Positions 1-64,000 of a stretch of 64,000 nucleotides of DNA are shown here, piece by piece. The position numbers and the translations under genes were made by a program. The stretch's first letter is position 1; the number at the start of each line of letters is the position of its first letter. Location of the stretch: positions 64,001 to 128,000 of IMG/VR virus record IMGVR_UViG_3300021514_000002; one strand, 5' to 3'. This DNA comes from a virus. Its lineage: Duplodnaviria > Caudoviricetes. The notes beneath the pieces were generated by a model. It searched no databases. It was not told the DNA's origin and worked only from the letters and a program-made list of their open reading frames with translations.

Positions 1-254
1 CTGATACATTCCCATTATTCTTTCCTATATGTTATGTTAAACGTAGTTTGGTAATATGTGTAGAAACTTTTTAAATAGATCTTCTGGCATTCCCGTCCCC
101 ATGTATTCAAGTAAAGTATATACGTCAATTCCAAGACCGTGTGCAATTGCGCAAGTATTGCCCCGACCTTGTCGAATTGCATACTCCATTCCTTCTGGTG
201 TATTTGGAATATCGCTTAGTTCACAGTTATTAATCATGTTTTTTACCTTTTATA

Positions 255-758
255 TTATTCATCGATTTCTACAATGTTCATTGTTTCTTCGATACCTTTG
301 AAAAGATTGTCATTGAGAAGTGGATTTATCACTTCTACAGTAAATAAAGACGTTTCTACACCAATGTTGACATTATCCTTTAACAGACAAGATACGGATA
401 TAATATTTAAATCATTAACAATTTTATCGTCTGTGATTTTTCCTGATGCTGTAGGTAGAGAAACCACCTTATCTTTATCTTGACCTGTCAATATACTTTT
501 TAACATTATCCCATGTGGCGTATCAAAAACATTCATTTTTGCCATCACATATCCATCTTCTGAATATTCTAATTTGACAGTACCTACTGTTTTGGCTAGA
601 TCTACTTTGTCAAGTGGTAAAGGTGGATAGTTACCAAACGTGACAAAATTCTCACTAAGATTAAATTTGTCAACGGCTTTTTTTAATTCATCTTTTGGGT
701 AAATGATTCCATTGAGGTTTGGTGTATCACTAGCATATATTTTGGATTTTACTTTCAT
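255..758 (-). CDS. Prohead protease-like protein (T4 gp21-like, possibly degenerate)
   Basis: DTPNLNGIIYPKDELKKAV and VFDTPHGIMLKSIL resemble the N(L/R)NGRxYP and xDTPxGxxxKxLL motifs of T4-type prohead proteases. Confidence 0.5.
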   Translation of the reverse strand: MKVKSKIYASDTPNLNGIIYPKDELKKAVDKFNLSENFVTFGNYPPLPLDKVDLAKTVGTVKLEYSEDGYVMAKMNVFDTPHGIMLKSILTGQDKDKVVSLPTASGKITDDKIVNDLNIISVSCLLKDNVNIGVETSLFTVEVINPLLNDNLFKGIEETMNIVEIDE

Positions 759-780
759 ATGTTTACCTTATGTTTTATAT

Positions 781-855
781 TGGAGCTTAGGATGGGGTTT
801 GAACCCACGTTTCGACAATACCAATGTCGTGTTCTGCCAATTGAACTACCTAAGC
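781..855 (-). tRNA. tRNA-Thr(GGT)
   Basis: Cloverleaf GCTTAGG/CCTAAGC-T-CCA; anticodon arm CGACA-TT GGT AT-TGTCG; T loop TTCAAAC. Confidence 0.93.
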
Positions 856-860
856 AATAA

Positions 861-984
861 GTGTCATTTCGTTGGCATCGAACCAATCTTCTCCCACTGC
901 GGAATTACGTTACCATATTCAAGGAGGAATCGAACCCCAACAACCCTCGGGCGGGTGTTTTACCCGTTAAACTACAAACAACAC
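861..984 (-). ncRNA. tRNA-like RNA with two T-arms
   Basis: Closing stem GTGTTGTTT/AAATGACAC, D-arm GTTT-AACGGGTA-AAAC, two TTCGAT loops (GGGG/CCTC and TTGG/CCAA); lies 5 nt upstream of tRNA-Thr. Confidence 0.6.
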
Positions 985-990
985 TGTTCT

Positions 991-1218
991 TTAATTTTCT
1001 ATACTAATATAATAAGCCAATGGTGGTGTTATCGCCATGCCGCTTCTTGCATCAAATTCATGCTTTTCACAACAAATAACTTTGTATGGTTCACCTGTAT
1101 TCTCATCGTACTTAGTTTTTGTTTCGGTTACAACTTCATAACCACCTTGACAAAAACCACTATCACCATCAATGTATACAACATCACCAGCTTCTATATC
1201 ACTAAAAAAATCTTTCAT
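991..1218 (-). CDS. Hypothetical protein
   Basis: ORF in a tightly packed minus-strand run. Confidence 0.7.
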   Translation of the reverse strand: MKDFFSDIEAGDVVYIDGDSGFCQGGYEVVTETKTKYDENTGEPYKVICCEKHEFDARSGMAITPPLAYYISIEN

Positions 1219-1220
1219 CG

Positions 1221-1415
1221 TTAATCTTCTCTGATTATTTTAAAACCTTTAATTTCTGAAAAATCGGGAAACTGGTTCCCGTTATAAATTAATCGCCATG
1301 TTCCATCATCTAATTGATCAAGATGGATCATTTGTTTACTGGTTTTAACTGCTGTTACTTTAGATAATTCTAAAATTTCATCAGTACCTTCTACTTCTAT
1401 TGCACGTCTTGTCAT
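1221..1415 (-). CDS. Hypothetical protein
   Basis: ORF overlapping its neighbour by ATGA coupling. Confidence 0.7.
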   Translation of the reverse strand: MTRRAIEVEGTDEILELSKVTAVKTSKQMIHLDQLDDGTWRLIYNGNQFPDFSEIKGFKIIRED

Positions 1416-1702
1416 TTTAATATTTCCATCGCTCTATTAAAACTAGTAATGATATTTTTTTGTTTAACTTCTACATTTTTATCAAGATAATCTTCAACCA
1501 TTTCTTGAATGACTTCATCATATGATTCTAATTTCATTTCAGATTCAGAATCATTAATTTCTTTGATAATACTTGTTATCAATTCATCTGCGTTTTCACA
1601 ATCTCCCCGTAAAAAAACTGGGCAATCTTCACCACATTCACCACTCATGCCAACACTATGGCAGCTAAAGTTATATTGATCATCCCAATCATCATCTATC
1701 AT
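1412..1702 (-). CDS. Cys-rich acidic hypothetical protein (paralog of 1699-1905)
   Basis: GECGEDCPVFLRGDCE motif; C-terminus FNRAMEILK. Confidence 0.7.
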   Translation of the reverse strand: MIDDDWDDQYNFSCHSVGMSGECGEDCPVFLRGDCENADELITSIIKEINDSESEMKLESYDEVIQEMVEDYLDKNVEVKQKNIITSFNRAMEILK

Positions 1703-1905
1703 TTCAATATTTCCATCGCATCATCGAACGCATCATGTGGATTATAATCGTCTTCAATTAAACCCCAATCAATTAATTCTTCTATCAACCCTTGTTCTTT
1801 TAGCATGTCAACGATTTCATCTTCTATTGGGCAGTCAGCTTCACGTAAAACAGGACAATCCATACCACATCCCCCATTTATACTAATTGTATCACAACTA
1901 TTCAT
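1699..1905 (-). CDS. Cys-rich acidic hypothetical protein (paralog of 1412-1702)
   Basis: GGCGMDCPVLREADCP motif; C-terminus FDDAMEILK. Confidence 0.7.
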   Translation of the reverse strand: MNSCDTISINGGCGMDCPVLREADCPIEDEIVDMLKEQGLIEELIDWGLIEDDYNPHDAFDDAMEILK

Positions 1906-2171
1906 GTCATTTCCTTACTAAATTTGACTGCATTTTAGGAGTCGAACTGTACCAGTAAATTGCGTTTTATAATTCTGTTACGTATTCTAATGTAATATCT
2001 ACAATTTCTTCATTGCCATCATCAAATGTGTATATGACTATATTATTTGCGTCCATTGTTACGTCTAGCAATTTTGCATTGGGGGTAAACCCTTAGTACA
2101 TTTTCGTGCTATCGTGCTTTTACGGTATAAATCTTCAACCGCTTCATGTGTAATTTTTAACCTAAGCATTG

Positions 2172-2462
2172 TTATTCCTTATTCTTACTTTCACAGCGTG
2201 GACATTTTGCACCTGTTGGATAAGGTACACCATGAACTGCGCATTCATAGTACATTTCTGAACCAAACCCAGAGTAATAAGCTTTGTCTTGGGTTGTTTT
2301 ATAAATTTTTTCAAGTTTAATTGTAAGGTTATTTAAAGTCCTATGGATAAATTCACGATCTTTTTTGGATTCATTCATATATTCAAACCAATCATCGATC
2401 TTATTGATAGCTTTCTTATATTCTTCCAATACCAATTTCGTGTTTTTATTTTGTGTGCTCAT
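2172..2462 (-). CDS. Hypothetical protein with C-terminal Zn-binding motif
   Basis: CxxH...CxxC at the C-terminus. Confidence 0.65.
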   Translation of the reverse strand: MSTQNKNTKLVLEEYKKAINKIDDWFEYMNESKKDREFIHRTLNNLTIKLEKIYKTTQDKAYYSGFGSEMYYECAVHGVPYPTGAKCPRCESKNKE

Positions 2463-2672
2463 AAGTAATCCTATTTTATTGTAATTTCCCTTACCACCTT
2501 ATCGTGGCTAGTTAATACCATGTTAGCATATTTGATAATCTCTTCTTCTGCAGATTTTATATCATTATATCTGCCCATTATTTGTGACCACTTACCAAAA
2601 ATCCAAATGCCTTCAAATGACTGAATACAATAGGAACCATTATTTTTAATAACACGATATTTAAGTTTCATT

Positions 2673-2855
2673 TTATTTTGCCTTTGATATCTTTGTTGCA
2701 GCAACAATAATGCTTGCTACAAACGAAATAAGAAGAGTAAGAACAAATGGATACGTCCACCAATTTTCAAATACATGGCTATCTATTAATAGATAGCCGA
2801 ACCAAAAACATAACCACAAAGTAACAAATGGCAATAGCCACCATATATATTTCAT
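2673..2855 (-). CDS. Small two-helix membrane protein
   Basis: Two hydrophobic stretches. Confidence 0.6.
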   Translation of the reverse strand: MKYIWWLLPFVTLWLCFWFGYLLIDSHVFENWWTYPFVLTLLISFVASIIVAATKISKAK

Positions 2856-2857
2856 AA

Positions 2858-3328
2858 TTAATCCTTCAAATATTCATACGCAGTGAAATACTTTTCAAGA
2901 CGTTCAAAGTCTTTTTTACGCAAACCTTTCATACGCAAGATACGAGAATTGTGATCTAGATCTTCTCTTTTAACTAAACGTGCGTCAGTATTCATTGCAA
3001 GGATTTTAATATATTCCATATAAGGCATACCATCTTCGTGTGTCAGAGCTTTAACTGCGGCAAGAACGCGTTCAGAAAATCCCATAGCTCTAAGATTTTC
3101 AATAGTATAATCAGTATCTTCAATTAAATCATGAAGTACTGCTATTGTCATAAGTTCTTCATCATCCATGCCCACTTGAAACATTACATATAAGCAATGT
3201 AATACGTAATATTTTCCGCCTTTATCTTTGCGACCTTCAAATGCCTTTGATACTAATGTGATTGCTTTGTCTAACATGTTAATTTCCTTGAGTTTTTGTA
3301 TTATAACACAATTAATTATATTTTGCAA
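2858..3328 (-). CDS. HD-domain (p)ppGpp hydrolase-like protein (Mesh1/SpoT HD family)
   Basis: RKDKGGKYYVLHC, AVLHDLIEDT, VKxxDxxHN-like motifs. Confidence 0.82.
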   Translation of the reverse strand: MQNIINCVIIQKLKEINMLDKAITLVSKAFEGRKDKGGKYYVLHCLYVMFQVGMDDEELMTIAVLHDLIEDTDYTIENLRAMGFSERVLAAVKALTHEDGMPYMEYIKILAMNTDARLVKREDLDHNSRILRMKGLRKKDFERLEKYFTAYEYLKD

Positions 3329-3350
3329 CCTAAATTGATTACACTATTAC

Positions 3351-4763
3351 TTACCATTTCATTAAATAAGATAAGAATGTACGAACCCCAAATCCAGTTC
3401 CACCTGATTGGTTTGTACCAAACGGCTTATCAGCAAAAGCAGGTCCAGCAATATCTAAATGTAAATATTTTTTCTTTCCCTCTTCGGTCAATGCATTTGT
3501 CAAGAACAATCCCGCCTTATGACATCCTTGGTATTTTGTTCCCATGTTTGACAAGTCTGCAAGTTTGTCATCAACACCATCGAGCATAAATTTATGGAAT
3601 TCCGCGTTACAGAAAATTTCACCTTCTTTAAGTCCTACGGTTTTGATTTTATCTTTCATTTCATCTGCGAATCCGACCATGCCTGCCGCTTCTGCACCAA
3701 ATGCCGCCAATGCAGCACCTGTCAAGGTAGCGAACGTATACATTTCATCAAAATCTGGATTTTCTTCTTCAGCCAATACCATGTTGTCAAATAATACTAG
3801 GCGTCCTTCTGCATCGGTATTTTTAACATGAACGGTTTTCTTGTTCTTCATAGTAAGAACATCCCCAGGTTTATACGAGTGTTCATTAATCATATTTTCT
3901 GCTAAAGCAATATAGGCAGTTACATAATATGGTGAGCCGATTTCCACAAGACCTTTCATGATTCCCAAAACAGTCATAGCACCTGCTTTATCGCATTTCA
4001 TATTAACCATGCTGTCGGTTGGTTTAATAGAAAGCCCACCACTATCGTATGTCAATCCTTTACCAATTAATACCACATGTTTTGAAAAATCGCTTCTTCG
4101 TAATCCTTGCGGCGTGTATGTTAATTTTACGGTCATGGCAGGATGCGGGGACGAACGATTGACGGCAAGGTGTCCGTTCATTTCTAACTTTGATAATTCT
4201 GATTCGTCATATTTGGTGACTGTGATATTATCTACATCTGCAAACATATCAATAATTGTGTTAGTTATCGTAACAGAAGTCATATCTTCGGCGGTGCCAT
4301 TAACCATATCACGCGTAAAACATTGCGCGTTTGCACGGTTAGTGGCTCTGTGTATACATTGTTCTATCACTTCATCGTGAGCATCTTTTAGAACATTAGG
4401 ATAAAGGATAATTTTATTAAGAATGTTACTTTTTGGTTCTGATTTGTACTTTTGAAAACTATAATCACCTAAAACCAAACCTTCTAAAAACTCTTGACAA
4501 TTTGCAGGTACTTCAATATCTACAGATTCAATATTAAGATTATTAAGATGTTGCATTAGGTTGAAACCAGATTCCCGCCAATCATCTTGCAGCATATCTT
4601 CTTTTTGTAAAACGTAAACATAGCCAGCTGTGGCATCGGTATGTATTTTGAAACTTTCGCCAAGCATTACAATACTTGGAATTGTTTTGACTTTTTCTTT
4701 AGTAAGAAATTTTACGCCTAATTTTGATTTTTTTTGGTCATCTATCGCTAATATTAATTTCAT
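3351..4763 (-). CDS. Leucyl aminopeptidase (peptidase M17)
   Basis: GKGLTYDSGG, MKCDKAGA, NTDAEGRL, TLTGA, HLDIAG motifs. Confidence 0.95.
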   Translation of the reverse strand: MKLILAIDDQKKSKLGVKFLTKEKVKTIPSIVMLGESFKIHTDATAGYVYVLQKEDMLQDDWRESGFNLMQHLNNLNIESVDIEVPANCQEFLEGLVLGDYSFQKYKSEPKSNILNKIILYPNVLKDAHDEVIEQCIHRATNRANAQCFTRDMVNGTAEDMTSVTITNTIIDMFADVDNITVTKYDESELSKLEMNGHLAVNRSSPHPAMTVKLTYTPQGLRRSDFSKHVVLIGKGLTYDSGGLSIKPTDSMVNMKCDKAGAMTVLGIMKGLVEIGSPYYVTAYIALAENMINEHSYKPGDVLTMKNKKTVHVKNTDAEGRLVLFDNMVLAEEENPDFDEMYTFATLTGAALAAFGAEAAGMVGFADEMKDKIKTVGLKEGEIFCNAEFHKFMLDGVDDKLADLSNMGTKYQGCHKAGLFLTNALTEEGKKKYLHLDIAGPAFADKPFGTNQSGGTGFGVRTFLSYLMKW

Positions 4764-4805
4764 CTTACATCCTTTATATTGTATTTTCTCGCGTTACTAC
4801 ACTTC

Positions 4806-4834
4806 AGTATACAGGATTTAAAAAGGAATGTCAA
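4806..4834 (-). promoter_or_regulatory. sigma70-type promoter for the aminopeptidase block
   Basis: TTGACA-N17-TATACT on the minus strand. Confidence 0.7.
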
Positions 4835-4840
4835 TAATTT

Positions 4841-4916
4841 TGGTGGGAACGGTGGGAGTTGAACCCACGCCTTTCTGATTAAGAGTCAGATATACTAGCC
4901 ACTATACGACGTTCCC
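4841..4916 (-). tRNA. tRNA-Lys(CTT)
   Basis: GGGAACG/CGTTCCC-A-CCA; TCTGA-CT CTT AA-TCAGA. Confidence 0.95.
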
Positions 4917-4922
4917 GTTATT

Positions 4923-4998
4923 TGGTAGTCCCGCACGGAATCGAACCGTGTGTAGTCTTCTTTGTAAGAGAAGTGCGTCGCCATTCAGCATCGGGACT
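4923..4998 (-). tRNA. tRNA-Val(TAC)
   Basis: AGTCCCG/CGGGACT-A-CCA; CTTCT-CT TAC AA-AGAAG; TTCGATT T loop. Confidence 0.93.
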
Positions 4999-5179
4999 AG
5001 TGTTTATTTTTTCTGGCTATCATTAAAGACTAAAGGTTCACCTTCATCTTTTATAACGGCTTCAAGTAATCGTTTTGCTTCTTCAAAATATTCCATGGAT
5101 GATTCATCAACGCCATCTGCAGGACAAAAATAAATATTCATTTTCTTTTTCCGTTGTTTCATTTTCGTTCTCCGTTGTT

Positions 5180-5270
5180 TGGCTCCCTCGGGTGGATTCG
5201 AACCACCATAACGCTTTCAAGTATACGCTTGTTTAACAGACAAGTCTCTTACCAGTTAGAGTACAAGGGA
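5180..5270 (-). tRNA. tRNA-Asn(GTT) with 20-nt variable region
   Basis: TCCCTTG/CGAGGGA-G-CCA; CTTGT-CT GTT AA-ACAAG; variable region CGTATACTTGAAAGCGTTAT. Confidence 0.88.
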
Positions 5271-5277
5271 ATAAATT

Positions 5278-5353
5278 TGGCTGGCACGGTGGGATTCGAA
5301 CCCACATACACTTGTTTAACAGACAAGCCTCCTACCGGATAGAGCACACGCCA
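5278..5353 (-). tRNA. tRNA-Asn(GTT)
   Basis: TGGCGTG/CGTGCCA-G-CCA; same anticodon arm as the neighbouring Asn; 5-nt variable loop. Confidence 0.93.
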
Positions 5354-5469
5354 ATAACTTTTTACTTATCAAACCATAGATGTAAAATCCTTTCAACTTC
5401 ATCTAACAATTCGTTCATTTCTTTAATTAATTCATCTTTACTTTTCATTTCTTTTCCTATCTTTCAATT

Positions 5470-5557
5470 TGGTGCCAGCAGTAGGATTCGAACCTACAGT
5501 GAGTTTTCACCCGCCGGATTACAAAACCGGTGCAATACCTGATTATGCGATACTGGC
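5470..5557 (-). tRNA. tRNA-Thr(TGT) with long variable arm
   Basis: GCCAGTA/TGCTGGC-A-CCA; CCGGT-TT TGT AA-TCCGG with a U31-U39 mismatch; variable arm GTGA-AAAC-TCAC. Confidence 0.82.
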
Positions 5558-5718
5558 AATTGTACTACTTTGCGACATTTCAGCCCTCGTCAAATATAGC
5601 ACGTATTCGTTTACCTAAAGCAGCAGCCTGTTCTCTTACATGTTTAGAACTTTCAAGCTGTTCAGGTGTAATTTCTTTTTGTTCAAATTCTTTGGCACCT
5701 TCACCAACAAATTTTAAA

Positions 5719-6057
5719 TTAGGAAACGCTTCTTTCATGTTCATGTTTTTCACCTATATAATATTTTAATCTTTTAATAACTTCTTCGCTGTATTCTTTA
5801 CCTTTAGTATCTAATAAAGACATTTCAATTTTTAAAAGAATTGTTTTAATATTCCAGTTACTGATTAAACCGTTTTCATAAAAATCGATCCAATCAATAA
5901 CCATATTTTGTTTTTCAAATTCATCAATAATAAAATCAAGGGGTAAACCATGTGTTTCTACTATTTTAAAAACACCTTTTATTACTTGTTTATTATCTGA
6001 TGTTATCCCTGAAGTGTCAAGGTGTTTCTTTTTCCTACCGCGTTTGGCGATTTCATT
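5719..6057 (-). CDS. Small protein with an AlaRS-like segment; start codon uncertain
   Basis: Frame open from 6057 to 5719 reads GVFKIVETHGLPLDFIIDEFEKQNMVIDWIDF, resembling the F-x-L-YDTxGFPxD...VDxxGF segment of alanyl-tRNA synthetase; first in-frame ATG only at 5904. Confidence 0.5.
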   Translation of the reverse strand, partial: NEIAKRGRKKKHLDTSGITSDNKQVIKGVFKIVETHGLPLDFIIDEFEKQNMVIDWIDFYENGLISNWNIKTILLKIEMSLLDTKGKEYSEEVIKRLKYYIGEKHEHERSVS

Positions 6058-6060
6058 TCA

Positions 6061-6276
6061 TTATCCCCCGTCTTTAGATTCTTCAATAAGGTTTAAATGT
6101 TTTCTTATCCATCGCATGAATAATATTGCTTTGTCTTCACTATTAAATGCTGCAGTGCCTGCATCACTTATTGGTACAGGAAATTCAAATCCACATTCAG
6201 TAACGTACCATAATTCGCCTTCTTTATAAAATAAAAACTTTACTACTTTACCTTTAACCATATCTTTAATAGACAT
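6061..6276 (-). CDS. Hypothetical protein
   Basis: ORF with RBS between tRNA genes. Confidence 0.7.
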   Translation of the reverse strand: MSIKDMVKGKVVKFLFYKEGELWYVTECGFEFPVPISDAGTAAFNSEDKAILFMRWIRKHLNLIEESKDGG

Positions 6277-6294
6277 TTTCTTCTTCCTAGTTTG

Positions 6295-6367
6295 TGGAGC
6301 AGACGGGATTTGAACCCGCCGCAGAAAATCTTGCCAGAATTTCTCGTCCCCTTAGACATACTGCCCC
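6295..6367 (-). tRNA. tRNA-Ala(GGC), no encoded CCA
   Basis: GGGGCAG/CTGCTCC-A with G3-U70; loop CT GGC AA; followed by CAA instead of CCA. Confidence 0.87.
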
Positions 6368-6376
6368 GTTGTTGTT

Positions 6377-6451
6377 TGGTAGCCCCGTCAAGACTCGAAC
6401 TTGACTCTAACGGTTATCAGCCGTTTGTAATCACCCATATACTACGGGGCT
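6377..6451 (-). tRNA. tRNA-Ile(GAT)
   Basis: AGCCCCG/CGGGGCT-A-CCA; AACGG-CT GAT AA-CCGTT. Confidence 0.94.
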
Positions 6452-6517
6452 ATAGCCGTCTTTTACTGCTGTCATACAGCACCTACAAGTAGGAGGTCGA
6501 TTACAACGGTCGCCTAT
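6452..6517 (-). ncRNA. Structured RNA element abutting the 5' end of tRNA-Ile
   Basis: Closing stems ATAG/CTAT and CCGT/ACGG enclose hairpins CCTA-CTTG-TAGG and TGCTGT-ATG-ACAGCA. Confidence 0.4.
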
Positions 6518-6615
6518 TTTAATATAATCTTTATTCTTCCACTCAGTCCGGTAACTAGTATGGATGTGGGAGGCTCATTCAACCTGTGTACTATATTAAA
6601 ATTCTTTTATACTAA

Positions 6616-6939
6616 TTACTTCTTATCTGGATACTGTGCATCCAGTTCATCAATGTAAGCGTAAGGACTTTGCCCTGGCTTAAATATTTTGATATTCTTA
6701 AAACCATTATCTTCGGTAATAAGACTATCTTTTTCATCAATGGAACCACGATGTTTTGCACCATATTTTCCTTCAACTTTACCAGTCGCGGGATTTAAAT
6801 CACCCCATTTAATATGAGGATCTCCCATTGGTTCTACTGCATACGTTTTTCCTGTTCTGAAAGAAACAATCATATGTCTTCCAGTATCTTCGGTTTTTTC
6901 AAAAAACTTCTTTCTAAATTCTGGTGACAACATTGTCAT
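6616..6939 (-). CDS. Hypothetical protein (start trimmed to MTMLSPEF)
   Basis: The longer ORF call runs through tRNA-Lys; RBS AGGAG precedes the ATG at 6939. Confidence 0.7.
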   Translation of the reverse strand: MTMLSPEFRKKFFEKTEDTGRHMIVSFRTGKTYAVEPMGDPHIKWGDLNPATGKVEGKYGAKHRGSIDEKDSLITEDNGFKNIKIFKPGQSPYAYIDELDAQYPDKK

Positions 6940-6959
6940 TCTCCTTTTTATTATAAATT

Positions 6960-7035
6960 TGGTGGACTGCCCCAGCCACGATCTGGGAACCTCTCGATTA
7001 AAAGTCGAGTACTCTGCCAATTGAGTTAGCAGTCC
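6960..7035 (-). tRNA. tRNA-Lys(TTT) with atypical T loop
   Basis: GGACTGC/GCAGTCC-A-CCA; CTCGA-CT TTT AA-TCGAG; T arm CCCAG-ATCGTGG-CTGGG. Confidence 0.88.
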
Positions 7036-7040
7036 TAATC

Positions 7041-7664
7041 TTAATATTCTATTCCCCATTCATTTAATGTCGTTTTGACTCTGTTATAATTGTTACCCTT
7101 TGCCGCCAATCCAAGCTTTAATAAACATTGTCTAATATTACCAGTTTCTATATACGTTTTAACTATCTGCTCTGCCGTAATAGGTTCTTTAGTTACTTTC
7201 TTTTTATTTCTACCACGCCAAGTAAGTGTTAAACTATGACAATTGGGACATAACCCTTCAAGGTTCCCCCTTTCATTATTTTGATTATCCCCATCTTTAT
7301 GTTCTAGTTCAAGAACTAATGGTTGATTTAACCATCTGTCCAGTTTACATCTATTACATTTATGTTCCTGTTCAAGAAAAACTCGCTTACGAATCCTTCC
7401 AAACTTCAAACTACTAAAATCTTCCGCTAGTAGTTTAGTTTCCCAAGTCTTCTTTCGTTTTTCTATCATATTTTCTATTACTATTGGATCTAATAATGGG
7501 GTCTTCAATCTCCCCTCCTGCATAGCACTCTTAACGCTATTAGAAATTTTTCTTTTTGTTTCGGCAGTCTTGATTCTACTGTTTGCACATCCACGGGAAC
7601 AAAACTTCCCACTTCCGAACGTACCATCATGCTCTTTATTGCATTTTATATTTTTACATTTCAT
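7041..7664 (-). CDS. HNH homing endonuclease
   Basis: CNRC...LELEHKDGDNQNNERGNLEGLCPNCHS; inserted between tRNAs; late promoter TATAAATA at 7684-7691. Confidence 0.88.
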   Translation of the reverse strand: MKCKNIKCNKEHDGTFGSGKFCSRGCANSRIKTAETKRKISNSVKSAMQEGRLKTPLLDPIVIENMIEKRKKTWETKLLAEDFSSLKFGRIRKRVFLEQEHKCNRCKLDRWLNQPLVLELEHKDGDNQNNERGNLEGLCPNCHSLTLTWRGRNKKKVTKEPITAEQIVKTYIETGNIRQCLLKLGLAAKGNNYNRVKTTLNEWGIEY

Positions 7665-7720
7665 ATTCGTACCCCTTTTAACTTATTTATATCAATAGTT
7701 AAAAAGTGTGCGATTAAAAT

Positions 7721-7794
7721 TGGTGGAGCTACAGGGAATCGAACCCTGGTCTTCGCGGTGCAAGCGCAACGTAATCCCGTTATACTACAGCCCC
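7721..7794 (-). tRNA. tRNA-Ala(TGC)
   Basis: GGGGCTG/TAGCTCC-A-CCA with G3-U70; loop CT TGC AC. Confidence 0.95.
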
Positions 7795-7798
7795 AAAA

Positions 7799-7877
7799 TG
7801 TAGTCCCTATCGCTGACGTACTTCACATACGCTTAGGATGATTACCATCGTCCCAGTTATGATAGGATTTACCTACA
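7799..7877 (-). ncRNA. Structured three-way-junction RNA between tRNA-Lys and tRNA-Ala
   Basis: TGTAG/CTACA and TCCTATC/GATAGGG stems enclose GATG-GTAAT-CATC and GCGTA-TGTGAAG-TACGT hairpins. Confidence 0.45.
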
Positions 7878-7934
7878 CAAACTAATCTACTTGTTAAAGA
7901 ACAAATACACCATCAAGGGTATATTTTAAAAACT

Positions 7935-8020
7935 TGGTGGGGCCGCAGGGATTCGAACCCTGAATGCGTATTCCGCGCCGGATTAAAAGTCCGGTATCCT
8001 AGCCGTTAGATGACAGCCCC
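7935..8020 (-). tRNA. tRNA-Lys(TTT) with long variable arm
   Basis: GGGGCTG/CGGCCCC-A-CCA; CCGGA-CT TTT AA-TCCGG; 15-nt variable region with GCG-GAATA-CGC hairpin. Confidence 0.9.
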
Positions 8021-8027
8021 ATAAATC

Positions 8028-8642
8028 TTAAACTAATCTTTTGAATAATGCATCGTTACCGTTACATTTTTCTTTAAGTCGATCAATCCATTTTCTATTC
8101 TTAATCTTAAACATTCTAACAATTTTGTTTTTCTTGTTGTGATACTTACATACCACCCCTTCAAACGTCATATCTTCTAATGTTCCATTTTTAATAGAAG
8201 TAACTAAATCTTCTGTTAACACACCTTTGTATAAAACTTTGGGTATACCTACATCTTCAAATAATTCTATGAAGTGTAACGGTTCAACCATTCCACGTTT
8301 ATACACATTGACATCAATCAATGTCACTTGGTGTTCTTCGTTCATATCATGCGAGCCAGCAAATGAGCTCTCACCATGAAACTCAAAAAATACTACTACA
8401 CGTTCCCACTTCTTATTAGAAAATATTTCAGCTAATCGTTCCTGATGTTTTTCTAATATTATATCAACCGCTTCACCCAACATAGGATGTTTATTATCAA
8501 TCAGTTGATTTCTTGAACCAAATTTATAAAACCCTTTCTTCTTTGACCATTCTGCTCTTATATTAGAACCGTCAAGTTTATCAAACACTACTACTTTTGT
8601 TCTTTCTAACTTTGTACTTATTGATGGATATGATTTCATCAT
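8028..8642 (-). CDS. ATP-dependent RNA ligase family nucleotidyltransferase (standalone adenylation domain)
   Basis: Motif I DKLDGSN, FGSRN, FFEFHG, LIDV, motif IV FEGVVCK, motif V FKIK. Confidence 0.82.
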   Translation of the reverse strand: MMKSYPSISTKLERTKVVVFDKLDGSNIRAEWSKKKGFYKFGSRNQLIDNKHPMLGEAVDIILEKHQERLAEIFSNKKWERVVVFFEFHGESSFAGSHDMNEEHQVTLIDVNVYKRGMVEPLHFIELFEDVGIPKVLYKGVLTEDLVTSIKNGTLEDMTFEGVVCKYHNKKNKIVRMFKIKNRKWIDRLKEKCNGNDALFKRLV

Positions 8643-8667
8643 AAACCCCTTGTTTTTTGCGGGGCAT

Positions 8668-8700
8668 AAAAAAAGCCCCTTACTTTCGCTTGGGGCTTTT
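8668..8700 (-). terminator. Intrinsic terminator (attenuator 3:4 hairpin)
   Basis: AAAAGCCCC-AAGCGAAAGTAA-GGGGC followed by 7 T on the minus strand. Confidence 0.85.
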
Positions 8701-8722
8701 TTGAATTCTTTGGAAAATGTTT

Positions 8723-8824
8723 TTAAATAACTTTCTTTTCCTCAGTCAAAACCCCACGTTGCAGATTGGCATTAATAGCCACCGCATTCGTTTTAATTGT
8801 ATTGGTTTTGATTGTAACAAACAT
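8723..8824 (-). CDS. Attenuator leader peptide MFVTIKTNTIKTNAVAINANLQRGVLTEEKKVI
   Basis: 33-codon ORF (not in the supplied track) with AGGA RBS, upstream of the terminator; codons 3-20 encode only V/T/I/K/N/A; 1:2, 2:3 and 3:4 pairings present. Confidence 0.8.
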   Translation of the reverse strand: MFVTIKTNTIKTNAVAINANLQRGVLTEEKKVI

Positions 8825-8867
8825 TTTAATTTTTCCTAAAATTTCTAATTTCGTTTAAGTTATACAG

Positions 8868-8896
8868 ACTATATATCATCGTGTTCTTAATGTCAA
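8868..8896 (-). promoter_or_regulatory. sigma70-type promoter of the leader/RNA ligase/tRNA operon
   Basis: TTGACA-N17-TATAGT. Confidence 0.8.
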
Positions 8897-8913
8897 GCAT
8901 TTTCTGCAAATAT

Positions 8914-9138
8914 TTATTTTTTTGTCTGTATTCTTATTAATGCGGTCATTGCCTTGCTCAATTCTTCTTGTACGCCCTGCATATTATTTTGCTCTAATGC
9001 ATTTTTTAACGTTCTAAGGTTGCTTAATACCATATCAATTACAAGTGATTCTTTAGATCTTTTTTTACCGTAATCATCACCATATCCAGGCAATCCTTCT
9101 GTAATACCAGCAAGTTCCTTTAATCTTCCATTGTCCAT
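8914..9138 (-). CDS. Hypothetical late protein
   Basis: TATAAATA at 9163-9170 and GGAG RBS upstream. Confidence 0.7.
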   Translation of the reverse strand: MDNGRLKELAGITEGLPGYGDDYGKKRSKESLVIDMVLSNLRTLKNALEQNNMQGVQEELSKAMTALIRIQTKK

Positions 9139-9230
9139 ATCTAACTCCTTAATAGTTAATACTATTTATAAGGACAATAAAAAAGAGCACGAAAATGGGT
9201 TCTGTGGCATAAATTACAGTATATTGCTTA

Positions 9231-9491
9231 TTATATTTGTGTTTCTTTATAGGCGGTTAATCGTGCCATGCCCGTTTCTTTTGTTTCTTGTTTTGGCCAG
9301 TACATACATAGAGCATCTTTAACATTTTCGGGTAACCGTTCGTTTGGTTTTACAAAAATGAGAAATTCGTCATATTTACAATTCTCGGCGGCATTTGCTT
9401 CATCGTAAAATACCCCTTCACACATCCAAGTATCGTTAACTAATACACCTATGAGCCAAACACCTTCTTTTGTTTCCATATTTGTCACCAT
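9231..9491 (-). CDS. Hypothetical protein
   Basis: ORF in a minus-strand run. Confidence 0.6.
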   Translation of the reverse strand: MVTNMETKEGVWLIGVLVNDTWMCEGVFYDEANAAENCKYDEFLIFVKPNERLPENVKDALCMYWPKQETKETGMARLTAYKETQI

Positions 9492-9852
9492 TTTTCCATG
9501 ATTTCGTCTATTTTAGATACCATATCACTATTTTACTTAAAAGTTATTCTATTTGAATCTTCGGTGCTAAAATATTTAACATTGAGCACTGCATCATTAA
9601 ATAACGCGGCTGCTTCAACACATCTGGCTTTTTTGCGTTTCTTATCAACATAACAAATGAATACATGTTGTATATTATTATATGTAAAAAAATCACCAAG
9701 CTTCATCTTCGGCCATATCTTCGGCATCTTTCTAAGGGTATATTCTATATTATGGATTCAATTTTCTTGGAAATTGAATCCATAATATATTCTTTGTCGC
9801 TATCTAAAACATTGGATATGACTATAGTTAATTCTTTACGTTCATCCATGAT

Positions 9853-12093
9853 TTATACCCAATTAGCAAGAATTTCATCTACTTTAGAAGCCATCCCTAC
9901 ATCAAAGATGGTATCATATTCTTTGCCCTCTTGACGTTCATAGTCAATGGAATAGCCTCGTGCTTCGGCGTGTAAACGAAGTAGATCAAACATGTTAGGT
10001 TTATCAACCAACATGGATTCAATAGATTTTGCCATTAAAATAATACTTCCAGCTTTATTTTCCACGTTTGAATTGCGAAAAGAGCTTAATGAGACATCTG
10101 CCCAAATTATTTGATTTGTTTCTAAATCTAAAATCAATGGGATATTATACCTCGTATCACCATCAATATCAAATTTGTGCTTAACTGTAGTAGGTTCAAA
10201 TACTTTACCACTATTAACCTTATCGCGTCCCATAACACCTGCAAAACATTCAAAAGTATTAAATCCTTGACCAGTATATGAAATAACATTCATTACAACA
10301 TATCGTATATGATTACGACGCGCAGTGTCAATATCAATATCAATAAACTCTGCTGCGCCATTAGGTGCAGACTGAATATCGCCAGAATGTACGCCGCCAA
10401 CATCAGATAAGCGCGTATAAGATAACTGGCCTTTGTAGTTCCAATTAGCATCATAAGATACTGCGCTTAAATCAACATCAACACGATCATCTTTATTTTC
10501 TTTCCAATATAAGAACATTCTTGTTGCATTATTCTTTGCTAATGGTATATGAGAACCACGGGCAACCGTAACTAAACTTTTGCTTGCATTTCTTTGCACC
10601 AATGGCACTAAGTAACCTTTTAAATCTTTGTTAATATAAATATTACCCAAATCTTCAAGTTTAGCAAAGCGTTGTAATAATTCATTAGTGATTGTATTGA
10701 CGACATTGATTGCAAAATCCGCATCAATTGTATCACGTTCATCTTTAATAACTTGGATCTTCGCCAAGCTACCTTTAGGCATGAAGTAACGCTCGCCTGA
10801 ATTAATAGAACGATACTTAAAATGCGAAGACAATGTTAACAACATTGGCGTAGGTATTTTTTCTACCAATTCATTAAAAGTCGTTAACACGGGTACAGGT
10901 GCATCAAACGCACGCAACATCCAATCCATGCGTCGTGCAAACTCGCCGGGTCTGGTTGCCAAAATCGCAATCAAGTCCCGCTCAGCGATCCATGCATCGG
11001 AACCAGTAAGTGATTTAATAGTAACAACAAACTTTTCAACCTTGCTATTAAATGTTTCAATTGTGTCAGCACGATTTCTTAGCGTGTCACATGCATTGAA
11101 AGCATTTGGATATTTCTTGGCATACTTACCAATATGTAAAACTTCTGCAAGACGAATCCAACGCATTTTATAGCGAAGCATATCTTCTTCTGGACTATTT
11201 ACATTGTCCAGTAACCACATAATAACCCTGCGTTCTTTATTTGATAAACGGAAACGTGTAACTTCTTTCAAAGATACATCACCACCAGATAACTGAACAG
11301 CAAGACGCAATACGTCTGTTGCCGTTTTGATATAATCAATCAATATGTATGATGCTATGGTGGTGTAGTCACTATGTGAACCGTTCGGATCGTATGTATA
11401 ATCTACCGCAAGCCCAGCAATCAATGCTACGTTTTCTTTCATGGTAATCATATTTGATACACATGTAAACATGCTTGGATCTTCTTTGACTAACTTCGTA
11501 ATAATATCACGATTATCTTCTGAAATAGAAGACTTAGCTTCTAATAGATTCGTAAAGATTTGTTTAACATCTTCTACATTAATTAATTTAATAATTTTTA
11601 AAGGGGTAATATCTTCCAATACTGGACGATCATTTTCATCCGTAGTTTCATCTACTTGGCATTGACAAATTGGGCAGGCACCAAAATCATCCATATTAAA
11701 TAAACGCGTATCAATAACATGACCACATGAAAGTGGTTTAATGTCTTCTGGTACGCAATCAATTAAATTGGTCACAAATCCAATAATACGTCTGAAAAAA
11801 TATTCATCATCATCGGGAATATCCTGTGGGAAATTCTTAAATAATGGACGATACTTTACATGATCGCCAACCATTTTGGATAAGTTTTCGACTAACATTG
11901 TATGGAAATTTCTGAAATCGGTTTCAGTTAAGGTACGGATGGCACGAATAACATTACCATCTAGCGTATACCCAAGTTGAGATATATCTAATAAAAGATC
12001 GCGAATATGAACTGCTGGTGTTTTCCATGTTGATTCAGTAACTACGACAGACTGTTTGTATTGTAAAGCAATGGCATTTTGTAACACGTTCAT
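9853..12093 (-). CDS. Large protein with a helical N-terminal region and a C-terminal TerD-like domain
   Basis: C-terminal RVDVDLSAV...HSGDIQSAPNGAAEFIDID TerD-type acidic metal-binding motifs; internal CxxC. Confidence 0.7.
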   Translation of the reverse strand: MNVLQNAIALQYKQSVVVTESTWKTPAVHIRDLLLDISQLGYTLDGNVIRAIRTLTETDFRNFHTMLVENLSKMVGDHVKYRPLFKNFPQDIPDDDEYFFRRIIGFVTNLIDCVPEDIKPLSCGHVIDTRLFNMDDFGACPICQCQVDETTDENDRPVLEDITPLKIIKLINVEDVKQIFTNLLEAKSSISEDNRDIITKLVKEDPSMFTCVSNMITMKENVALIAGLAVDYTYDPNGSHSDYTTIASYILIDYIKTATDVLRLAVQLSGGDVSLKEVTRFRLSNKERRVIMWLLDNVNSPEEDMLRYKMRWIRLAEVLHIGKYAKKYPNAFNACDTLRNRADTIETFNSKVEKFVVTIKSLTGSDAWIAERDLIAILATRPGEFARRMDWMLRAFDAPVPVLTTFNELVEKIPTPMLLTLSSHFKYRSINSGERYFMPKGSLAKIQVIKDERDTIDADFAINVVNTITNELLQRFAKLEDLGNIYINKDLKGYLVPLVQRNASKSLVTVARGSHIPLAKNNATRMFLYWKENKDDRVDVDLSAVSYDANWNYKGQLSYTRLSDVGGVHSGDIQSAPNGAAEFIDIDIDTARRNHIRYVVMNVISYTGQGFNTFECFAGVMGRDKVNSGKVFEPTTVKHKFDIDGDTRYNIPLILDLETNQIIWADVSLSSFRNSNVENKAGSIILMAKSIESMLVDKPNMFDLLRLHAEARGYSIDYERQEGKEYDTIFDVGMASKVDEILANWV

Positions 12094-12120
12094 ATTATTA
12101 TCCTTTATTAGACGAAAAGA

Positions 12121-12297
12121 AAACGGGAATTGGACTCTCTATTTCGGGCTACCTTTGGGCGTGAACCCGCAGGTTGCGTTAGCTGATTTAGAAGGAAGAG
12201 AATTCCATAGCCGTTTATTTCAAATTTAAGTGTCAGGAATTGGAGACTCTAATTCACATTTAAAGTAGTTTAGAAGGAAGAGAACTTCATAGCTGAC
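12121..12297 (-). ncRNA. Two tandem copies of a structured RNA motif in the 5' leader of the TerD-domain gene
   Basis: Units 12232-12297 and 12121-12216 share CTATG..TTCTCTTCCTTCTAAA...AGAG..TCCAATTCC; closing stems differ but covary (GTCAG/CTGAC, AAACGG/CCGTTT). Confidence 0.75.
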
Positions 12298-12304
12298 GAA
12301 AGAT

Positions 12305-12333
12305 ATATTATAATAAAGGGGTTAAAATGTCAA
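12305..12333 (-). promoter_or_regulatory. sigma70-type promoter
   Basis: TTGACA-N17-TAATAT; predicted start about 12298, at the first RNA motif. Confidence 0.65.
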
Positions 12334-12343
12334 GGGTTTTTTA

Positions 12344-13108
12344 CTAAAAATTCAAAAAATTTATAACTTGTTGATTTTCTTGAATTCTTTTCTTAGCCAT
12401 TTCTATGTATTTTTGTGACAATTCAATACCAATGAAATCACGGTGTAGTTTTTTTGCAGCCAATGCGGTAGTTCCAGACCCCATGAAAGGATCAAGAATG
12501 GTTTTTGCTGTAGTTGAAGATATAATTCGTTCAGGTAATTCTATGGGAAAAGGCGCAGGATGTTCATTATTAGATTCTTGTCCAATATCCCAGACATCCC
12601 CAAACCCGTTTGCTTTATCTGCTAATTTAAAGTCAGGTTTGCATATCATGTATATTACTTCATATGTAGGAAGGAAATAACTTTTATTGAAGTTTATCCC
12701 TCCATTTCGTCGCCAAATTATGACTTGTCGTACAGGGAATCCTTCAAGAATATCATGCCTATCCTGTAATAATCCATTTTGTACACGCCATTTGTGGTTA
12801 TAAAAAATCGCACCATTTTCAGGAATAATACGGAACATTTCAGTTAAGCAATCACGTTGCCATTGGACATATTCATCATGGGGCATATTATCATTATGTT
12901 CTGAATAACCGTCTTTTAATGCTGCGTTTGGCCATTTACTACTTTTGGTGCCAATAGAACTTAGGCCATTCCCAGATGAATTTTTTATATTATATGGTGG
13001 GGATGTTACAATTAATTCAATGCTATTATCTGGAATTTCTTTCATTACTTGCAGCGAATCACCACAAATGAAATTATTTGTGAAGTCGGAAGGATATTGT
13101 AAAGTCAT
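12344..13108 (-). CDS. DNA methyltransferase, N4-C/N6-A beta class
   Basis: IVTSPPYN before HPAPFP and ILDPFMGSGTT. Confidence 0.92.
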   Translation of the reverse strand: MTLQYPSDFTNNFICGDSLQVMKEIPDNSIELIVTSPPYNIKNSSGNGLSSIGTKSSKWPNAALKDGYSEHNDNMPHDEYVQWQRDCLTEMFRIIPENGAIFYNHKWRVQNGLLQDRHDILEGFPVRQVIIWRRNGGINFNKSYFLPTYEVIYMICKPDFKLADKANGFGDVWDIGQESNNEHPAPFPIELPERIISSTTAKTILDPFMGSGTTALAAKKLHRDFIGIELSQKYIEMAKKRIQENQQVINFLNF

Positions 13109-13169
13109 ATTTTCTATCTTAATACGTTACATACAACAAGTCAATATTATTTTTCAAAATCTTGCCTGA

Positions 13170-13421
13170 TTATGTTAATCTAATTTCGTATTCAGTAATT
13201 GCATCTGCAAGTGTTGCAAAAATGTCTGCATCTAAAAATTCGTCAGTGCCTGCTTCGGTACCTAAACGGATATCATATTTAACAACCGTTCCTGTTGATA
13301 ATACATTTGCCCGAACTTGAACAATAACGCCAGTTTTTACTGCACTGTTGCAACTTCCACCTGGGGTAATAACCCAAATAGCTGTTTCTGGTTCATATGA
13401 ATATGCAATTGGTGATGCCAT
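13170..13421 (-). CDS. Hypothetical late protein
   Basis: CATAAATA at 13449-13456; AGGAG RBS. Confidence 0.65.
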   Translation of the reverse strand: MASPIAYSYEPETAIWVITPGGSCNSAVKTGVIVQVRANVLSTGTVVKYDIRLGTEAGTDEFLDADIFATLADAITEYEIRLT

Positions 13422-13638
13422 TGAAAATCTCCTAAAATATTTATAATGTATTTATGACAATTTACTTTTTATTGAATAAATCTTCAATAGAATCAAGATA
13501 ATCCTTTTCTGGATCTAATGCACGTTTAAGCATATTTTCTTGTTCAGGAGAAAGCGTTGGTTCTTTTTCAACACCAATATCGGATAGAATTTTGATTACA
13601 GCAACATCTTGTTTATTCATAGATGTATTTATAAATGC

Positions 13639-14802
13639 CTACGAAAGGCTAACCTTCCGTAGGACTTCTTTGCGTAAATCTTCGATAGCTTCGCCGATTT
13701 GTTTACCTTCCAATCTTTCCTTTTGTCCAGTTGTCAACATCTCAAACTCAACAACAATTCCTGCTTTAAACATCTTCAAGAATTTAAAGGCAATTGAATG
13801 AATAAAATGGTTATCAAAAATAATCAACGTAGTTGCTGTTTTATGAAACGTAGTAGGCAATTTCCATGCATGGACTTTGTCTAATACTTTAATAAAACCT
13901 TCCGCAGTATCAAAATCATTAGAATGATCCAAAATATCATTAATCATAGTGCAAGACATTTTTAATGCATTTTTAACAGATCTTGGAGCCTTCAATCGTT
14001 CAAGCATGTTTAATACTTGTTCAGTATTGGAGCCAGCAGCAAGAATTACCATTCGGTCAATAAAATCACTGAACAGTAAGACAGCCCTGTCTAGTGTTTC
14101 GTTGGTTTGAATTGGTAATTTGTTTTCATCAAACAATTCTGGAAACAATACATCAAGGGCATTAACATCATGTAGAACCATAAAAAACTGCATAGGAAAA
14201 TCTTCCATCACTGCTTTTTCTAATTCAGCGAAAACACGTTCTGGGGTTAATTCATCCAATTCACCAGACTTTGTTAGTTGTGCCATCAATTTGAGCGTAT
14301 CAGTAGAAACACTAAAATTGTATCGTGCTGCAAATCTTGCCACGCGAAGAACACGTACTGGATCTTCTGCAAACGCATCACTAACATGCCGAAGCAGACC
14401 GCTTTCTAAATCCTGCATCCCATTAAATGGATCAATAACAAAATGTGTACTTCGTGTCTCTTGGAATTTTTCCCAATTGTCACGGTTTACCGCCATTGAA
14501 TTGACAGTCAAATCCCGACGGAACAAGTCATCTCTCAATGTTACAGAAGGGTCAAAGTCGGTTTCAAAGCCATGGTAGCCAGAACCAATTTTCCGTTCGG
14601 TACGCGCCAGTGCAAATTCTTGACCTTTTTCGTCAAGGAAAACAGGAAAATCAGCGCCTACTTGTTGAAAGCCGTCAGCAAGCATTTCTTCTGGTGTTGA
14701 ACCAACAACAACAAAATCCATATCCTTAACTGGCCGACCGAGTAAGGTATCCCTGACGGCACCGCCGACTACGAAAGTTTCTGTGTGAGTGTGAGTTGTC
14801 AT
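13639..14802 (-). CDS. cca: tRNA nucleotidyltransferase (CCA-adding enzyme, class II)
   Basis: [39 protein letters not shown]. Confidence 0.93.
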
Positions 14803-14844
14803 AATAGGATTATTATAACAAAGGGTTACGCAAATGTCAAATGA

Positions 14845-15300
14845 TTATTGACACCAATCCTGTTTAGTACCACTACCATAGTATTCTACGGCAAGACCTT
14901 CATTTATAAGGGTTTTTCCTATATCATTACCACCAACTGATACGTTGGCAATAATCCTTGCGCCGTTTCTACCCCATTTATAGTTAGTAATTTTCATACG
15001 TGTATTATAACCTACAAGGTCAATCACACGGTCTCTTACTTTTAGTGCCATTTCAGCTTCTTTAACGCATTTAGCGCGATTAAGCTTGCCAGTAGTAGCA
15101 TAACTTTTTGCAGGCAGTTCTGGGGTATCAATACCGTATATACGAATGCTTACTTTGTTTAGTGGGGTTGGTAATCGCCATGATAAATCGGTTTTAATTG
15201 TATCGCCGTCGTAAACTTCTACGATAGGCAACAACATATAATTTTGTGCCGCAGCACTTGTTGAAATTAAAAATAGCCAAAGTGTAAGACTTTTTCTCAT
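14845..15300 (-). CDS. Thermonuclease (SNase-like) with signal peptide
   Basis: VYDGDTI, IRIYGIDTPE; hydrophobic N-terminus. Confidence 0.85.
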   Translation of the reverse strand: MRKSLTLWLFLISTSAAAQNYMLLPIVEVYDGDTIKTDLSWRLPTPLNKVSIRIYGIDTPELPAKSYATTGKLNRAKCVKEAEMALKVRDRVIDLVGYNTRMKITNYKWGRNGARIIANVSVGGNDIGKTLINEGLAVEYYGSGTKQDWCQ

Positions 15301-15626
15301 CTTGCTATTACAAACATAGGTTTGCCGCTTGGTGCTTTACCTGCGGGTTTGAATTTGGTTCCATGTGGAAGCATTGCAGTTTTTTGTCCGCCTGCCTGTT
15401 GTACTAAGATACCATCAGGAGACATTTTTGCTACGATAAACATACCTGTTTTTGTTTGGATAACATCACCCTGTGATGGGCTTGCAGCAGTCATTTTTTC
15501 TTTAAAGCCGCCTCGGGCTTGGGCATCCGCAGCATTTGCCATATCTTGTTCCCGTGCTTGTTTTGTTAATTGCAAATCACCAACATCTACTTCTATTAAA
15601 AATTGTTTAAATGATAATTTAGACAT
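15297..15626 (-). CDS. Hypothetical, possible head-internal protein
   Basis: N-terminal SFKQFLIE; in a unit downstream of CATAAATA (16172-16179). Confidence 0.65.
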   Translation of the reverse strand: MSKLSFKQFLIEVDVGDLQLTKQAREQDMANAADAQARGGFKEKMTAASPSQGDVIQTKTGMFIVAKMSPDGILVQQAGGQKTAMLPHGTKFKPAGKAPSGKPMFVIAR

Positions 15627-15627
15627 A

Positions 15628-15852
15628 TTAATCCTTTAATGCTGCTTCGTTTAATAAGAATTCTCTAAAGGTTATACTTTCTGCTACTTTCGTAGGAAGT
15701 CCTTTATGTTTAGTTTCGGCAAAATCACGAATTTCTTTTTCTGTCATGTTTTCGGCGGCTTTTTTTATCGCGGCACTGGGGCATTCGCCGTCTGTTTTAC
15801 ATTTTAGCACCATGGCCATAAACTTTTGTTGGTTTTTTGATTCTGCTGGCAT
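15628..15852 (-). CDS. Small basic protein (DUF3008-like)
   Basis: MPAESKNQQKFM...FAETKHKGLP pattern. Confidence 0.65.
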   Translation of the reverse strand: MPAESKNQQKFMAMVLKCKTDGECPSAAIKKAAENMTEKEIRDFAETKHKGLPTKVAESITFREFLLNEAALKD

Positions 15853-15853
15853 T

Positions 15854-16138
15854 TTATTTTCCTTCTACCTCGTTTCCTTGAATTTCTTCAAGTTCTTCAT
15901 TGGCTTCTTGTATTGCATTAAGCATAGCTTCTACAACACCACTAGTGTATATTAAATGTCTGGCTGATTGCCAAGCTCTTGGTTCATCTGAATTTTTGAT
16001 GAAGGAAATTGCTTTTTCTAAACGCTTAATAGCTGATTTTTTTGCAGTATCCAAAGCCATTCTACCGTAACCCTGAATTAGGATTTCAGATTTTTCAGGA
16101 TTTTCTTTATTTAATTGGTAAATTGATTCAAGTAGCAT
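15854..16138 (-). CDS. Hypothetical late protein
   Basis: First gene after CATAAATA. Confidence 0.65.
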   Translation of the reverse strand: MLLESIYQLNKENPEKSEILIQGYGRMALDTAKKSAIKRLEKAISFIKNSDEPRAWQSARHLIYTSGVVEAMLNAIQEANEELEEIQGNEVEGK

Positions 16139-16441
16139 ATTAATTATTTTCCATAAAATTTCATCTGATTGTATTTATGCGGCAGGTATTTTACAAGTAA
16201 TATTTTTGCTATTCTTGTAAAGCGATGATTTCATCACGTAGTTGTTCTGCTACTTCAAGTGACGTTTTAAAATCAGGATCAATCAATCCCTGTTCTTCAA
16301 TTTTTTCAATCATAGCTTCCATATTTTCTACTAATTCTGCTATTAATGTATCTCTATTCATTCTCACCATTCCTTATTTTTAGTGGTTTATTCTTTACTT
16401 ATATATCTATTGTAATTTTTATGTAATAAATTCTGAGAGAG

Positions 16442-16505
16442 AAATGTCCCTAATAAGGGACATTTCCGTTGATATCTTATTGTTTGACCCGTATTAGGGA
16501 CATTT
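16442..16505. repeat. Triple inverted repeat AAATGTCCCTAATA
   Basis: aaatgtccct-aata-agggacattt hairpin; second complement tattagggacattt at 16492-16505. Confidence 0.75.
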
Positions 16506-16738
16506 TATCCTAACAATAGTTGATTTCCATCAGCAGTAACAGGTACTACTTCGGCCAGCATCATTTGCTCTTCTGGTAGGTTGCTTTTTGCCATTTCAGC
16601 CAGCATTCGTTCATTAAATGGAGCAGATACTGCTACACCATTAACCTTTACCACGTAAAACACGGTATCTACATCATCTGTAATCATATTATCCATTTTT
16701 ATCTCCTAAAAATTATATACCTATTTACCATAATAATT

Positions 16739-17134
16739 TTACGAGGTACCTTCTTCTTTAAGAAAATCGTCAATAAAACTTTTTAATATTGTACAAGTTT
16801 CCATATCACATAACATACCATCAATGTGTGAACAGCCCTGTGTTTTGTATACAGCACATGATCCTACGGGGTCATTGTAAGATATATAGTAGTTGTTTTC
16901 TTCCATGCGGTTTTGTCTTACAGCTTCAGGTTGCCCTAAATTATGTGTAATATTCATATGGATGCGGTACGCTGTCCAAAAATTTTCAACGGACGATTCA
17001 ATATATTTTATTATATTTGCCCGTTCGGGTATTGTGTCTTTAATTCCCCATCCATCACTCAGCATTTGGTTAATATCGTCGTGCAATTCAGTCAAAAATT
17101 GCGTTTTTAGATGTTGGTCATTTAAATGTCGCAT
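16739..17134 (-). CDS. Hypothetical protein
   Basis: ORF coupled to the macrodomain gene. Confidence 0.6.
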   Translation of the reverse strand: MRHLNDQHLKTQFLTELHDDINQMLSDGWGIKDTIPERANIIKYIESSVENFWTAYRIHMNITHNLGQPEAVRQNRMEENNYYISYNDPVGSCAVYKTQGCSHIDGMLCDMETCTILKSFIDDFLKEEGTS

Positions 17135-17577
17135 ATGAATATATTTACATCAGGAAAATCTGAAGAGACCTTCTCAATGATAGGTTTAACTTCATCTTCC
17201 CATGAAAGTCCACCTAAACCACATCCTATCTTTGGCATATACACAGGAAGATCGAAAGCTTCTGCATATTCAACGGCAGCGTTTGTACATTTTGCAACAG
17301 CATGTGGATCGGCGTATCGTTTACCATCGCTACCATAGTTTATTTGCGTATAACCATTGGCTATAACTAATTTAGGATGTTCAGAACGCATATAAAATTC
17401 TGTAAGACCAAGCAAATGCTTTCCTGTACCATTTTCTTTATAAGATTCATAGACGAATGGCCATTTACGCATTATTGCAAGTGCAATTCCACTTCCCATG
17501 GCTCCCGATGTATTTACTCCTTGTAATATTATCCCTTCTTCTACAGTTGTAATGTTTTTTGTAATATATTCAATCAT
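17122..17577 (-). CDS. Macrodomain (ADP-ribose binding/hydrolase) protein
   Basis: QGVNTSGAMGSGIALAI and MPKIGCGLGG motifs. Confidence 0.9.
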   Translation of the reverse strand: MIEYITKNITTVEEGIILQGVNTSGAMGSGIALAIMRKWPFVYESYKENGTGKHLLGLTEFYMRSEHPKLVIANGYTQINYGSDGKRYADPHAVAKCTNAAVEYAEAFDLPVYMPKIGCGLGGLSWEDEVKPIIEKVSSDFPDVNIFICDI

Positions 17578-17693
17578 TTAATTCAACCCTTGTTTTGTGC
17601 TTTATTGTATTATATAACAAATAACTATTTTTGTCAACTTTTAAGTGTAATTGTATAAATACATTTATGTGTGGTGCTGCAAAGGGGGAAAAC

Positions 17694-18593
17694 ATGGGAA
17701 CAAGAATACAAGGTAAAAAAAATACTAAATTTACAAATGACGAAATTTATAAGTTGTGTATAAAATATAATATTGAGTTATTAGATAATGAATATGTTGG
17801 TAATAATTATTGCCATACTTGGTTTTGTAAAGAACATAAAAAAGAACAGGTTCAACGTTTAGATAAAATACAGAGAAGTGGTGGATTAAAATGTTGTAGT
17901 CATGCAAAAAAATTAGCAAGTAACAAACAAGAACTTGATGAAATAGAAAAACAACTCAATATTACTTTATTATCAGAATATTTTTCAAATAGTAAACCTC
18001 TAACATGGAAATGTAATAAACATAATAAAATTTTTAATAGATCGTTGCAAATTATTCGCAGAACCTCACAACCCCCATGTTGTAAATGTGAAGAAAAATT
18101 AACCATAGTAAAAAATATAATTGAACCATTGGGGTATGTTTTATTAGATAAGGAATATAGTGGCTCGACGCATACTTGGTATTGCGTCCATCATGATAGA
18201 ACATATTACAATAGACGTACTACATATAAGGATTTTGAACATGGACAATTATTAAAATGTTGTGCAAATGAAAGAAATAGTGGTAAAAATCACCCTAATT
18301 ATAATCATAATGTGACAGATGAACAACGTGCAAATGATCGACGTTCTCAAAAAAATAAAACTTGGAGACAACAAGTGATAAAGCGTGATAACTTAACATG
18401 TCAACGTTGTAGTATATCGGAAACTAAAATAGTTGCACATCATCTTGAAAATTATTTAGAAAATCCAGAACTACGATATGAACCATCTAATGGGATAACA
18501 TTGTGTGTCCCCTGTCATATAGCATTTCATTCTATATATGGCAAGGGGAATACAACAAAAATCCAAACCGAAGAATGGATCAACGATTACTAA
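17694..18593 (+). CDS. HNH homing endonuclease with Zn-ribbon repeats
   Basis: Repeated WxCxxH units; CQRC...AHHL...NGITLCVPCH; opposite strand to its neighbours; TATAAATA at 17654-17661; start moved to the ATG with a GGGGGA RBS. Confidence 0.85.
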   Translation: MGTRIQGKKNTKFTNDEIYKLCIKYNIELLDNEYVGNNYCHTWFCKEHKKEQVQRLDKIQRSGGLKCCSHAKKLASNKQELDEIEKQLNITLLSEYFSNSKPLTWKCNKHNKIFNRSLQIIRRTSQPPCCKCEEKLTIVKNIIEPLGYVLLDKEYSGSTHTWYCVHHDRTYYNRRTTYKDFEHGQLLKCCANERNSGKNHPNYNHNVTDEQRANDRRSQKNKTWRQQVIKRDNLTCQRCSISETKIVAHHLENYLENPELRYEPSNGITLCVPCHIAFHSIYGKGNTTKIQTEEWINDY

Positions 18594-19096
18594 TCAAAAC
18601 TGCCACCACTGTCACTTCCGCCACTATCATAGCTACCACCACTATCGTAAGAACTACCACTATCGTAAGATGGTTCTGGTGCTGAATAAGATGGTTCTGG
18701 GGTAGGAGCTATGTATGGTTCTGGTGCAACGTAGGTTTCACGAACTTCTTCTACTGCGGCGTCAATTGCCGACACATCATCCTCAATGCTGCTTGTTTCT
18801 TCAACAACATCGGCAGTAATTTCAGCTGCTTCTACATCTTGTGCATCAAAAACGTCAGTCAAAAGTGCGAGTAATATTAGGTCTTCAATCAGACTGTCAT
18901 CATTGACACTGTAATAACGACCACCACGACGATAATATTTCGCACGATAGTGACTGGTACTTTGGAAATGTTCTGAGTTTTTCTTTAATTGTTCAAGCAC
19001 GTCCGCCCTTTTTACCGCCTCGGTTGAAGGTGTTGGCGCAGCAAGAGTTTCTTTCTTCTTACCAAAGCCAAAAAATGATTTGATCCAATTCCACAT
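18590..19096 (-). CDS. Hypothetical protein with low-complexity SYDSGG/PEP tail
   Basis: C-terminal SYDSG repeats. Confidence 0.75.
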   Translation of the reverse strand: MWNWIKSFFGFGKKKETLAAPTPSTEAVKRADVLEQLKKNSEHFQSTSHYRAKYYRRGGRYYSVNDDSLIEDLILLALLTDVFDAQDVEAAEITADVVEETSSIEDDVSAIDAAVEEVRETYVAPEPYIAPTPEPSYSAPEPSYDSGSSYDSGGSYDSGGSDSGGSFD

Positions 19097-19187
19097 ATTT
19101 AAATCCTCTTATTTTATAGTTAACATTATTAATCTGTAATAATATTAACACAATAATAACTAAAATGCAAGCTTAATTGGTTAAAAA

Positions 19188-19535
19188 TTAACAACCTGGT
19201 AATTCATCTTCTTTTATTTCTATAACGATTTCGTCTAATGTTTCAACCACAAGATCAATTTCTATATCCCCATTTTCGAATCGCTTTTGCTCCTCAAAAG
19301 GGACAGCCATCGTTCTATAATGTTCCATCATGACACATTGTAATACACCTATCGCATCGTTTATTTCACCGTATGATTCACTATAGCACATTCGCAATAA
19401 ACGTGTAATAGAATAATTCAAATTTCCTTCCATGTTATTCAGATCATCATCTAATTCTAAATCTACTAATGCTTTATGTAAATTATCTATAACTGTATCT
19501 AGGGCATCTCTTTTTGATTGTTTAATGTATGGCAT
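19188..19535 (-). CDS. Conserved-type phage hypothetical protein
   Basis: MPYIK...GNLNYSITRL pattern. Confidence 0.7.
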   Translation of the reverse strand: MPYIKQSKRDALDTVIDNLHKALVDLELDDDLNNMEGNLNYSITRLLRMCYSESYGEINDAIGVLQCVMMEHYRTMAVPFEEQKRFENGDIEIDLVVETLDEIVIEIKEDELPGC

Positions 19536-19538
19536 GTG

Positions 19539-19961
19539 TTAATCTCCTATAACTTTCATTGCATCTTCATAATTTGTTATCGCGTGTGAAACATTAGGAA
19601 TAAATTTATCATTTAATGTATCTTTTACTAATTCCATTATTTCAAATGAACAATTGTCAGGATGTTTAATACTGTCCGCCTCTGGATTTTCTTCGCTTAA
19701 AGGATTCACTAAACATTCCCAAAGACCATATGTATTTCGTATCCACATTCCAAATCCAAGATGTTCCATGGCTAAATCACTACTATTAATACCCTTAAAA
19801 TATAATTTATCTTCTTCTGATAATCTATTAGTAATAATATCGTAAATAATCTCATCACGCGTTAGAAGCATGTCAGAAGTGAGACCAATCGTAACACCTT
19901 CTTCATATTCAAAATTTTTATCTTTTATTACATTATTTTCTTTAACTATATAATTTACCAC
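19539..19961 (-). CDS. Hypothetical protein (DUF6794-like)
   Basis: HLGFGMWIRNTYGLW...HPDNCS. Confidence 0.6.
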   Translation of the reverse strand: MVNYIVKENNVIKDKNFEYEEGVTIGLTSDMLLTRDEIIYDIITNRLSEEDKLYFKGINSSDLAMEHLGFGMWIRNTYGLWECLVNPLSEENPEADSIKHPDNCSFEIMELVKDTLNDKFIPNVSHAITNYEDAMKVIGD

Positions 19962-20251
19962 TCATCTTTCTCCAAAATCACACATCATTTTTGTATTATA
20001 ACGCGTATATTAATATTTTTCAACCAGTTATAGAATTTCCATTGAAGCATTAAATCGTTTATCATTAATACTAGTTTTTAATATCTTAATAACATCAGGC
20101 CATAACATACCAACGGTTATTTCAATATCATATACTAGGTTTAAATAAATTCTAAGTTCTTCTAAATTTTCAAAGGTATCAATATCTAACGATGAATCAT
20201 CTTGACCAATTAGTATACCAATTTGTACTATTGAAAATTGATACGAATCTG

Positions 20252-20827
20252 TCATTGTCTAATACCATATTCATCTAAATTATCAAAGAAGAAATCAACA
20301 AACACATCTTCTTCATTTTCGTTTTTAAAATTGAACACAGGGATTTCCATTTCATTGGCATAAGCAATCGCTTGTCCAGTACCACCCGTTTCTTTCGAGC
20401 GGGTTTCTTTTGTGGTACATCCATCTGGTGTCCAACATAAAATAAATTTGCTTGGTTCATCTAAACCAAACCCCATAACTTGTTGCATATTTCTAGCCAT
20501 GAATTTTTTTGTTGATTGTTTTATATGTTTCCATGATGCACCATATATGTCACCTGCAACTTCAAAAGCTTCAATTGGTATATTATATAACGGTGAATCT
20601 GAACCATTAAAACATTCCCATGGAAGATATATTTCTTTTTTGCCATTTGCTTTATCGCAACCATTTTCAAATGCATGATCGGCACCATCCGCAGCACCGC
20701 TGCGAAGTGTCATACCTAATTTACCTAACCAATATCCCCATCTTCTAAGACGTGATAATGGTGTTGCTTCCAAATGATCAATCATTGGACCTGGTGTTAA
20801 ACGAGCACCGATTCCAGTATAAAACAT
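20252..20827 (-). CDS. DprA/SLOG-like Rossmann-fold protein
   Basis: YTGIGAR, LRSGAADGAD, GGTGQA. Confidence 0.75.
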   Translation of the reverse strand: MFYTGIGARLTPGPMIDHLEATPLSRLRRWGYWLGKLGMTLRSGAADGADHAFENGCDKANGKKEIYLPWECFNGSDSPLYNIPIEAFEVAGDIYGASWKHIKQSTKKFMARNMQQVMGFGLDEPSKFILCWTPDGCTTKETRSKETGGTGQAIAYANEMEIPVFNFKNENEEDVFVDFFFDNLDEYGIRQ

Positions 20828-20833
20828 TATTAT

Positions 20834-21808
20834 CTAAAACCCCATCTTCTTTTCATTATCTTCATAATAAGATACGGTTGCTTCCATCATTGACTGTAAA
20901 CGTTTAGCCGCTTCATTAACCGTTTTACCAAAACATTCCACGGATATGATAAGTTCTTTTAAATGTGCTACAGAAAATCCTTTTGATAACTCGACCCAAG
21001 TTTCTAATTCCCGCTGATTATTATTAAGTCGTGGATTTTTGCATGAAAGGTAATGTTTTCTTGCTGCGTCTGTTGGCATTCCAATTTTTATAATTTCATC
21101 GAAACGGCTTGGACGATTTATAAATCGTTTATCAAGTCTTTGTGGATAATTTGTCGTTGCAACAAACACAACGTTATCGATTTGCAATTCGCCATCTAAC
21201 ATTGCTAACACTTCCGATTCGCCATATTCCTGAACGATAGCATCTATATCTTCAAAAATACAAACCAATGGACGCTTTGGTTCAATGCGCCGTAAAATAT
21301 CTAAACCACTAGATGTTAATGATGGGTTAACACAATATACGGTGATACCACCAGCATCAACGATCTGTTTAGATAACTGTTGAACTGTCGAAGTCTTGCC
21401 ACTACCAGGAGGTCCCCATAGCATAATACCGCGCTTCCATAAAAAACCGTAATCACGGAATATATCTTCGCGTCCCCAAAACTCTTCAATATGTTTTAAT
21501 ACGTGTTCGGAATTACTATCGGGAAGTACAATGAGATTATCTAAATTAATATCACGTTTGGAAAAATACACACCTGATGATGAAGAATGTTTAACAACAT
21601 ATTGCCCCGGTGTAAGTTCATCAACAGCAGATTCGGCAGGGAAGAAATCTTGTCCAGAGGTTGCCCACATTTTAACGTCTATCCTTTTGTCCTTATCCTC
21701 GTCTGAAGCTGATTCGTCTATAGAATCAGCACGTGGCGGATATTTCGCACCTGTGGATTGTTTATTGGTGTTGACAATTTCAACAAATTCATCTATATCA
21801 TCTTTCAT
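20834..21808 (-). CDS. AAA+ ATPase
   Basis: Walker A GPPGSGKT, Walker B IFEDID, TTNYP, RPSRFD. Confidence 0.93.
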   Translation of the reverse strand: MKDDIDEFVEIVNTNKQSTGAKYPPRADSIDESASDEDKDKRIDVKMWATSGQDFFPAESAVDELTPGQYVVKHSSSSGVYFSKRDINLDNLIVLPDSNSEHVLKHIEEFWGREDIFRDYGFLWKRGIMLWGPPGSGKTSTVQQLSKQIVDAGGITVYCVNPSLTSSGLDILRRIEPKRPLVCIFEDIDAIVQEYGESEVLAMLDGELQIDNVVFVATTNYPQRLDKRFINRPSRFDEIIKIGMPTDAARKHYLSCKNPRLNNNQRELETWVELSKGFSVAHLKELIISVECFGKTVNEAAKRLQSMMEATVSYYEDNEKKMGF

Positions 21809-22070
21809 TATTATACCTTAATTTATATGTGTTGTATCGAATTTATACCAGCCCATTTTATTCATTTCAGCTTCCGGTAATGATTGGACAGTTACACCAG
21901 CGCGGGTACATAATATAGTAACGTCGTCTGGTATAGTTGGTTGTAATTGTTCAGCAAACAATTGCATTTGTGTAGGATGAATATCATCGGGAAATGTTAT
22001 AACAACAACATCGCCAGCATGAGGACTTAGCGTCTGAAAAGCTATAGTAGCTTTATTATATACTTTATAA

Positions 22071-22526
22071 TCATCTTCCACTTAATAACTCCTTGACAAC
22101 TTTACTTGCCAATCCACCATCATATTGACCAGCGTAGTTATATTTTAACCACTTCATTACCGAACCCATTAACTTGGGCGAGATTTCATCAAGTGTAACA
22201 ATACGGGTTTGAACGGCGGTGCGAATATCTTCTTCTGTCATCTGTGATGGTAAATAGTGTGATAATAAATCATTTTCATCCCGTGCGTTCAGATATGAAT
22301 TTGATTCAGATTCTGCGTAACCCATTAACTCTGTATTATTTTTAACGAATTTTTTAATTACTGCGACAACTTCTTCATCCGTTGTTTCGCGATTACCTGC
22401 GTTCTTACCAATCATAATAGCCTCACCCAGTAGAGTGGTTAATAGCGTAGCTTCTACTGTTTGGCTATTTTTTCTTGCTTGTAGTTGGTCTTTTTTGATT
22501 TGTAATATAAGAGACATAGTTTCCAC
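22071..22526 (-). CDS. YqeY/GatB-C-domain protein
   Basis: AMK-type helical pattern, YLPSQMTEEDI, MGSVMK, YDG. Confidence 0.8.
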   Translation of the reverse strand: METMSLILQIKKDQLQARKNSQTVEATLLTTLLGEAIMIGKNAGNRETTDEEVVAVIKKFVKNNTELMGYAESESNSYLNARDENDLLSHYLPSQMTEEDIRTAVQTRIVTLDEISPKLMGSVMKWLKYNYAGQYDGGLASKVVKELLSGR

Positions 22527-22619
22527 CTATAGTTATTTGTAATAAGTATTACATAAGGAAATGCTAATGTCAAGGTTACGAATAGAAATATAGGGAAATA
22601 CTAATAGTAAAGTTATTAC

Positions 22620-23069
22620 TTACCAAGGAATCAAATCTTCGTAACAACCACCTGTATTGATTAGGTTACGAACTAGACTTGAGCTTACAAATATATTTTC
22701 AGGTGAGGGGGTTATATAAATGGTTTGTGCATTAAATCGTCGCGTGAATGTTTCATATGTCATTTCGTAATCGAAGTCGGTATTATTTCTTAAACCGCGT
22801 ACGATTACAACAGTTTGCTTCTGTTCTGTTATATAATCATTGATATTTCCAGTGAATCCTTCAACTTTAAACATATTCATATGGTGGGATAGTGTATTTC
22901 TTACCATATCAATTCGTTTATCGTGTGTAAACATATGTTCTTTAGTATCGCTATTCATTACCAAAACAGAAACAGATGTTCCCAGTGTAGTAATACTTGC
23001 TATCTTATTAATGATATCAAGATGTCCGTTAGTTATTGGGTCAAAGCTGCCGGGATATATGAATTTCAT
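22620..23069 (-). CDS. coaD: Phosphopantetheine adenylyltransferase-like
   Basis: YPGSFDPITNGHLDII, VRGLRNNTDFDYE, VSSSLVR. Confidence 0.85.
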   Translation of the reverse strand: MKFIYPGSFDPITNGHLDIINKIASITTLGTSVSVLVMNSDTKEHMFTHDKRIDMVRNTLSHHMNMFKVEGFTGNINDYITEQKQTVVIVRGLRNNTDFDYEMTYETFTRRFNAQTIYITPSPENIFVSSSLVRNLINTGGCYEDLIPW

Positions 23070-23085
23070 TTATGCTCTCCAAATT

Positions 23086-23111
23086 AAAAGGGGACATGTT
23101 TGTCCCCTTTT
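23086..23111. terminator. Intrinsic terminator (bidirectional form)
   Basis: aaaaggggaca-tgtt-tgtcccctttt. Confidence 0.8.
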
Positions 23112-23123
23112 AATATTGTTGGT

Positions 23124-24608
23124 TTACGTTGTGGCTTCCACCTGTTCACGCACTTCTTCAAACGTATATTCTTTAGTAATTTTACCATTTAAGAATACAG
23201 TTTTAAGTTGTGGATTAGGATAAACACCTTCTCTGTCAGTAAAGTAATTACCATTGACAGCATTTTTATATAACATCAATCGTCCGCGTTTACTCTTCTT
23301 ATTGGTTACGCCATCAGAAGTAATAGGATCTTTATAAACGTCGACATCTTCGCCGTCAATCTTCGCCCATGATGCTTTCATTGCAAATTGATTGGTATCG
23401 CGATCAACTTGTTGAAGCAATCCACCACCTTGACCCAAGACTACATTGTCAGAACTAAATCCATACCCAACTAATGTTGATAAGATATCTTCAATACTTT
23501 CAATATTAATACCATCACCTTGTAAAATACGAACATTATTCAGTACTTTATAACCCTTACTATTAACAGTGCTACCATAAGTAGAATCAATTAACATTGC
23601 AATTTTTGAAACAACTTCTGCAGGGTTTCCACTGTCTGGACGGATAACCAATTGTGAACCACAAGCCAAAACTTCTTCTTTTAGTTCCTTGCCCCACAAT
23701 TCACCAACAGCGTTATAGATGTCATATGAATCAGAGACCACTGAAATAATAGGATATTTTCCACCGAACTGTTTAAGCATATTACGATACGCAGCCAATT
23801 CGCCTTTTTTCATCCAAGTAGTAATAGAACTATGTTCAGCCGCTGGCACAGACCATGCTAACATGTTCCGTGTGTTGTAGTATTTCATGGCATAAATGAT
23901 ACCAGTAATAGTATCTGTACCCTTGAAATTAAGTAAGTGTGCAGAACCGCCGATACCAGCACTTTCTTTTGAACTTACGCCACGTGCGCCAAAGTCATGC
24001 AGTTTAAAATCTAAACCAGCCATAGCTGCTTCATCTGCCGTTTCTTCCATGTATTGACGGATAATCTGTTTAGAAGTCCAACTATTTGACGCAACAGTCA
24101 TAGGATACCAAACGGCTCTATGAATTGAAGTTTCAATATAAGAAGTCAACCATGGCACATTATCATCAGTATTTTCAATTGTAACAACTGCATTTTTGAA
24201 TGGTAGCACTGTACCTTCTGCGACTGCTTTTACTTCAACTGGTAAGTAACCATCTAAGTTATTGACGATATAGTCCCAACCTACGCGGTTGAAAGGCTCG
24301 CCATGTAAGAAGAAGAAAACTTCTGCTTGGTCGACCATTTCTTTGGTGACGCGCTTGGCTAGATATTTCTTTAGATAAATTTGTAAACCGTAGAAAACAG
24401 TACGTTCATATTTTCCACCGCGCGATTCAATATATGAAAACACACGTGTTGTGTTTGGAGGGTATTGTAACCAGTGACTGGCTTTATAAGAATCTACATC
24501 CAGTAAAATATTTTCTTCTGGATCAAAAGAATCAAAATCTAATTCGGGTGGGTTTGTTAGCCATTCTTGTGGAAAGCTAATTGGTTGTTCTAATGTTTTA
24601 ATATTCAT
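23124..24608 (-). CDS. nadV: Nicotinamide phosphoribosyltransferase
   Basis: DSYKASH, LHDFGARG, VPAAEHS, VSDSYD, IRPDSG, QGDGI. Confidence 0.96.
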   Translation of the reverse strand: MNIKTLEQPISFPQEWLTNPPELDFDSFDPEENILLDVDSYKASHWLQYPPNTTRVFSYIESRGGKYERTVFYGLQIYLKKYLAKRVTKEMVDQAEVFFFLHGEPFNRVGWDYIVNNLDGYLPVEVKAVAEGTVLPFKNAVVTIENTDDNVPWLTSYIETSIHRAVWYPMTVASNSWTSKQIIRQYMEETADEAAMAGLDFKLHDFGARGVSSKESAGIGGSAHLLNFKGTDTITGIIYAMKYYNTRNMLAWSVPAAEHSSITTWMKKGELAAYRNMLKQFGGKYPIISVVSDSYDIYNAVGELWGKELKEEVLACGSQLVIRPDSGNPAEVVSKIAMLIDSTYGSTVNSKGYKVLNNVRILQGDGINIESIEDILSTLVGYGFSSDNVVLGQGGGLLQQVDRDTNQFAMKASWAKIDGEDVDVYKDPITSDGVTNKKSKRGRLMLYKNAVNGNYFTDREGVYPNPQLKTVFLNGKITKEYTFEEVREQVEATT

Positions 24609-24655
24609 AGGAAATCCTCCTAAGTTGTTGTTATCCGCGAAGTCTATCTTCGCGG
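24608..24655 (-). promoter_or_regulatory. 5' UTR motif: G-ANAGA-C hairpin plus GGAGGATTTCC RBS hairpin (copy 1)
   Basis: CCGCGAAG-ATAGA-CTTCGCGG ... TAGGAGGATTTCCTATG; promoter TTGACT-N17-TATAAT at 24663-24691. Confidence 0.75.
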
Positions 24656-24914
24656 GTGTTGTATTATATATTACTATAGTATATTAGTCAAGCCTTATTT
24701 TGGCTTTGTAAATCCAATATTACTAATGCAAGATTGGCCAATTCTACATCATCTGTAAAATTATGAAGACAGGATTGTTTTGCTTCTGTTGTTACACCAT
24801 CATTTGAAAGTAACGAAAGCACATGTGGTGATGCTTTTTTTACTCTTGTGAGTAACTCATTAATTTCATCTTCGAATTCAACAAGATCAATCTGTAATTG
24901 TTTCATTTTACCCA

Positions 24915-25151
24915 TTATATTTTCCCCTTTTTAATACAAGTATAAACATCATCACGAAATTGTGTATCGTTCAGTCCCCATTCTAATGCAAGACATTGTA
25001 ATTCACTTGGTAATTCCATAAAGAAGCTTTTTAAATCTGTCTCGTCATAAGACTTTCCACATGCCTCATATATCGCATCATGGAGACCTGCCCCGTTATT
25101 ATTCGCAAAGACTTCTTTCACCATTGCAATTTTAAATTCTGGACTAAACAT
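24915..25151 (-). CDS. Hypothetical protein (tandem paralog)
   Basis: HDAIYEACG...EWGLNDTQFRDDVY, shared with 25162-25404. Confidence 0.75.
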   Translation of the reverse strand: MFSPEFKIAMVKEVFANNNGAGLHDAIYEACGKSYDETDLKSFFMELPSELQCLALEWGLNDTQFRDDVYTCIKKGKI

Positions 25152-25161
25152 TATAACCTTC

Positions 25162-25404
25162 CTATATTAGCGTTCCCGCTGCCTTTTGTGTTGTAATATA
25201 AACATAAACCTCGTCACCAAAGACGGTATCGCTTAGTCCCCATTCAACCGCAGTCATTTGAATACGATGAGGTAATTTTAAAAATAATGCTATCAATTTT
25301 TCTTTAGGATGTGAAATTCCACTGGCTTCGTACACAACATCATGGAAATCATCATAATCTTCATAATTTTCAAAAAGCGAATTAACTGTTGGCATCAAAT
25401 CCAT
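25162..25404 (-). CDS. Hypothetical protein (tandem paralog)
   Basis: HDVVYEASG...EWGLSDTVFGDEVY. Confidence 0.75.
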   Translation of the reverse strand: MDLMPTVNSLFENYEDYDDFHDVVYEASGISHPKEKLIALFLKLPHRIQMTAVEWGLSDTVFGDEVYVYITTQKAAGTLI

Positions 25405-25405
25405 A

Positions 25406-26554
25406 TTATTTCTCCGGCAATCTTGCTAACATTTGTTTTATAATGTGGTAATGATCTTCAAACATTTGATCTTCCATTTTTTCAAACACGTTCAATGGAA
25501 TCCATTTTGCTTTGTCAGCGTCGTCACTACCTTTAACCTTTGGTAATTCCCCCGCAGCCAACTCAATAATATAAGTATGTGTGATAATCCTGCCGCGCAG
25601 TGAACGTTCTGGATGTTCAAATACATGTGAGCTTTTAATACTTCCCTTCAGTACAGGAACAGGAACTTTAATTTTGGTTTCTTCGCGCAATTCACGAAGA
25701 GCACCGTCTATTGACCATTCCTTGTGATTTAAATAACCACCAGGCATCGCATATAATCCACGACCAGGCTCTGCTTTACGTCGTACTAATAATACGTGGC
25801 CTGCTTGAATTACCACCACATCCACTGTATTGAAGTATGGTTTATATGGTGCTACTACATAATTACGGCGCAAACATTCAATAGCGTTTCTTACTGCCGT
25901 TTCCGAACTACCAGTATATCGGGATATTTCGTTTTCTAAGAAATAATCTAACATAGCACTCATATCGTACATGCGATCATGTCCAATTTGAAAATTATAT
26001 TCGCGTACAAGTTGTTCATATTCACGTGTCAACATGAACGATTTTAAGTAATCATGAATTCCTTTTGGAAGATTGGTTCCAATTTTTCCATCAAAATCTT
26101 CGTTTTTGAATAAAGCTTCGCGGATATCTGTCGCATGTAAATCAGCAATATTATTTACGTTAATCGTTTTCCATTGTGGAAACATCTTAAGATAATAAGA
26201 GGTTTCATCTTTAGAATATCCAATGATACCATTTTTATCTTCATCGTTAATGTGTGGCTGAACGACTTCTTGTACTTGTTTAACCCACGCAGGATCGTTA
26301 TACATAACATCACGCAATGGTAAAATAGTAACTCTATCTTGTAATTCATAAGGTAACGATGAATAAATCATCTCAGCACGTTCATGCCATAGCCACGGAT
26401 TCTTAGGTGTACGTGGTTGATTAGCGGAGCCAATCAATATAATAACTTGATTTGCCATGTTTAAAGCTCTCATGACAGTTTCAATATGTGCATTATGTGC
26501 TGGTTGAAATCTACCAATATACATAATGTTATTGTATTCGTATTTTTGGTTCAT
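25406..26554 (-). CDS. nadM: Bifunctional NMN adenylyltransferase / Nudix hydrolase
   Basis: IGRFQPAHNAH (HIGH-type) plus Nudix box GG...ALRELREET; start moved to MNQKY. Confidence 0.93.
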   Translation of the reverse strand: MNQKYEYNNIMYIGRFQPAHNAHIETVMRALNMANQVIILIGSANQPRTPKNPWLWHERAEMIYSSLPYELQDRVTILPLRDVMYNDPAWVKQVQEVVQPHINDEDKNGIIGYSKDETSYYLKMFPQWKTINVNNIADLHATDIREALFKNEDFDGKIGTNLPKGIHDYLKSFMLTREYEQLVREYNFQIGHDRMYDMSAMLDYFLENEISRYTGSSETAVRNAIECLRRNYVVAPYKPYFNTVDVVVIQAGHVLLVRRKAEPGRGLYAMPGGYLNHKEWSIDGALRELREETKIKVPVPVLKGSIKSSHVFEHPERSLRGRIITHTYIIELAAGELPKVKGSDDADKAKWIPLNVFEKMEDQMFEDHYHIIKQMLARLPEK

Positions 26555-26599
26555 CTGGAAATCCTCCAAATAGTAATTATGATTAAGTCTGTCTCAATC
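26554..26599 (-). promoter_or_regulatory. 5' UTR motif (copy 2)
   Basis: GATTGAG-ACAGA-CTTAATC ... TGGAGGATTTCCAGATG. Confidence 0.72.
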
Positions 26600-27413
26600 G
26601 TTATTTGTAAATATTATAACACAATTTTCTTAATTGTGCCAATTATAATTAGTGTAAATTTCTGTAGTAGTTATTACATTTTGGTTGTATACAACCATCT
26701 ACAAAAAATAAATATTTTCTATGTAAACTACTACCACATTCATCACATATACTAATACTACCTTCCTTAATTATTCTACCGAGAGGTGCTATTAGCTCTG
26801 GTACGTCTGTTATTGGCTCTGGTACGTCTGGTAATTTTTTTTGTACTACACGAAGTTTTATATCCTTATAAAATAACATAATTTCTTTAGTGTGCCATTC
26901 TTTAATTAAATGTTTTAATCGTTCTGTTGTTAGTTCTGCCTTGAAATAAAAACAGACCTCGCGCTCATTATTTTCTCTATCTTTAATAGAAACATTTTTA
27001 TTGCAAAGAATCTTTAGTTCGCGACATTCCTTAAGAAAATTGACAGCTTCTGACGGTTCAAGTGAAATTTCCGCAGGCACACCACCTTTCTTTTTGGCTT
27101 CTGTAATTAGTGAATCCATTGCCAACATCATTTTATTTTTAATCGTCATTAACATCGTTTTGCCTTTTAATGTCTTTGATTTCTTTGGTTATGTTAACGA
27201 CCGCTGCGACTGCAACATCTCTTATAATAGTTATTGTTTGTTTAATTTCCGCTTCTGTTTTTAATTCCCATTCTTTTTCCGCATCATTAAAGTTGAGAAA
27301 AAGGAATACAATAAGAGCAGTAATCAAAACAGACCAAAATAAATTATCAATTATAATGAGTTGAACCACCCAAAGTATTAATATAACAAAACAACCCGCT
27401 AAGATAATTGGAA

Positions 27414-27692
27414 TCATTGTATTACCTCATAACATGTATAGCTTTCTCTACAAGCCCATAAACTACCATCAGAATGTCGTTGCATTTTAACAGTATTATA
27501 TGAGCGCCTACTATTATCAATATGAATAGGAGGTATAGATTCAACATTTGGTGTTGAATAAGAAATATCGTCATTAATACTATTTTTTACGCTATTCCCC
27601 GCACCGATAGCAATGATGAAAAGAATTGTTATAATTGCCATAACAACAATTAATTCAATTAATGTAAATCCTTTCTCTTTCATGTCTACCAT
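27414..27692 (-). CDS. Prepilin-type N-terminal methylation motif protein
   Basis: KGFTLIELIVVMAIITIL. Confidence 0.75.
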   Translation of the reverse strand: MVDMKEKGFTLIELIVVMAIITILFIIAIGAGNSVKNSINDDISYSTPNVESIPPIHIDNSRRSYNTVKMQRHSDGSLWACRESYTCYEVIQ

Positions 27693-28543
27693 TTCATTTT
27701 TTCCGTTAACACGCTAAAGAAGTTCCAGTCCTTTGGTCTCCAAATTTTAACTTCTTGCGGATGTTTTCTAACTCTAAATTCAACTATAGTACCAGCAGGC
27801 TTAGTACAGGTAAATATTGGTTGGCCATCGGCAATAATATCAATTCTTGGAACACGGTCGGTTAGTTCAACCTGTACCGTTATTATATCACGGCCTGTTG
27901 TAATAATAGGACGAGAAGTTAATGTATGTGGAATTAATGGAACAACCTGCATGATGTTAGTAGATGGGCTTACGATTGCACCACCTGCCGATAACGTCAT
28001 TGCAGTAGAACCAGTGGAGGATGATACCAGTACACCGCTACCTAATTGTTTACTAACAAAATGTTCATTAATAAACACTTCTGTTATAAGCGGCGCATTT
28101 ATCCCATTACCACTAACCACAAATTCGTTCATTGCTTTCATTTTAAATGGTTCTTTAAAACCTTCCCCATTTATAGAGTATTGGCCTTCAAGAATCATTC
28201 GTTTTTCAAGGATAACATTATTTTCATATAAAATGTCATCAAGATACTTATTTAAATTATGGGGGATTTCTTCTGTTAAAAATCCAAGCGTGCCTGTATT
28301 TAAACCAAGTACGGTAGAATTTTTATAATTAACAGATGCGCGCAATGCACCAAGCATCGTACCATCGCCACCAATAGAAACGATTAAAGCACGTTCTTCA
28401 AAACTATCAGGATACCAAAACGTTGTTGGAATCCCACGCGATTTGCCATAAGAATAAACAAGATCTGCCACCCGCTGGGTTTCGGCATCCTCACCTGGTT
28501 TACAAAAAATCATTATACAATCAAATGTAGTAGGCATATTCAT
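27686..28543 (-). CDS. nadK: NAD kinase
   Basis: GGDGT, GTLGFL, NE, STGSTAxxLSAGG. Confidence 0.93.
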   Translation of the reverse strand: MNMPTTFDCIMIFCKPGEDAETQRVADLVYSYGKSRGIPTTFWYPDSFEERALIVSIGGDGTMLGALRASVNYKNSTVLGLNTGTLGFLTEEIPHNLNKYLDDILYENNVILEKRMILEGQYSINGEGFKEPFKMKAMNEFVVSGNGINAPLITEVFINEHFVSKQLGSGVLVSSSTGSTAMTLSAGGAIVSPSTNIMQVVPLIPHTLTSRPIITTGRDIITVQVELTDRVPRIDIIADGQPIFTCTKPAGTIVEFRVRKHPQEVKIWRPKDWNFFSVLTEKMKW

Positions 28544-28553
28544 AATAAATTCC

Positions 28554-29495
28554 TTACTTGCTAAATTCTAACATTCTTTCTACAGGTTTAATTGCAGCTG
28601 CAATCATTTCATCAGAAAGATAATCAATTTCAACACCAGCGGTACCATTAATAGATTCTTGCACCAACTCAAGCGTGTTTTGTTTCATAAACGGACATGC
28701 GTTACACTGACATCCTGTATAAGTTGGTGCCAATCTAATGTCTAAATCTGGCCGAGCTTCACGCATATTATACAGCAAACCTTCTTCCGTTGCAACATAA
28801 ATTATCGCTTGCGTATTGGATGTTTTAGGTAAATCTTTAATAAATTGTAACATCTTACTTGTTGAACCCACCATATCTGCACGCTTTAATACTGGCAATG
28901 GTGATTCAGGATGTGCAATTAAGTACTTAGGGCCGTCTGACCATGTTCCCATAGCCTTGTTAATTTCATCTTCTTTAAATTTATCATGTACGTCGCAAAC
29001 TGCATCCCATACTGTCATATCGTATCCATATTGATAATTCAAATATGCGCCCATGTTTCTGTCAGGTGAAAATATAACTTTATTTCCTTTGGCAATTTCT
29101 GCGGCAACAACATCATCAACATTACGCGATGTTACGATAATATCTGCTAATGATTTCATTTTAGCGTCAGAATTGATATACATTACGTGTGTGGTTTCAT
29201 AGCCAGCCAGTGCATTAAAAAATCGTTGGTTGGCGTCCCATATTTCTAATAGTTGGAAGTTTGTTTGTTCAACTAAAGAGCATGATGACTCTGCGCTTGG
29301 TAGGATGACTTCTGTGTCAGGCACGATCATCTTAGCCGTTTCAGCCATGAACCTAACTCCCGCGAAAACAATACGTTCAGGGTTGATTTCTTTGGCTTTC
29401 ATTGCTAATTCTAATGAGTCACCAACAAAATCTGCCATTTGTTGGACTTCTGGAATCGTATAATAATGAGCGAGAACTAAAGTATTTTTATCCAT
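28554..29495 (-). CDS. nadA: Quinolinate synthase
   Basis: LAHYY, GDS, GVRFMAETAK, CSL, YINS, HPE, CPFMK. Confidence 0.92.
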   Translation of the reverse strand: MDKNTLVLAHYYTIPEVQQMADFVGDSLELAMKAKEINPERIVFAGVRFMAETAKMIVPDTEVILPSAESSCSLVEQTNFQLLEIWDANQRFFNALAGYETTHVMYINSDAKMKSLADIIVTSRNVDDVVAAEIAKGNKVIFSPDRNMGAYLNYQYGYDMTVWDAVCDVHDKFKEDEINKAMGTWSDGPKYLIAHPESPLPVLKRADMVGSTSKMLQFIKDLPKTSNTQAIIYVATEEGLLYNMREARPDLDIRLAPTYTGCQCNACPFMKQNTLELVQESINGTAGVEIDYLSDEMIAAAIKPVERMLEFSK

Positions 29496-29496
29496 G

Positions 29497-29841
29497 TTAC
29501 CCCTCCACGAAGGTACAAACCTTCTTCATTTTGCGAATGATAGTAATAAATTTACTGTCGATGGTATTGCTAAATGATCCGCCGAATTCTGGCTGAACGA
29601 ATTCAAAAGTTTTACGTCTTGGATTGTAAGTTCCATCGGGGTTTAATTTACGAATGGTTACAGTCCATCCTGCTGGATAGTAATCACCGGGACCATGACC
29701 ATAACCGTCCCCGTCCATTAAAGCACTTTCGACGATATACACATGACGATTAAGGTCTTTTGGAAATTTTGTAAAATGTGATGGGCTTTTAACATTGGCA
29801 AACGTAATAACATTACCAATTTGTAATTTTTGTGTGTTCAT
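29497..29841 (-). CDS. Hypothetical protein, first gene of the nadA-nadK unit
   Basis: GGYGHGPGDxYP-like motif; preceded by the UTR motif. Confidence 0.7.
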   Translation of the reverse strand: MNTQKLQIGNVITFANVKSPSHFTKFPKDLNRHVYIVESALMDGDGYGHGPGDYYPAGWTVTIRKLNPDGTYNPRRKTFEFVQPEFGGSFSNTIDSKFITIIRKMKKVCTFVEG

Positions 29842-29887
29842 CGGAAATCCTCCAATAAGTTGATACGGGTGGGGTCTATCCCCACCG
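29841..29887 (-). promoter_or_regulatory. 5' UTR motif (copy 3)
   Basis: GGTGGGG-ATAGA-CCCCACC ... ATTGGAGGATTTCCGATG; TTGACA at 29922-29927. Confidence 0.75.
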
Positions 29888-29923
29888 CTTATATTATATT
29901 TATATCATATTGTAGCCATAATG

Positions 29924-30475
29924 TCAAGCTAATTCGTTACAGATTAATCCACGTGTTTCGGTAAGAACCTGACCTAGCCAATTAGTGCCTTTCCATGTAG
30001 TAGGATTAAACGCATCTGGATTATCTTCAGCCAAGCCAACGCCCCAGATTTTATCAACAGGACTTGCTTCGACTAATAAATAATTGGCAGTTTTTTCTAA
30101 TGCTTCAAATAATTCTTCATTCTGTGAGAATTTTGCAAGATTCGCCCGTAATACGAAATCACGACAGACGGCATTCCAAGCTGCAGGATTAAAGTTTTTA
30201 ACACTGCGACCAATCATTTGTTGCGCTCGTGGATATTTTATAAATCCTGATTGTTTTGTTTCTGAACCAATACAATCCATAATTTCTGCTTCAGCAAAAA
30301 AATCACCAAACATTCTTGCCTTTGATGCCATCATGTATTGTTCGGCACAATTATATTCTATGCCTTCAATTTCAAATGGTGAATAAAACCATTGACTAAA
30401 TGGTCCACGCCAGAAACATAACGTCATATATTCTTCTGATGTTGGGTATTGATTAACTAATTCTAACGGTGTCAT
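29924..30475 (-). CDS. NADAR (YbiA-like) family protein
   Basis: FSQW, AEQYMMASKA, KFSQN, LVEASPVDKIWGVG, NWLGQVL. Confidence 0.9.
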   Translation of the reverse strand: MTPLELVNQYPTSEEYMTLCFWRGPFSQWFYSPFEIEGIEYNCAEQYMMASKARMFGDFFAEAEIMDCIGSETKQSGFIKYPRAQQMIGRSVKNFNPAAWNAVCRDFVLRANLAKFSQNEELFEALEKTANYLLVEASPVDKIWGVGLAEDNPDAFNPTTWKGTNWLGQVLTETRGLICNELA

Positions 30476-31646
30476 CTTTTATATCCTTTCTAGTTGGGCC
30501 GTAGCTCTTGTATTGGAAACGTATGCGTTTCATTGTAAAATCTTCTATGGCTTCCATTCCGTCTTCATTTAGTTGGTCAAGACACGTAATAGTATAAGCA
30601 CGTTTCGCACCACGCGGTGCATAGTTTAGAAAATCTTTATCTGTAATGCTTTGCATTAAGCGTGAATCTAAAATACCAAATCGTAATTCGCCTTGGAATT
30701 GATTTGGAATATTTGTTTCATCTACAATATCATAATATTCTGGCATTGCAGGGCGTTCATCATCTAGTGGACCAGCACCATGGCGTGTAGTATAAGCACG
30801 TGTAACATAATTAACAGTTACATCATGTTCCCCTGGAATCGTTTTAAGTATTTCGCTTATATTTTTCATGCCGCAATTTGAGCGTGTAACATGTGGAAAA
30901 TATCCATAGTCCATGTCAAGTAATAAACCTTGTGCACCTTCAAAGATAAGTGTGTTATTTTCAAAATATGAAGCGTCAACAACTTCTATATGTTGGAGCA
31001 TAAATTTACAATCATCTACAAAATCGTACATAACTTTATCATTATATAAGATTGACAAGAAATTTTCACCAACGTTATCCATGTTGATTCTTGTTGGTAT
31101 ATAATCTTCACGAATTGCATCTTGTTCCATTAACAGTCTATTTAACATTACATCTTTAGATAAATTATAAGATGTTAATAAATCATTAACGGTTAAATGT
31201 GAAAATGTAAGTTTTCGTTCTAGTGTTTCACCGAAACCAACCCCACAACTGCCATGGGCATCATCCCCACGCATCAATTCCAAGCTTTGATTTAATAACA
31301 TATCGAAAGGTGTTGTTATAATACTTTCAGGATCAATATATATTTTAGGTTCAATCCCAAATTCCTTAACAAATAATTCATATTCTTTTCTAAACAATAT
31401 TGGATTGCTTACAAAGAAACTACTTAAAAAAGTTGGAGAACCATTAAATGTTCCTGCTCCAAAGTGTGAAAATACATGTCGTTTCCCATCTGGCGTTACA
31501 ACAGTATGACCAGCTTGTGCCCCACCATTAGAACGAATAACAACAGCATCATTATACTGCGAAGAAAAATAATCAGTCATAAGACCTTTACCACTGTCAC
31601 CATAAGCAGAATCTATTATAGCTATTACGTTACTCATAATATTCAC
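30453..31646 (-). CDS. Adenylosuccinate synthetase-like protein
   Basis: GDSGKG, NGGAQAGHT, SCGVG, FEGAQGLLLD, TRHGAGP. Confidence 0.88.
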   Translation of the reverse strand: MNIMSNVIAIIDSAYGDSGKGLMTDYFSSQYNDAVVIRSNGGAQAGHTVVTPDGKRHVFSHFGAGTFNGSPTFLSSFFVSNPILFRKEYELFVKEFGIEPKIYIDPESIITTPFDMLLNQSLELMRGDDAHGSCGVGFGETLERKLTFSHLTVNDLLTSYNLSKDVMLNRLLMEQDAIREDYIPTRINMDNVGENFLSILYNDKVMYDFVDDCKFMLQHIEVVDASYFENNTLIFEGAQGLLLDMDYGYFPHVTRSNCGMKNISEILKTIPGEHDVTVNYVTRAYTTRHGAGPLDDERPAMPEYYDIVDETNIPNQFQGELRFGILDSRLMQSITDKDFLNYAPRGAKRAYTITCLDQLNEDGMEAIEDFTMKRIRFQYKSYGPTRKDIKDDTVRIS

Positions 31647-32585
31647 CTATTGAAATTGATTTATTGTTTGTATATAATTTTCTGTATTGTCAAATATATC
31701 ATAATTGAATGTTTCAGAATATCCACTTTTAATATATTTTTTTGCTTGTGTAAAAGTATTTCTTTTGTATTTTTTTAAAATATTGCTTTCCATTTTTTGT
31801 GGTATATTGCCATCTTCAAACCATTCATTAAATAATACAATAACCGTAAAATCTTTATTTACTTGTAAACGTTTAATTCTTACATCTATATCACCATTAG
31901 TAATTCCTATTTTATAAAATGTACACTCATCACTTACAAACTTAATATAGTAAAGTAATCCACCTTTTGTTGGAATGAATCCTCGCCTTGCACAATCAGG
32001 ACACCCATTCATATGTAAATGGTCATTGGGTCTTTGTGTAAAAATTCCATGAATATTGCATATAATCTTAACCTTTTTATGCGATGCTTTATAGTTAACT
32101 AAAGAATAATCATATAAATCTCCATGAACTTCTTTAGCCTCTTTCATAAAAATATCATTTGTTTTAGCACGTTTAATGAAACATCCAGGACACCCATTTC
32201 CACTTTTATGATAACAGGGAGGTTGTAAAAAAACACCATGTACATTACATATTATTTTAACTTTGCCCAATGCGCTTTCATAATTAACCAATGAATAATC
32301 ATATAAATCACCATGAACTTCGTTAGCTTCTATGATAAATTCATCTGTGGTTTTATATCTACCACTACATTTAGGACATTTATCACCTCTTATATGTTGT
32401 TTTGGTGTTTGTTTAAATATCCCATGTATTTTACATTTTATATCTACTTTAGTGTTCGTATTAACATATTCAATCAATGAATAATCATATAAATTGCCAT
32501 GTTTATTTTTAAAATCTTGAATGCATTGTTCTTTAGTTTTTCGTTTCATATAGGTATGTATGGTGATTGCGCAATCACCATACAT
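31647..32585 (-). CDS. Homing endonuclease-like protein (repeated xxHGxxYDYSLVxY units, C-terminal GIY-YIG/T5orf172-like domain)
   Basis: Three F...HGxLYDYSLxxY...CxxHG...CxxC repeats; LYYIKF...YKIGIT. Confidence 0.75.
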   Translation of the reverse strand: MYGDCAITIHTYMKRKTKEQCIQDFKNKHGNLYDYSLIEYVNTNTKVDIKCKIHGIFKQTPKQHIRGDKCPKCSGRYKTTDEFIIEANEVHGDLYDYSLVNYESALGKVKIICNVHGVFLQPPCYHKSGNGCPGCFIKRAKTNDIFMKEAKEVHGDLYDYSLVNYKASHKKVKIICNIHGIFTQRPNDHLHMNGCPDCARRGFIPTKGGLLYYIKFVSDECTFYKIGITNGDIDVRIKRLQVNKDFTVIVLFNEWFEDGNIPQKMESNILKKYKRNTFTQAKKYIKSGYSETFNYDIFDNTENYIQTINQFQ

Positions 32586-32607
32586 ACCTCCTATAAATAC
32601 ACCATTT

Positions 32608-33534
32608 TTAGAATCTTGTTACATCAGAAGCAGCGTCAAAAGCTTTTTCTTTAGCAGCAAGATCAGAAACTGCATCACGAACAACTATTGAAGTGTCACC
32701 ACTCCAGCTTTTCGCAACTTCTTCTTTATCGCGTCCTTCATTTATTTCAATGACAGAAACGATAAGTTCTGACAGTTTCGTATAATCAGATAAAATGATT
32801 ACATTTTGTCCAAGATGCTCTGCCCAACGTGCTCGTACCGTGTCAGCACCATATCTTTTAGCATAGTAACCTTCTTCGATAATGATGTGATAAACTTCAT
32901 ACATCTTTTGTGCAGCATCGACAGTTTCTTGGAATGGAATATCCGCTTGAACCCCCACATCACCAATAAAATCTTGAACACCGCGTTTCTCGGTTACTGT
33001 TGGTGGCAGTTCATCACCAATTGTAAACAAGTAACCTTTCTTACCGCGTTTTTCAAAGCAATCAATTGATGTGTGATATGCCGCAAAGTACATTGGCATA
33101 TCGTACGATTCATGATCGTTGCCGCCGCCGCCGTGTTCAATGTACATATTTTCTAATGCGTTTGCAATTGTTATATCAGCTTCAAATTGACTAACTTGTA
33201 GAGGCGCAGAATCACAAGAAACATCACCAATACCTGCTACCATAATATGTGGATCTGTTACAGGTTTGCGATCATAGATTTCTTGAAATAATACTCCAAG
33301 GCCTTCACGAATAAGTGTGTCCGCGATCATGCCCATTGAACCTGTTACATCACATCCAATGATAATAGCTGTTGATTCTGGATTTTCATCAGAATCCCGC
33401 GATTCGCGGTTTATGCCCTTTGGATCAAGGTCAGCGTGCATTGAACGGCTTCTGAAAATTTCTTCTGTGCGTTTTGTTTTTGTCGTAGCTGAATAACCTT
33501 TCCAGTCTCCAGCATCCCATCTTGATGTTCCCAT
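32608..33534 (-). CDS. von Willebrand factor A domain protein
   Basis: DVTGSMG MIDAS-type motif; GGGGNDHESY; FTIGDE. Confidence 0.85.
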   Translation of the reverse strand: MGTSRWDAGDWKGYSATTKTKRTEEIFRSRSMHADLDPKGINRESRDSDENPESTAIIIGCDVTGSMGMIADTLIREGLGVLFQEIYDRKPVTDPHIMVAGIGDVSCDSAPLQVSQFEADITIANALENMYIEHGGGGNDHESYDMPMYFAAYHTSIDCFEKRGKKGYLFTIGDELPPTVTEKRGVQDFIGDVGVQADIPFQETVDAAQKMYEVYHIIIEEGYYAKRYGADTVRARWAEHLGQNVIILSDYTKLSELIVSVIEINEGRDKEEVAKSWSGDTSIVVRDAVSDLAAKEKAFDAASDVTRF

Positions 33535-33549
33535 GATAATTCTCCTTCT

Positions 33550-34590
33550 TTAATATAATTGACTAATGTCATAATTGAATATAGTAAACTTTCGTTTACC
33601 GTAACAACGTTCTAACGTTGCATTCCAGCCTTCGTATTCTTCAAGTGCAGAAAAATTAGAAGGTGTTCTTATCCAGTTTACCATTTCAATTGGAATGTCC
33701 TTATTGAATAATAGTTTAGAACCACTTAAAGTAGGATCGCCTAAACATCCAATAGCAACAGCTTTCACAGCTTGCCTATCATAACATGTGTTAGCATTTT
33801 TATCAACCAACAGTTCACTGGGTAAAATCTTTATTAACTCAGACGGCATCGCCTTTAGTTTTGTGTTTTCTTTTACAGAATACCACCAACCACCCAATAA
33901 CATACACGTATGTTCTTTTGGGTTAACAAATATAGTTGATGGTAAAATAGAATTGTGCGTAATCCCACTAAAGTTTAAGAACATGGCGATGTTATATAAA
34001 GAACTAACTACCCATGCAGTATGTTTAGGTGGAAGTGTTTTGTTTGGTAGAAAATCAATCAAATCTTGCAGTAAGACGGCATCTTTAGGCTTATTCATTA
34101 CCACAACATAGCCAATATCAGTTTCGTCATTGCGAACGATACTTGGCATTAACTTCTTGAATTCGTTTTCAAATTTGGAATTTTTATACTTGATGCCTTT
34201 CATGGCGCTGATGCCATTAGCGTAAAGGTCTTTGTTTTCACCATCAATCACATATAGTATATATTTGCTACCAATATAAATACGGCCAAGTTCAAAGGTA
34301 CGGAATTTTTTATAAGTGAACCTAAAAGTCTTGCCTGTTTTTGTGGTATATTTTAAAGAAGCTAATCCGTTCCAAGTATTTGTCGCGATGCGACCTTTGG
34401 CGGTTTCGGCAAGTGCCATTAAGTGAATGAAAACATCTTTGGCTTTAGGATTGATATTTGTATCAGGATGCCATTTACCACGCAACTTTTTAAACTCGAG
34501 TTCAAAACTATCACGGGAAAATATCTTTTCGGGTGACAAAATGTTAACTTTTAATATTTCTGCTGCTGATAAATCTAATATTCTTGGCAT
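33550..34590 (-). CDS. J-domain-like / protein-kinase-like fusion
   Basis: N-terminal KWHPD; C-terminal degenerate kinase-like GITHNSILPSTIFVN...LLGGW. Confidence 0.65.
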   Translation of the reverse strand: MPRILDLSAAEILKVNILSPEKIFSRDSFELEFKKLRGKWHPDTNINPKAKDVFIHLMALAETAKGRIATNTWNGLASLKYTTKTGKTFRFTYKKFRTFELGRIYIGSKYILYVIDGENKDLYANGISAMKGIKYKNSKFENEFKKLMPSIVRNDETDIGYVVVMNKPKDAVLLQDLIDFLPNKTLPPKHTAWVVSSLYNIAMFLNFSGITHNSILPSTIFVNPKEHTCMLLGGWWYSVKENTKLKAMPSELIKILPSELLVDKNANTCYDRQAVKAVAIGCLGDPTLSGSKLLFNKDIPIEMVNWIRTPSNFSALEEYEGWNATLERCYGKRKFTIFNYDISQLY

Positions 34591-34816
34591 TAGGAAATCC
34601 TCCTTACGCGTTCGGTGCGAGTGGAGTCTTTCCCCACTGCATATGTTTCTATTTATACGTGTGTCATTATTCTGTAGATTCTTACACCCTCAAATGCTCT
34701 TACTCTTGGGTGAGTCCTTCCGCTACAGAAGTCTTCATTTATTCGCCTACCCACTTACCGAAGCATCATCCGCAGCGGAGCAAATACGAGGTGGTCTTTC
34801 CACTATCTCTGAATCT
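34590..34816 (-). promoter_or_regulatory. Long structured 5' leader with two G-AAAGA-C hairpins and the GGAGGATTTCC RBS (copy 4)
   Basis: Hairpins at 34791-34803 and 34617-34640; promoter TTGACA-N17-TATAGT at 34823-34851. Confidence 0.7.
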
Positions 34817-34854
34817 GTGTACACTATACATTAACAATTTTTAAATGTCAAACA

Positions 34855-35913
34855 TTATTTTGATAACTCATCATCTACCCATTTATTGAATGTTTGTAAT
34901 TTGCGATTACATCCAAATAAACATTCTTTAGATAATGGTACTGAAAATTGCTTCTTTGCATTAGCCACAACATCTGCCAAACTACCATCGGCAATATTTA
35001 GACCAGTGCTTGGAACATTATCACGTAACAAATGAGAGCAATTCCATACTTCACCTATTTCATTAATCGCTATTTCACTAAGTTGAATATAACACGGCAA
35101 TTTATCATTAATCGGAAAACGAATTCTTGGGTCAAATGTTTCAACATCATGCGCAGTGTCAAATAATACTTTTGTTTCAGCATCGTTATTTTCTTCTGTT
35201 AATGCACGCAATTGTGGAACGATTTCAGTAAACAGTTCGTGAACCTCAGTATTGTTTAGTAAAAACTCACCACCTACGCCTTTATAAGATGAGAAAAATA
35301 CAGCATAAAACTTTGGCCATCGCTTGTAGTACATACGAAGAAATTCAGGAATCTGTTTGTAATTTTGACGTGTAACTGTATACGTTAAACTAACGATTGG
35401 TCCACCAAACGGAATAACAACATTATCATGTATAAAATCTAAGTTGTCCGTCACACGTTCAAATGCGTTCTTGACTTGTGTGATTTTGTTGAAATATGCA
35501 GCATCTGTAGTATCCAACGACACTTTAAGTCTTTTGATAGAACGATATTGTTCAATAGATAACTGCTTCAAATTATTTGTATTAAGATGAAACTCAACAT
35601 TTGGATATTCGCTAACACATGGGAAAATCTCATCAAAGAATTTAACAACGGTTGGTTCGCCACCAGTAATATGTAAAACACCCCCGCCCATGTCAGAATA
35701 TTCTTTCACCATTTTATTGAACATGGGGAATTTCATTTCGGACGCTGTATGATGTTCATTACAATATGAACAATTCATGTTACATCTGTTAGTGATGTGT
35801 AATGACAGTCTACGTAATGGAGGACATTTGTTTTCACGAACCGCAATGACAGTTTCCCCTGCCCTCTTTTCGAACAAATCCCAATACTTTCCACCTAAAT
35901 TTAAATTATCCAT
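34855..35913 (-). CDS. Radical SAM protein
   Basis: CNMNCSYC, ITGGEP, VSLD, C-terminal Cys (SPASM/twitch-like). Confidence 0.9.
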   Translation of the reverse strand: MDNLNLGGKYWDLFEKRAGETVIAVRENKCPPLRRLSLHITNRCNMNCSYCNEHHTASEMKFPMFNKMVKEYSDMGGGVLHITGGEPTVVKFFDEIFPCVSEYPNVEFHLNTNNLKQLSIEQYRSIKRLKVSLDTTDAAYFNKITQVKNAFERVTDNLDFIHDNVVIPFGGPIVSLTYTVTRQNYKQIPEFLRMYYKRWPKFYAVFFSSYKGVGGEFLLNNTEVHELFTEIVPQLRALTEENNDAETKVLFDTAHDVETFDPRIRFPINDKLPCYIQLSEIAINEIGEVWNCSHLLRDNVPSTGLNIADGSLADVVANAKKQFSVPLSKECLFGCNRKLQTFNKWVDDELSK

Positions 35914-35918
35914 TATAG

Positions 35919-37874
35919 TTAAATTCCAATCATTTCTTTAAATTCGTCAATTCCAACAATGCGCGTTCCATTGTCACGCGCTTTTTTAACCTTGCCTGAA
36001 TTACTATTAGGATCTTTACAAATAAGCATAGTAGTCTTACCACTAACGCCACTTTGTACTTCACCGCCCAATTCTTCAATCTTAGCCCCCATGTCTTTAT
36101 CACGGAAACCAGTCATGCAAATCTTTTCACCTAACAAGATGGCATTCAAACTAACAGCTTTATCTTCCGCTATAGTAATGAATTCGTTTACATTTGCAAA
36201 GAAGTCTATGAATCTACTAATAACCATCACTGCTTGTTCTGCAGTTTTTGTATCAAATCCATCAACACTGGTAATAACATCAGGATCGTTACATTTGTAC
36301 AACCCATCGCGACCAAATGCCGTTTGTAATTTTTTCATTCTACGAACACCAATCCCGCGTTGATTTGATATTGCGCCCATGATTTTATACAGTGGAATAT
36401 TTGTTAGTTTTTCATGAAGACCATTGAATACTTTTGTACCATTCTTACCAAGAATATTTACCAATTCAGTTTCTGTGGCTGTAATAATACGAATAACATC
36501 GTACCCTTTGTTGTGAAGTTTTTCAATATTGCCCAATTTTAATAATGGGGCGTCAACTTTTTCAAAGAACCTAGTCATGCGCTTAATTGCAACAATGGGT
36601 AGGTCTTCTGGATTATCGAGAATCGCATCAACTTCATCACCATCGTCGTTTACGCTCCAATGCCATGGGTATTCGTCCGTTGGCATTTGTGGCTTGATGG
36701 CAGCGGTGACGACCCCCATGATGAATGGGATTACATCTCCAGACCTTGTAACGCGCAGTACCGCGCCAGGTCCAATATTGTTTGATTCAATAAATTTAGC
36801 GTTGAAGCCAGTTGCCCAACTAACAGTAACACCGCCCATTTCGGTTGGTTTAAGGTTAATACGAGGCTTCCAATATCCATGACTTGATGCATTATATTCA
36901 ACATCAATCACAGGAATTTCCATGATATTATCGGCAGATGTAATCTTATATTTAACCGTAAATGCGGGATTTAATGTGTCCCGTGTTGGATTCATTTCTG
37001 CACGCTTTGCTGCACTAACAACGTCCAATACAATGCCATCAATTTCATAAGGGGAATCTTGTTTACGTAATTTAAGCAGATTGGTTAATTTTTCATCAGT
37101 ACAATCTTTACCATCATATACAATATAATATGGGACTTCAAATCCTAATTTTTCAAGTTTTTTAAATTGTTCTACCTTAGATAATGTACTGCCTACGATT
37201 TCGTAAGCCACGAATTTAACAAAATCATAAATTTCTGGATCTTTTTCTTCTGCATTCATCACACCCGCAACCATGTTACGCGGGTTTTTGTATCGTTTAC
37301 CGTCTTTGCGGGTAAAAGTATTCCGCAAGTAAGGGAATGAAGCAAATTCAAAAATATTTTCGCCACGAACTGTGATTGTTTCTGTAATATCAGGAAGGTT
37401 TTTTGGCACCGAGCGCATTTTACGCATATGTCTGGAAATATCTGCACCTTCAACACCGTCACCACGACTATATGCAATTTGAAATTCACCGGTATTATCA
37501 AATACTATCATTCCACTGGTACCATCCAGTTTATCAGAAATAGCAATTTTTTCATCATTAAGCTTCCAATCCGATAACCATTTAGCCATGTCACCGACAT
37601 ATATTTGGTCAAGTGAACCCATGGTAAACGGTAGTTTTATTTTTTCGCCACGAACATCACTTCCAACACCAGTGAAGAATTTGTCGGATGGAACTTGTGC
37701 ATACACGAATTGGTACAAGAAATCATATTGCGCGTCTATCAGATACGATCCATTATCATCAATTTCATATAAGGTATTACACTCAACCAATATGTTCAAT
37801 AATGTTGATATATCCACTTCGTCAAAAGTTTGATCTGCAAATAAAGATAATGCTATTTTTTCGTATTTGTTCAT
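35919..37874 (-). CDS. ligA: NAD-dependent DNA ligase with BRCT domain
   Basis: MGSLDQ, SDKLDG, SRGDG, VRGE, NPRN, IDGIV, TRSGDVIP, BRCT with GKVKKA; start at MNKYEK. Confidence 0.95.
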   Translation of the reverse strand: MNKYEKIALSLFADQTFDEVDISTLLNILVECNTLYEIDDNGSYLIDAQYDFLYQFVYAQVPSDKFFTGVGSDVRGEKIKLPFTMGSLDQIYVGDMAKWLSDWKLNDEKIAISDKLDGTSGMIVFDNTGEFQIAYSRGDGVEGADISRHMRKMRSVPKNLPDITETITVRGENIFEFASFPYLRNTFTRKDGKRYKNPRNMVAGVMNAEEKDPEIYDFVKFVAYEIVGSTLSKVEQFKKLEKLGFEVPYYIVYDGKDCTDEKLTNLLKLRKQDSPYEIDGIVLDVVSAAKRAEMNPTRDTLNPAFTVKYKITSADNIMEIPVIDVEYNASSHGYWKPRINLKPTEMGGVTVSWATGFNAKFIESNNIGPGAVLRVTRSGDVIPFIMGVVTAAIKPQMPTDEYPWHWSVNDDGDEVDAILDNPEDLPIVAIKRMTRFFEKVDAPLLKLGNIEKLHNKGYDVIRIITATETELVNILGKNGTKVFNGLHEKLTNIPLYKIMGAISNQRGIGVRRMKKLQTAFGRDGLYKCNDPDVITSVDGFDTKTAEQAVMVISRFIDFFANVNEFITIAEDKAVSLNAILLGEKICMTGFRDKDMGAKIEELGGEVQSGVSGKTTMLICKDPNSNSGKVKKARDNGTRIVGIDEFKEMIGI

Positions 37875-38009
37875 AAATATCCACCAGTAATAATATTGAT
37901 TCAGTAGGTTCCCTACCCTATTAAGAACATTATATATTAATTGGGTTAAAAAGTCAAGACCTATATTCAATTAACATAAATAGGTGATATCAAAAAGGAT
38001 TTATTAAGA

Positions 38010-38606
38010 ATGTGGACATTTAGAGATTACCTATTAGAAGCTAACCAAACCCCTGAACAAGTCGCACAGACATTATTAAGCCAATGTATGCCATTTGTGA
38101 ACGCAGTGGGTGATGTTGAGTTTGATACTGTCCTTTATCGTGGAACTAATGCGAAAATTGAAGATTTCTTACCGCGTGAACGTACAAAAGCAGGTGGAGT
38201 AACGGGCGAATATTCTGGTGATAGAGGTGAAATGTTACGCAACTATTTTAATTCTACATGTGGCATCAATCTTGATAGTATTATTTTTGCTACTGGTGAT
38301 CCTGCCCTTGCCAAGACATTTGGTAATCCTTACGTTATCTTTCCAATAGGTGCGTTTAAATTTGCATATTCAAAAAGTGGAACGCCCTTACCACATATAA
38401 ACAACGAAAAAGATTTAGCAGCCGCAAAGATTGTATGTGGTATTGCGGACGACGTATCCGACGAAGGAATGCCTAACCAAGATTTCCAAAACGCAATAAG
38501 AAGCCATAACGAAGTATTGGTATATGCTAAGGGTTACTTGCCTATTAGTCTTTTGTTCTGGAAACAGAACGCACAGGCGATTTTAGAAGAACTGTCCTTT
38601 AGATAA
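38010..38606 (+). CDS. Hypothetical late protein (possible head-internal)
   Basis: CATAAATA at 37975-37982; N-terminal FRDYLLEA. Confidence 0.7.
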   Translation: MWTFRDYLLEANQTPEQVAQTLLSQCMPFVNAVGDVEFDTVLYRGTNAKIEDFLPRERTKAGGVTGEYSGDRGEMLRNYFNSTCGINLDSIIFATGDPALAKTFGNPYVIFPIGAFKFAYSKSGTPLPHINNEKDLAAAKIVCGIADDVSDEGMPNQDFQNAIRSHNEVLVYAKGYLPISLLFWKQNAQAILEELSFR

Positions 38607-39045
38607 CGTATTATGCTGCAGTTGGGTTTATTGAACCATCTTGTCCTGGCGCATCAATACCAGCCATACCACCAAATACATCAATAAATGAATTTAGTTT
38701 AGTTGTTTTAGACTTTCGTGGATTGGCTTTCCTTTTCTTAGCTGCTAAAATTTTAACCAACACCAGTTTATCCACCGCTAATATTTCATTTACTGTCATT
38801 TCGATGCCATCCTCATGCCGACTGTTCCCTGATGTGGATCTACTGCCCATCCTGCACGATCTTCGGTAGCCCCAGGATTACCCTTTTTCGCTTTATCTTT
38901 CATAACAATACGAATCTTTTTGGCTTTCTTGGTATTTGTCCCAGTTTTGGGGAATAAATCTTCTACTTTCATGTATTAAATAAGGTTATTACTACCTTGC
39001 CTCTCAAAATATTAACATATGTATTTATTAAGAGAGGTGCAATAG

Positions 39046-39834
39046 TTAAATTTCTATAGTAAGCGTATCATTGAAGTCTTTATTTAAACCATCCTCAACT
39101 TTGTAACCACGTGGATTACAAAGAACACGGGTGTCTCCAATCAGATAATCTGAACTACCATGTGTGTGACCATGCACCCAGATATTTGGTTGTGTTTCCA
39201 TAATATCTTCAAACAATTCAGATGCGTATGCACCATTTAAATCATCATTACGAAATCTTACATTAATAGATTGAAAACTTGGAAGATGATGCGTTACTAC
39301 TACAACTTTCTTACCATTTTCTTTCTGTTTGGTGATTTCGGGGAAGATATACTCTATTGCTTTGTGATGATCTCTCAAGGTATCCGCAGGTTCCAATTTA
39401 CGCTTCCATGCTTCGCCTATAGGTCCAGTACGAATCATTTTGTAATCATTCATCCAATGCCTCGCTTTTTCCATTGTCATTACATTGTAGTTATCGAAAT
39501 TAGTCCACATTGTAGCACACACGAACGCAACGTCATTGATCATAACAGTTTCCTTATCAACAACATAAAGATTTTCATGATCCAAGGTTGCATTCCATAA
39601 TTTCGCTAATGCTGTTGGAAAATTCGCACGGTAATACTCATGGTTGCCTAAAACCCAGATAACATTCTTAAAACGATCACATGTGTTGTTAATGAAGTCG
39701 CGGTAAGTGTAATCTTTTTTTATGAGACCAATGTCACCCGCAAGGACAACAATAGTTTCCTTTTCATTTTCCACTTCTGGAATAAAAAAATATCCAAATT
39801 CGAGATGGATATCGCTTAGAATTAAAATTTTCAT
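39046..39834 (-). CDS. Calcineurin-like metallophosphoesterase
   Basis: SDIHLE, AGDI, GNHEYY, THH, HGHTH, NPRGY. Confidence 0.92.
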   Translation of the reverse strand: MKILILSDIHLEFGYFFIPEVENEKETIVVLAGDIGLIKKDYTYRDFINNTCDRFKNVIWVLGNHEYYRANFPTALAKLWNATLDHENLYVVDKETVMINDVAFVCATMWTNFDNYNVMTMEKARHWMNDYKMIRTGPIGEAWKRKLEPADTLRDHHKAIEYIFPEITKQKENGKKVVVVTHHLPSFQSINVRFRNDDLNGAYASELFEDIMETQPNIWVHGHTHGSSDYLIGDTRVLCNPRGYKVEDGLNKDFNDTLTIEI

Positions 39835-40179
39835 ATGTTTCTCTTAATAAATCCTTAATTTCCTTAGCGTAACATAAAAAACGGCAATATGTACACTAAT
39901 TTCTTAAATTTAGTTAGAAATTGTTAAATTTTTAAACATGCGCGAACTGACTAATAAGAAACATTTGAATATTAACGGGAATATTGGGTAAATTTTTAGA
40001 TTTAAACGTGTCCGCTGCGGTTTCGGAAGAAAAAAGAAGTGCAATTTCTACATCTGTTGTCCACAACATTCGTTTTCCAAAGGAACACTGTTCAACACTA
40101 TACAAATATTTGTCATCCATTCCATATTTAGTTATAACATAAAATAAATTATCATGATCCATGTTACTATATCCTAAAC

Positions 40180-40455
40180 TTACTTTGCGCGAGTTTGTAC
40201 TAGCATAATATCTGTGCGATTATGTAAATGTTTAAGAATAAAAACATTTAAAGTGCGCTCAGACTTAAATGATATTGCGGACTTTTTATTTTTTGTCCAC
40301 GTGATAGTATTATTAACGTCGTCGTAATCCGCAACATAGAATATTTTACTATTTTTTCGTTTACCTATGAACCAAACCAAACTACCAGATTTTTTCCCCG
40401 CTGCTTTCCGTACAAGGTTAATTTTTTTACGGGCAGCTCTACTTTGGTTGGGCAT
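40180..40455 (-). CDS. Hypothetical basic protein
   Basis: ORF in a minus-strand run. Confidence 0.6.
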   Translation of the reverse strand: MPNQSRAARKKINLVRKAAGKKSGSLVWFIGKRKNSKIFYVADYDDVNNTITWTKNKKSAISFKSERTLNVFILKHLHNRTDIMLVQTRAK

Positions 40456-41215
40456 GTTAACTATTTAATAACATAACAGTTGCGGTGGCTATTGTAACTA
40501 CGAATGCAACAATAAATATTCCACCTACAACATGACAAAGTACCCTGTGTGGATGACATCCAGTTTCTTCTGGACATATTTCAGCATAATCTAATGCTTC
40601 TGCTTCTGCGTTCTTTTCTGCGACTGGTGGTTTTGTTTCCATAACTATGCTCCTATAAAACAATATAAAATTAATAAACCCATGAATGTTGCCCAAGTAA
40701 TAACAGAAAACATTTTGAACCATAACATTAGTGGACGAAGATCAACTTTACTAAAACATTTCGCCGCACATTTCAAACTTAACCATATAATGGTAAAGTT
40801 AACGCCAATTATAGTGAATAATATTAAACCAATTTCCCAATCCATAATTATTCCCCTCAAATATATTTAGTAGTATAATTTATCCTAATGTGATTACAGC
40901 ATCATCGAGAGCATTTTCAAATGCAACTTGTGCAATAATAAATTGTTTAGCAGCTTCTGATAATTTTGTATTATCTTCTATCTTTTCAGCACCATAGGCA
41001 AAATCTTCCAACGTATATGGTGCGTACTCGTAATCTACTTTATATTCATCTAATGTCATGATCTTTTACCTTTTATCTCATCATACCATACAGAAATGCC
41101 ACATATTATAAGGCCACATATCCCACAAAGTATGAAAGTTATACCCAATGTGATTGGCCAAAAAATAATACAACAAATTACAAAATATCCAAAATAGACA
41201 GGAACTCCTATTATT

Positions 41216-41812
41216 TTAAGAAATAAGAGAATTAATCCCAATACCATTCCGTAATTTATTGATTCCTTCTTTTGCCAATTGCCCATGATTGTCATTATAA
41301 CCCCATCTTAATTCAACTATATTGCCCATGTTACTGAAAACATTGGCAAAGATTTCTGGATAATTACCAAAGTAAAATATTGCAGAAGGTCTAGTATTTT
41401 GTTTCGCTTCTGGATTTTCACCACCAGATACGAACTGGATACGCCGTTGTACTAAACAACAAACTGCACAATTACTAAGATAATCATTAAAATAGCCAGT
41501 GTCTACGTTAGCACCAACAAGTACAATACTTTCTATTATATTTAATTTCTTTCTTTCAGTTATAAATTTATTACACCAAATTTTGGAATTAGAAGCCCCA
41601 TATGGGGGATTCATGAATATTCTACCTTTCCATGGACTATTAAGACCATCATCCTGTTCAGTATAGTGCATACTTGCAGGGACGGTTTTATCAGGATTGG
41701 CACATGGATCTAAGTCTATTCCACCTAAGACTTTAACAACCATGTCCAGTATATATTTTGGGGTATACCATTCTACGCTTTCTGATGATAAGTATTTAGC
41801 CTGTTCTTTCAT
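41216..41812 (-). CDS. Phage DNA N6-adenine methyltransferase
   Basis: EWYTP, DLDPCA, FMNPPYG. Confidence 0.88.
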   Translation of the reverse strand: MKEQAKYLSSESVEWYTPKYILDMVVKVLGGIDLDPCANPDKTVPASMHYTEQDDGLNSPWKGRIFMNPPYGASNSKIWCNKFITERKKLNIIESIVLVGANVDTGYFNDYLSNCAVCCLVQRRIQFVSGGENPEAKQNTRPSAIFYFGNYPEIFANVFSNMGNIVELRWGYNDNHGQLAKEGINKLRNGIGINSLIS

Positions 41813-42084
41813 ATTTTCTCTTTTTTATTTTTATTATGTTATTAATTTAATTATATTGTGTTCTGGCATACGATCCGCACTTAATATTTTTTCGACAACT
41901 TCTCTTTTTGTCCAACCTATACAGATTGATTTATTTCTAATCCAGATACATTCTGTTCTTTCAGGCGCAATATCGTAATCGAAAAGATACCACCCTATTT
42001 TATCCTTATGTTCGATAACAAATAAAGTATCTCCGTTACCGAGCGCACGAGCTACTAAGCCTTCGTTCAAACTTTGTAAATATG

Positions 42085-42632
42085 TCATTCTTCTTCCATT
42101 AATAGTTTCAGGTTTTTTAGCGTTCTTTCTTCAAGTTGGCGAATTCGTTCCATAGAAACCCCATACTTTTCAGAAAGATCTTTTAATGTGAGGGGAATAT
42201 CTATGAATTTCCGCCAGTGATTTGCATTTTTCGTAAATTGAAAAATAGCTTACGTTGTGGTTTTGTAGTAGCAACTTTTGATATCTTCCAATTATTCACA
42301 ACATATTCATATATTTCAGCCTTAATATAATGGACGGCATATGAAGTCAATTTTCCTTTATCTGGCTCAAACCGATGAACAGCTTTCATTAAACCAACGT
42401 TACCTTCTTGGATTAAATCTTCCAATGGTAAACCATAGTTTACGTATTTTTTAGCAATATAGACGACAAATCGTAAATGCGCTAAGACCATTTTCTGTGC
42501 TGCATCTAAGTCGTCATTATATATAAGACGATTCGCAAGTTCAACTTCTTCTTCCCTTGTCAACATAGGAATTTGTCCCAATGACGCCAAATAAGAACTT
42601 AAATTTCCTGTCGTGGTTAATCCTGTATTCAT
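42085..42632 (-). pseudogene. rpoH: RpoH (sigma32)-like gene, region 3 missing and region 4.2 in the -1 frame
   Basis: Regions 1.2-2 and the RpoH box [10 protein letters not shown] in 42632-42201; TLKDLSEKYGVSMERIRQLE in the -1 frame ending at 42085. Confidence 0.75.
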
Positions 42633-42984
42633 TTAATCCTCAACTAATCGATGTTGTATTACAAATTCACTACCAAAAGAAGTGACAAATTGCAATACAT
42701 TGGGTTTTTCGACGCGAATCGCACCATATTGCACATCAAATCCACAACTAAAGTCTTCGCCTATGATTGCGAAGTATGCAGAATCGTTGCCATTGGGTTC
42801 AAGTGTTATGTCTGTAATACGTGTTGAGGTTGTTTCATCCAAATCAATTTCGGTGAGTATTCCGCCAATCCACTTGCTTTTATTATCAATAAATCCATTC
42901 CACATTGGATATGTTTTGCCGTTTATTTCTTTCATTTGTTCTACCTATTAATTTCAAAGTCAAAATATACAGTATTCTGACCTA

Positions 42985-43027
42985 TATGTCAAGTCTAACA
43001 TGCCTTTGTGTTAGAACTCTTGACATA
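42985..43027. repeat. Inverted repeat at a strand switch, carrying back-to-back TTGACA hexamers
   Basis: tatgtcaag-tctaaca...tgttaga...cttgacata. Confidence 0.65.
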
Positions 43028-43101
43028 GCGTTTGGTTTCTGTTAGGGTAATAAAGTTAGTAAAATATATTGTAACATTATCACAACATAAGGTATAAACA
43101 A

Positions 43102-43635
43102 ATGACTAAAAAGAAAGATATTAAATGGAAATACATGAAGTTAGACGGTGCATTAAACCGTAACTATAAAGTTTCAGATCAAGGCGACATCGTTGCTTCT
43201 ACAACAATGAAACCATTAACCCAGAGCGACATGGGTAAAAAATGTGCAAAGAATGGCACAGATTACAAGAGTGTAAGTATTGTAGGCCGTAAAAATGGAG
43301 TTCGAGTTCACCGTATCGTGTGTGAAACTTTCCGTGGTGCTCCAAAGGGCGATAGAACCCAAGTTGGCCATCTTGACGAACACAAAGATAACAACGCGTT
43401 ATCTAATCTAAAATGGATTTCGCCAACAGAACGCTCCCGCGCTTATTTCGCCAACAACACCCTACCACGTTACACAACCGCTGTTGTTGTCCGTACTAAA
43501 AAGATGATCAACAAAGGTTTAACAAACGATAAAATTGCCCAAAAAACAGGCATGAGCGATTCTAACGTATCTGCGATTAAATTAGGCATCATCCATTCAG
43601 AAGTTAAACCATATACATCAAACCAGTTCGGTTAA
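43102..43635 (+). CDS. HNH endonuclease (NUMOD4/HNH_3 type) with C-terminal HTH
   Basis: YKVSDQG, VHRIVCETF, HLDEHKDNNALSNLKW. Confidence 0.8.
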   Translation: MTKKKDIKWKYMKLDGALNRNYKVSDQGDIVASTTMKPLTQSDMGKKCAKNGTDYKSVSIVGRKNGVRVHRIVCETFRGAPKGDRTQVGHLDEHKDNNALSNLKWISPTERSRAYFANNTLPRYTTAVVVRTKKMINKGLTNDKIAQKTGMSDSNVSAIKLGIIHSEVKPYTSNQFG

Positions 43636-43965
43636 TATGTTAGCATCGAAAGAAGAATACAAGGATTTGTTAGAAGAAACTAAGGACAAGGATTTGTCCG
43701 CTTTGGATGATACGGTTAAAAATACTGTTTCCAATATCATTTCCCGCGCACGAGAAAGGCGCAGCGATGGCAAGGAAATTTCCGATCCTTTATTGAATAC
43801 ATTAATTGAACAGTTGAGTAAAACAGTTAGGAATCGTAATAACCTTGAACATTTTCTTGAAAGTATCGCATGGTATGAAGAATATACTAGAAATAGGTAA
43901 TTAAAAGCTTGCATTTTACAAATATTTAGGTTACAATGGTGTATATTTGATAATTAGGATATTTT

Positions 43966-44982
43966 ATGAAACTTTTAACACACATCGGACTCATCTTACT
44001 GTTACTATGTAATGTAGCAACTGCCGAAGAATTTTCAATTGGTATTAAAGAAGCTAAACCCCTTGCTTATCAGGAAAACGGACAATGGAAAGGTATTAGT
44101 GTTGATTTAATTCAAGAACTTTCCAAAGAAATGAATTTTACTTATAAGTTCGTTTCCGTTAATAACATTACATCTTTAATAGATGCATCATCTAATGGTG
44201 CTGTTGATATGTCAATCGCTGCAATATCATTAACCCCTGAACGCGAAGAAGTTATTGATTTCTCGCACAAATACTTTACCACATCCATTGGTATCCTATC
44301 GAATGTAAATGATTCTTGGATAGACACTATATTATGGGTAATATCAAGGGTTGCATTAATTTTAATCGGATTTATTATCTCACTTTATGTAGTAGGCTAT
44401 ATCATTGATAAGGTTGATGGTAATGCCAATATTAAATCGCCACATGATGGTGCATGGTGGGCATTAGTAACTTTTACTACAACAGGGTATGGTGATGTTG
44501 TTCCGAAGACGAGCGCAGGTAAAGTCCTTGCGTCCATTTGGATGATAGCCAGTTTATTTTTATTATCAGCGTTTACAGGTTACGTGGCATCGGTTTTAAC
44601 TGTTAAAAATTTAACTGATACGCCAATGACACTTTCCACTCTATATAACGCTAACGTAGTTGCCGTTAACGGCTCTACTGGCCAACAGCGACTAAATGCT
44701 CTTGGTATTAAACACATTACGGTACCTGATCTTGAAATGGGATTAGAATTATTTAAATCTGGCAAAGTAAATGCCGTAGTACATGATGATACTATGTTAA
44801 ATTATGCAGCAAAATCAATGGATAATGTTCTAGTATCGTCTATCGCTAATAGCGAAGAAGATTATGCAATTACATTACCACCAAATTCCAAGTTGACACG
44901 CCGTGTTAATTTAGGTATACTACGCGTTCTTGCTTCCCCTACGTGGAAAGCGATTCGTTCACAATATAACGTCCTACAATAG
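43966..44982 (+). CDS. GluR0-like ligand-gated potassium channel
   Basis: Signal peptide, solute-binding halves flanking TM-pore-TM, with WWALVTFTTTGYGD filter. Confidence 0.88.
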   Translation: MKLLTHIGLILLLLCNVATAEEFSIGIKEAKPLAYQENGQWKGISVDLIQELSKEMNFTYKFVSVNNITSLIDASSNGAVDMSIAAISLTPEREEVIDFSHKYFTTSIGILSNVNDSWIDTILWVISRVALILIGFIISLYVVGYIIDKVDGNANIKSPHDGAWWALVTFTTTGYGDVVPKTSAGKVLASIWMIASLFLLSAFTGYVASVLTVKNLTDTPMTLSTLYNANVVAVNGSTGQQRLNALGIKHITVPDLEMGLELFKSGKVNAVVHDDTMLNYAAKSMDNVLVSSIANSEEDYAITLPPNSKLTRRVNLGILRVLASPTWKAIRSQYNVLQ

Positions 44983-44992
44983 GAGATACACA

Positions 44993-46672
44993 ATGTTTAA
45001 GAAATTAATCACTACGTTTTTAACAGCGGCCATTGTAATTGGCTTTACTATGCCAATTATGGTTACCGACGCAGGCGCGAAAGGCTTTAGAAGTAGTAGC
45101 AGCTTTTCACGTTCAAGTTTTCGGTCATCAAGTTCCGCAAAAAGTTCTAGAAAGATGTTTTCATCATATAGATCAAAATCAAACAATTCATCAAAGAAAC
45201 GCTTTTCTACATCAAAAGCAAAATCAACTTCTTCTTCAAATAAGAAGTATGCCACCAATAAGCGCGTTTCCAGTAATAAATTTACAGGAAATAAACAGAC
45301 TTCTGGTTATAAAAAAGTAGGGGCTGGAAAACAAACCCGCCGAGCTAAATCAGCCTTACGATCACAACGTGCCAAGTTTAAGAAGCCTTCTTATAGTTCA
45401 ACAGGTAAAATATCATCTGCCAAATATAAGCAATCTTATGGTAACCGTGCGTCATATCGTCGCGCTTCAAGCTATGATCGTAGCACCTATCATACCCGCC
45501 GTAACCAATATTATGGAGGTTATAGTGCACCTAGATACGCGTATTATGGTTCACCGTCGTATGGTATGTGGGATACAATTTTCTTGTACAGTATGTTAAG
45601 TAGCATGAACAATAATAGTAACGCTTCACAATTCGCATATAATCATCAAAACGATGCTGACTATCGTCAATGGCGTCGTGAAGCTAATAAACAAGCGCAA
45701 GAAAATGCTGAACTTCGTGCACAACTTGCACAAATGGATGCAGGTGCTTCTAAATATAAAGGTAACCCAATCAATGCAGATTTCATCCCTACTGGGGTTG
45801 ATGCCGATGTTGCTATGTCGCAAGAAGTACTTGCTTCACAGAAACCAAACTTACGTGTTTGTGTAGGTAGTAAGAATGGTACATACTTCCGTGTAACGGC
45901 AGGCGTATTAATGCAGGGCATTAATTCTGTTAATATTATTCCTGTTATAACCACAGGTACTGGTGAAATTCTTGATAACGTTGCATCTGGTAAGTGTGAT
46001 GCGGGTTTTGTGCAAGCTGATGGTTACTGGAACTATGTTGAAACAAACCAAGTCACTTCATTACCATTTGAACGCGTTAGTTCACCTTATAAAGAAGCGG
46101 TTCATTTAATTTGTAACGCAAAAGGTCCAACTGCAATTAGCAAACTTTCTTCAAAGAATAAAGTTTGGTTCCCTGCTAAGTCAGGTGCTGCTGAAACATG
46201 GAAGAACTTCATTGGTGAAGACTCTGACTATGGAAAGATCCAAACTGTGTTAACAAACAAGTCTATGACTGTTGGTTCATATGAAGAAGCTATCATGAAA
46301 GTTGGCAATGATAAAAATTCTTGTGCAATGTATGTTGGTGCACCAGGCGCTTCTAAATTAGTACGTAATATCGATGCAGCGGCAAAGAAATCAAATCTCG
46401 TATTGATTGATATTAACGACAATGACCTAAATGATACTACCGATCCATCAGGTTCATCAGTTTATAAATTTGGTGACATTGATGCGTATAAGCAATTGAA
46501 CCGTCAAGCAAGTTGTTATGGTTGGTGTTCAGGTGATATCCAAAGTCTTTATGTTAATGCTGATTTCATTGTATCCAATAAGTGGAAGAAAGTTAACAGT
46601 ACTACATATCCATCATTAGCAGTTGACCTAATGGGTATGCAACCTGAAATTGAAACTGCAATTCGTTATTAA
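44993..46672 (+). CDS. Exported protein: Ser/Arg/Lys-rich region fused to a TAXI/TRAP-type solute-binding domain
   Basis: Hydrophobic N-terminus; low-complexity basic region; GSKNGTY, TTGTGEIL, GFVQAD, YKEAVHL. Confidence 0.7.
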   Translation: MFKKLITTFLTAAIVIGFTMPIMVTDAGAKGFRSSSSFSRSSFRSSSSAKSSRKMFSSYRSKSNNSSKKRFSTSKAKSTSSSNKKYATNKRVSSNKFTGNKQTSGYKKVGAGKQTRRAKSALRSQRAKFKKPSYSSTGKISSAKYKQSYGNRASYRRASSYDRSTYHTRRNQYYGGYSAPRYAYYGSPSYGMWDTIFLYSMLSSMNNNSNASQFAYNHQNDADYRQWRREANKQAQENAELRAQLAQMDAGASKYKGNPINADFIPTGVDADVAMSQEVLASQKPNLRVCVGSKNGTYFRVTAGVLMQGINSVNIIPVITTGTGEILDNVASGKCDAGFVQADGYWNYVETNQVTSLPFERVSSPYKEAVHLICNAKGPTAISKLSSKNKVWFPAKSGAAETWKNFIGEDSDYGKIQTVLTNKSMTVGSYEEAIMKVGNDKNSCAMYVGAPGASKLVRNIDAAAKKSNLVLIDINDNDLNDTTDPSGSSVYKFGDIDAYKQLNRQASCYGWCSGDIQSLYVNADFIVSNKWKKVNSTTYPSLAVDLMGMQPEIETAIRY

Positions 46673-46681
46673 GGAAATATA

Positions 46682-47350
46682 ATGTTATCATATTTGAAAA
46701 AGAAACTCGGCATGGAAAAGGAAGTTCCTGCCGCCGAACGGTTTTATTCACCACTAAGGATTGGTTTGCATAGTACTATTGATATGTCTACTGTTGATTG
46801 GTTAATGGCGCAAGAAGGATTGAACAAATCCATGAAGCTTCCCGTACCAACATTTACAATTCTTGCAATCGGTGAATCAGATGTTGATGGTGATACAATA
46901 TACAACATCTACATGATCGATCAAGCCGATGAAGAGTTTATATTACAATTATTTTGTGTAACAAAATCTGGTACAATGAATGTTGTTGAAGCCACTTTGT
47001 TTAAACAAGTTGTAAATATAGTTCCATTGACTGAAAGTGATTGGTCTGAAAACATGGATGCAATTGGATTCAATACTATCGAATTGGATGACAATACATA
47101 CAATAGATTGTGGTCAGAAGATTATGATGGTAAAATTGATTTAATTGACTTTAATGAGAAAGTTGTTGAATCTGATAAGATAACAAGTTATACTAACCAC
47201 TACATGCTGTACAGCAGAAAGTTCATTGGTATTACTGGTACAGAAGAAACAGAAATGCTGCTCGCTGGTGTTGAAGAAACAGACGAAACAGCTGAAATCA
47301 CGATGATGTTGGGACTACCTGTTCCATTGTCAAATATTAATATACAATAA
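46682..47350 (+). CDS. YjfK/DUF2491-like protein
   Basis: SPLRIGLHS N-terminus and LG.PVPLSNI C-terminus match my recollection of E. coli YjfK. Confidence 0.65.
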   Translation: MLSYLKKKLGMEKEVPAAERFYSPLRIGLHSTIDMSTVDWLMAQEGLNKSMKLPVPTFTILAIGESDVDGDTIYNIYMIDQADEEFILQLFCVTKSGTMNVVEATLFKQVVNIVPLTESDWSENMDAIGFNTIELDDNTYNRLWSEDYDGKIDLIDFNEKVVESDKITSYTNHYMLYSRKFIGITGTEETEMLLAGVEETDETAEITMMLGLPVPLSNINIQ

Positions 47351-47362
47351 AGGATACAAATT

Positions 47363-48118
47363 ATGTTAGGTAAATTTTTTAAACATTACGGTAAAAGTAA
47401 GATCCAACAGGGAATCCAATCATTAAATGATGCTATTGTATCATTTGATCCAGAAGGCGCTACAAGCGCAGCCATTGCTGAAATGGAAGAAAATTTTGAT
47501 TCTATTAATAAAGAATTTTCTAAAGCTAAACAAGAATGGGCACGTGAACAGAAAGAAGCAGATGAAATTGAAAAGCTTCGTGACCAACGCATGGCTGCAG
47601 CAGAACATATTTCTGGTCAATTAGAAGCCAGTCCAGACAATGCACAATTAGATGCTGCATTGACGCAATTGCTTGATTCGCTGGAAGAAATGGCCGACGA
47701 TATTACGCGCGAAGTTGAAGAAGCTGTTGACGCTAAAGAAGTTATGGATGAACTGGATTTAACTGTTAAGATGTATGCTGATAAGTTGAAGTCTGCACGT
47801 TCTGATATGAAGAAAGCAGCTAATTCAATGAAGAAAGCTCAACGTCAAGAAGAACGCGCTGAAGAAAAAGCCGCGCGTGCTGCACAACAAGCAGGTATTA
47901 CAAGTTCTGCTAATGGTTTATCATCCGCACTTGAATCTATGAACCGTCAAGCACAAGAAGCACAAGCCAATGCCGATGCCGCAAAACGCAAGGCTCAACT
48001 TTTAGGTAAGTCAGAAGTTGAAGAAAACGATGCTATTGCCGCAGCCATGGCCGCTGTTTCAGGCGAAGCACCAAAGCCAACGTCTGCAAAAGATCGTCTT
48101 GCTGCGCTTCGTAAGTAA
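47363..48118 (+). CDS. PspA/IM30-like coiled-coil protein
   Basis: Long Ala/Glu-rich coiled coil; DPEG...I.EME N-terminus; ends RLAALRK. Confidence 0.72.
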   Translation: MLGKFFKHYGKSKIQQGIQSLNDAIVSFDPEGATSAAIAEMEENFDSINKEFSKAKQEWAREQKEADEIEKLRDQRMAAAEHISGQLEASPDNAQLDAALTQLLDSLEEMADDITREVEEAVDAKEVMDELDLTVKMYADKLKSARSDMKKAANSMKKAQRQEERAEEKAARAAQQAGITSSANGLSSALESMNRQAQEAQANADAAKRKAQLLGKSEVEENDAIAAAMAAVSGEAPKPTSAKDRLAALRK

Positions 48119-48130
48119 GTAAAAACTGAT

Positions 48131-48158
48131 AAAAGGGAGGCACTATGCCTCCCTTTTT
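48131..48158 (+). terminator. Intrinsic terminator
   Basis: aaaagggaggca-cta-tgcctcccttttt. Confidence 0.85.
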
Positions 48159-48174
48159 ATTTCGAGGAAATAGA

Positions 48175-48465
48175 ATGGAACACTTTAATAAATTATCACC
48201 CAGTGAAGCAGAACGTCTTGCTATATTGCTTGAAGAAATGGGCGAAGCACAACAGGCCATTGGAAAGATATTACGCCATGGTTATGAAAGCACACATCCT
48301 GATGGTGGCGAAACCAATCGTGAAATGCTTGAAAGAGAATTAGGCGATGTTCACTACGCCGTTGTTAATCTTTATGTATGTAATGACATAAACGAAGTCG
48401 CTGTGCATGAAGCAGCTCGGGAAAAATCTGAAAACATAACGAAATATTTACATCACAATGAATAA
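48175..48465 (+). CDS. MazG-like nucleotide pyrophosphohydrolase
   Basis: LLEEMGEAQQAIGKILRHG...ERELGDV. Confidence 0.7.
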   Translation: MEHFNKLSPSEAERLAILLEEMGEAQQAIGKILRHGYESTHPDGGETNREMLERELGDVHYAVVNLYVCNDINEVAVHEAAREKSENITKYLHHNE

Positions 48466-48874
48466 AATTACAACCACTATCAAAGCTGCCTTCGCTAAAT
48501 ATTTTTATCCAATTACAGCTACGGTAAATTGGTTCAAAAGATTAAATTATATCGTTAATCATTACGATCAAGACAAGATTGAAATGATAGGTAAATTAGA
48601 ATATGCTGAATCAAACGCCGCTGAAGCAGTACAATTAATTAAAGAACGTACTAATATTCATGCTGATGTTGATGTTAAGTTAAATACTCCAACACAAGTT
48701 ATTGCCATTGGTCGTTACAGGAATCATGACTATATTCAGGTATTTTCTATACATGCTAATGACTTTAGTGAATTAGTACTTCGGCTAAAAAGCATGGAAA
48801 AATATGGCAATCTTCAACGCATTGATTCGCCTATTGAATTACGTGGTGTTTTTGAACGGGATGTTAGTTGGTAA
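48458..48874 (+). CDS. Hypothetical protein
   Basis: ORF coupled to the preceding gene. Confidence 0.65.
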   Translation: MNKITTTIKAAFAKYFYPITATVNWFKRLNYIVNHYDQDKIEMIGKLEYAESNAAEAVQLIKERTNIHADVDVKLNTPTQVIAIGRYRNHDYIQVFSIHANDFSELVLRLKSMEKYGNLQRIDSPIELRGVFERDVSW

Positions 48875-49788
48875 ATTATAACTTACTTGTTAATTTATCA
48901 ATAGTTGCTTGTTGTTCTTCAATCTTTCCTTCTTGCTGCAATAGAACGCTATTGACTTCAACTAATAATTTAATCGTCGGCGTATTAAGCTCTGAACTAA
49001 GCCCCATTATATGATTAGTTATTCTTTCTGAAATTTTATTAAGACTCATAAAGTTTAGAAACCTCATAACACCATTGACACTGACAAACTTCACCATCAT
49101 TATCATAATAAGCGCCTGATTTATCACCACATTGTGGACAGTTAGCAACGTCAAGTAAAGTTTTAGCTTCGTTAAGTTGTTCTGTTTGTTGCAGTAATGC
49201 TTTCTTTACTTCTTCATAGAAACCAACGTCTGCAAACTTACGTGTTGCCGTCGCGTATTCAATAAACGCATCCAAACCATTTAATACTTTATTCATTGTA
49301 TATTCTCCATAAATTTTATTCTTCTAAAGCCCATAGTAATCTGATTATTTCAACGGCTGCTTTACTTCTAGCGGTTGATTTACTAGGACACCCGCAATCG
49401 CATGGTTCCCATAAGAATTCATCCTTATTATCTTGTACAATTTCTACAATAGCTTTATGTATTTTAAGCTCTTGTTTAAGTTTAATATTTTCTAGTTCAA
49501 GATCTGATGGTTCAAAGTAATCATCAAATGTTGGAATTTTTGGCCATTTCTGTTTATCATTTTCCATATTATAACACATCCCAGAAAGTAATCCACCAAG
49601 CTGTTCGTTGGCTTCCTTTCTTAAAATGTATTAATCCATCTTTATAATACATTTGCATTGGTGGTTCAAATGGCCGTTTACTGTTTGCTATTTTTACAGC
49701 AACAACAACTTTATTAATTAAGGTTAATATTACCATCAAAGACATGAAAATTGCAAATATTGCAATAACATTTTCACCATTTAATATT

Positions 49789-50238
49789 TTATCCATTATA
49801 TATCTCCCATGCTGCAGTAATAATCGCATCTTCTCTGGAGATTTTTGATATTACACATCCTGATACATTATCCAAGACATTAGCTTTATAATTAACGACC
49901 CATGTATTGTCCATAGGGAGTTCATTCTGTTCAATTTCAATATATTTAAATAAATCAAATAACTTTAATAATTGATCATTGTTTGTATAGGGATCTGGCA
50001 TTGATTCAAGGCAATAAGTGTAATGACCAAAAACTCTTGGTTCATTTGTCTCAACAAATACATCTATATCGCATACACATTCTCTTAGATACACAGGCCA
50101 AAGAATCGTGCGTTTATCTTCTTTCTGCCATGGATCAATTACTATTTGCCCAGATTCAAAATCTGGCGAACATAATGCAGTACCAAGTATTTGTAATCCT
50201 TGTGCTGTATAAATTGTTTTAAGTTTATCTATTTGCAT
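49789..50238 (-). CDS. Hypothetical protein
   Basis: ORF in a run of small minus-strand genes. Confidence 0.6.
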   Translation of the reverse strand: MQIDKLKTIYTAQGLQILGTALCSPDFESGQIVIDPWQKEDKRTILWPVYLRECVCDIDVFVETNEPRVFGHYTYCLESMPDPYTNNDQLLKLFDLFKYIEIEQNELPMDNTWVVNYKANVLDNVSGCVISKISREDAIITAAWEIYNG

Positions 50239-51056
50239 ATTGTTATCTAATAGTTTAATTTTTCCGCAAGAGTTTTAGCATATTCAATTTGTTGTTCAAT
50301 GTCTTCAAAGTCACCATTAACGTAAAGACGGACATCGTGCGTGAAGTCTTCTGATCCAATAAAAACTTCACCGCGCTCAGAACCAACTTCCCATTCTTTT
50401 GTTTCATTTCTTTTCTTATTCATTTTTAACCCTTGCTATTTTCTCAAACATTTCTAGGCCACAATTTTGGCACAGGTCAACTTCAACTGTATTCATATCA
50501 CCCCATACTGAACTGTAACCACCTGTAAAGTCTATATGAATAAACTCTTGTATATTCATAATATCATCATATACTTTTTTACATTTATCACATTCGATGG
50601 AAGTTATTTGTTTATATGTAGTTGGAACATCTTTAGTGTGTATCATAATGTTTAATTCCCCTCTTCCATATCTAACATTATTCTAATGTAAATATATACA
50701 ATTACTACTACCCCTGTTGGCACTATAGATATAAGTACAAGTGACACCGGCATCTCATTCCACATATGAAGAACTACCCCATCGGCTCTACTAAAGTATA
50801 ATAGTGTTGTTAAAAATACACCAAGACATAATATGATAAGGATATCAACGCGTTTCATCTTCAATCCTGAAGTTTGCACGACCATTTTCTACAATATCAT
50901 CGACGAAATCTAAACACATGTCAATTTCTTCTGGTGTGGCATCATATAAATCATCTGAATATCTAATCACCTCACGATCAATATATCCTTTATCAACATA
51001 ATGTAGTGCTATCTTTTTTAATTCTGCTTCGGTCATAATTATTATTCCTAAAAAGA

Positions 51057-51144
51057 TGACAAGATGTCGGTGGCTTGGTGGTAATCCTGCAAGTACAAGC
51101 CCGTTAATGCTTCCATCTTGTGCTAGGATGCCAACATCTTGTCA
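51057..51144 (-). ncRNA. Rod-like hairpin RNA
   Basis: 14-bp terminal stem TGACAAGATGTTGG/CCGACATCTTGTCA plus inner stems TCCT/AGGA and AGCACAAG/CTTGTACT; strand uncertain. Confidence 0.5.
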
Positions 51145-51148
51145 AAAC

Positions 51149-51272
51149 TGGCGGACGGGTAGGACGTTACCCCTACTGCTCTCTTTCTACTGAATCCGAT
51201 TCCCCGCTTAAGTTCAGGGTTCGCGCGATGGACTTGCCCTCGCTGCATGTCTAACTTTCCACACTGCCGTCC
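51149..51272 (-). ncRNA. Oversized tRNA-like RNA ending in CCA
   Basis: GGACGG...GTAGG-GGTAACGT-CCTAC-CCGTCC-G-CCA. Confidence 0.65.
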
Positions 51273-51771
51273 ATAAAATATTTTATATCTTACCATACTA
51301 TTAACTACCGTGTCAACTACAATAGTTCTTGACAATTAGGTTATGATTTGATATAGTAAGGCTGTGAAATAAACATTGAATTAAAACGTAAAGGTCTTAA
51401 ACAACATATGCATATTAACACTATACTAACAGATAGAACTAATCTTAACAATTATTTGTTCATATCTTTAATCGTGATGAATATTTTTGATTTTATTACA
51501 ACCTATATAGGTATTATGTATTTTGGTGCAAGAGAAGTGAATCTTGTTATGGCTACAGCCATTGAACTAGTCGGCACAGTATGGGCAATCTTTGGGGGTG
51601 AAGGCATTGGTTTTTGGATATATCTATTATCATTATTACCATACAGTCAAAGGAAAGACGTTATGGGTAACTCCAAGAACAACGTGGTTCCTTGTTGGAT
51701 TTAATATAATGTTTTTAGGTGTGGTTATCAATAACCTTGTTCGTATTTCGATGAAAATGTAAGGAAATAAA

Positions 51772-52023
51772 ATGGATAACGGAAAATATATTGTATTAAA
51801 CAGTAATAACATCATCATCTTTGATGCTACTTTGTCGCATAAAGAAGTTGCGGCAGGTTTTACTAATAGTGAAGTTACATCTGCAGGTTTCATTGTGACT
51901 GATGTTGACAGCGATGGCGAAGTGCGTGTTCAATGTTTCGGTAAAAGTGTTACGTTAGGTGGGATACCTTCTGATCCAGAAAACGATACCAGCCTTGCTA
52001 AGTATGCAATTGGTCGGTATTAA
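51772..52023 (+). CDS. Hypothetical protein
   Basis: AAGGA RBS; clean ORF. Confidence 0.65.
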   Translation: MDNGKYIVLNSNNIIIFDATLSHKEVAAGFTNSEVTSAGFIVTDVDSDGEVRVQCFGKSVTLGGIPSDPENDTSLAKYAIGRY

Positions 52024-52334
52024 TACAATCCTTCGCTAAATAATTCGGTGTCACTACCATTACGATCAGCATTAAAAGGTTGGCCCGATTCTTTAACAAC
52101 TTGAAGGGCTTCTTCCCTTGTCAAAAACTCACCAAATTGATTAATGAATTCTTGTTCCCAACGTTCATTTTTTCTTAATGGTTTGAATTCTTCATCCATG
52201 TGTTGAATTTGGTTGCGCATAACACTATCAAAATGTCTTGCACCGCAAAGAATCACGTCATTAAAACGATTCGCAGCACATACAACAATTTGTTGTGGTT
52301 TTATAAGCCCATTATCTGTCCAGTAATCACCCAT
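52020..52334 (-). CDS. Conserved-type phage hypothetical protein
   Basis: IVVCAANR...GARHFD...FINQFGEFLTREEA...LFSEGLY. Confidence 0.7.
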   Translation of the reverse strand: MGDYWTDNGLIKPQQIVVCAANRFNDVILCGARHFDSVMRNQIQHMDEEFKPLRKNERWEQEFINQFGEFLTREEALQVVKESGQPFNADRNGSDTELFSEGLY

Positions 52335-53589
52335 TAAATTTGTTTCATCGTTTTAGTTGACCATGCCTGTGCTAAAGCATTTACCTCATTTCCTAAAATC
52401 CATTGACCTGTTTCCACAAAAAACCAAGTACTGAAAAGTAAGGTTTTGCGTATTTCTACGGTTCGTTTCTTTTTCCACCAGAATATACCAGTTTCAATGT
52501 CGATTGTAGCATGGAATACTTCATTACCAACATTATTCTTTGTAATGGCTGTTAATTCAAAATTACTAATTTTCATACTGCTTCCCTACTACCAAGTTAA
52601 TGTGCTAATCCAAATCTTAGCATCTTGGCCTGTGATTTCCTTAAATGTTTCTTTTAATCTATCAATTTCCCCTTGATTCCATTGAAATGGATTGGGCTTG
52701 TCTGTGCCACTAGTAGCATAGAAAAAACCTATAACAGCAAGTGGATCGTTACGACCTTCGTGATAAGGTGCACACATTTGTAATTCTTCATCTTCAACCA
52801 ATTCGTCTACGTCTACGTTTTTAAAATCCATACGATGCAATCCTACCATGATGGCAGCTTGGTAATCAACTTTCATTATTTAATTCCTGTACTTTGTTTT
52901 AGTAATTCGTATGCCAATGTTTCCAATGCAGTCCATTCTTCCATTCCAACCTCAACTAATAATCCTTTAAGTTCAAGATCATTAATGGCTTGCCTGATTA
53001 AGGTTGGATCAAAGACACCAGATAGTTCTGATGGTGTTTCACTTTTTAACACTGTTCGCATTTGTTTTGTTATTTCGGCCATGCTTATTTTCCTTAACCC
53101 TGTTGATACCCGGTGATACTATAAGTAGGCAATATCCAATAATTCCATTCAAATGCTTCGTATTTACCTTTACGGTCGCGACGCCGGAACCAAACAGTTG
53201 CAGTTTCATCGGGTTCCATTGTTGGAAATATTACTTTAATGCCACCTGCGCGCAGTTCTAATACTTCTGCTTCTTCACCGCGACACAATTTACCATCTTG
53301 GAATACCCAGATTATATCACCTTTCTTCATGTTATTACCTATTAAGTTAATAAGTCAATGGATATTTCATCCGCGACTTCTGGTACGTGTTGCTCTTCTT
53401 CAAATTCAATTTGTGAAGTATTACATGCACCTGTTGATTCCAAGAAACGTTTGATGGTATAATCGTCCCCGCGAAAGCGGACACGATTGCCCACTGTTAC
53501 TATTTTACCTGTACTATCATAATGCATTGTATTATCCTTATGTTTCTTTGAAAGTGTAGCTTAACACAACTTAAATCATAAATCAACCC

Positions 53590-53618
53590 TTGACTTTGCA
53601 ACCTAATTTTATTATAGT
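53590..53618 (+). promoter_or_regulatory. sigma70-type promoter
   Basis: TTGACT-N17-TATAGT. Confidence 0.7.
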
Positions 53619-53648
53619 GTGTACCTTAAATAAAAAAGAGGAAATAAC

Positions 53649-53900
53649 ATGGGATTTTGGAAATCATTAGGATATTCAATATCACTAATTATAGGTTTAC
53701 TATTAGTGGTATTTGACTATTTTTTAGTAACGCCAATGAAGGCAAGCACGGCGGTGCTACAACTTGAAGATTCAGCCGCCTTATATGCTATTGGTGAAAA
53801 GGCTGCTACGTCAAATGTAAGTACTGTCATCTTTGTGGTTGGCTTACTATTGATTACAGGAAGTGTATATAAACTATTAACAGGAAAAATCAAAAAATGA
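53649..53900 (+). CDS. Two-helix membrane protein coupled to the SPFH gene
   Basis: Two hydrophobic segments; ATGA overlap. Confidence 0.7.
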   Translation: MGFWKSLGYSISLIIGLLLVVFDYFLVTPMKASTAVLQLEDSAALYAIGEKAATSNVSTVIFVVGLLLITGSVYKLLTGKIKK

Positions 53901-54916
53901 AAACATCAACAAAACTATTATCAATGCTGGTACCAATCGCCCTATTAACAGGTTGTCTTGGACCAGCAGAACTTCCAGTTACGGAAGAGATTAAACCAAA
54001 CGAAACGGCTTTCGTGATACCCTTAGAAGGTGCGTCAAAGTCTGGCCAAGGTAAATTTGATTCAGTAGATTTCTTACAAGAAAAGAAAGTTGCTGCCAAA
54101 CGCATCTATATTCCACTTAAAAAGATTTCCACTGGTAGAATGTGGTGGAGTTATAGATGGATTCCAACAGTACGTGTTATTAAAGTTGACCGCGCCCCTG
54201 TTACTTTAGTATGGGAAGACGATAACGCGATTAAAGTAGAATCAAGAGATTCTATTGGTTTTGGTGTAGGTCTAAATATTACCGCCATGGTTAAAGAATC
54301 TGATACTGCCAAATTCTTATATTACTATCCGTCAGGTGATCTTGATATCGTTCTTGCTAATATTGTTCGTTCTAAATCTACCGAATTATTAGGTAATAAG
54401 TTCGCTAAATATGACCTTGAAGGTGGTGAGATTACAGATCCTGAAACAGGCAAAAAAGTACTTGTTGAAGGTGCACGTCAAAAGAAAGGTGAAGTTGTCT
54501 CCGAAACTAAGGTAGCGTTAATTGAATACTTTGTTGAAACTGGTGTTACTATTTCTACTTTTGGTTTAGTTGGTGGACTGTCTTATGAAGATAATGAAAT
54601 TCAGATAGCAATTAATAAAAACTTCAAGTCTGAATTGGATATTAAGAACAAGGCGAATATTCGTCTGGGACAGGAAGAAACTAATGCCAATTTGATTGCT
54701 ATTGCCACCGCTGAAAAAGAGGCGGCTAACCAGTTTAAACTTGCCGCAGAGGCGCGTACTAAACAGGTTCGTTTAGAAATTGAACGTATGGCAGCAGAAG
54801 CTGATCTTGCTCGCGCTAAACGATGGGATGGTAAGCTACCAGATGATATGTTGATGTTACCAGCAGGCGCAGATCCTGGATTCATATTGAATTTGAAAGG
54901 CAAACCTGCCAAGTAA
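53897..54916 (+). CDS. SPFH/Band 7-like lipoprotein
   Basis: Lipobox LLTGC; C-terminal AE-rich coiled coil and WDGKLP. Confidence 0.8.
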   Translation: MKTSTKLLSMLVPIALLTGCLGPAELPVTEEIKPNETAFVIPLEGASKSGQGKFDSVDFLQEKKVAAKRIYIPLKKISTGRMWWSYRWIPTVRVIKVDRAPVTLVWEDDNAIKVESRDSIGFGVGLNITAMVKESDTAKFLYYYPSGDLDIVLANIVRSKSTELLGNKFAKYDLEGGEITDPETGKKVLVEGARQKKGEVVSETKVALIEYFVETGVTISTFGLVGGLSYEDNEIQIAINKNFKSELDIKNKANIRLGQEETNANLIAIATAEKEAANQFKLAAEARTKQVRLEIERMAAEADLARAKRWDGKLPDDMLMLPAGADPGFILNLKGKPAK

Positions 54917-54935
54917 TCTTATCCTTAATAACCAT

Positions 54936-54968
54936 AAAAAAAGGGTGCCTTTAAAGGCACCCTTTTTT
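54936..54968 (+). terminator. Intrinsic terminator
   Basis: Perfect palindrome gggtgccttt/aaaggcaccc flanked by A and T runs. Confidence 0.88.
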
Positions 54969-55029
54969 ATTGCTTGACAATTAGGTTACAATTTGTTATA
55001 GTGTATACATCTTAACAAATGAGGTAAAA

Positions 55030-55440
55030 ATGATGCAATTAACTATTATCGGATACCGTCCTAATAACAACGAATATGCTTGTGGTTGTCATGTAGGATC
55101 TTCTGACTCAGATTTTCAAATCAATTACCCAAAAAGTAAAGTTTCTGCAATTAAAGATCTTGCAAATATTTTATTTGATGACATGTGCGGTGACTGTGAT
55201 GATGCGCCATATGAAATTACTATTTTAATTGATGGCATCGAACCTTCTAACAAAGAACAAATGGATATTGTTGAAAATGTTATGGAACAAGCTAAAATTC
55301 GTGCAAATGAATTATTTACCGAACATCAACGAAAAAATGATGAATATAACCGACGCATTAAGGAAGAAGAAGCTAAGAAACAGCGCGAACGGGATCTTAA
55401 ACAGTTAGCTGAACTTAAAGCTAAATTAGAGGTTGAATAA
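55030..55440 (+). CDS. Hypothetical protein
   Basis: GAGG RBS; promoter upstream. Confidence 0.7.
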   Translation: MMQLTIIGYRPNNNEYACGCHVGSSDSDFQINYPKSKVSAIKDLANILFDDMCGDCDDAPYEITILIDGIEPSNKEQMDIVENVMEQAKIRANELFTEHQRKNDEYNRRIKEEEAKKQRERDLKQLAELKAKLEVE

Positions 55441-56021
55441 TGGGCAAAATTAAATCCACTGAACATACAACAAAACGAATCATAGCCATGGTAGAATCTG
55501 GGGAGTATGATCCTGCTGTCATTCAACATATGATCGATTCTATTATAGTGAATCGGGATCAGCGCATTCAACAATTGAAAAAGAAAATACAACCAAAAGA
55601 ATTTAATATGTCCATAAAGATTGTCACTGGAGCATTGCGAGCATGTATTAATGATCATGGTCCAATTTCATCAAAGTGGATTGGTTCCGCAGCTAAGCGA
55701 ATTTATGGCAATTGTCAGCAAGCTGTCAATGAATCCATTCCCGTGGTAAGAATAGATAACCCTGCGGTTAGTGTTGTCTACGATCAGACTACTACCCATA
55801 AATTGACAGTGGCACGAGATGGTAATATCAGGATTAAAATAGCTAAAGGGTCTTCTGATGCGGTAGGTGATTATATTATTGACGCATTAAAAAAGGTAGC
55901 AGAAAAAGCCCTTGAGTTAGACATGGGTACGTTACGTGGTAGTGTTGATAAGAGCGATTTACATAATAAAATCACTCTTTACACTAATTCAAAAAAAGAA
56001 TATGTTACGTTCACTTATTAA
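55440..56021 (+). CDS. Hypothetical protein
   Basis: Coupled ORF. Confidence 0.65.
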   Translation: MGKIKSTEHTTKRIIAMVESGEYDPAVIQHMIDSIIVNRDQRIQQLKKKIQPKEFNMSIKIVTGALRACINDHGPISSKWIGSAAKRIYGNCQQAVNESIPVVRIDNPAVSVVYDQTTTHKLTVARDGNIRIKIAKGSSDAVGDYIIDALKKVAEKALELDMGTLRGSVDKSDLHNKITLYTNSKKEYVTFTY

Positions 56022-56084
56022 ATCCTTGACTTTGTAACCTAATTCGGGCATAATATACACATCTTAACGATAAAGGAAAAGACA

Positions 56085-56738
56085 ATGTTTGATGAAAAAG
56101 AAGAGAAACATGAAAGCTTTGGTATGATGGGATTTTCCCGTGTTCAATGTTCTGGTGATGGTCAGGTTCTACATGGTTCTGATTTGAAACATAACACCAT
56201 AATCCGCATGACTCTTTCCCATGGTACAAAGAAACGTGGTCTGTCACATGACTGGTATCATGCAGAAGACACAATCGTAGAAGTTGAAATGTCACAGAAT
56301 CAATTTTCTGAAATGATTACTTCTATGAACATGGGTTCTGGTATTCCTGTGACCTTGAACTATACAGAAAAGGATGGTCGTTTAGAATCCCCTGAATTTG
56401 TTTCTGTTGTAGAAATCCATGAAAATGAATTTAAACAACAGACCAAAGATACTGTCAAGGATATGGAAGACTTGCTTACTGCCATGAAAGATCTCTTATC
56501 AGGTTCTGGTACTGTCAAGAAAGCAGACCGTGAAACCATGATTAATCAGGCAGAAAAAGTTGTCCGTGAAATCGGTTCTAACATGCCTTATATGGAAAAA
56601 TGTTTCGCTGAATCCATGGACAAAGTTGTTACTGATGCCAAGGGTAATATCGAAGCATTCTATCAACATCGTGTTATTGCCGCAGGACTTGAAGCCTTAG
56701 AAAATGGCAATGAACCTAAGTTAATCGAAAAAAACTAA
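56085..56738 (+). CDS. Conserved-type phage hypothetical protein
   Basis: AAGGA RBS; TTGACT promoter upstream. Confidence 0.75.
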   Translation: MFDEKEEKHESFGMMGFSRVQCSGDGQVLHGSDLKHNTIIRMTLSHGTKKRGLSHDWYHAEDTIVEVEMSQNQFSEMITSMNMGSGIPVTLNYTEKDGRLESPEFVSVVEIHENEFKQQTKDTVKDMEDLLTAMKDLLSGSGTVKKADRETMINQAEKVVREIGSNMPYMEKCFAESMDKVVTDAKGNIEAFYQHRVIAAGLEALENGNEPKLIEKN

Positions 56739-57084
56739 CATGTATAGTATATTATCTTATATCGCCATCTTCATAGTAATAACGATAGGTATATTACTAC
56801 GTCGCAGGAAAACCCGCGTGCGCAAAATTATAGTTGCATCTTTCAATGAAATACTATATAATAGATCTAGCGTAAAATTGTTTCTTCAAGGTAAACTCAA
56901 ACAACCCGATGGAAATATCACATTGGATGAGTTCTATGAACAATGTAAGAAGAATAATATTGAAGAATATATGCCAATGGATAACGAAAACAAGAAATAT
57001 GTTAATAGTATACTATATCAACATCTTACTGGAAAGATGTTAATTAAAAAAGAATAATCTAAAAAATAATAATTAATAATTTAA

Positions 57085-58722
<1,638 letters not shown>

Positions 58723-59042
58723 CACAGGTATAAACGGGAATAGACAATGGACACGATGACAACAAATGCAGCCAAGATTTTATTGGCAGCAAATTACAAA
58801 GGTGCGGAATACTTAGGTATGGATGGTTATATGAACCCGTGCATCTACGTAGGCCGCGAGCCAATTGTCATTGAAGCTTTATACGATACTGCCGAAGGCA
58901 ACGAACAGGCTGATGTTATTGAAAATTGGTTAAAAACTAACTGTTATCAACTATGGTCAGATATGATGCCAGACAGCGGTACTCGTATTGAATGGCTTAA
59001 ACTTTGTTTGGAACAGTTAAAATTTACAGTGCATGATTAATT

Positions 59043-59324
59043 ATGAATAACGTTAACGCCCAAAACTACTGCGATGATCCACCTGATATCGAAGCTTGGT
59101 TTGATAAAGGCATAGAACAAGGTGCAACGCACATGTTTGTGGTGTGTGAAAACGTAAACATTAGTCCTGTTTATACAATACCCCCTAACGACATTAGTCC
59201 TGTCTATGTAATACCCCCTACCGATTTTCATCGTATTGAACAACTATGTTGTATTGCTGGACATATTATGAATCTATATGACCTTTCACGACCATTTAAA
59301 GAACAGAAAGGAAATTATGAATAG
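59043..59324 (+). CDS. Hypothetical protein with an internal 11-aa duplication
   Basis: NISPVYTIPPN / DISPVYVIPPT. Confidence 0.6.
   Translation: MNNVNAQNYCDDPPDIEAWFDKGIEQGATHMFVVCENVNISPVYTIPPNDISPVYVIPPTDFHRIEQLCCIAGHIMNLYDLSRPFKEQKGNYE
59158..59223 (+). repeat. 33-bp tandem duplication
   Basis: acattagtcctgtttatacaataccccctaacg / acattagtcctgtctatgtaataccccctaccg. Confidence 0.9.
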
Positions 59325-59572
59325 TATTGAAGATTGTTTAAATTGTTTGGTTGAGACTTTTAGTGAATGCCACGATGTCAGGTGTGTTCCCAGTGTACTT
59401 ATAGGTGGTGGGTTTGTATATCGTGTAACTGTTACTAATTTGCCCAACGCAAATGTTTATTCTTGTAGAGATACGTCATATTTAAAAGCGTTCATTGGTG
59501 TCATTGGTAAAATTAAATTAGATGTAGACATGTCCACATGTCGGACTTCAAAAGATGTTTAAATAAATTTAC

Positions 59573-59711
59573 GGACGGAGAAGCGGGGTAAATGCGGACA
59601 TGGAAACTAAGCTGACTTGGAATACCCGCCATAATTGTGCATGTCGCGGCCATTTGAGCGTACAATCTTAGGCAAGGTTAGCGATTGGGTTCGAATCCCA
59701 CCCGTCCACCA
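59573..59711 (+). ncRNA. Oversized tRNA-like RNA with canonical T loop and CCA
   Basis: GGACGG...TGGG-TTCGAAT-CCCA-C-CCGTCC-A-CCA; no standard anticodon arm. Confidence 0.75.
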
Positions 59712-59837
59712 TTTTAAATAGAGTGATGTATATGAATACAGATCAAACCATAATATTAGCAATCTTCTTATCATTTGTTCTTTTTGCAGGCAATCCTGAT
59801 TTAATGGACGTGTTTATACAATGGATAATAAAAAATC

Positions 59838-60227
59838 ATGATTAAACGAATCATTCCTGAACACGATCTTTTGGCATTAGAAAATGCAAGGGTTAAATTA
59901 TATAAATTGTTTCCTGATTTGGATCCTGCTACTATTATAGAATTACATAGCATAACTGCCCCAATGTGGAAAGTTGCCAACAAGAAATATCCTATAGTAA
60001 CGGATAGTGATTCTTCTGATAATGAAGAAAAAATTCGTACTTATGAAGCGTTTTTGCATAAATTGCAGATGTTTGTCCAAGTGACACTGGATAAGAAATC
60101 GGTTAGCAAATTAATATCAAATGCTTGTGATTGGAGTTATGCTCATCGTGTAGGCAATGGTCAATATTCAGACAGAGAACAACAAGCTATTATTGACAAA
60201 GTATTTAAGAAATTAACCGATACTTAA
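59838..60227 (+). CDS. Hypothetical protein
   Basis: Clean ORF. Confidence 0.65.
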   Translation: MIKRIIPEHDLLALENARVKLYKLFPDLDPATIIELHSITAPMWKVANKKYPIVTDSDSSDNEEKIRTYEAFLHKLQMFVQVTLDKKSVSKLISNACDWSYAHRVGNGQYSDREQQAIIDKVFKKLTDT

Positions 60228-60431
60228 CCATATGCCCATAACCAATCAAACTGCAGTAATTCAAGCACTTGCTAATATAAGATTAGAATCCCTTATAGTA
60301 TCAGACGATATATTAAGATTGATTGAAAAGGGGATGACTGATGCCGTTATTGATACTACATATATTTTAAATTATCTGCGCAGTTAATGGGCGATTATGT
60401 ATAAATAATCAATAACAATGAGGAATTGATT

Positions 60432-60674
60432 ATGAAAGTATCTGATATCTTAAAAGAAGCTGTTATTGATATTACTCCAGAGCTTAAACAACGACAAGAT
60501 GACCGCGAAGAACAGGCACGCGCTAAACGTTCTAAAGACCGTCTGGCCAAGCAGCAAGCCCGTAGAAAGGACAAAAAAGATCCAGATGAATTGGGTACGA
60601 AACGCCGTTCTAAACTAAGTCAGGTAGACCAGTTAAGGGATATTGCCAGACAACTTCGTAACCAAAATACTTAA
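60432..60674 (+). CDS. Basic late protein (possible head-internal)
   Basis: TATAAATA at 60400-60407; N-terminal KVSDILKEA; GAGG RBS. Confidence 0.65.
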   Translation: MKVSDILKEAVIDITPELKQRQDDREEQARAKRSKDRLAKQQARRKDKKDPDELGTKRRSKLSQVDQLRDIARQLRNQNT

Positions 60675-60878
60675 TCTACCACCATCATTGCATCTTCAAA
60701 ACTGTCCGTTTTGTCTTCTGGAAGCATAATATATTCTATTGATAATTGTTGTTTGCCAGTGCCGCAACTAAAATCCACAAAGGTCGCTGAACAGATAAAG
60801 CAGCTCTTATCATTAATAATATTACTAAGATGCTGTTTCATTTTTGTTTGATTTTCGGCAGTTGCATCGTTTGAATTT

Positions 60879-61334
60879 TTATTCGCCATTCTTCAAGCCC
60901 TTGATTTTATCAGATAAATCCTTTGAATATAGGTATACCCACTCGCTTTCATTTAATGGATGATTTGTCATTGCAATCCAATCGTCTTGCATCACTACCA
61001 GAACTGCTTCAATTGCCGCGTTCCATGCTTCGGGGGTTGTGGAGTTTGGCGCGCCACTGTATTTTGATTTCCACCATTCTTTAAATTTTAGTTCACTTTG
61101 GTCATCCAGTGGCTTGTCTATTAATATTTCTATCATCTTTCTTTTCCATTCTGTTTTTAATGGGCGTTCGTTTTCAAGGATATCATTACAAAAATTAGAT
61201 AATAAAACAAAACATTCACTTTGTTGTTCTGGTGGTTTGTATGTTGCATTTGTAATATGCCAATCAATATCATCCTGCCAATGTTCTGGAATAACTTCTT
61301 TAATTTGTCGTGCTACTTCTGCTGCATGTCTCAT
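60879..61334 (-). CDS. Hypothetical protein
   Basis: ORF in a minus-strand run. Confidence 0.6.
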   Translation of the reverse strand: MRHAAEVARQIKEVIPEHWQDDIDWHITNATYKPPEQQSECFVLLSNFCNDILENERPLKTEWKRKMIEILIDKPLDDQSELKFKEWWKSKYSGAPNSTTPEAWNAAIEAVLVVMQDDWIAMTNHPLNESEWVYLYSKDLSDKIKGLKNGE

Positions 61335-61394
61335 ATTTTATTCTCACTTATTTTATTGCGATAGTGTTATGAAAGTTTATAACAACGATTTTCA

Positions 61395-61853
61395 TTATTC
61401 GTCTTTCAATTCTGGGTTTTCATATATATTGCCAATAATTTCAAAATCAAAGTCAGGTATTAAACCACACCCAAAATTTATAAAGTTGAATATTGGAATA
61501 CCTTGTGGTTGTATTGCACTTCTATCTTGTGCTATACTAACATCAACATTTCTATAAACACACCACGATCCGTTAAAATTTCCCATTCTAACTTCACCCG
61601 TCCATGTTTCTGGAATTTCTTTATTATGTGATTTATTGAGCACTGTAATAATATCACCTGCATAGATTGGTGTCTCAACCTTGGTTTCTAATCCAGTGCA
61701 CAACATTAAAATAAATTCATCGCTTTCGCGCATGACATTATTAGCATAATCAAGAACATCAATACGACCATTTAAGTTAAGTTTATAACCATCCGCAAGT
61801 TGATAAATCATCATATTAAAACGTTTATCCCATGCCCTACATTTAATATTCAT
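61395..61853 (-). CDS. YopX family protein
   Basis: IKCRAWDK...CTGL...IYAGDI...EIIGNIYENPEL. Confidence 0.85.
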   Translation of the reverse strand: MNIKCRAWDKRFNMMIYQLADGYKLNLNGRIDVLDYANNVMRESDEFILMLCTGLETKVETPIYAGDIITVLNKSHNKEIPETWTGEVRMGNFNGSWCVYRNVDVSIAQDRSAIQPQGIPIFNFINFGCGLIPDFDFEIIGNIYENPELKDE

Positions 61854-62220
61854 TTTTTAATCTTCTATTACTTGAATACATCTAATTTGACCTGGTGGTA
61901 TCCATACTCTACCATCGGAACCATTGGTAAATTTAAGACCAAAATTCACCCAAAATCCATCTTTTAAATCCTCAAAATTATCAGCAGTATAATCATCAAT
62001 AGGCAAAATATTAGGGTTAATAGACGCTTTGTAATGCTTGCTCATTCTTCTTTCTCCATTAAATCATAAGGGCAACCGTTTTGCATACAAACATTTTTGT
62101 CCTTTAAAGACCTATCACCACAATGGGCACATCTAACCCCCTCCACTTTATTTAAAGCCCATGTCGCATCTTCATAAGGTTCTTCTTTTTCGTGGTGTGT
62201 ATCTTGTTCGGGATATTCGC

Positions 62221-62634
62221 TCATGTTTTACTCTTTATTGGGACATCATAGGTGTGTGGATATAAATAATTTCGATTTTCGGGAGGATATCCTGTGGTCA
62301 TATGGATAGAATTATCTGTAACATTCTTATCTCTTTTTTGTAAGGCGTTAATTTCACACTCGTATCTTCTTAGCCGAACTTCCGCATAATTAATCAATGT
62401 TAATAAATCGGTTTCATCATCAAATTCCGTTAAGGTTTTTATTAAACGAAGCTTTGCCGCATTTAAGTTTGGCAATAATATTTCACTAACATTACTCACC
62501 GTTTTATATGTCTCAATAAGACTATCCCGTTTTTTGATTTCGTTTAATAAAATAGAAATCAATGATGTTTCTTGGTTCCAATCAGCTACGTCTATGCTTT
62601 CTAGATATTTCGCAGCTTCATCTATTACGCTCAT
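62221..62634 (-). CDS. Hypothetical protein
   Basis: ORF in a coupled minus-strand run. Confidence 0.6.
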   Translation of the reverse strand: MSVIDEAAKYLESIDVADWNQETSLISILLNEIKKRDSLIETYKTVSNVSEILLPNLNAAKLRLIKTLTEFDDETDLLTLINYAEVRLRRYECEINALQKRDKNVTDNSIHMTTGYPPENRNYLYPHTYDVPIKSKT

Positions 62635-63594
62635 ATATCACCTTTTCTTGTAGATCTTCAATAGTCGCGTCGGAAAACCCAGTTTCCCACCCTTTACCAA
62701 AAATAAAAAATTTACGTTCAACCTGAAGCACTAATACCGGCGTTTTACAAAATCTATTTTCGATTCTATATTGCGTCTTACCTGTTAATATAGATTTCAT
62801 CCTATTGGTTTCCCAAAAAACGGCTGTTCCTCAATTTGATGAACAATACGATCATGTTTAACTTTAGCATCAAACACATGACCGCAACAATTACCAATAG
62901 TTCTCTCGCCTATGCCGTAATACGGTGTTTTTGCTTCTTTCCCACATTCGTCACAATAGACTCTGGTTACTGGTTCTGGTTGTGTTACTCGCATATATCA
63001 CCTTCGTTTGATATTTTCTTAAATTTCGTTGTTACGTTTTTTCTACTTCCTGAATAGTAATAACTCGACTGTCATATACATACTTTTCCACTGATTCGCC
63101 GTCTTGTAATGTTGTTACTTCTGTATCGGCATTGTCTTCGGTAATTACAATCTTTACCTCGTTGTTGTTGGCACAACAGGCGTCAATCGTTACACTGGTT
63201 GTCATCTTCTGATTCCTTTAAAGGTTGGTTAATATTTAGAATGATACTTCTGTTCGTTTTGTTTCCCATGTCACCATGTCACCATCTGTTTTAGAGATGG
63301 TACCATTGTCTGATTCATTATTGATTAATGATCCAACTTCTTCAATTAAGGCAGGGGTACAGGACAAGTCCAGAACTTCAATTGTAATGGTTACTACTGT
63401 TTTTGTGGCTTTCATACTATTCTCACGTATTAGGTTTATTAATTAAACAGGTTAACATAACGCCCCTGATTTGTCAATATTACTGCCGAGAGTTTTTCGG
63501 TTTACGTGGATGCTTTCGTCGAATTCCATGATAAATATCCACGCAGATACGCAGGCCAGCCAAGCCAACCAATAACATGATAATATAAGGCCAC

Positions 63595-63915
63595 TTATCG
63601 ACCATACTTTTCTTCAATTGCGTTTTTTACTGCATCACGAAGTGTATTGCCTTCGCCTTCTATATAATAATTTCCAGTTGGATCATCTGTCATTAATATG
63701 TAGACAATGCATGTTTTTTCTTCTTTATCGCGTTCAACTTCCATATTAAAATGGTCAAATACTTCCAATAAAGTATCGGCATTGTCTAATGTGAAGTCTG
63801 TGTATACCCAGTTACCACCATTAGGTCTAGTTCCAATTTGAAATACGCCATCTTTCCAATGGTAGATCATATATCCCATGTCTTCTGCAAGATATTTAAG
63901 ATATCTATCGTTCAT
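63595..63915 (-). CDS. Hypothetical protein
   Basis: Clean ORF near the window end. Confidence 0.6.
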   Translation of the reverse strand: MNDRYLKYLAEDMGYMIYHWKDGVFQIGTRPNGGNWVYTDFTLDNADTLLEVFDHFNMEVERDKEEKTCIVYILMTDDPTGNYYIEGEGNTLRDAVKNAIEEKYGR

Positions 63916-64000
63916 AATTGATTGGCCAATAGCGCAGTATCTTCTTCTTTGGATTCAAGACCAAGGGATTCGCTTTCACCATAACAATTTCCCGCTGCAT

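What the first reader, a model, noticed from the sequence alone, without database searches (positions are those of the whole stretch)
51149..51272. Second oversized tRNA-like RNA with the identical GGACGG/CCGTCC acceptor stem
Seen on the minus strand (124 nt): GGACGG-[D-like GTGT/ACAT arm; GCGAGGG-CAAG-TCCATCGC hairpin; CTGAA/TTCAG arm]-GTAGG-GGTAACGT-CCTAC-CCGTCC-G-CCA. It has the same 6-bp acceptor, the same 11-nt distance from T-loop to discriminator and the same CCA end as 59573-59711, about 8 kb away on the other strand. The interior is different and the T loop is non-canonical. Inference: a small family of acceptor-stem mimics recognised by one partner (an aaRS, CCA enzyme, toxin or phage protein).
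Basis: partly seen in the sequence, partly recalled or inferred. Interest (0 to 1): 0.75.

Follow-up and report, generated by a model that had tools for sequence, protein, structure and literature searches.

The report
Non-decoding tRNA-like RNA gene in phage
A 363-kb deep-sea-vent phage carries a real 124-base gene, with its own promoter and stop signal, for a folded RNA that has the ends of a tRNA but cannot read codons; it resembles in design the small RNAs of phage T4, whose function is still unknown.

Summary
At 51149-51272 (minus) a 124-nt stretch starts GGACGG, ends CCGTCC-G-CCA, and has a hairpin stacked on the 3' acceptor strand. The same 6-bp stem and NCCA end occur only once more in the 363.5-kb genome, at 59573-59711.

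It is most likely a real RNA gene:
- It lies in a 372-bp gap between genes and is a GC island (58% against about 33%).
- A sigma-70-type promoter precedes it and a long hairpin plus U-run follows it.
- Contigs of an 89-94% identical relative in two marine metagenome runs keep both promoter hexamers but change five spacer bases.
- They keep the acceptor and T-like stems.
- They change one hairpin pair on both sides (A-U to U-A) and turn two G-U pairs into G-C.
- They shift the frame of the overlapping 70-aa ORF.

It is not a tRNA, a tmRNA or any Rfam family. It is not a homologue of T4 rnaC or rnaD, since covariance models of both miss it. Its interior is unrelated to that of the 139-nt RNA.

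Best reading: a non-decoding tRNA-like stable RNA, matured like a tRNA, that acts through its acceptor end. The partner is unknown.

This scan has already reported oversized tRNA-like RNAs in phages from at least 33 other genomes.

The parts
51311..51316 (-). -35 hexamer TTGACA of the promoter of the RNA
   Evidence: Promoter scan, 10 of 12 matches with a TG extension. Unchanged in the marine relative, while 5 bases of the 18-nt spacer differ.
51287..51292 (-). -10 hexamer TAAGAT preceded by TGG (extended -10). It ends 14 nt before G1, so the expected leader is about 6-10 nt
   Evidence: Unchanged in the relative.
51149..51272 (-). The 124-nt tRNA-like RNA ('RNA A'), from G1 at 51272 to the CCA end at 51149
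51267..51272 (-). 5' strand of the acceptor stem, GGACGG (p1-6), with U at position -1
   Evidence: Pair probability 0.83-1.0. Unchanged in the relative.
51245..51264 (-). Arm P2 (p9-13/24-28) with a 10-nt loop, in the position of a D arm
   Evidence: MFE fold, pair probability about 0.56. U10 to C in the relative turns U-G27 into C-G.
51225..51243 (-). Hairpin P3 (p30-36/41-48, A44 bulged). Its loop is 4 nt (5 nt in the relative), too short for an anticodon loop
   Evidence: In the relative A33-U45 becomes U-A and G36-U41 becomes G-C. G30 to U is the one change that breaks a pair as far as resolved.
51197..51223 (-). Arm P4 (p50-52/74-76 and p54-58/67-71) with the 8-nt loop AACUUAAG, which holds the palindrome CUUAAG
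   Evidence: Pair probability 0.75-1.0. Not tested by variation, because p47-71 lies in the unlisted end zone of both contigs.
51177..51196 (-). Purine-rich linker of 20 nt (p77-96), single-stranded in the model
   Evidence: The relative has one substitution, one deletion and one insertion here.
51159..51176 (-). T-like hairpin (p97-114): 5-6 bp with the non-canonical loop GGUAACGU, stacked directly on the acceptor stem
   Evidence: pair probability 0.8-0.92. In the relative the stem is unchanged and loop base G103 becomes A.
51149..51158 (-). 3' strand of the acceptor stem CCGTCC (p115-120), discriminator G121, then CCA
   Evidence: In the relative the discriminator is A, as in the 139-nt RNA.
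51050..51144 (-). Long hairpin (14-bp base stem 51131-51144 / 51057-51070) followed by UCUUUUU: a terminator-like or attenuator-like element. It ends 13 nt before the start codon of the next gene
   Evidence: z = -3.57, and none of 200 shuffles folds as well. In the relative A51067 to G keeps the pair as U-G.
50845..51036 (-). First gene downstream (63 aa, no known family). It has no good promoter of its own, so it probably depends on read-through
59573..59711 (+). The 139-nt tRNA-like RNA ('RNA B') with the same acceptor stem, a canonical T arm and an ACCA end

Best explanation
RNA A is a separate gene for a small, structured, non-decoding tRNA-like RNA.

Shown:
- Host-type RNA polymerase has a good sigma-70-type promoter here (TTGACA, 18 nt, TGG-TAAGAT) ending 14 nt upstream of G1.
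- The transcript can fold into a five-way junction: a 6-bp acceptor stem closed by the two ends, three interior hairpins, a purine-rich linker, and a T-like hairpin stacked on the acceptor.
- No interior loop could serve as an anticodon loop.
- A long hairpin plus U-run lies 4 nt behind the CCA.

Inferred from established tRNA biology:
- The short leader is removed by RNase P. U at -1, G at +1 and an RCCA 3' end are the features bacterial RNase P prefers, and RNase P is known to process other non-tRNA substrates.
- The 3' trailer is trimmed back to the encoded CCA. Host CCA-adding enzyme, or the phage's own enzyme of that family, can repair that end.

Inferred, lower odds (about 0.35): the mature RNA works through its acceptor/T minihelix and CCA end. 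It would be a mimic read by a protein that binds tRNA ends, the same protein that reads the 139-nt RNA with the identical acceptor. It could serve as a decoy, a competitor or a carrier.
For: Not chance: the paired ends occur twice in the genome and in no shuffle.

Gene grammar:
- It sits in a 372-bp intergenic gap.
- It has a promoter with 10 of 12 matches and a TG extension.
- It forms a GC island of 58% in DNA of about 33%.
- The hairpin plus U-run behind it has z = -3.57.
- Most of the phage's tRNA genes also encode CCA.

A relative 89-94% identical occurs in two marine metagenome runs of one study:
- Both promoter hexamers are unchanged, while 5 of the 18 spacer bases differ.
- The acceptor and T-like stems are unchanged.
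- A33-U45 becomes U-A, and two G-U pairs become G-C.
- The other changes fall in loops, the linker and the discriminator.
- Random placement of nine substitutions gives at least one compensatory pair and at most one broken pair in 1.2% of trials.
- Beyond 51371 the relative's contig no longer resembles the window, so the RNA and its promoter are kept as a block.

Not coding: a +1 insertion in the relative shifts the frame of the 70-aa ORF. That ORF has no Pfam family.

Possible partner for the CCA end: the phage has a gene of the CCA-adding enzyme family PF01743.

RNase P processes non-tRNA substrates such as 4.5S RNA, tmRNA and phage P1/P7 C4 RNA (PMC11143913).
Against: - No RNA data exist. 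No listed sequencing run is RNA, so the ends and even expression are not shown.
- Only one relative lineage is known, from short contigs of one study. Differences within about 30 nt of the contig piece ends are not listed, so p47-71 is unresolved.
- The RNA is not clearly more conserved than its immediate flanks.
- The folding z-score of the 124 nt alone is weak (-1.25).
- The T-like loop lacks the T-loop consensus and the acceptor has 6 rather than 7 bp. Recognition by RNase P, CCA enzyme or a synthetase is assumed, not shown.
- No homologue was found in XacN1, RsoM2USA, Xoo-sp13, CM1 or five IMG/VR relatives.
Confidence: 0.6

Rival explanations
1. It is a cis-acting leader of the minus-strand operon. 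On this reading the tRNA-like fold and the long hairpin are the 5' untranslated region of the 63-aa gene and the genes behind it. The fold would be a processing signal, where RNase P or RNase E cutting sets the mRNA 5' end and its stability. Alternatively it would be a sensor that sets read-through of the hairpin plus U-run. This does not exclude a stable RNA by-product.
For: The only good promoter for the operon is the one before RNA A. The hairpin plus U-run ends 13 nt before the start codon, next to the Shine-Dalgarno sequence AGGA. The whole 246-nt leader folds with z = -2.3. The same genome has other structured leaders and attenuators (earlier notes, not checked here).
Against: No Rfam riboswitch or leader family matches. 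An exact NCCA after an acceptor stem identical to that of a second RNA, which lies inside another operon, is not needed for a leader. No alternative pairing between the RNA and the hairpin was seen in the folds.
Confidence: 0.2
2. It is a decayed remnant of a tRNA gene, of the tRNA-Lys type seen in XacN1-like phages, that keeps its ends by descent and has no function of its own.
For: Its T stem GTAGG/CCTAC differs from the GTGGG/CCCAC of XacN1-type tRNA-Lys(UUU) by one compensated pair. Its acceptor GGACGG is that tRNA's GGGACGG less one pair. The region is a fast-changing stretch of orphan genes.
Against: A dedicated promoter with conserved hexamers, and a compensatory change plus two G-U to G-C changes in the relative, are not expected of a dead gene. 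The interior of about 90 nt is well folded and GC-rich.
Confidence: 0.1
3. It acts as an antisense regulator of the P1/P7 C4 type: cut out of the operon leader by RNase P, then pairing through its loops with a ribosome-binding site downstream.
For: The layout is the same as for C4: promoter, an RNA with an acceptor-like stem and CCA, then the operon (PMC11143913 lists C4 as an RNase P substrate).
Against: Complementary words of 10-12 nt occur in the genome at the number expected by chance. Duplexes with the eight downstream start regions do not exceed shuffles (z from -1.0 to +1.5).
Confidence: 0.05
4. The 70-aa ORF 51123-51335 is the real product.
For: The frame is open in this genome.
Against: It starts with TTG upstream of the -35 box. 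It has no Pfam family. In the relative a single-base insertion behind 51236 shifts the frame.
Confidence: 0.02

Closest known systems
Phage T4 species 1 RNA (rnaC, 137-139 nt encoded) and its homologues in Tevenvirinae
   Same: It is a phage-encoded small stable RNA whose two ends form a tRNA acceptor stem, with a hairpin arm stacked on the 3' strand and an oversized interior that has no anticodon arm. Its function has been unknown since the 1970s (PMC3014915, PMC9697503). In my alignment of six homologues the acceptor and arms covary.
   Different: There is no homology: the covariance model of rnaC finds neither RNA A nor RNA B, and the alignment z-score is about 0. In addition:
- rnaC has a canonical T loop, a 7-bp acceptor with two U-U mismatches, no encoded CCA and a four-way junction. 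It lies at the end of the tRNA cluster.
- RNA A has a non-canonical loop, a perfect 6-bp acceptor, an encoded CCA, a five-way junction and its own promoter. It lies 43 kb from the nearest tRNA gene.
Phage T4 species 2 RNA (rnaD, 119-120 nt)
   Same: Similar size, an encoded CCA end, no canonical T loop, and unknown function.
   Different: In rnaD the 3' end pairs with an internal segment behind a 5' hairpin, not with the 5' terminus. The rnaD covariance model gives no match on RNA A.
C4 antisense RNA of phages P1 and P7
   Same: It is a small phage RNA with an acceptor-like stem and CCA, released by RNase P from the leader of the operon that follows it (PMC11143913).
   Different: C4 works by loop pairing with sites downstream in the same transcript. 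No such complementarity exists here above chance.
tRNA-Lys(UUU) of the XacN1 / Xoo-sp13 jumbo phages (distant relatives by tail sheath, 50-54% identity)
   Same: The acceptor (GGGACGG/CCGTCCC) and T stem (GTGGG/CCCAC) are nearly those of RNA B. The match is 25 of 26 nt at the 3' end. Those of RNA A differ by one compensated pair in the T stem.
   Different: These are ordinary 76-nt decoding tRNAs. RNA A lacks a D loop with GG, an anticodon loop, the T-loop consensus and the seventh acceptor pair.

Membership tests
tRNA (Rfam RF00005; ARAGORN) | Cloverleaf with a D arm, an anticodon arm with a 7-nt loop, and a T arm with the T-loop consensus | tested here: not met
   No RF00005 match at the gathering score or at E up to 10. 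ARAGORN does not call it even with introns allowed and the threshold lowered to 70-80%. The loops of the interior hairpins are 10, 4 and 8 nt.
tRNA (Rfam RF00005; ARAGORN) | Acceptor stem closed by the 5' and 3' ends, then discriminator and CCA | tested here: met
   There are 6 perfect pairs, then G and CCA. That is 6 bp rather than 7.
tmRNA (RF00023) | G3-U70 pair, canonical T arm, tag reading frame, pseudoknots | tested here: not met
   The third pair is A3-U. There is no RF00023 match on RNA A. ARAGORN's tmRNA mode finds nothing. The phage's tmRNA lies elsewhere, at genome 233835-234219.
T4 species 1 RNA (rnaC) family | Sequence and structure homology to the Tevenvirinae rnaC alignment | tested here: not met
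   Model R1, built from six homologues, was searched over the whole window with filters off. It gave no match at 51149-51272 or 59573-59711 at E up to 10.
T4 species 1 RNA (rnaC) family | Design: acceptor stem from the two ends, an adjacent stacked hairpin, and an oversized interior without an anticodon arm | tested here: met
   This is a likeness of design, not of descent.
T4 species 2 RNA (rnaD) family | Sequence and structure homology to the rnaD alignment | tested here: not met
   Model R2 gave no match on RNA A at E up to 10.
P1/P7 C4-type antisense RNA | Loops complementary to a site in the downstream mRNA | tested here: not met
   Complementary words occur at chance level, and duplex z-scores are not significant.
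P1/P7 C4-type antisense RNA | 5' end made by RNase P | not testable with these tools
   The sequence has U at -1, G at +1 and RCCA at the 3' end. No RNA data are available.
Y RNA / YrlA (RF02553) | The ends form the Ro-binding stem, and the tRNA-like module is distal | tested here: not met
   No Rfam match. Here the ends form the acceptor stem with CCA.

The most novel reading that the evidence does not exclude
RNA A and RNA B are a matched pair of dedicated ligands for one enzyme that reads the unusual 6-bp GGACGG acceptor and the 11-nt T-to-discriminator spacing. They could be decoys that absorb a host defence acting on tRNA 3' ends, such as CCA-tail nucleases of the Cas12a3 kind (PMC12851939) or nucleotidyltransferase toxins. 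Or they could be non-decoding carriers charged with an amino acid for a reaction outside the ribosome.
Probability: 0.15. Interest if true: 0.8.

Novelty: new variant of a known kind. Interest (0 to 1): 0.45.

Why it matters
Phage T4's two small stable RNAs have had no known function for fifty years. Unrelated RNAs of the same design in distant phages suggest that the design itself is selected: tRNA ends around a non-decoding body.

This example is useful for three reasons:
- It has its own host-type promoter and terminator, so it can be expressed and deleted cleanly.
- It comes with a second RNA that shares only the acceptor. This sets up a direct acceptor-swap test of whether the ends are the working part.
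- The phage carries a large set of tRNA-related genes, including 45 tRNAs, a tmRNA and a CCA-enzyme gene. That points to a conflict over tRNA.

Tried and rejected
Homologue searches that found nothing:
- blastn (distant mode) of both RNAs against 50,697 phage records: no match.
- BLAST and covariance model R3 against XacN1, RsoM2USA, Xoo-sp13 and CM1, BLAST alone against Vibrio phage 2.275.O, and both against five IMG/VR relatives: no RNA A homologue. The RNA B matches there are ordinary tRNAs.
- Flanking 63-aa and 98-aa proteins: no relatives in IMG/VR.
- GroEL as an anchor: 80 loci, mostly unrelated, and none holds either RNA.
- The 339-aa neighbour as an anchor: two relatives. Only that gene and its small neighbour are shared, and no tRNA-like element lies nearby.
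- Pattern GTAGG-N8-CCTACCCGTCCNCCA: 0 matches in metagenome contigs and 0 in viral contigs.
- The two-anchor pattern in bacterial genomes: 25 matches, all in GC-rich DNA. One has a five-pair hairpin before the 3' strand, but none looks like RNA A, so I read them as chance.

Expression: no RNA holder is listed among public runs, so expression could not be examined. Run X1, the probable source sample, laid no contig.

Interactions and recognition:
- RNA A with RNA B duplex: z = -1.6, not significant.
- Antisense targets: none above chance.
- A decoy for PARIS AriB was considered and set aside. AriB reads the anticodon loop and D loop (bioRxiv 10.1101/2025.02.04.636281), which RNA A lacks.
- Charging by SerRS was considered because of G1-C, G2-C, A3-U, discriminator G and an extra arm. 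It is weakened because the relative has discriminator A.

Not run: a search for homologues of the 70-aa ORF, because the frameshift in the relative already argues against coding.

Full report
**What the window is.** The window is bases 64001-128000 of one 363,531-bp contig with 36% GC. The contig has RIIA, a T4-type DNA polymerase and a tail sheath. By sheath protein its nearest named relatives are the jumbo phages RsoM2USA, XacN1, Xoo-sp13 and Stenotrophomonas CM1/RAS14, at 46-58% identity. ARAGORN finds 45 tRNAs and a permuted tmRNA. The one run that holds all the sampled words of the stretch, and so the probable source sample, is a hydrothermal vent metagenome.

**The observation.**
- The pattern GGACGG-N(90-120)-CCGTCCNCCA matches once in the window and in none of 100 shuffles.
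- In the whole genome CCGTCCNCCA occurs twice. Each copy has GGACGG upstream, 108 or 123 nt away. These are the 124-nt element (RNA A) and the 139-nt element at 59573-59711 (RNA B).
- In both, 5 nt of T stem plus 6 nt of acceptor separate the T loop from the discriminator.

**Gene grammar.**
- RNA A lies in a 372-bp gap between a minus-strand gene (50845-51036) and a plus-strand gene (51408-51704).
- A promoter-like site lies on the minus strand: TTGACA, 18 nt, TAAGAT, with a TG extension, 10 of 12 matches. It ends 14 nt before G1. A second promoter points the other way.
- GC reaches 58% over 51150-51249, in DNA of about 33%.
- Four bases behind the CCA begins a long hairpin with a 14-bp base stem, followed by UCUUUUU. 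It folds with z = -3.57, and none of 200 shuffles does as well.
- The unit is therefore promoter, short leader, RNA with encoded CCA, then a terminator-like hairpin. That is the layout of a stand-alone tRNA gene. Most of the phage's tRNA genes also encode CCA.

**Structure.** The minimum-energy fold and the ensemble give:
- the acceptor stem, p1-6/115-120;
- P2, p9-13/24-28, with a 10-nt loop;
- P3, p30-36/41-48, with a 4-nt loop;
- P4, p50-52/74-76 plus p54-58/67-71, with an 8-nt loop;
- a 20-nt purine-rich linker;
- a T-like hairpin, p97-114, whose loop GGUAACGU lacks the T-loop consensus.

The folding z-score of the RNA alone is weak (-1.25), so energy is not the main argument.

**A relative.** Two marine metagenome runs of one study hold short contigs of a related sequence. 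One covers 51005-51231, with 12 differences and 2 gaps. The other covers 51196-51371, with 19 differences and 1 gap. Its 18 overhanging letters match the other contig's variant, so both belong to one lineage. Mapped onto the RNA:
- U10 to C makes U-G27 into C-G.
- A33 to U and U45 to A change a P3 pair on both sides.
- U41 to C makes G36-U into G-C.
- G30 to U breaks one end pair, as far as resolved.
- The other changes are in the P3 loop, the linker, the T-like loop (G103 to A) and the discriminator (G121 to A, which gives ACCA as in RNA B).
- The acceptor and T-like stems are unchanged.
- Upstream, both promoter hexamers are unchanged, while five of the 18 spacer bases differ.
- Beyond 51371 the contig runs on for 166 nt unlike the window.

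When nine substitutions are placed at random, at least one compensatory pair together with at most one broken pair occurs in 1.2% of trials.

Caveats:
- There is one lineage and one study.
- The structure was derived from the window's own sequence.
- The tool appears not to list differences within about 30 nt of the ends of a laid piece, so p47-71, including most of P4 and the partner of G30, is unresolved.
- Overall identity of the RNA (about 90%) is not higher than that of its near flanks.

**Not coding.** The 70-aa ORF 51123-51335 starts with TTG upstream of the -35 box and has no Pfam family. In the relative a one-base insertion behind 51236 shifts its frame.

**What it is not.**
- No Rfam family matches, at the gathering scores or at E up to 10.
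- ARAGORN never calls it, even with introns allowed and lowered thresholds.
- It lacks G3-U70 and a tag frame, so it is not a tmRNA.
- I built covariance models of T4 species 1 RNA (six Tevenvirinae sequences, with covarying acceptor and arms) and of species 2 RNA. Neither matches RNA A or RNA B.
- A model of RNA A finds only itself in this genome, not RNA B, and nothing in nine related phage records.
- The interiors of RNA A and RNA B do not align (z = 0.4).

**Origin of the ends.** The last 26 nt of RNA B are 96% identical to the 3' end of tRNA-Lys(UUU) of XacN1 and Xoo-sp13. Those tRNAs begin GGGACGG and have the T stem GTGGG/CCCAC. RNA B looks like that tRNA's top half with the outermost acceptor pair removed. 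The T stem of RNA A (GTAGG/CCTAC) differs by one compensated pair. A common tRNA-Lys-like ancestor for the ends of both RNAs is therefore plausible, but it is an inference.

**How it most likely works.**
- Shown: a promoter, a fold supported by one compensatory change, a tRNA-type end and a terminator-like hairpin.
- Inferred from established knowledge: RNase P removes the leader. The sequence has U at -1, G at +1 and RCCA at the 3' end, and RNase P handles 4.5S RNA, tmRNA and phage C4 RNA as well as tRNAs (PMC11143913). The trailer is then trimmed to the CCA.
- Context: the phage has a gene of the CCA-enzyme family.
- Inferred with lower odds: the RNA acts through its acceptor/T minihelix as a mimic for a protein that binds tRNA ends, shared with RNA B.
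- Not supported: an antisense role, since complementary words are at chance level.
- Unlikely: a decoy for PARIS AriB, which reads the anticodon and D loops.
- Main rival: a leader or processing role for the downstream operon. The 63-aa gene has no good promoter of its own. This is compatible with a stable RNA product.

**Comparison and novelty.** The closest known things are T4's species 1 and 2 RNAs, whose function remains unknown (PMC3014915, PMC9697503). The likeness is one of design, not of descent. Earlier reports of this scan describe oversized tRNA-like RNAs in phages from at least 33 other genomes and also name T4 rnaC as the nearest comparison. None resembles RNA A in sequence. I rate RNA A a new variant of a known kind. 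It is a real gene with fair confidence, its function is open, and the pair with a shared acceptor is a useful handle for experiments.

Noticed in passing
window 5180-5270, 5470-5557, 7935-8020 (all minus): tRNA-Asn(GUU) (91 nt), tRNA-Thr(UGU) (88 nt) and tRNA-Lys(UUU) (86 nt) are type-I tRNAs that carry a long extra arm. These are the three tRNAs reported as targets of the PARIS nuclease AriB (bioRxiv 10.1101/2025.02.04.636281). At positions 36-41 they read UAAUCC (Lys, Thr) or UAAACA (Asn), not the cleaved E. coli tRNA-Lys site UAAUCA. In tRNA-Lys those are the positions whose change blocks cleavage. An 87-nt tRNA-Lys(UUU) of the same build is kept in the IMG/VR relative G001 at 145242-145328. 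tRNA-Trp (87 nt), tRNA-Met (90 nt) and tRNA-Glu (85 nt) outside the window are also over-long.
   Followed up: partly
window 6960-7035 (minus): A second tRNA-Lys(UUU) has a non-canonical T loop (AUCGUGG) and an acceptor that begins GGAC, like RNA A and RNA B.
   Followed up: no
window 59573-59711 (plus): The 3' 26 nt of RNA B are 96% identical to tRNA-Lys(UUU) of phages XacN1 and Xoo-sp13. It starts 10 nt after the stop codon of the upstream gene and has no promoter of its own, unlike RNA A.
   Followed up: partly
G000:C1 2252-2336, 16908-16990, 21010-21083, 21090-21169 (minus; outside the window): Four more tRNA-shaped genes of 74-85 nt have a canonical T arm, a 6-7-bp acceptor and an encoded CCA, yet ARAGORN does not call them.
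   Followed up: no
window 51329-51357 and 54974-55002 (plus): The same promoter box, TTGACA, 17 nt, TATAGT with a TG extension, occurs at both places. Two further short contigs of the marine relative match only 51311-51358. The box therefore looks like a repeated early-promoter element kept in the relative.
   Followed up: no
window about 14389-14775 (minus), a 401-aa frame: A phage gene of the CCA-adding enzyme / poly(A) polymerase family PF01743, 73.9 bits.
   Followed up: partly
G000:C1 252271-252344 and 252952-253023 (minus; outside the window): Two tRNAs with anticodon CUA, amber-reading, which ARAGORN labels Pyl.
   Followed up: no
window 57097-58722 (plus): A phage GroEL that is 77% identical to GroL in two Salmonella records held in the phage collection and 61% identical to that of Vibrio phage 2.275.O. 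The 105-aa gene just upstream has no Pfam match.
   Followed up: no
window 47000-64000 compared with IMG/VR relative G001: Of all frames of 55 aa or more beyond 40000, only the 339-aa gene (53897-54916), its small neighbour and one 62-aa frame have a counterpart in the 250-kb relative. The region around both RNAs is a fast-changing stretch of orphan genes.
   Followed up: partly

Follow-up and report, generated by a model that had tools for sequence, protein, structure and literature searches.

What kind of RNA begins and ends like a tRNA, has no anticodon arm, and is encoded far from the tRNA genes of its phage? The question is raised by a 139-nt locus, here called RNA B, in a 363,531-bp virus genome (G000), rated complete, that was assembled from a hydrothermal-vent metagenome and contains a T4-type major capsid gene by gp23 family match. 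Positions refer to the window, the whole 64,000-nt stretch of this genome that was analysed, unless another record is named. The features of the locus are:

59573-59711 (+), RNA B, 139 nt, the tRNA-like RNA under study (G000 123573-123711)
59573-59579 (+), acceptor 5' strand of RNA B, GGACGG and A7; pairs with 59702-59707 at an ensemble pairing probability of 0.99
59686-59700 (+), T arm of RNA B, 4-bp stem UGGG/CCCA with the 7-nt loop UUCGAAU
59701-59711 (+), acceptor 3' strand of RNA B (C, then CCGTCC), discriminator A and encoded CCA
59317-59562 (+), 81-aa orphan ORF, its stop codon 10 nt upstream of RNA B
59723-59845 (+), small hydrophobic ORF of 37-40 aa, its start 12-21 nt past the CCA of RNA B, at the downstream edge of the gap

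tRNA-like ends at an isolated locus

The acceptor and the canonical T arm that the initial annotation had described are both present. The acceptor of RNA B consists of six Watson-Crick pairs, G1-C135 through G6-C130, followed by a mismatch of A7 opposite C129 (59701), and the T stem pairs UGGG (114-117) with CCCA (125-128). Every conserved position of the T loop is canonical (G53-C61, U54, U55, C56, R57 and A58), the discriminator is A136, and the 3' NCCA is present with its CCA encoded. From the T loop to the discriminator we counted 11 positions (six pairs, the A-C mismatch and four pairs), as compared with 12 in a tRNA, and position 3:70 is A-U (A3-U133), not G-U. In addition, positions 114-130 are identical at 17 of 17 letters to the T arms of the tRNA-Ser(gct) and tRNA-Asn of the same phage, an identity that points to a tRNA origin of RNA B.

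We searched the 363.5-kb genome with a descriptor that required a stem of 4 bp or more around a T-loop-like heptamer, immediately followed by an acceptor strand of 7 nt, together with an NCCA tail and a matching 5' acceptor strand 95-260 nt upstream. RNA B was the sole match genome-wide other than the 3' halves of ordinary tRNAs. The chance expectation was taken from 30 first-order Markov shuffles of the genome, in which the true TTCGAAT loop gave 0.23 matches per shuffled genome before the CCA was demanded and ~0.004 with it. The tRNA-like ends of RNA B are real and not a product of chance. An accidental arrangement of letters would draw on the loose form of the descriptor, which already yields about 0.6 CCA-ended matches per shuffled genome, but it is hardly credible at the expectation obtained with the true loop, and it leaves unexplained the intergenic fit of RNA B, its base composition and the second locus with the same acceptor described below.

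RNA B exactly fills the intergenic gap between the 81-aa ORF and the small hydrophobic ORF. Its G+C content is 52.5% against 35.8% in the flanks, which makes it a G+C island, as the phage tRNAs are, in a genome of 36% G+C. It also stands alone, as had been annotated: the nearest tRNA gene is 51.5 kb away, and all 45 tRNA genes of the phage are on the opposite strand. In approximately 40 of these 45 genes, an encoded CCA is followed by an A/T-rich trailer, and by its own encoded CCA and A/T-rich trailer RNA B appears to fit this local style of tRNA processing. The neighbours (GroEL, orphan ORFs and a YopX protein) are uninformative as to its role, and the 81-aa ORF had no homologue among 5.8 billion proteins. 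The scan of the plus strand from GroEL to RNA B detected no promoter-like or terminator-like site, so that RNA B would probably be excised from an operon transcript. We also observed a palindrome, GACATGTC, followed by CACATGTC in the 3' end of the 81-aa ORF (59528-59543, plus strand), 30 nt before RNA B.

The interior, in which a pseudoknot-capable core had been proposed, fared differently from the ends. The complementary stretches on which that proposal was based do exist as letters, but at chance level: one exact complementary 6-mer was observed against 0.92 expected, and seven 5-mers against 4.1 expected (p 0.16). The proposed core therefore finds no support. The minimum free energy of RNA B has a z-score of +0.30, a stability no greater than that of shuffled sequences. 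Among the predicted helices, the stem 11-18/51-57 of the initial annotation has an ensemble probability of ~0.1, the stem 62-68/88-94 of ~0.6, and a long-range helix, 39-44/105-110, of ~0.67.

RNA B and known tRNA-like RNAs

ARAGORN, Rfam and a deletion scan gave no tRNA, interrupted tRNA or tmRNA, in agreement with the earlier description of RNA B as a tRNA-like RNA gene that lacks an anticodon arm. ARAGORN made no call in its standard, intron, mitochondrial or tmRNA mode. No Rfam family matched at gathering thresholds and the tRNA family RF00005 did not match even at E 10; the only match at E up to 10 was to tmRNA (RF00023), with 7.0 bits against a gathering score of 47 and over the T loop only. 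RNA B therefore shows the T-loop consensus and the 3' NCCA of a tRNA, and it lacks the cloverleaf and the 12-bp (7 + 5) stack. Compared with the phage's own tRNAs, it has the same T loop, encoded CCA and A/T-rich trailer, whereas no D or anticodon arm was accepted by the tools and the stack is 11 bp instead of 12 bp. We also considered an interrupted tRNA. Each single deletion of 43-70 nt was tried in ARAGORN for RNA B and for RNA A, the second RNA introduced below, and none gave a tRNA, while a tRNA carrying a 60-nt insert, used as the positive control, gave 569 matches.

Related jumbo phages do carry oversized tRNA genes, and these become tRNAs after one deletion, in contrast to RNA A and RNA B, which never do. 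Three such genes, 101-126 nt long, were overlooked by ARAGORN (G025 4837-4938, plus strand; G021 40224-40349, minus strand; G007 78803-78903, plus strand). One of the oversized tRNAs has a ~30-nt hairpin in the anticodon loop, one a second T-arm-like insert, and another, a tRNA-Ser(UGA), has an aberrant D arm. Two tRNA genes with the anticodon CUA (amber suppressors, labelled Pyl by ARAGORN) were also noticed in the present phage (G000:C1:252271-252344 and 252952-253023, minus strand), as well as in relatives (G025 344214-344286 and L077 12834-12909).

The idea that RNA B copies the acceptor of one host tRNA was not supported. Canonical tRNAs with the acceptor of RNA B, its T loop and CCA are very rare, with 22 matches among the genomes of 185,579 species, about the number expected by chance, and none comes from a likely host group. 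The 22 include one tRNA-Tyr (an Acidimicrobiales MAG) and five tRNA-Ser(UGA)-like genes (Melainabacteria and cyanobacteria). The latter represent a conserved 85-nt gene with the acceptor GGACGG and an unusual D arm that ARAGORN leaves uncalled (L319, L321, L324, L329 and L330, from Melainabacteria, Obscuribacterales and cyanobacterial MAGs).

A likeness is also found in tmRNA (SsrA), which is processed by RNase P and is read by its synthetase via the acceptor stem alone (PMC3985003). The tRNA-like domain of tmRNA and RNA B both combine an acceptor helix, a T arm and CCA with the lack of an anticodon arm. A miniature one-piece tmRNA-like rescue RNA would match this topology, and both the favoured long-range helix 39-44/105-110 and frame 1 of RNA B, which is open until a UAG at 96-98, are compatible with it. 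However, we regard this reading as very improbable. With an A-U pair at 3:70, RNA B lacks the alanine identity element; its open frame terminates in ...SVQS, which is not a degradation tag, and there is no resume codon. The tmRNA mode of ARAGORN is empty, with neither a tag frame nor a tmRNA, and the 7-bit Rfam match is confined to the T loop, so the earlier statement that RNA B has no G3-U70 and no tag ORF holds. Moreover, the phage already encodes a tmRNA in two pieces, which carries G3-U70 and the tag AANDAFFEETRLAA and is conserved in relatives, and no SmpB gene was found in the phage.

This two-piece, circularly permuted tmRNA is located outside the window (G000:C1:233835-234219, minus strand). 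Two-piece tmRNAs with similar tags (ANDAFYGEMRLAA and others) occur in six related jumbo-phage records (G025 304515-304896, G024 50682-51024, G013 129837-130164, G021 82523-82865, G022 131857-132199 and G003 97038-97432). In at least 12 IMG/VR contigs filed as viral (L027, L048, L053, L064, L068, L069, L071, L072, L074, L077, L079 and L080), a two-piece tmRNA lies ~0.4-2.6 kb from GroEL on the same strand, upstream of it in eleven contigs and just downstream in L027, so that tmRNA and chaperonin genes are recurrent neighbours; in the present phage the tmRNA is elsewhere.

Phage tRNA-like stable RNAs, namely species 1 and 2 of T4, have been known since the 1970s, and we place RNA B with this old, unexplained class. 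Species 1 RNA (rnaC) and species 2 RNA (rnaD) are stable small RNAs of 139 and 119 nt from the tRNA region of T4 (PMC3014915, PMC9697503), and rnaC has no known function (PMC3014915, PMC9697503, PMC12685909). The annotated rnaC gene (NC_000866 70908-71046) is exactly as long as RNA B. We built a covariance model from eight Tevenvirinae rnaC genes, down to ~80% identity, with 44 pairs of which 22 covary. Its members share an acceptor-like stem of 7 bp that contains two conserved, central U-U mismatches (replaced by U-A and C-G in phage TG1). A junction stem of 3 bp closes a long hairpin, another hairpin, of 10 bp, has a loop that does not vary, and the T stem has 5 bp. On RNA B, the model scored 8.7 bits (E 0.44) over model positions 115-129 only, which is the T loop, and it matched nothing else across the phage genome.

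Because the model matches the T loop only, RNA B is at most an analogue of rnaC and not a detectable member of its family. The comparison with T4 RNA C made in the initial annotation is thus apt as an analogy, in length, T arm and lack of a known function, while homology of sequence or structure finds no support in the covariance model. A diverged homologue with the same role as rnaC is quite improbable, even though the phage is T4-like by its gp23 family match, T4 likewise has two such RNAs, and in both 139-nt RNAs an acceptor-like helix closes several hairpins and a GGUUCGAAUCC T arm with no decoding anticodon arm. In other respects they differ: the stem of RNA B has 6 bp, all Watson-Crick, and its T stem 4 bp, the CCA is encoded, the interior is not stable, and the gene lies 51.5 kb from the nearest tRNA gene, whereas the rnaC genes encode no CCA, sit inside tRNA clusters and specify a stable, covarying fold (z -4.6 against shuffles for T4 rnaC).

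Further tRNA mimics that do not decode, such as the bacterial Y RNA-like YrlA, the tRNA-like structures of plant viruses and mascRNA, copy a partial tRNA shape to engage tRNA-binding proteins. In YrlA the RNA ends form a Ro-binding stem, in contrast to the CCA-ended acceptor helix formed by the ends of RNA B; a TROVE/Ro60 gene was not found in the phage, and a host copy is possible. The plant-virus structures are 3' ends of genomes and mascRNA is eukaryotic, unlike RNA B.

A second locus with the same acceptor

The sequence CCGTCCNCCA occurs only twice in the whole genome, both strands included, and each occurrence is closed by GGACGG, 124 or 139 nt upstream. The 139-nt locus is RNA B, and the 124-nt locus, RNA A, is accompanied by signals of its own:

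51149-51272 (-), RNA A, 124 nt, acceptor GGACGG / ACCCGTCC, discriminator G and CCA
51287-51316 (-), promoter-like site of RNA A, TTGACA, 18 nt and TAAGAT with an extended TG, a consensus match of sigma-70 type that may act as its promoter
51050-51143 (-), possible terminator of RNA A, 10-bp inverted repeat (51143-51134 with 51067-51058) followed by a T run

In RNA A, a T-arm-like hairpin of 5-6 bp with a non-canonical loop precedes the 3' acceptor strand. At both loci, GGACGG / ACCCGTCC-N-CCA closes a 105-120-nt body, at the 3' end of which stands a T-arm-like hairpin. The common ends comprise the 6-bp acceptor, the preceding AC and the CCA, 17 identical letters altogether; the discriminator is A in RNA B and G in RNA A. 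We found no third member with this acceptor in the genome. The promoter-like site ends 14 nt upstream of RNA A and the candidate terminator, which is absent from the terminator scan owing to its long loop, is ~90 nt downstream; given these two elements, RNA A looks like a free-standing RNA gene. Its G+C content is 56.5% against 33.9% in the flanks, its fold has a z-score of -1.25 against shuffles, and it has no Rfam match.

The bodies of the two RNAs are unrelated. Their interiors align no better than shuffled sequences (z 0.63), the 32 nt before the acceptor being the sole stretch to reach p 0.048, and no common interior fold emerged from the ensembles. The hexamer GACATG recurs at nt 25-30 of RNA B, with its complement at nt 68-73, and at nt 22-27 of RNA A, maybe by chance. 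A coding reading of this shared element was rejected, as the AUG in GACAUG opens unrelated frames in the two RNAs and the frame in RNA A runs beyond the CCA.

The probability that two unrelated bodies would carry the same six stem pairs and the flanking AC by chance is roughly 4^-8. An identical acceptor and CCA on interiors no more alike than shuffles is what selection on the acceptor sequence itself would be expected to leave. The shared acceptor was apparently either kept by selection after an old duplication or acquired twice, and both origins imply that the letters of the acceptor matter and not pairing alone. This identity on two unrelated bodies is the strongest functional clue that we obtained. 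It fits a role through an acceptor-specific partner, as read from the two sequences, and does not say which partner. Our tentative reading, to which we give a probability of roughly 0.4, is that the two genes, for RNA A and RNA B, form a family private to the phage, and that their products are tRNA mimics, processed to a CCA end, which act via a selected acceptor/T minihelix.

A simpler possibility is that RNA B is a decaying relic, an ex-tRNA gene or a pair of tRNA ends around unrelated DNA that is out of use. Such a relic would account for a T arm identical to those of the phage's own tRNAs, and for the lack of an anticodon arm, of a thermodynamic signal and of a homologue elsewhere, in a lineage that does carry odd, expanded tRNA genes. 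We nevertheless consider it unlikely. RNA B retains both acceptor strands, the T loop and the CCA in intact form, no single deletion turns either RNA into a tRNA accepted by ARAGORN while the odd long tRNAs of the relatives all pass, and the 17 end letters were kept at two loci despite interiors that cannot be aligned. The G+C island has also been retained in a genome of low G+C, and a relative with ~10% divergence still aligns over both loci.

That relative was found among the public runs containing this stretch. There are three: the sample from which the genome probably came, another vent metagenome whose pieces are identical, and a marine metagenome from another study (run X3). The contigs of the marine run represent the ~10% diverged relative and cover both RNA bins at a likeness of at least 80%. 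For RNA A in this ~90% identical relative, the one difference listed is a 1-nt insertion in a predicted loop. One contig of the marine relative joins 59038 to 59313, so that it is without the 93-aa ORF at 59043-59324, and it keeps the RNA B stretch.

Beyond these runs, blastn of RNA B against 50,697 phage records (INPHARED) returned only matches to tRNA T arms, and its 3' 25-mer had no match in IMG/VR. An acceptor-anchored pattern gave two matches in IMG/VR, both in long ORFs of high-G+C contigs without a T arm, and of two JGI metagenome scans one gave none and the other a single chance match in a coding region. BLAST of 34 capsid-relative records revealed no homologue of the RNA, and in nine relatives, complete or large and amounting to 1.79 Mb, the descriptor picked up only expanded tRNAs and matches inside ORFs. 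An RNA B-like element was likewise absent from 80 GroEL loci and from the vicinity of homologues of the downstream 129-aa protein, while the upstream 97-aa ORF has orthologues with 79% and 67% identity (Logan SRR30965924 and ENA ERZ27251236). Since no homologue of RNA A or RNA B was recovered in these searches, covariation support is lacking for the interior and even for the acceptor.

RNA B could also be a cis-acting punctuation mark, whose tRNA-like fold serves only to attract RNase P, with RNase E acting at the A/U-rich trailer, so that the operon mRNA is severed downstream of the 81-aa ORF and ahead of the small membrane ORF. The cut would determine how stable the flanking messages are or how strongly they are expressed, and the excised RNA would have no job. 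Consistent with this, neither a promoter-like nor a terminator-like site accompanies RNA B, which lies in a plus-strand gene run behind GroEL, 10 nt past the stop of one ORF and 12-21 nt ahead of the start of the next, and whose interior gives no sign of selected structure. In contrast, RNA A, which has the same acceptor, sits between divergent promoters with no co-oriented ORF to process. For a cleavage signal, an encoded CCA, a perfect T loop and one acceptor sequence at two loci would all be superfluous, and in T4 both the tRNAs and rnaC are functional or stable RNAs although their transcripts are polycistronic. We therefore judge punctuation to be rather unlikely.

Candidate partners of the shared acceptor

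For the processing, stability, partner and biological role of the two tRNA mimics, we infer the following. The acceptor/T-arm minihelix would make the precursor a substrate of RNase P at its 5' end and of the usual trimming at its 3' end, and this processing would free a stable, CCA-ended RNA B from the operon transcript, while RNA A would be transcribed from its own promoter. The CCA could be kept intact by a CCA-adding-type enzyme of the host or the phage. Having no anticodon arm, the mature RNAs would be unable to decode. Instead, they may present one acceptor helix (G1-C72, G2-C71, A3-U70, C4-G69, G5-C68 and G6-C67) and CCA to a partner that reads acceptors, for which the candidates are an aminoacyl-tRNA synthetase or synthetase-like enzyme that is independent of the anticodon or, alternatively, a toxin or sensor that targets the acceptor or CCA ends of tRNAs.

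Several features count against the proposal of an acceptor-reading partner. With 11 bp instead of 12 and a mismatch, the acceptor/T stack may be recognised less well by RNase P, EF-Tu or a synthetase. The T loop of RNA A is non-canonical, and the differing discriminators (A and G) are unusual for substrates of one synthetase. In terms of stability, RNA B does not exceed shuffled sequences and RNA A reaches a z-score of only -1.25, as against -4.6 for T4 rnaC.

The phage genome encodes two proteins of relevance to a CCA-ended acceptor. The first contains a PolyA_pol/CCA-adding-type nucleotidyltransferase domain (14389-14775, minus strand, G000 78389-78775; 73.9 bits) in a 401-aa open frame, and by this domain match the phage itself probably repairs or builds tRNA 3' ends. 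The second is a minimal class II synthetase-like ORF of 192 aa inside the tRNA array (G000:C1:18736-19314, minus strand, the same as L331:1282-1860), which matches PF00152 at 26.5 bits and phrog_4806 at E 1.5e-50. The protein has a motif 2 (FRDD) and a motif 3 (GTGLAEPR) and no anticodon-binding domain, and it matched the sequence of no solved structure. The family phrog_4806 is present in 278 phage records (rV5-like, phiCbK-like, Acinetobacter T4-like, XacN1 and Bacillus phage G), with labels that conflict between histidyl- and seryl-tRNA synthetase. To our knowledge, this family, widespread in tRNA-rich large phages, has never been characterised. Genes for SmpB, TROVE, FemAB and the cores of class Ia, class II (2b) and AlaRS synthetases were not found in the genome.

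These proteins allow a more specific version, in which RNA A and RNA B, private to this phage and devoid of an anticodon, carry amino acids or serve as baits, and their shared acceptor is an identity code for an enzyme without an anticodon-binding domain. The 192-aa phrog_4806 protein is a candidate reader of this code, linked to the RNAs by presence in the same genome only. Once charged, or only bound, the RNAs could then act outside decoding, either by supplying a tRNA-dependent transferase or by absorbing a host defence directed at acceptor or CCA ends. In this specific form the proposal is distinctly unlikely.

In the broader reading, of a phage-private family acting through a selected minihelix, the unusual acceptor helix and CCA shared by two unrelated bodies point to a single acceptor-reading partner, and this makes the question of phage tRNA-like RNAs experimentally tractable. 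With a defence toxin as the partner, the RNAs would be a decoy that counters tRNA-targeting immunity. With a synthetase-like enzyme, they would form part of a natural system of anticodon-independent charging, and a first function could be assigned to the minimal class II synthetase-like proteins of large phages. If the partner is neither, the two RNAs would be a clean case of tRNA ends reused as a module for processing and stability.
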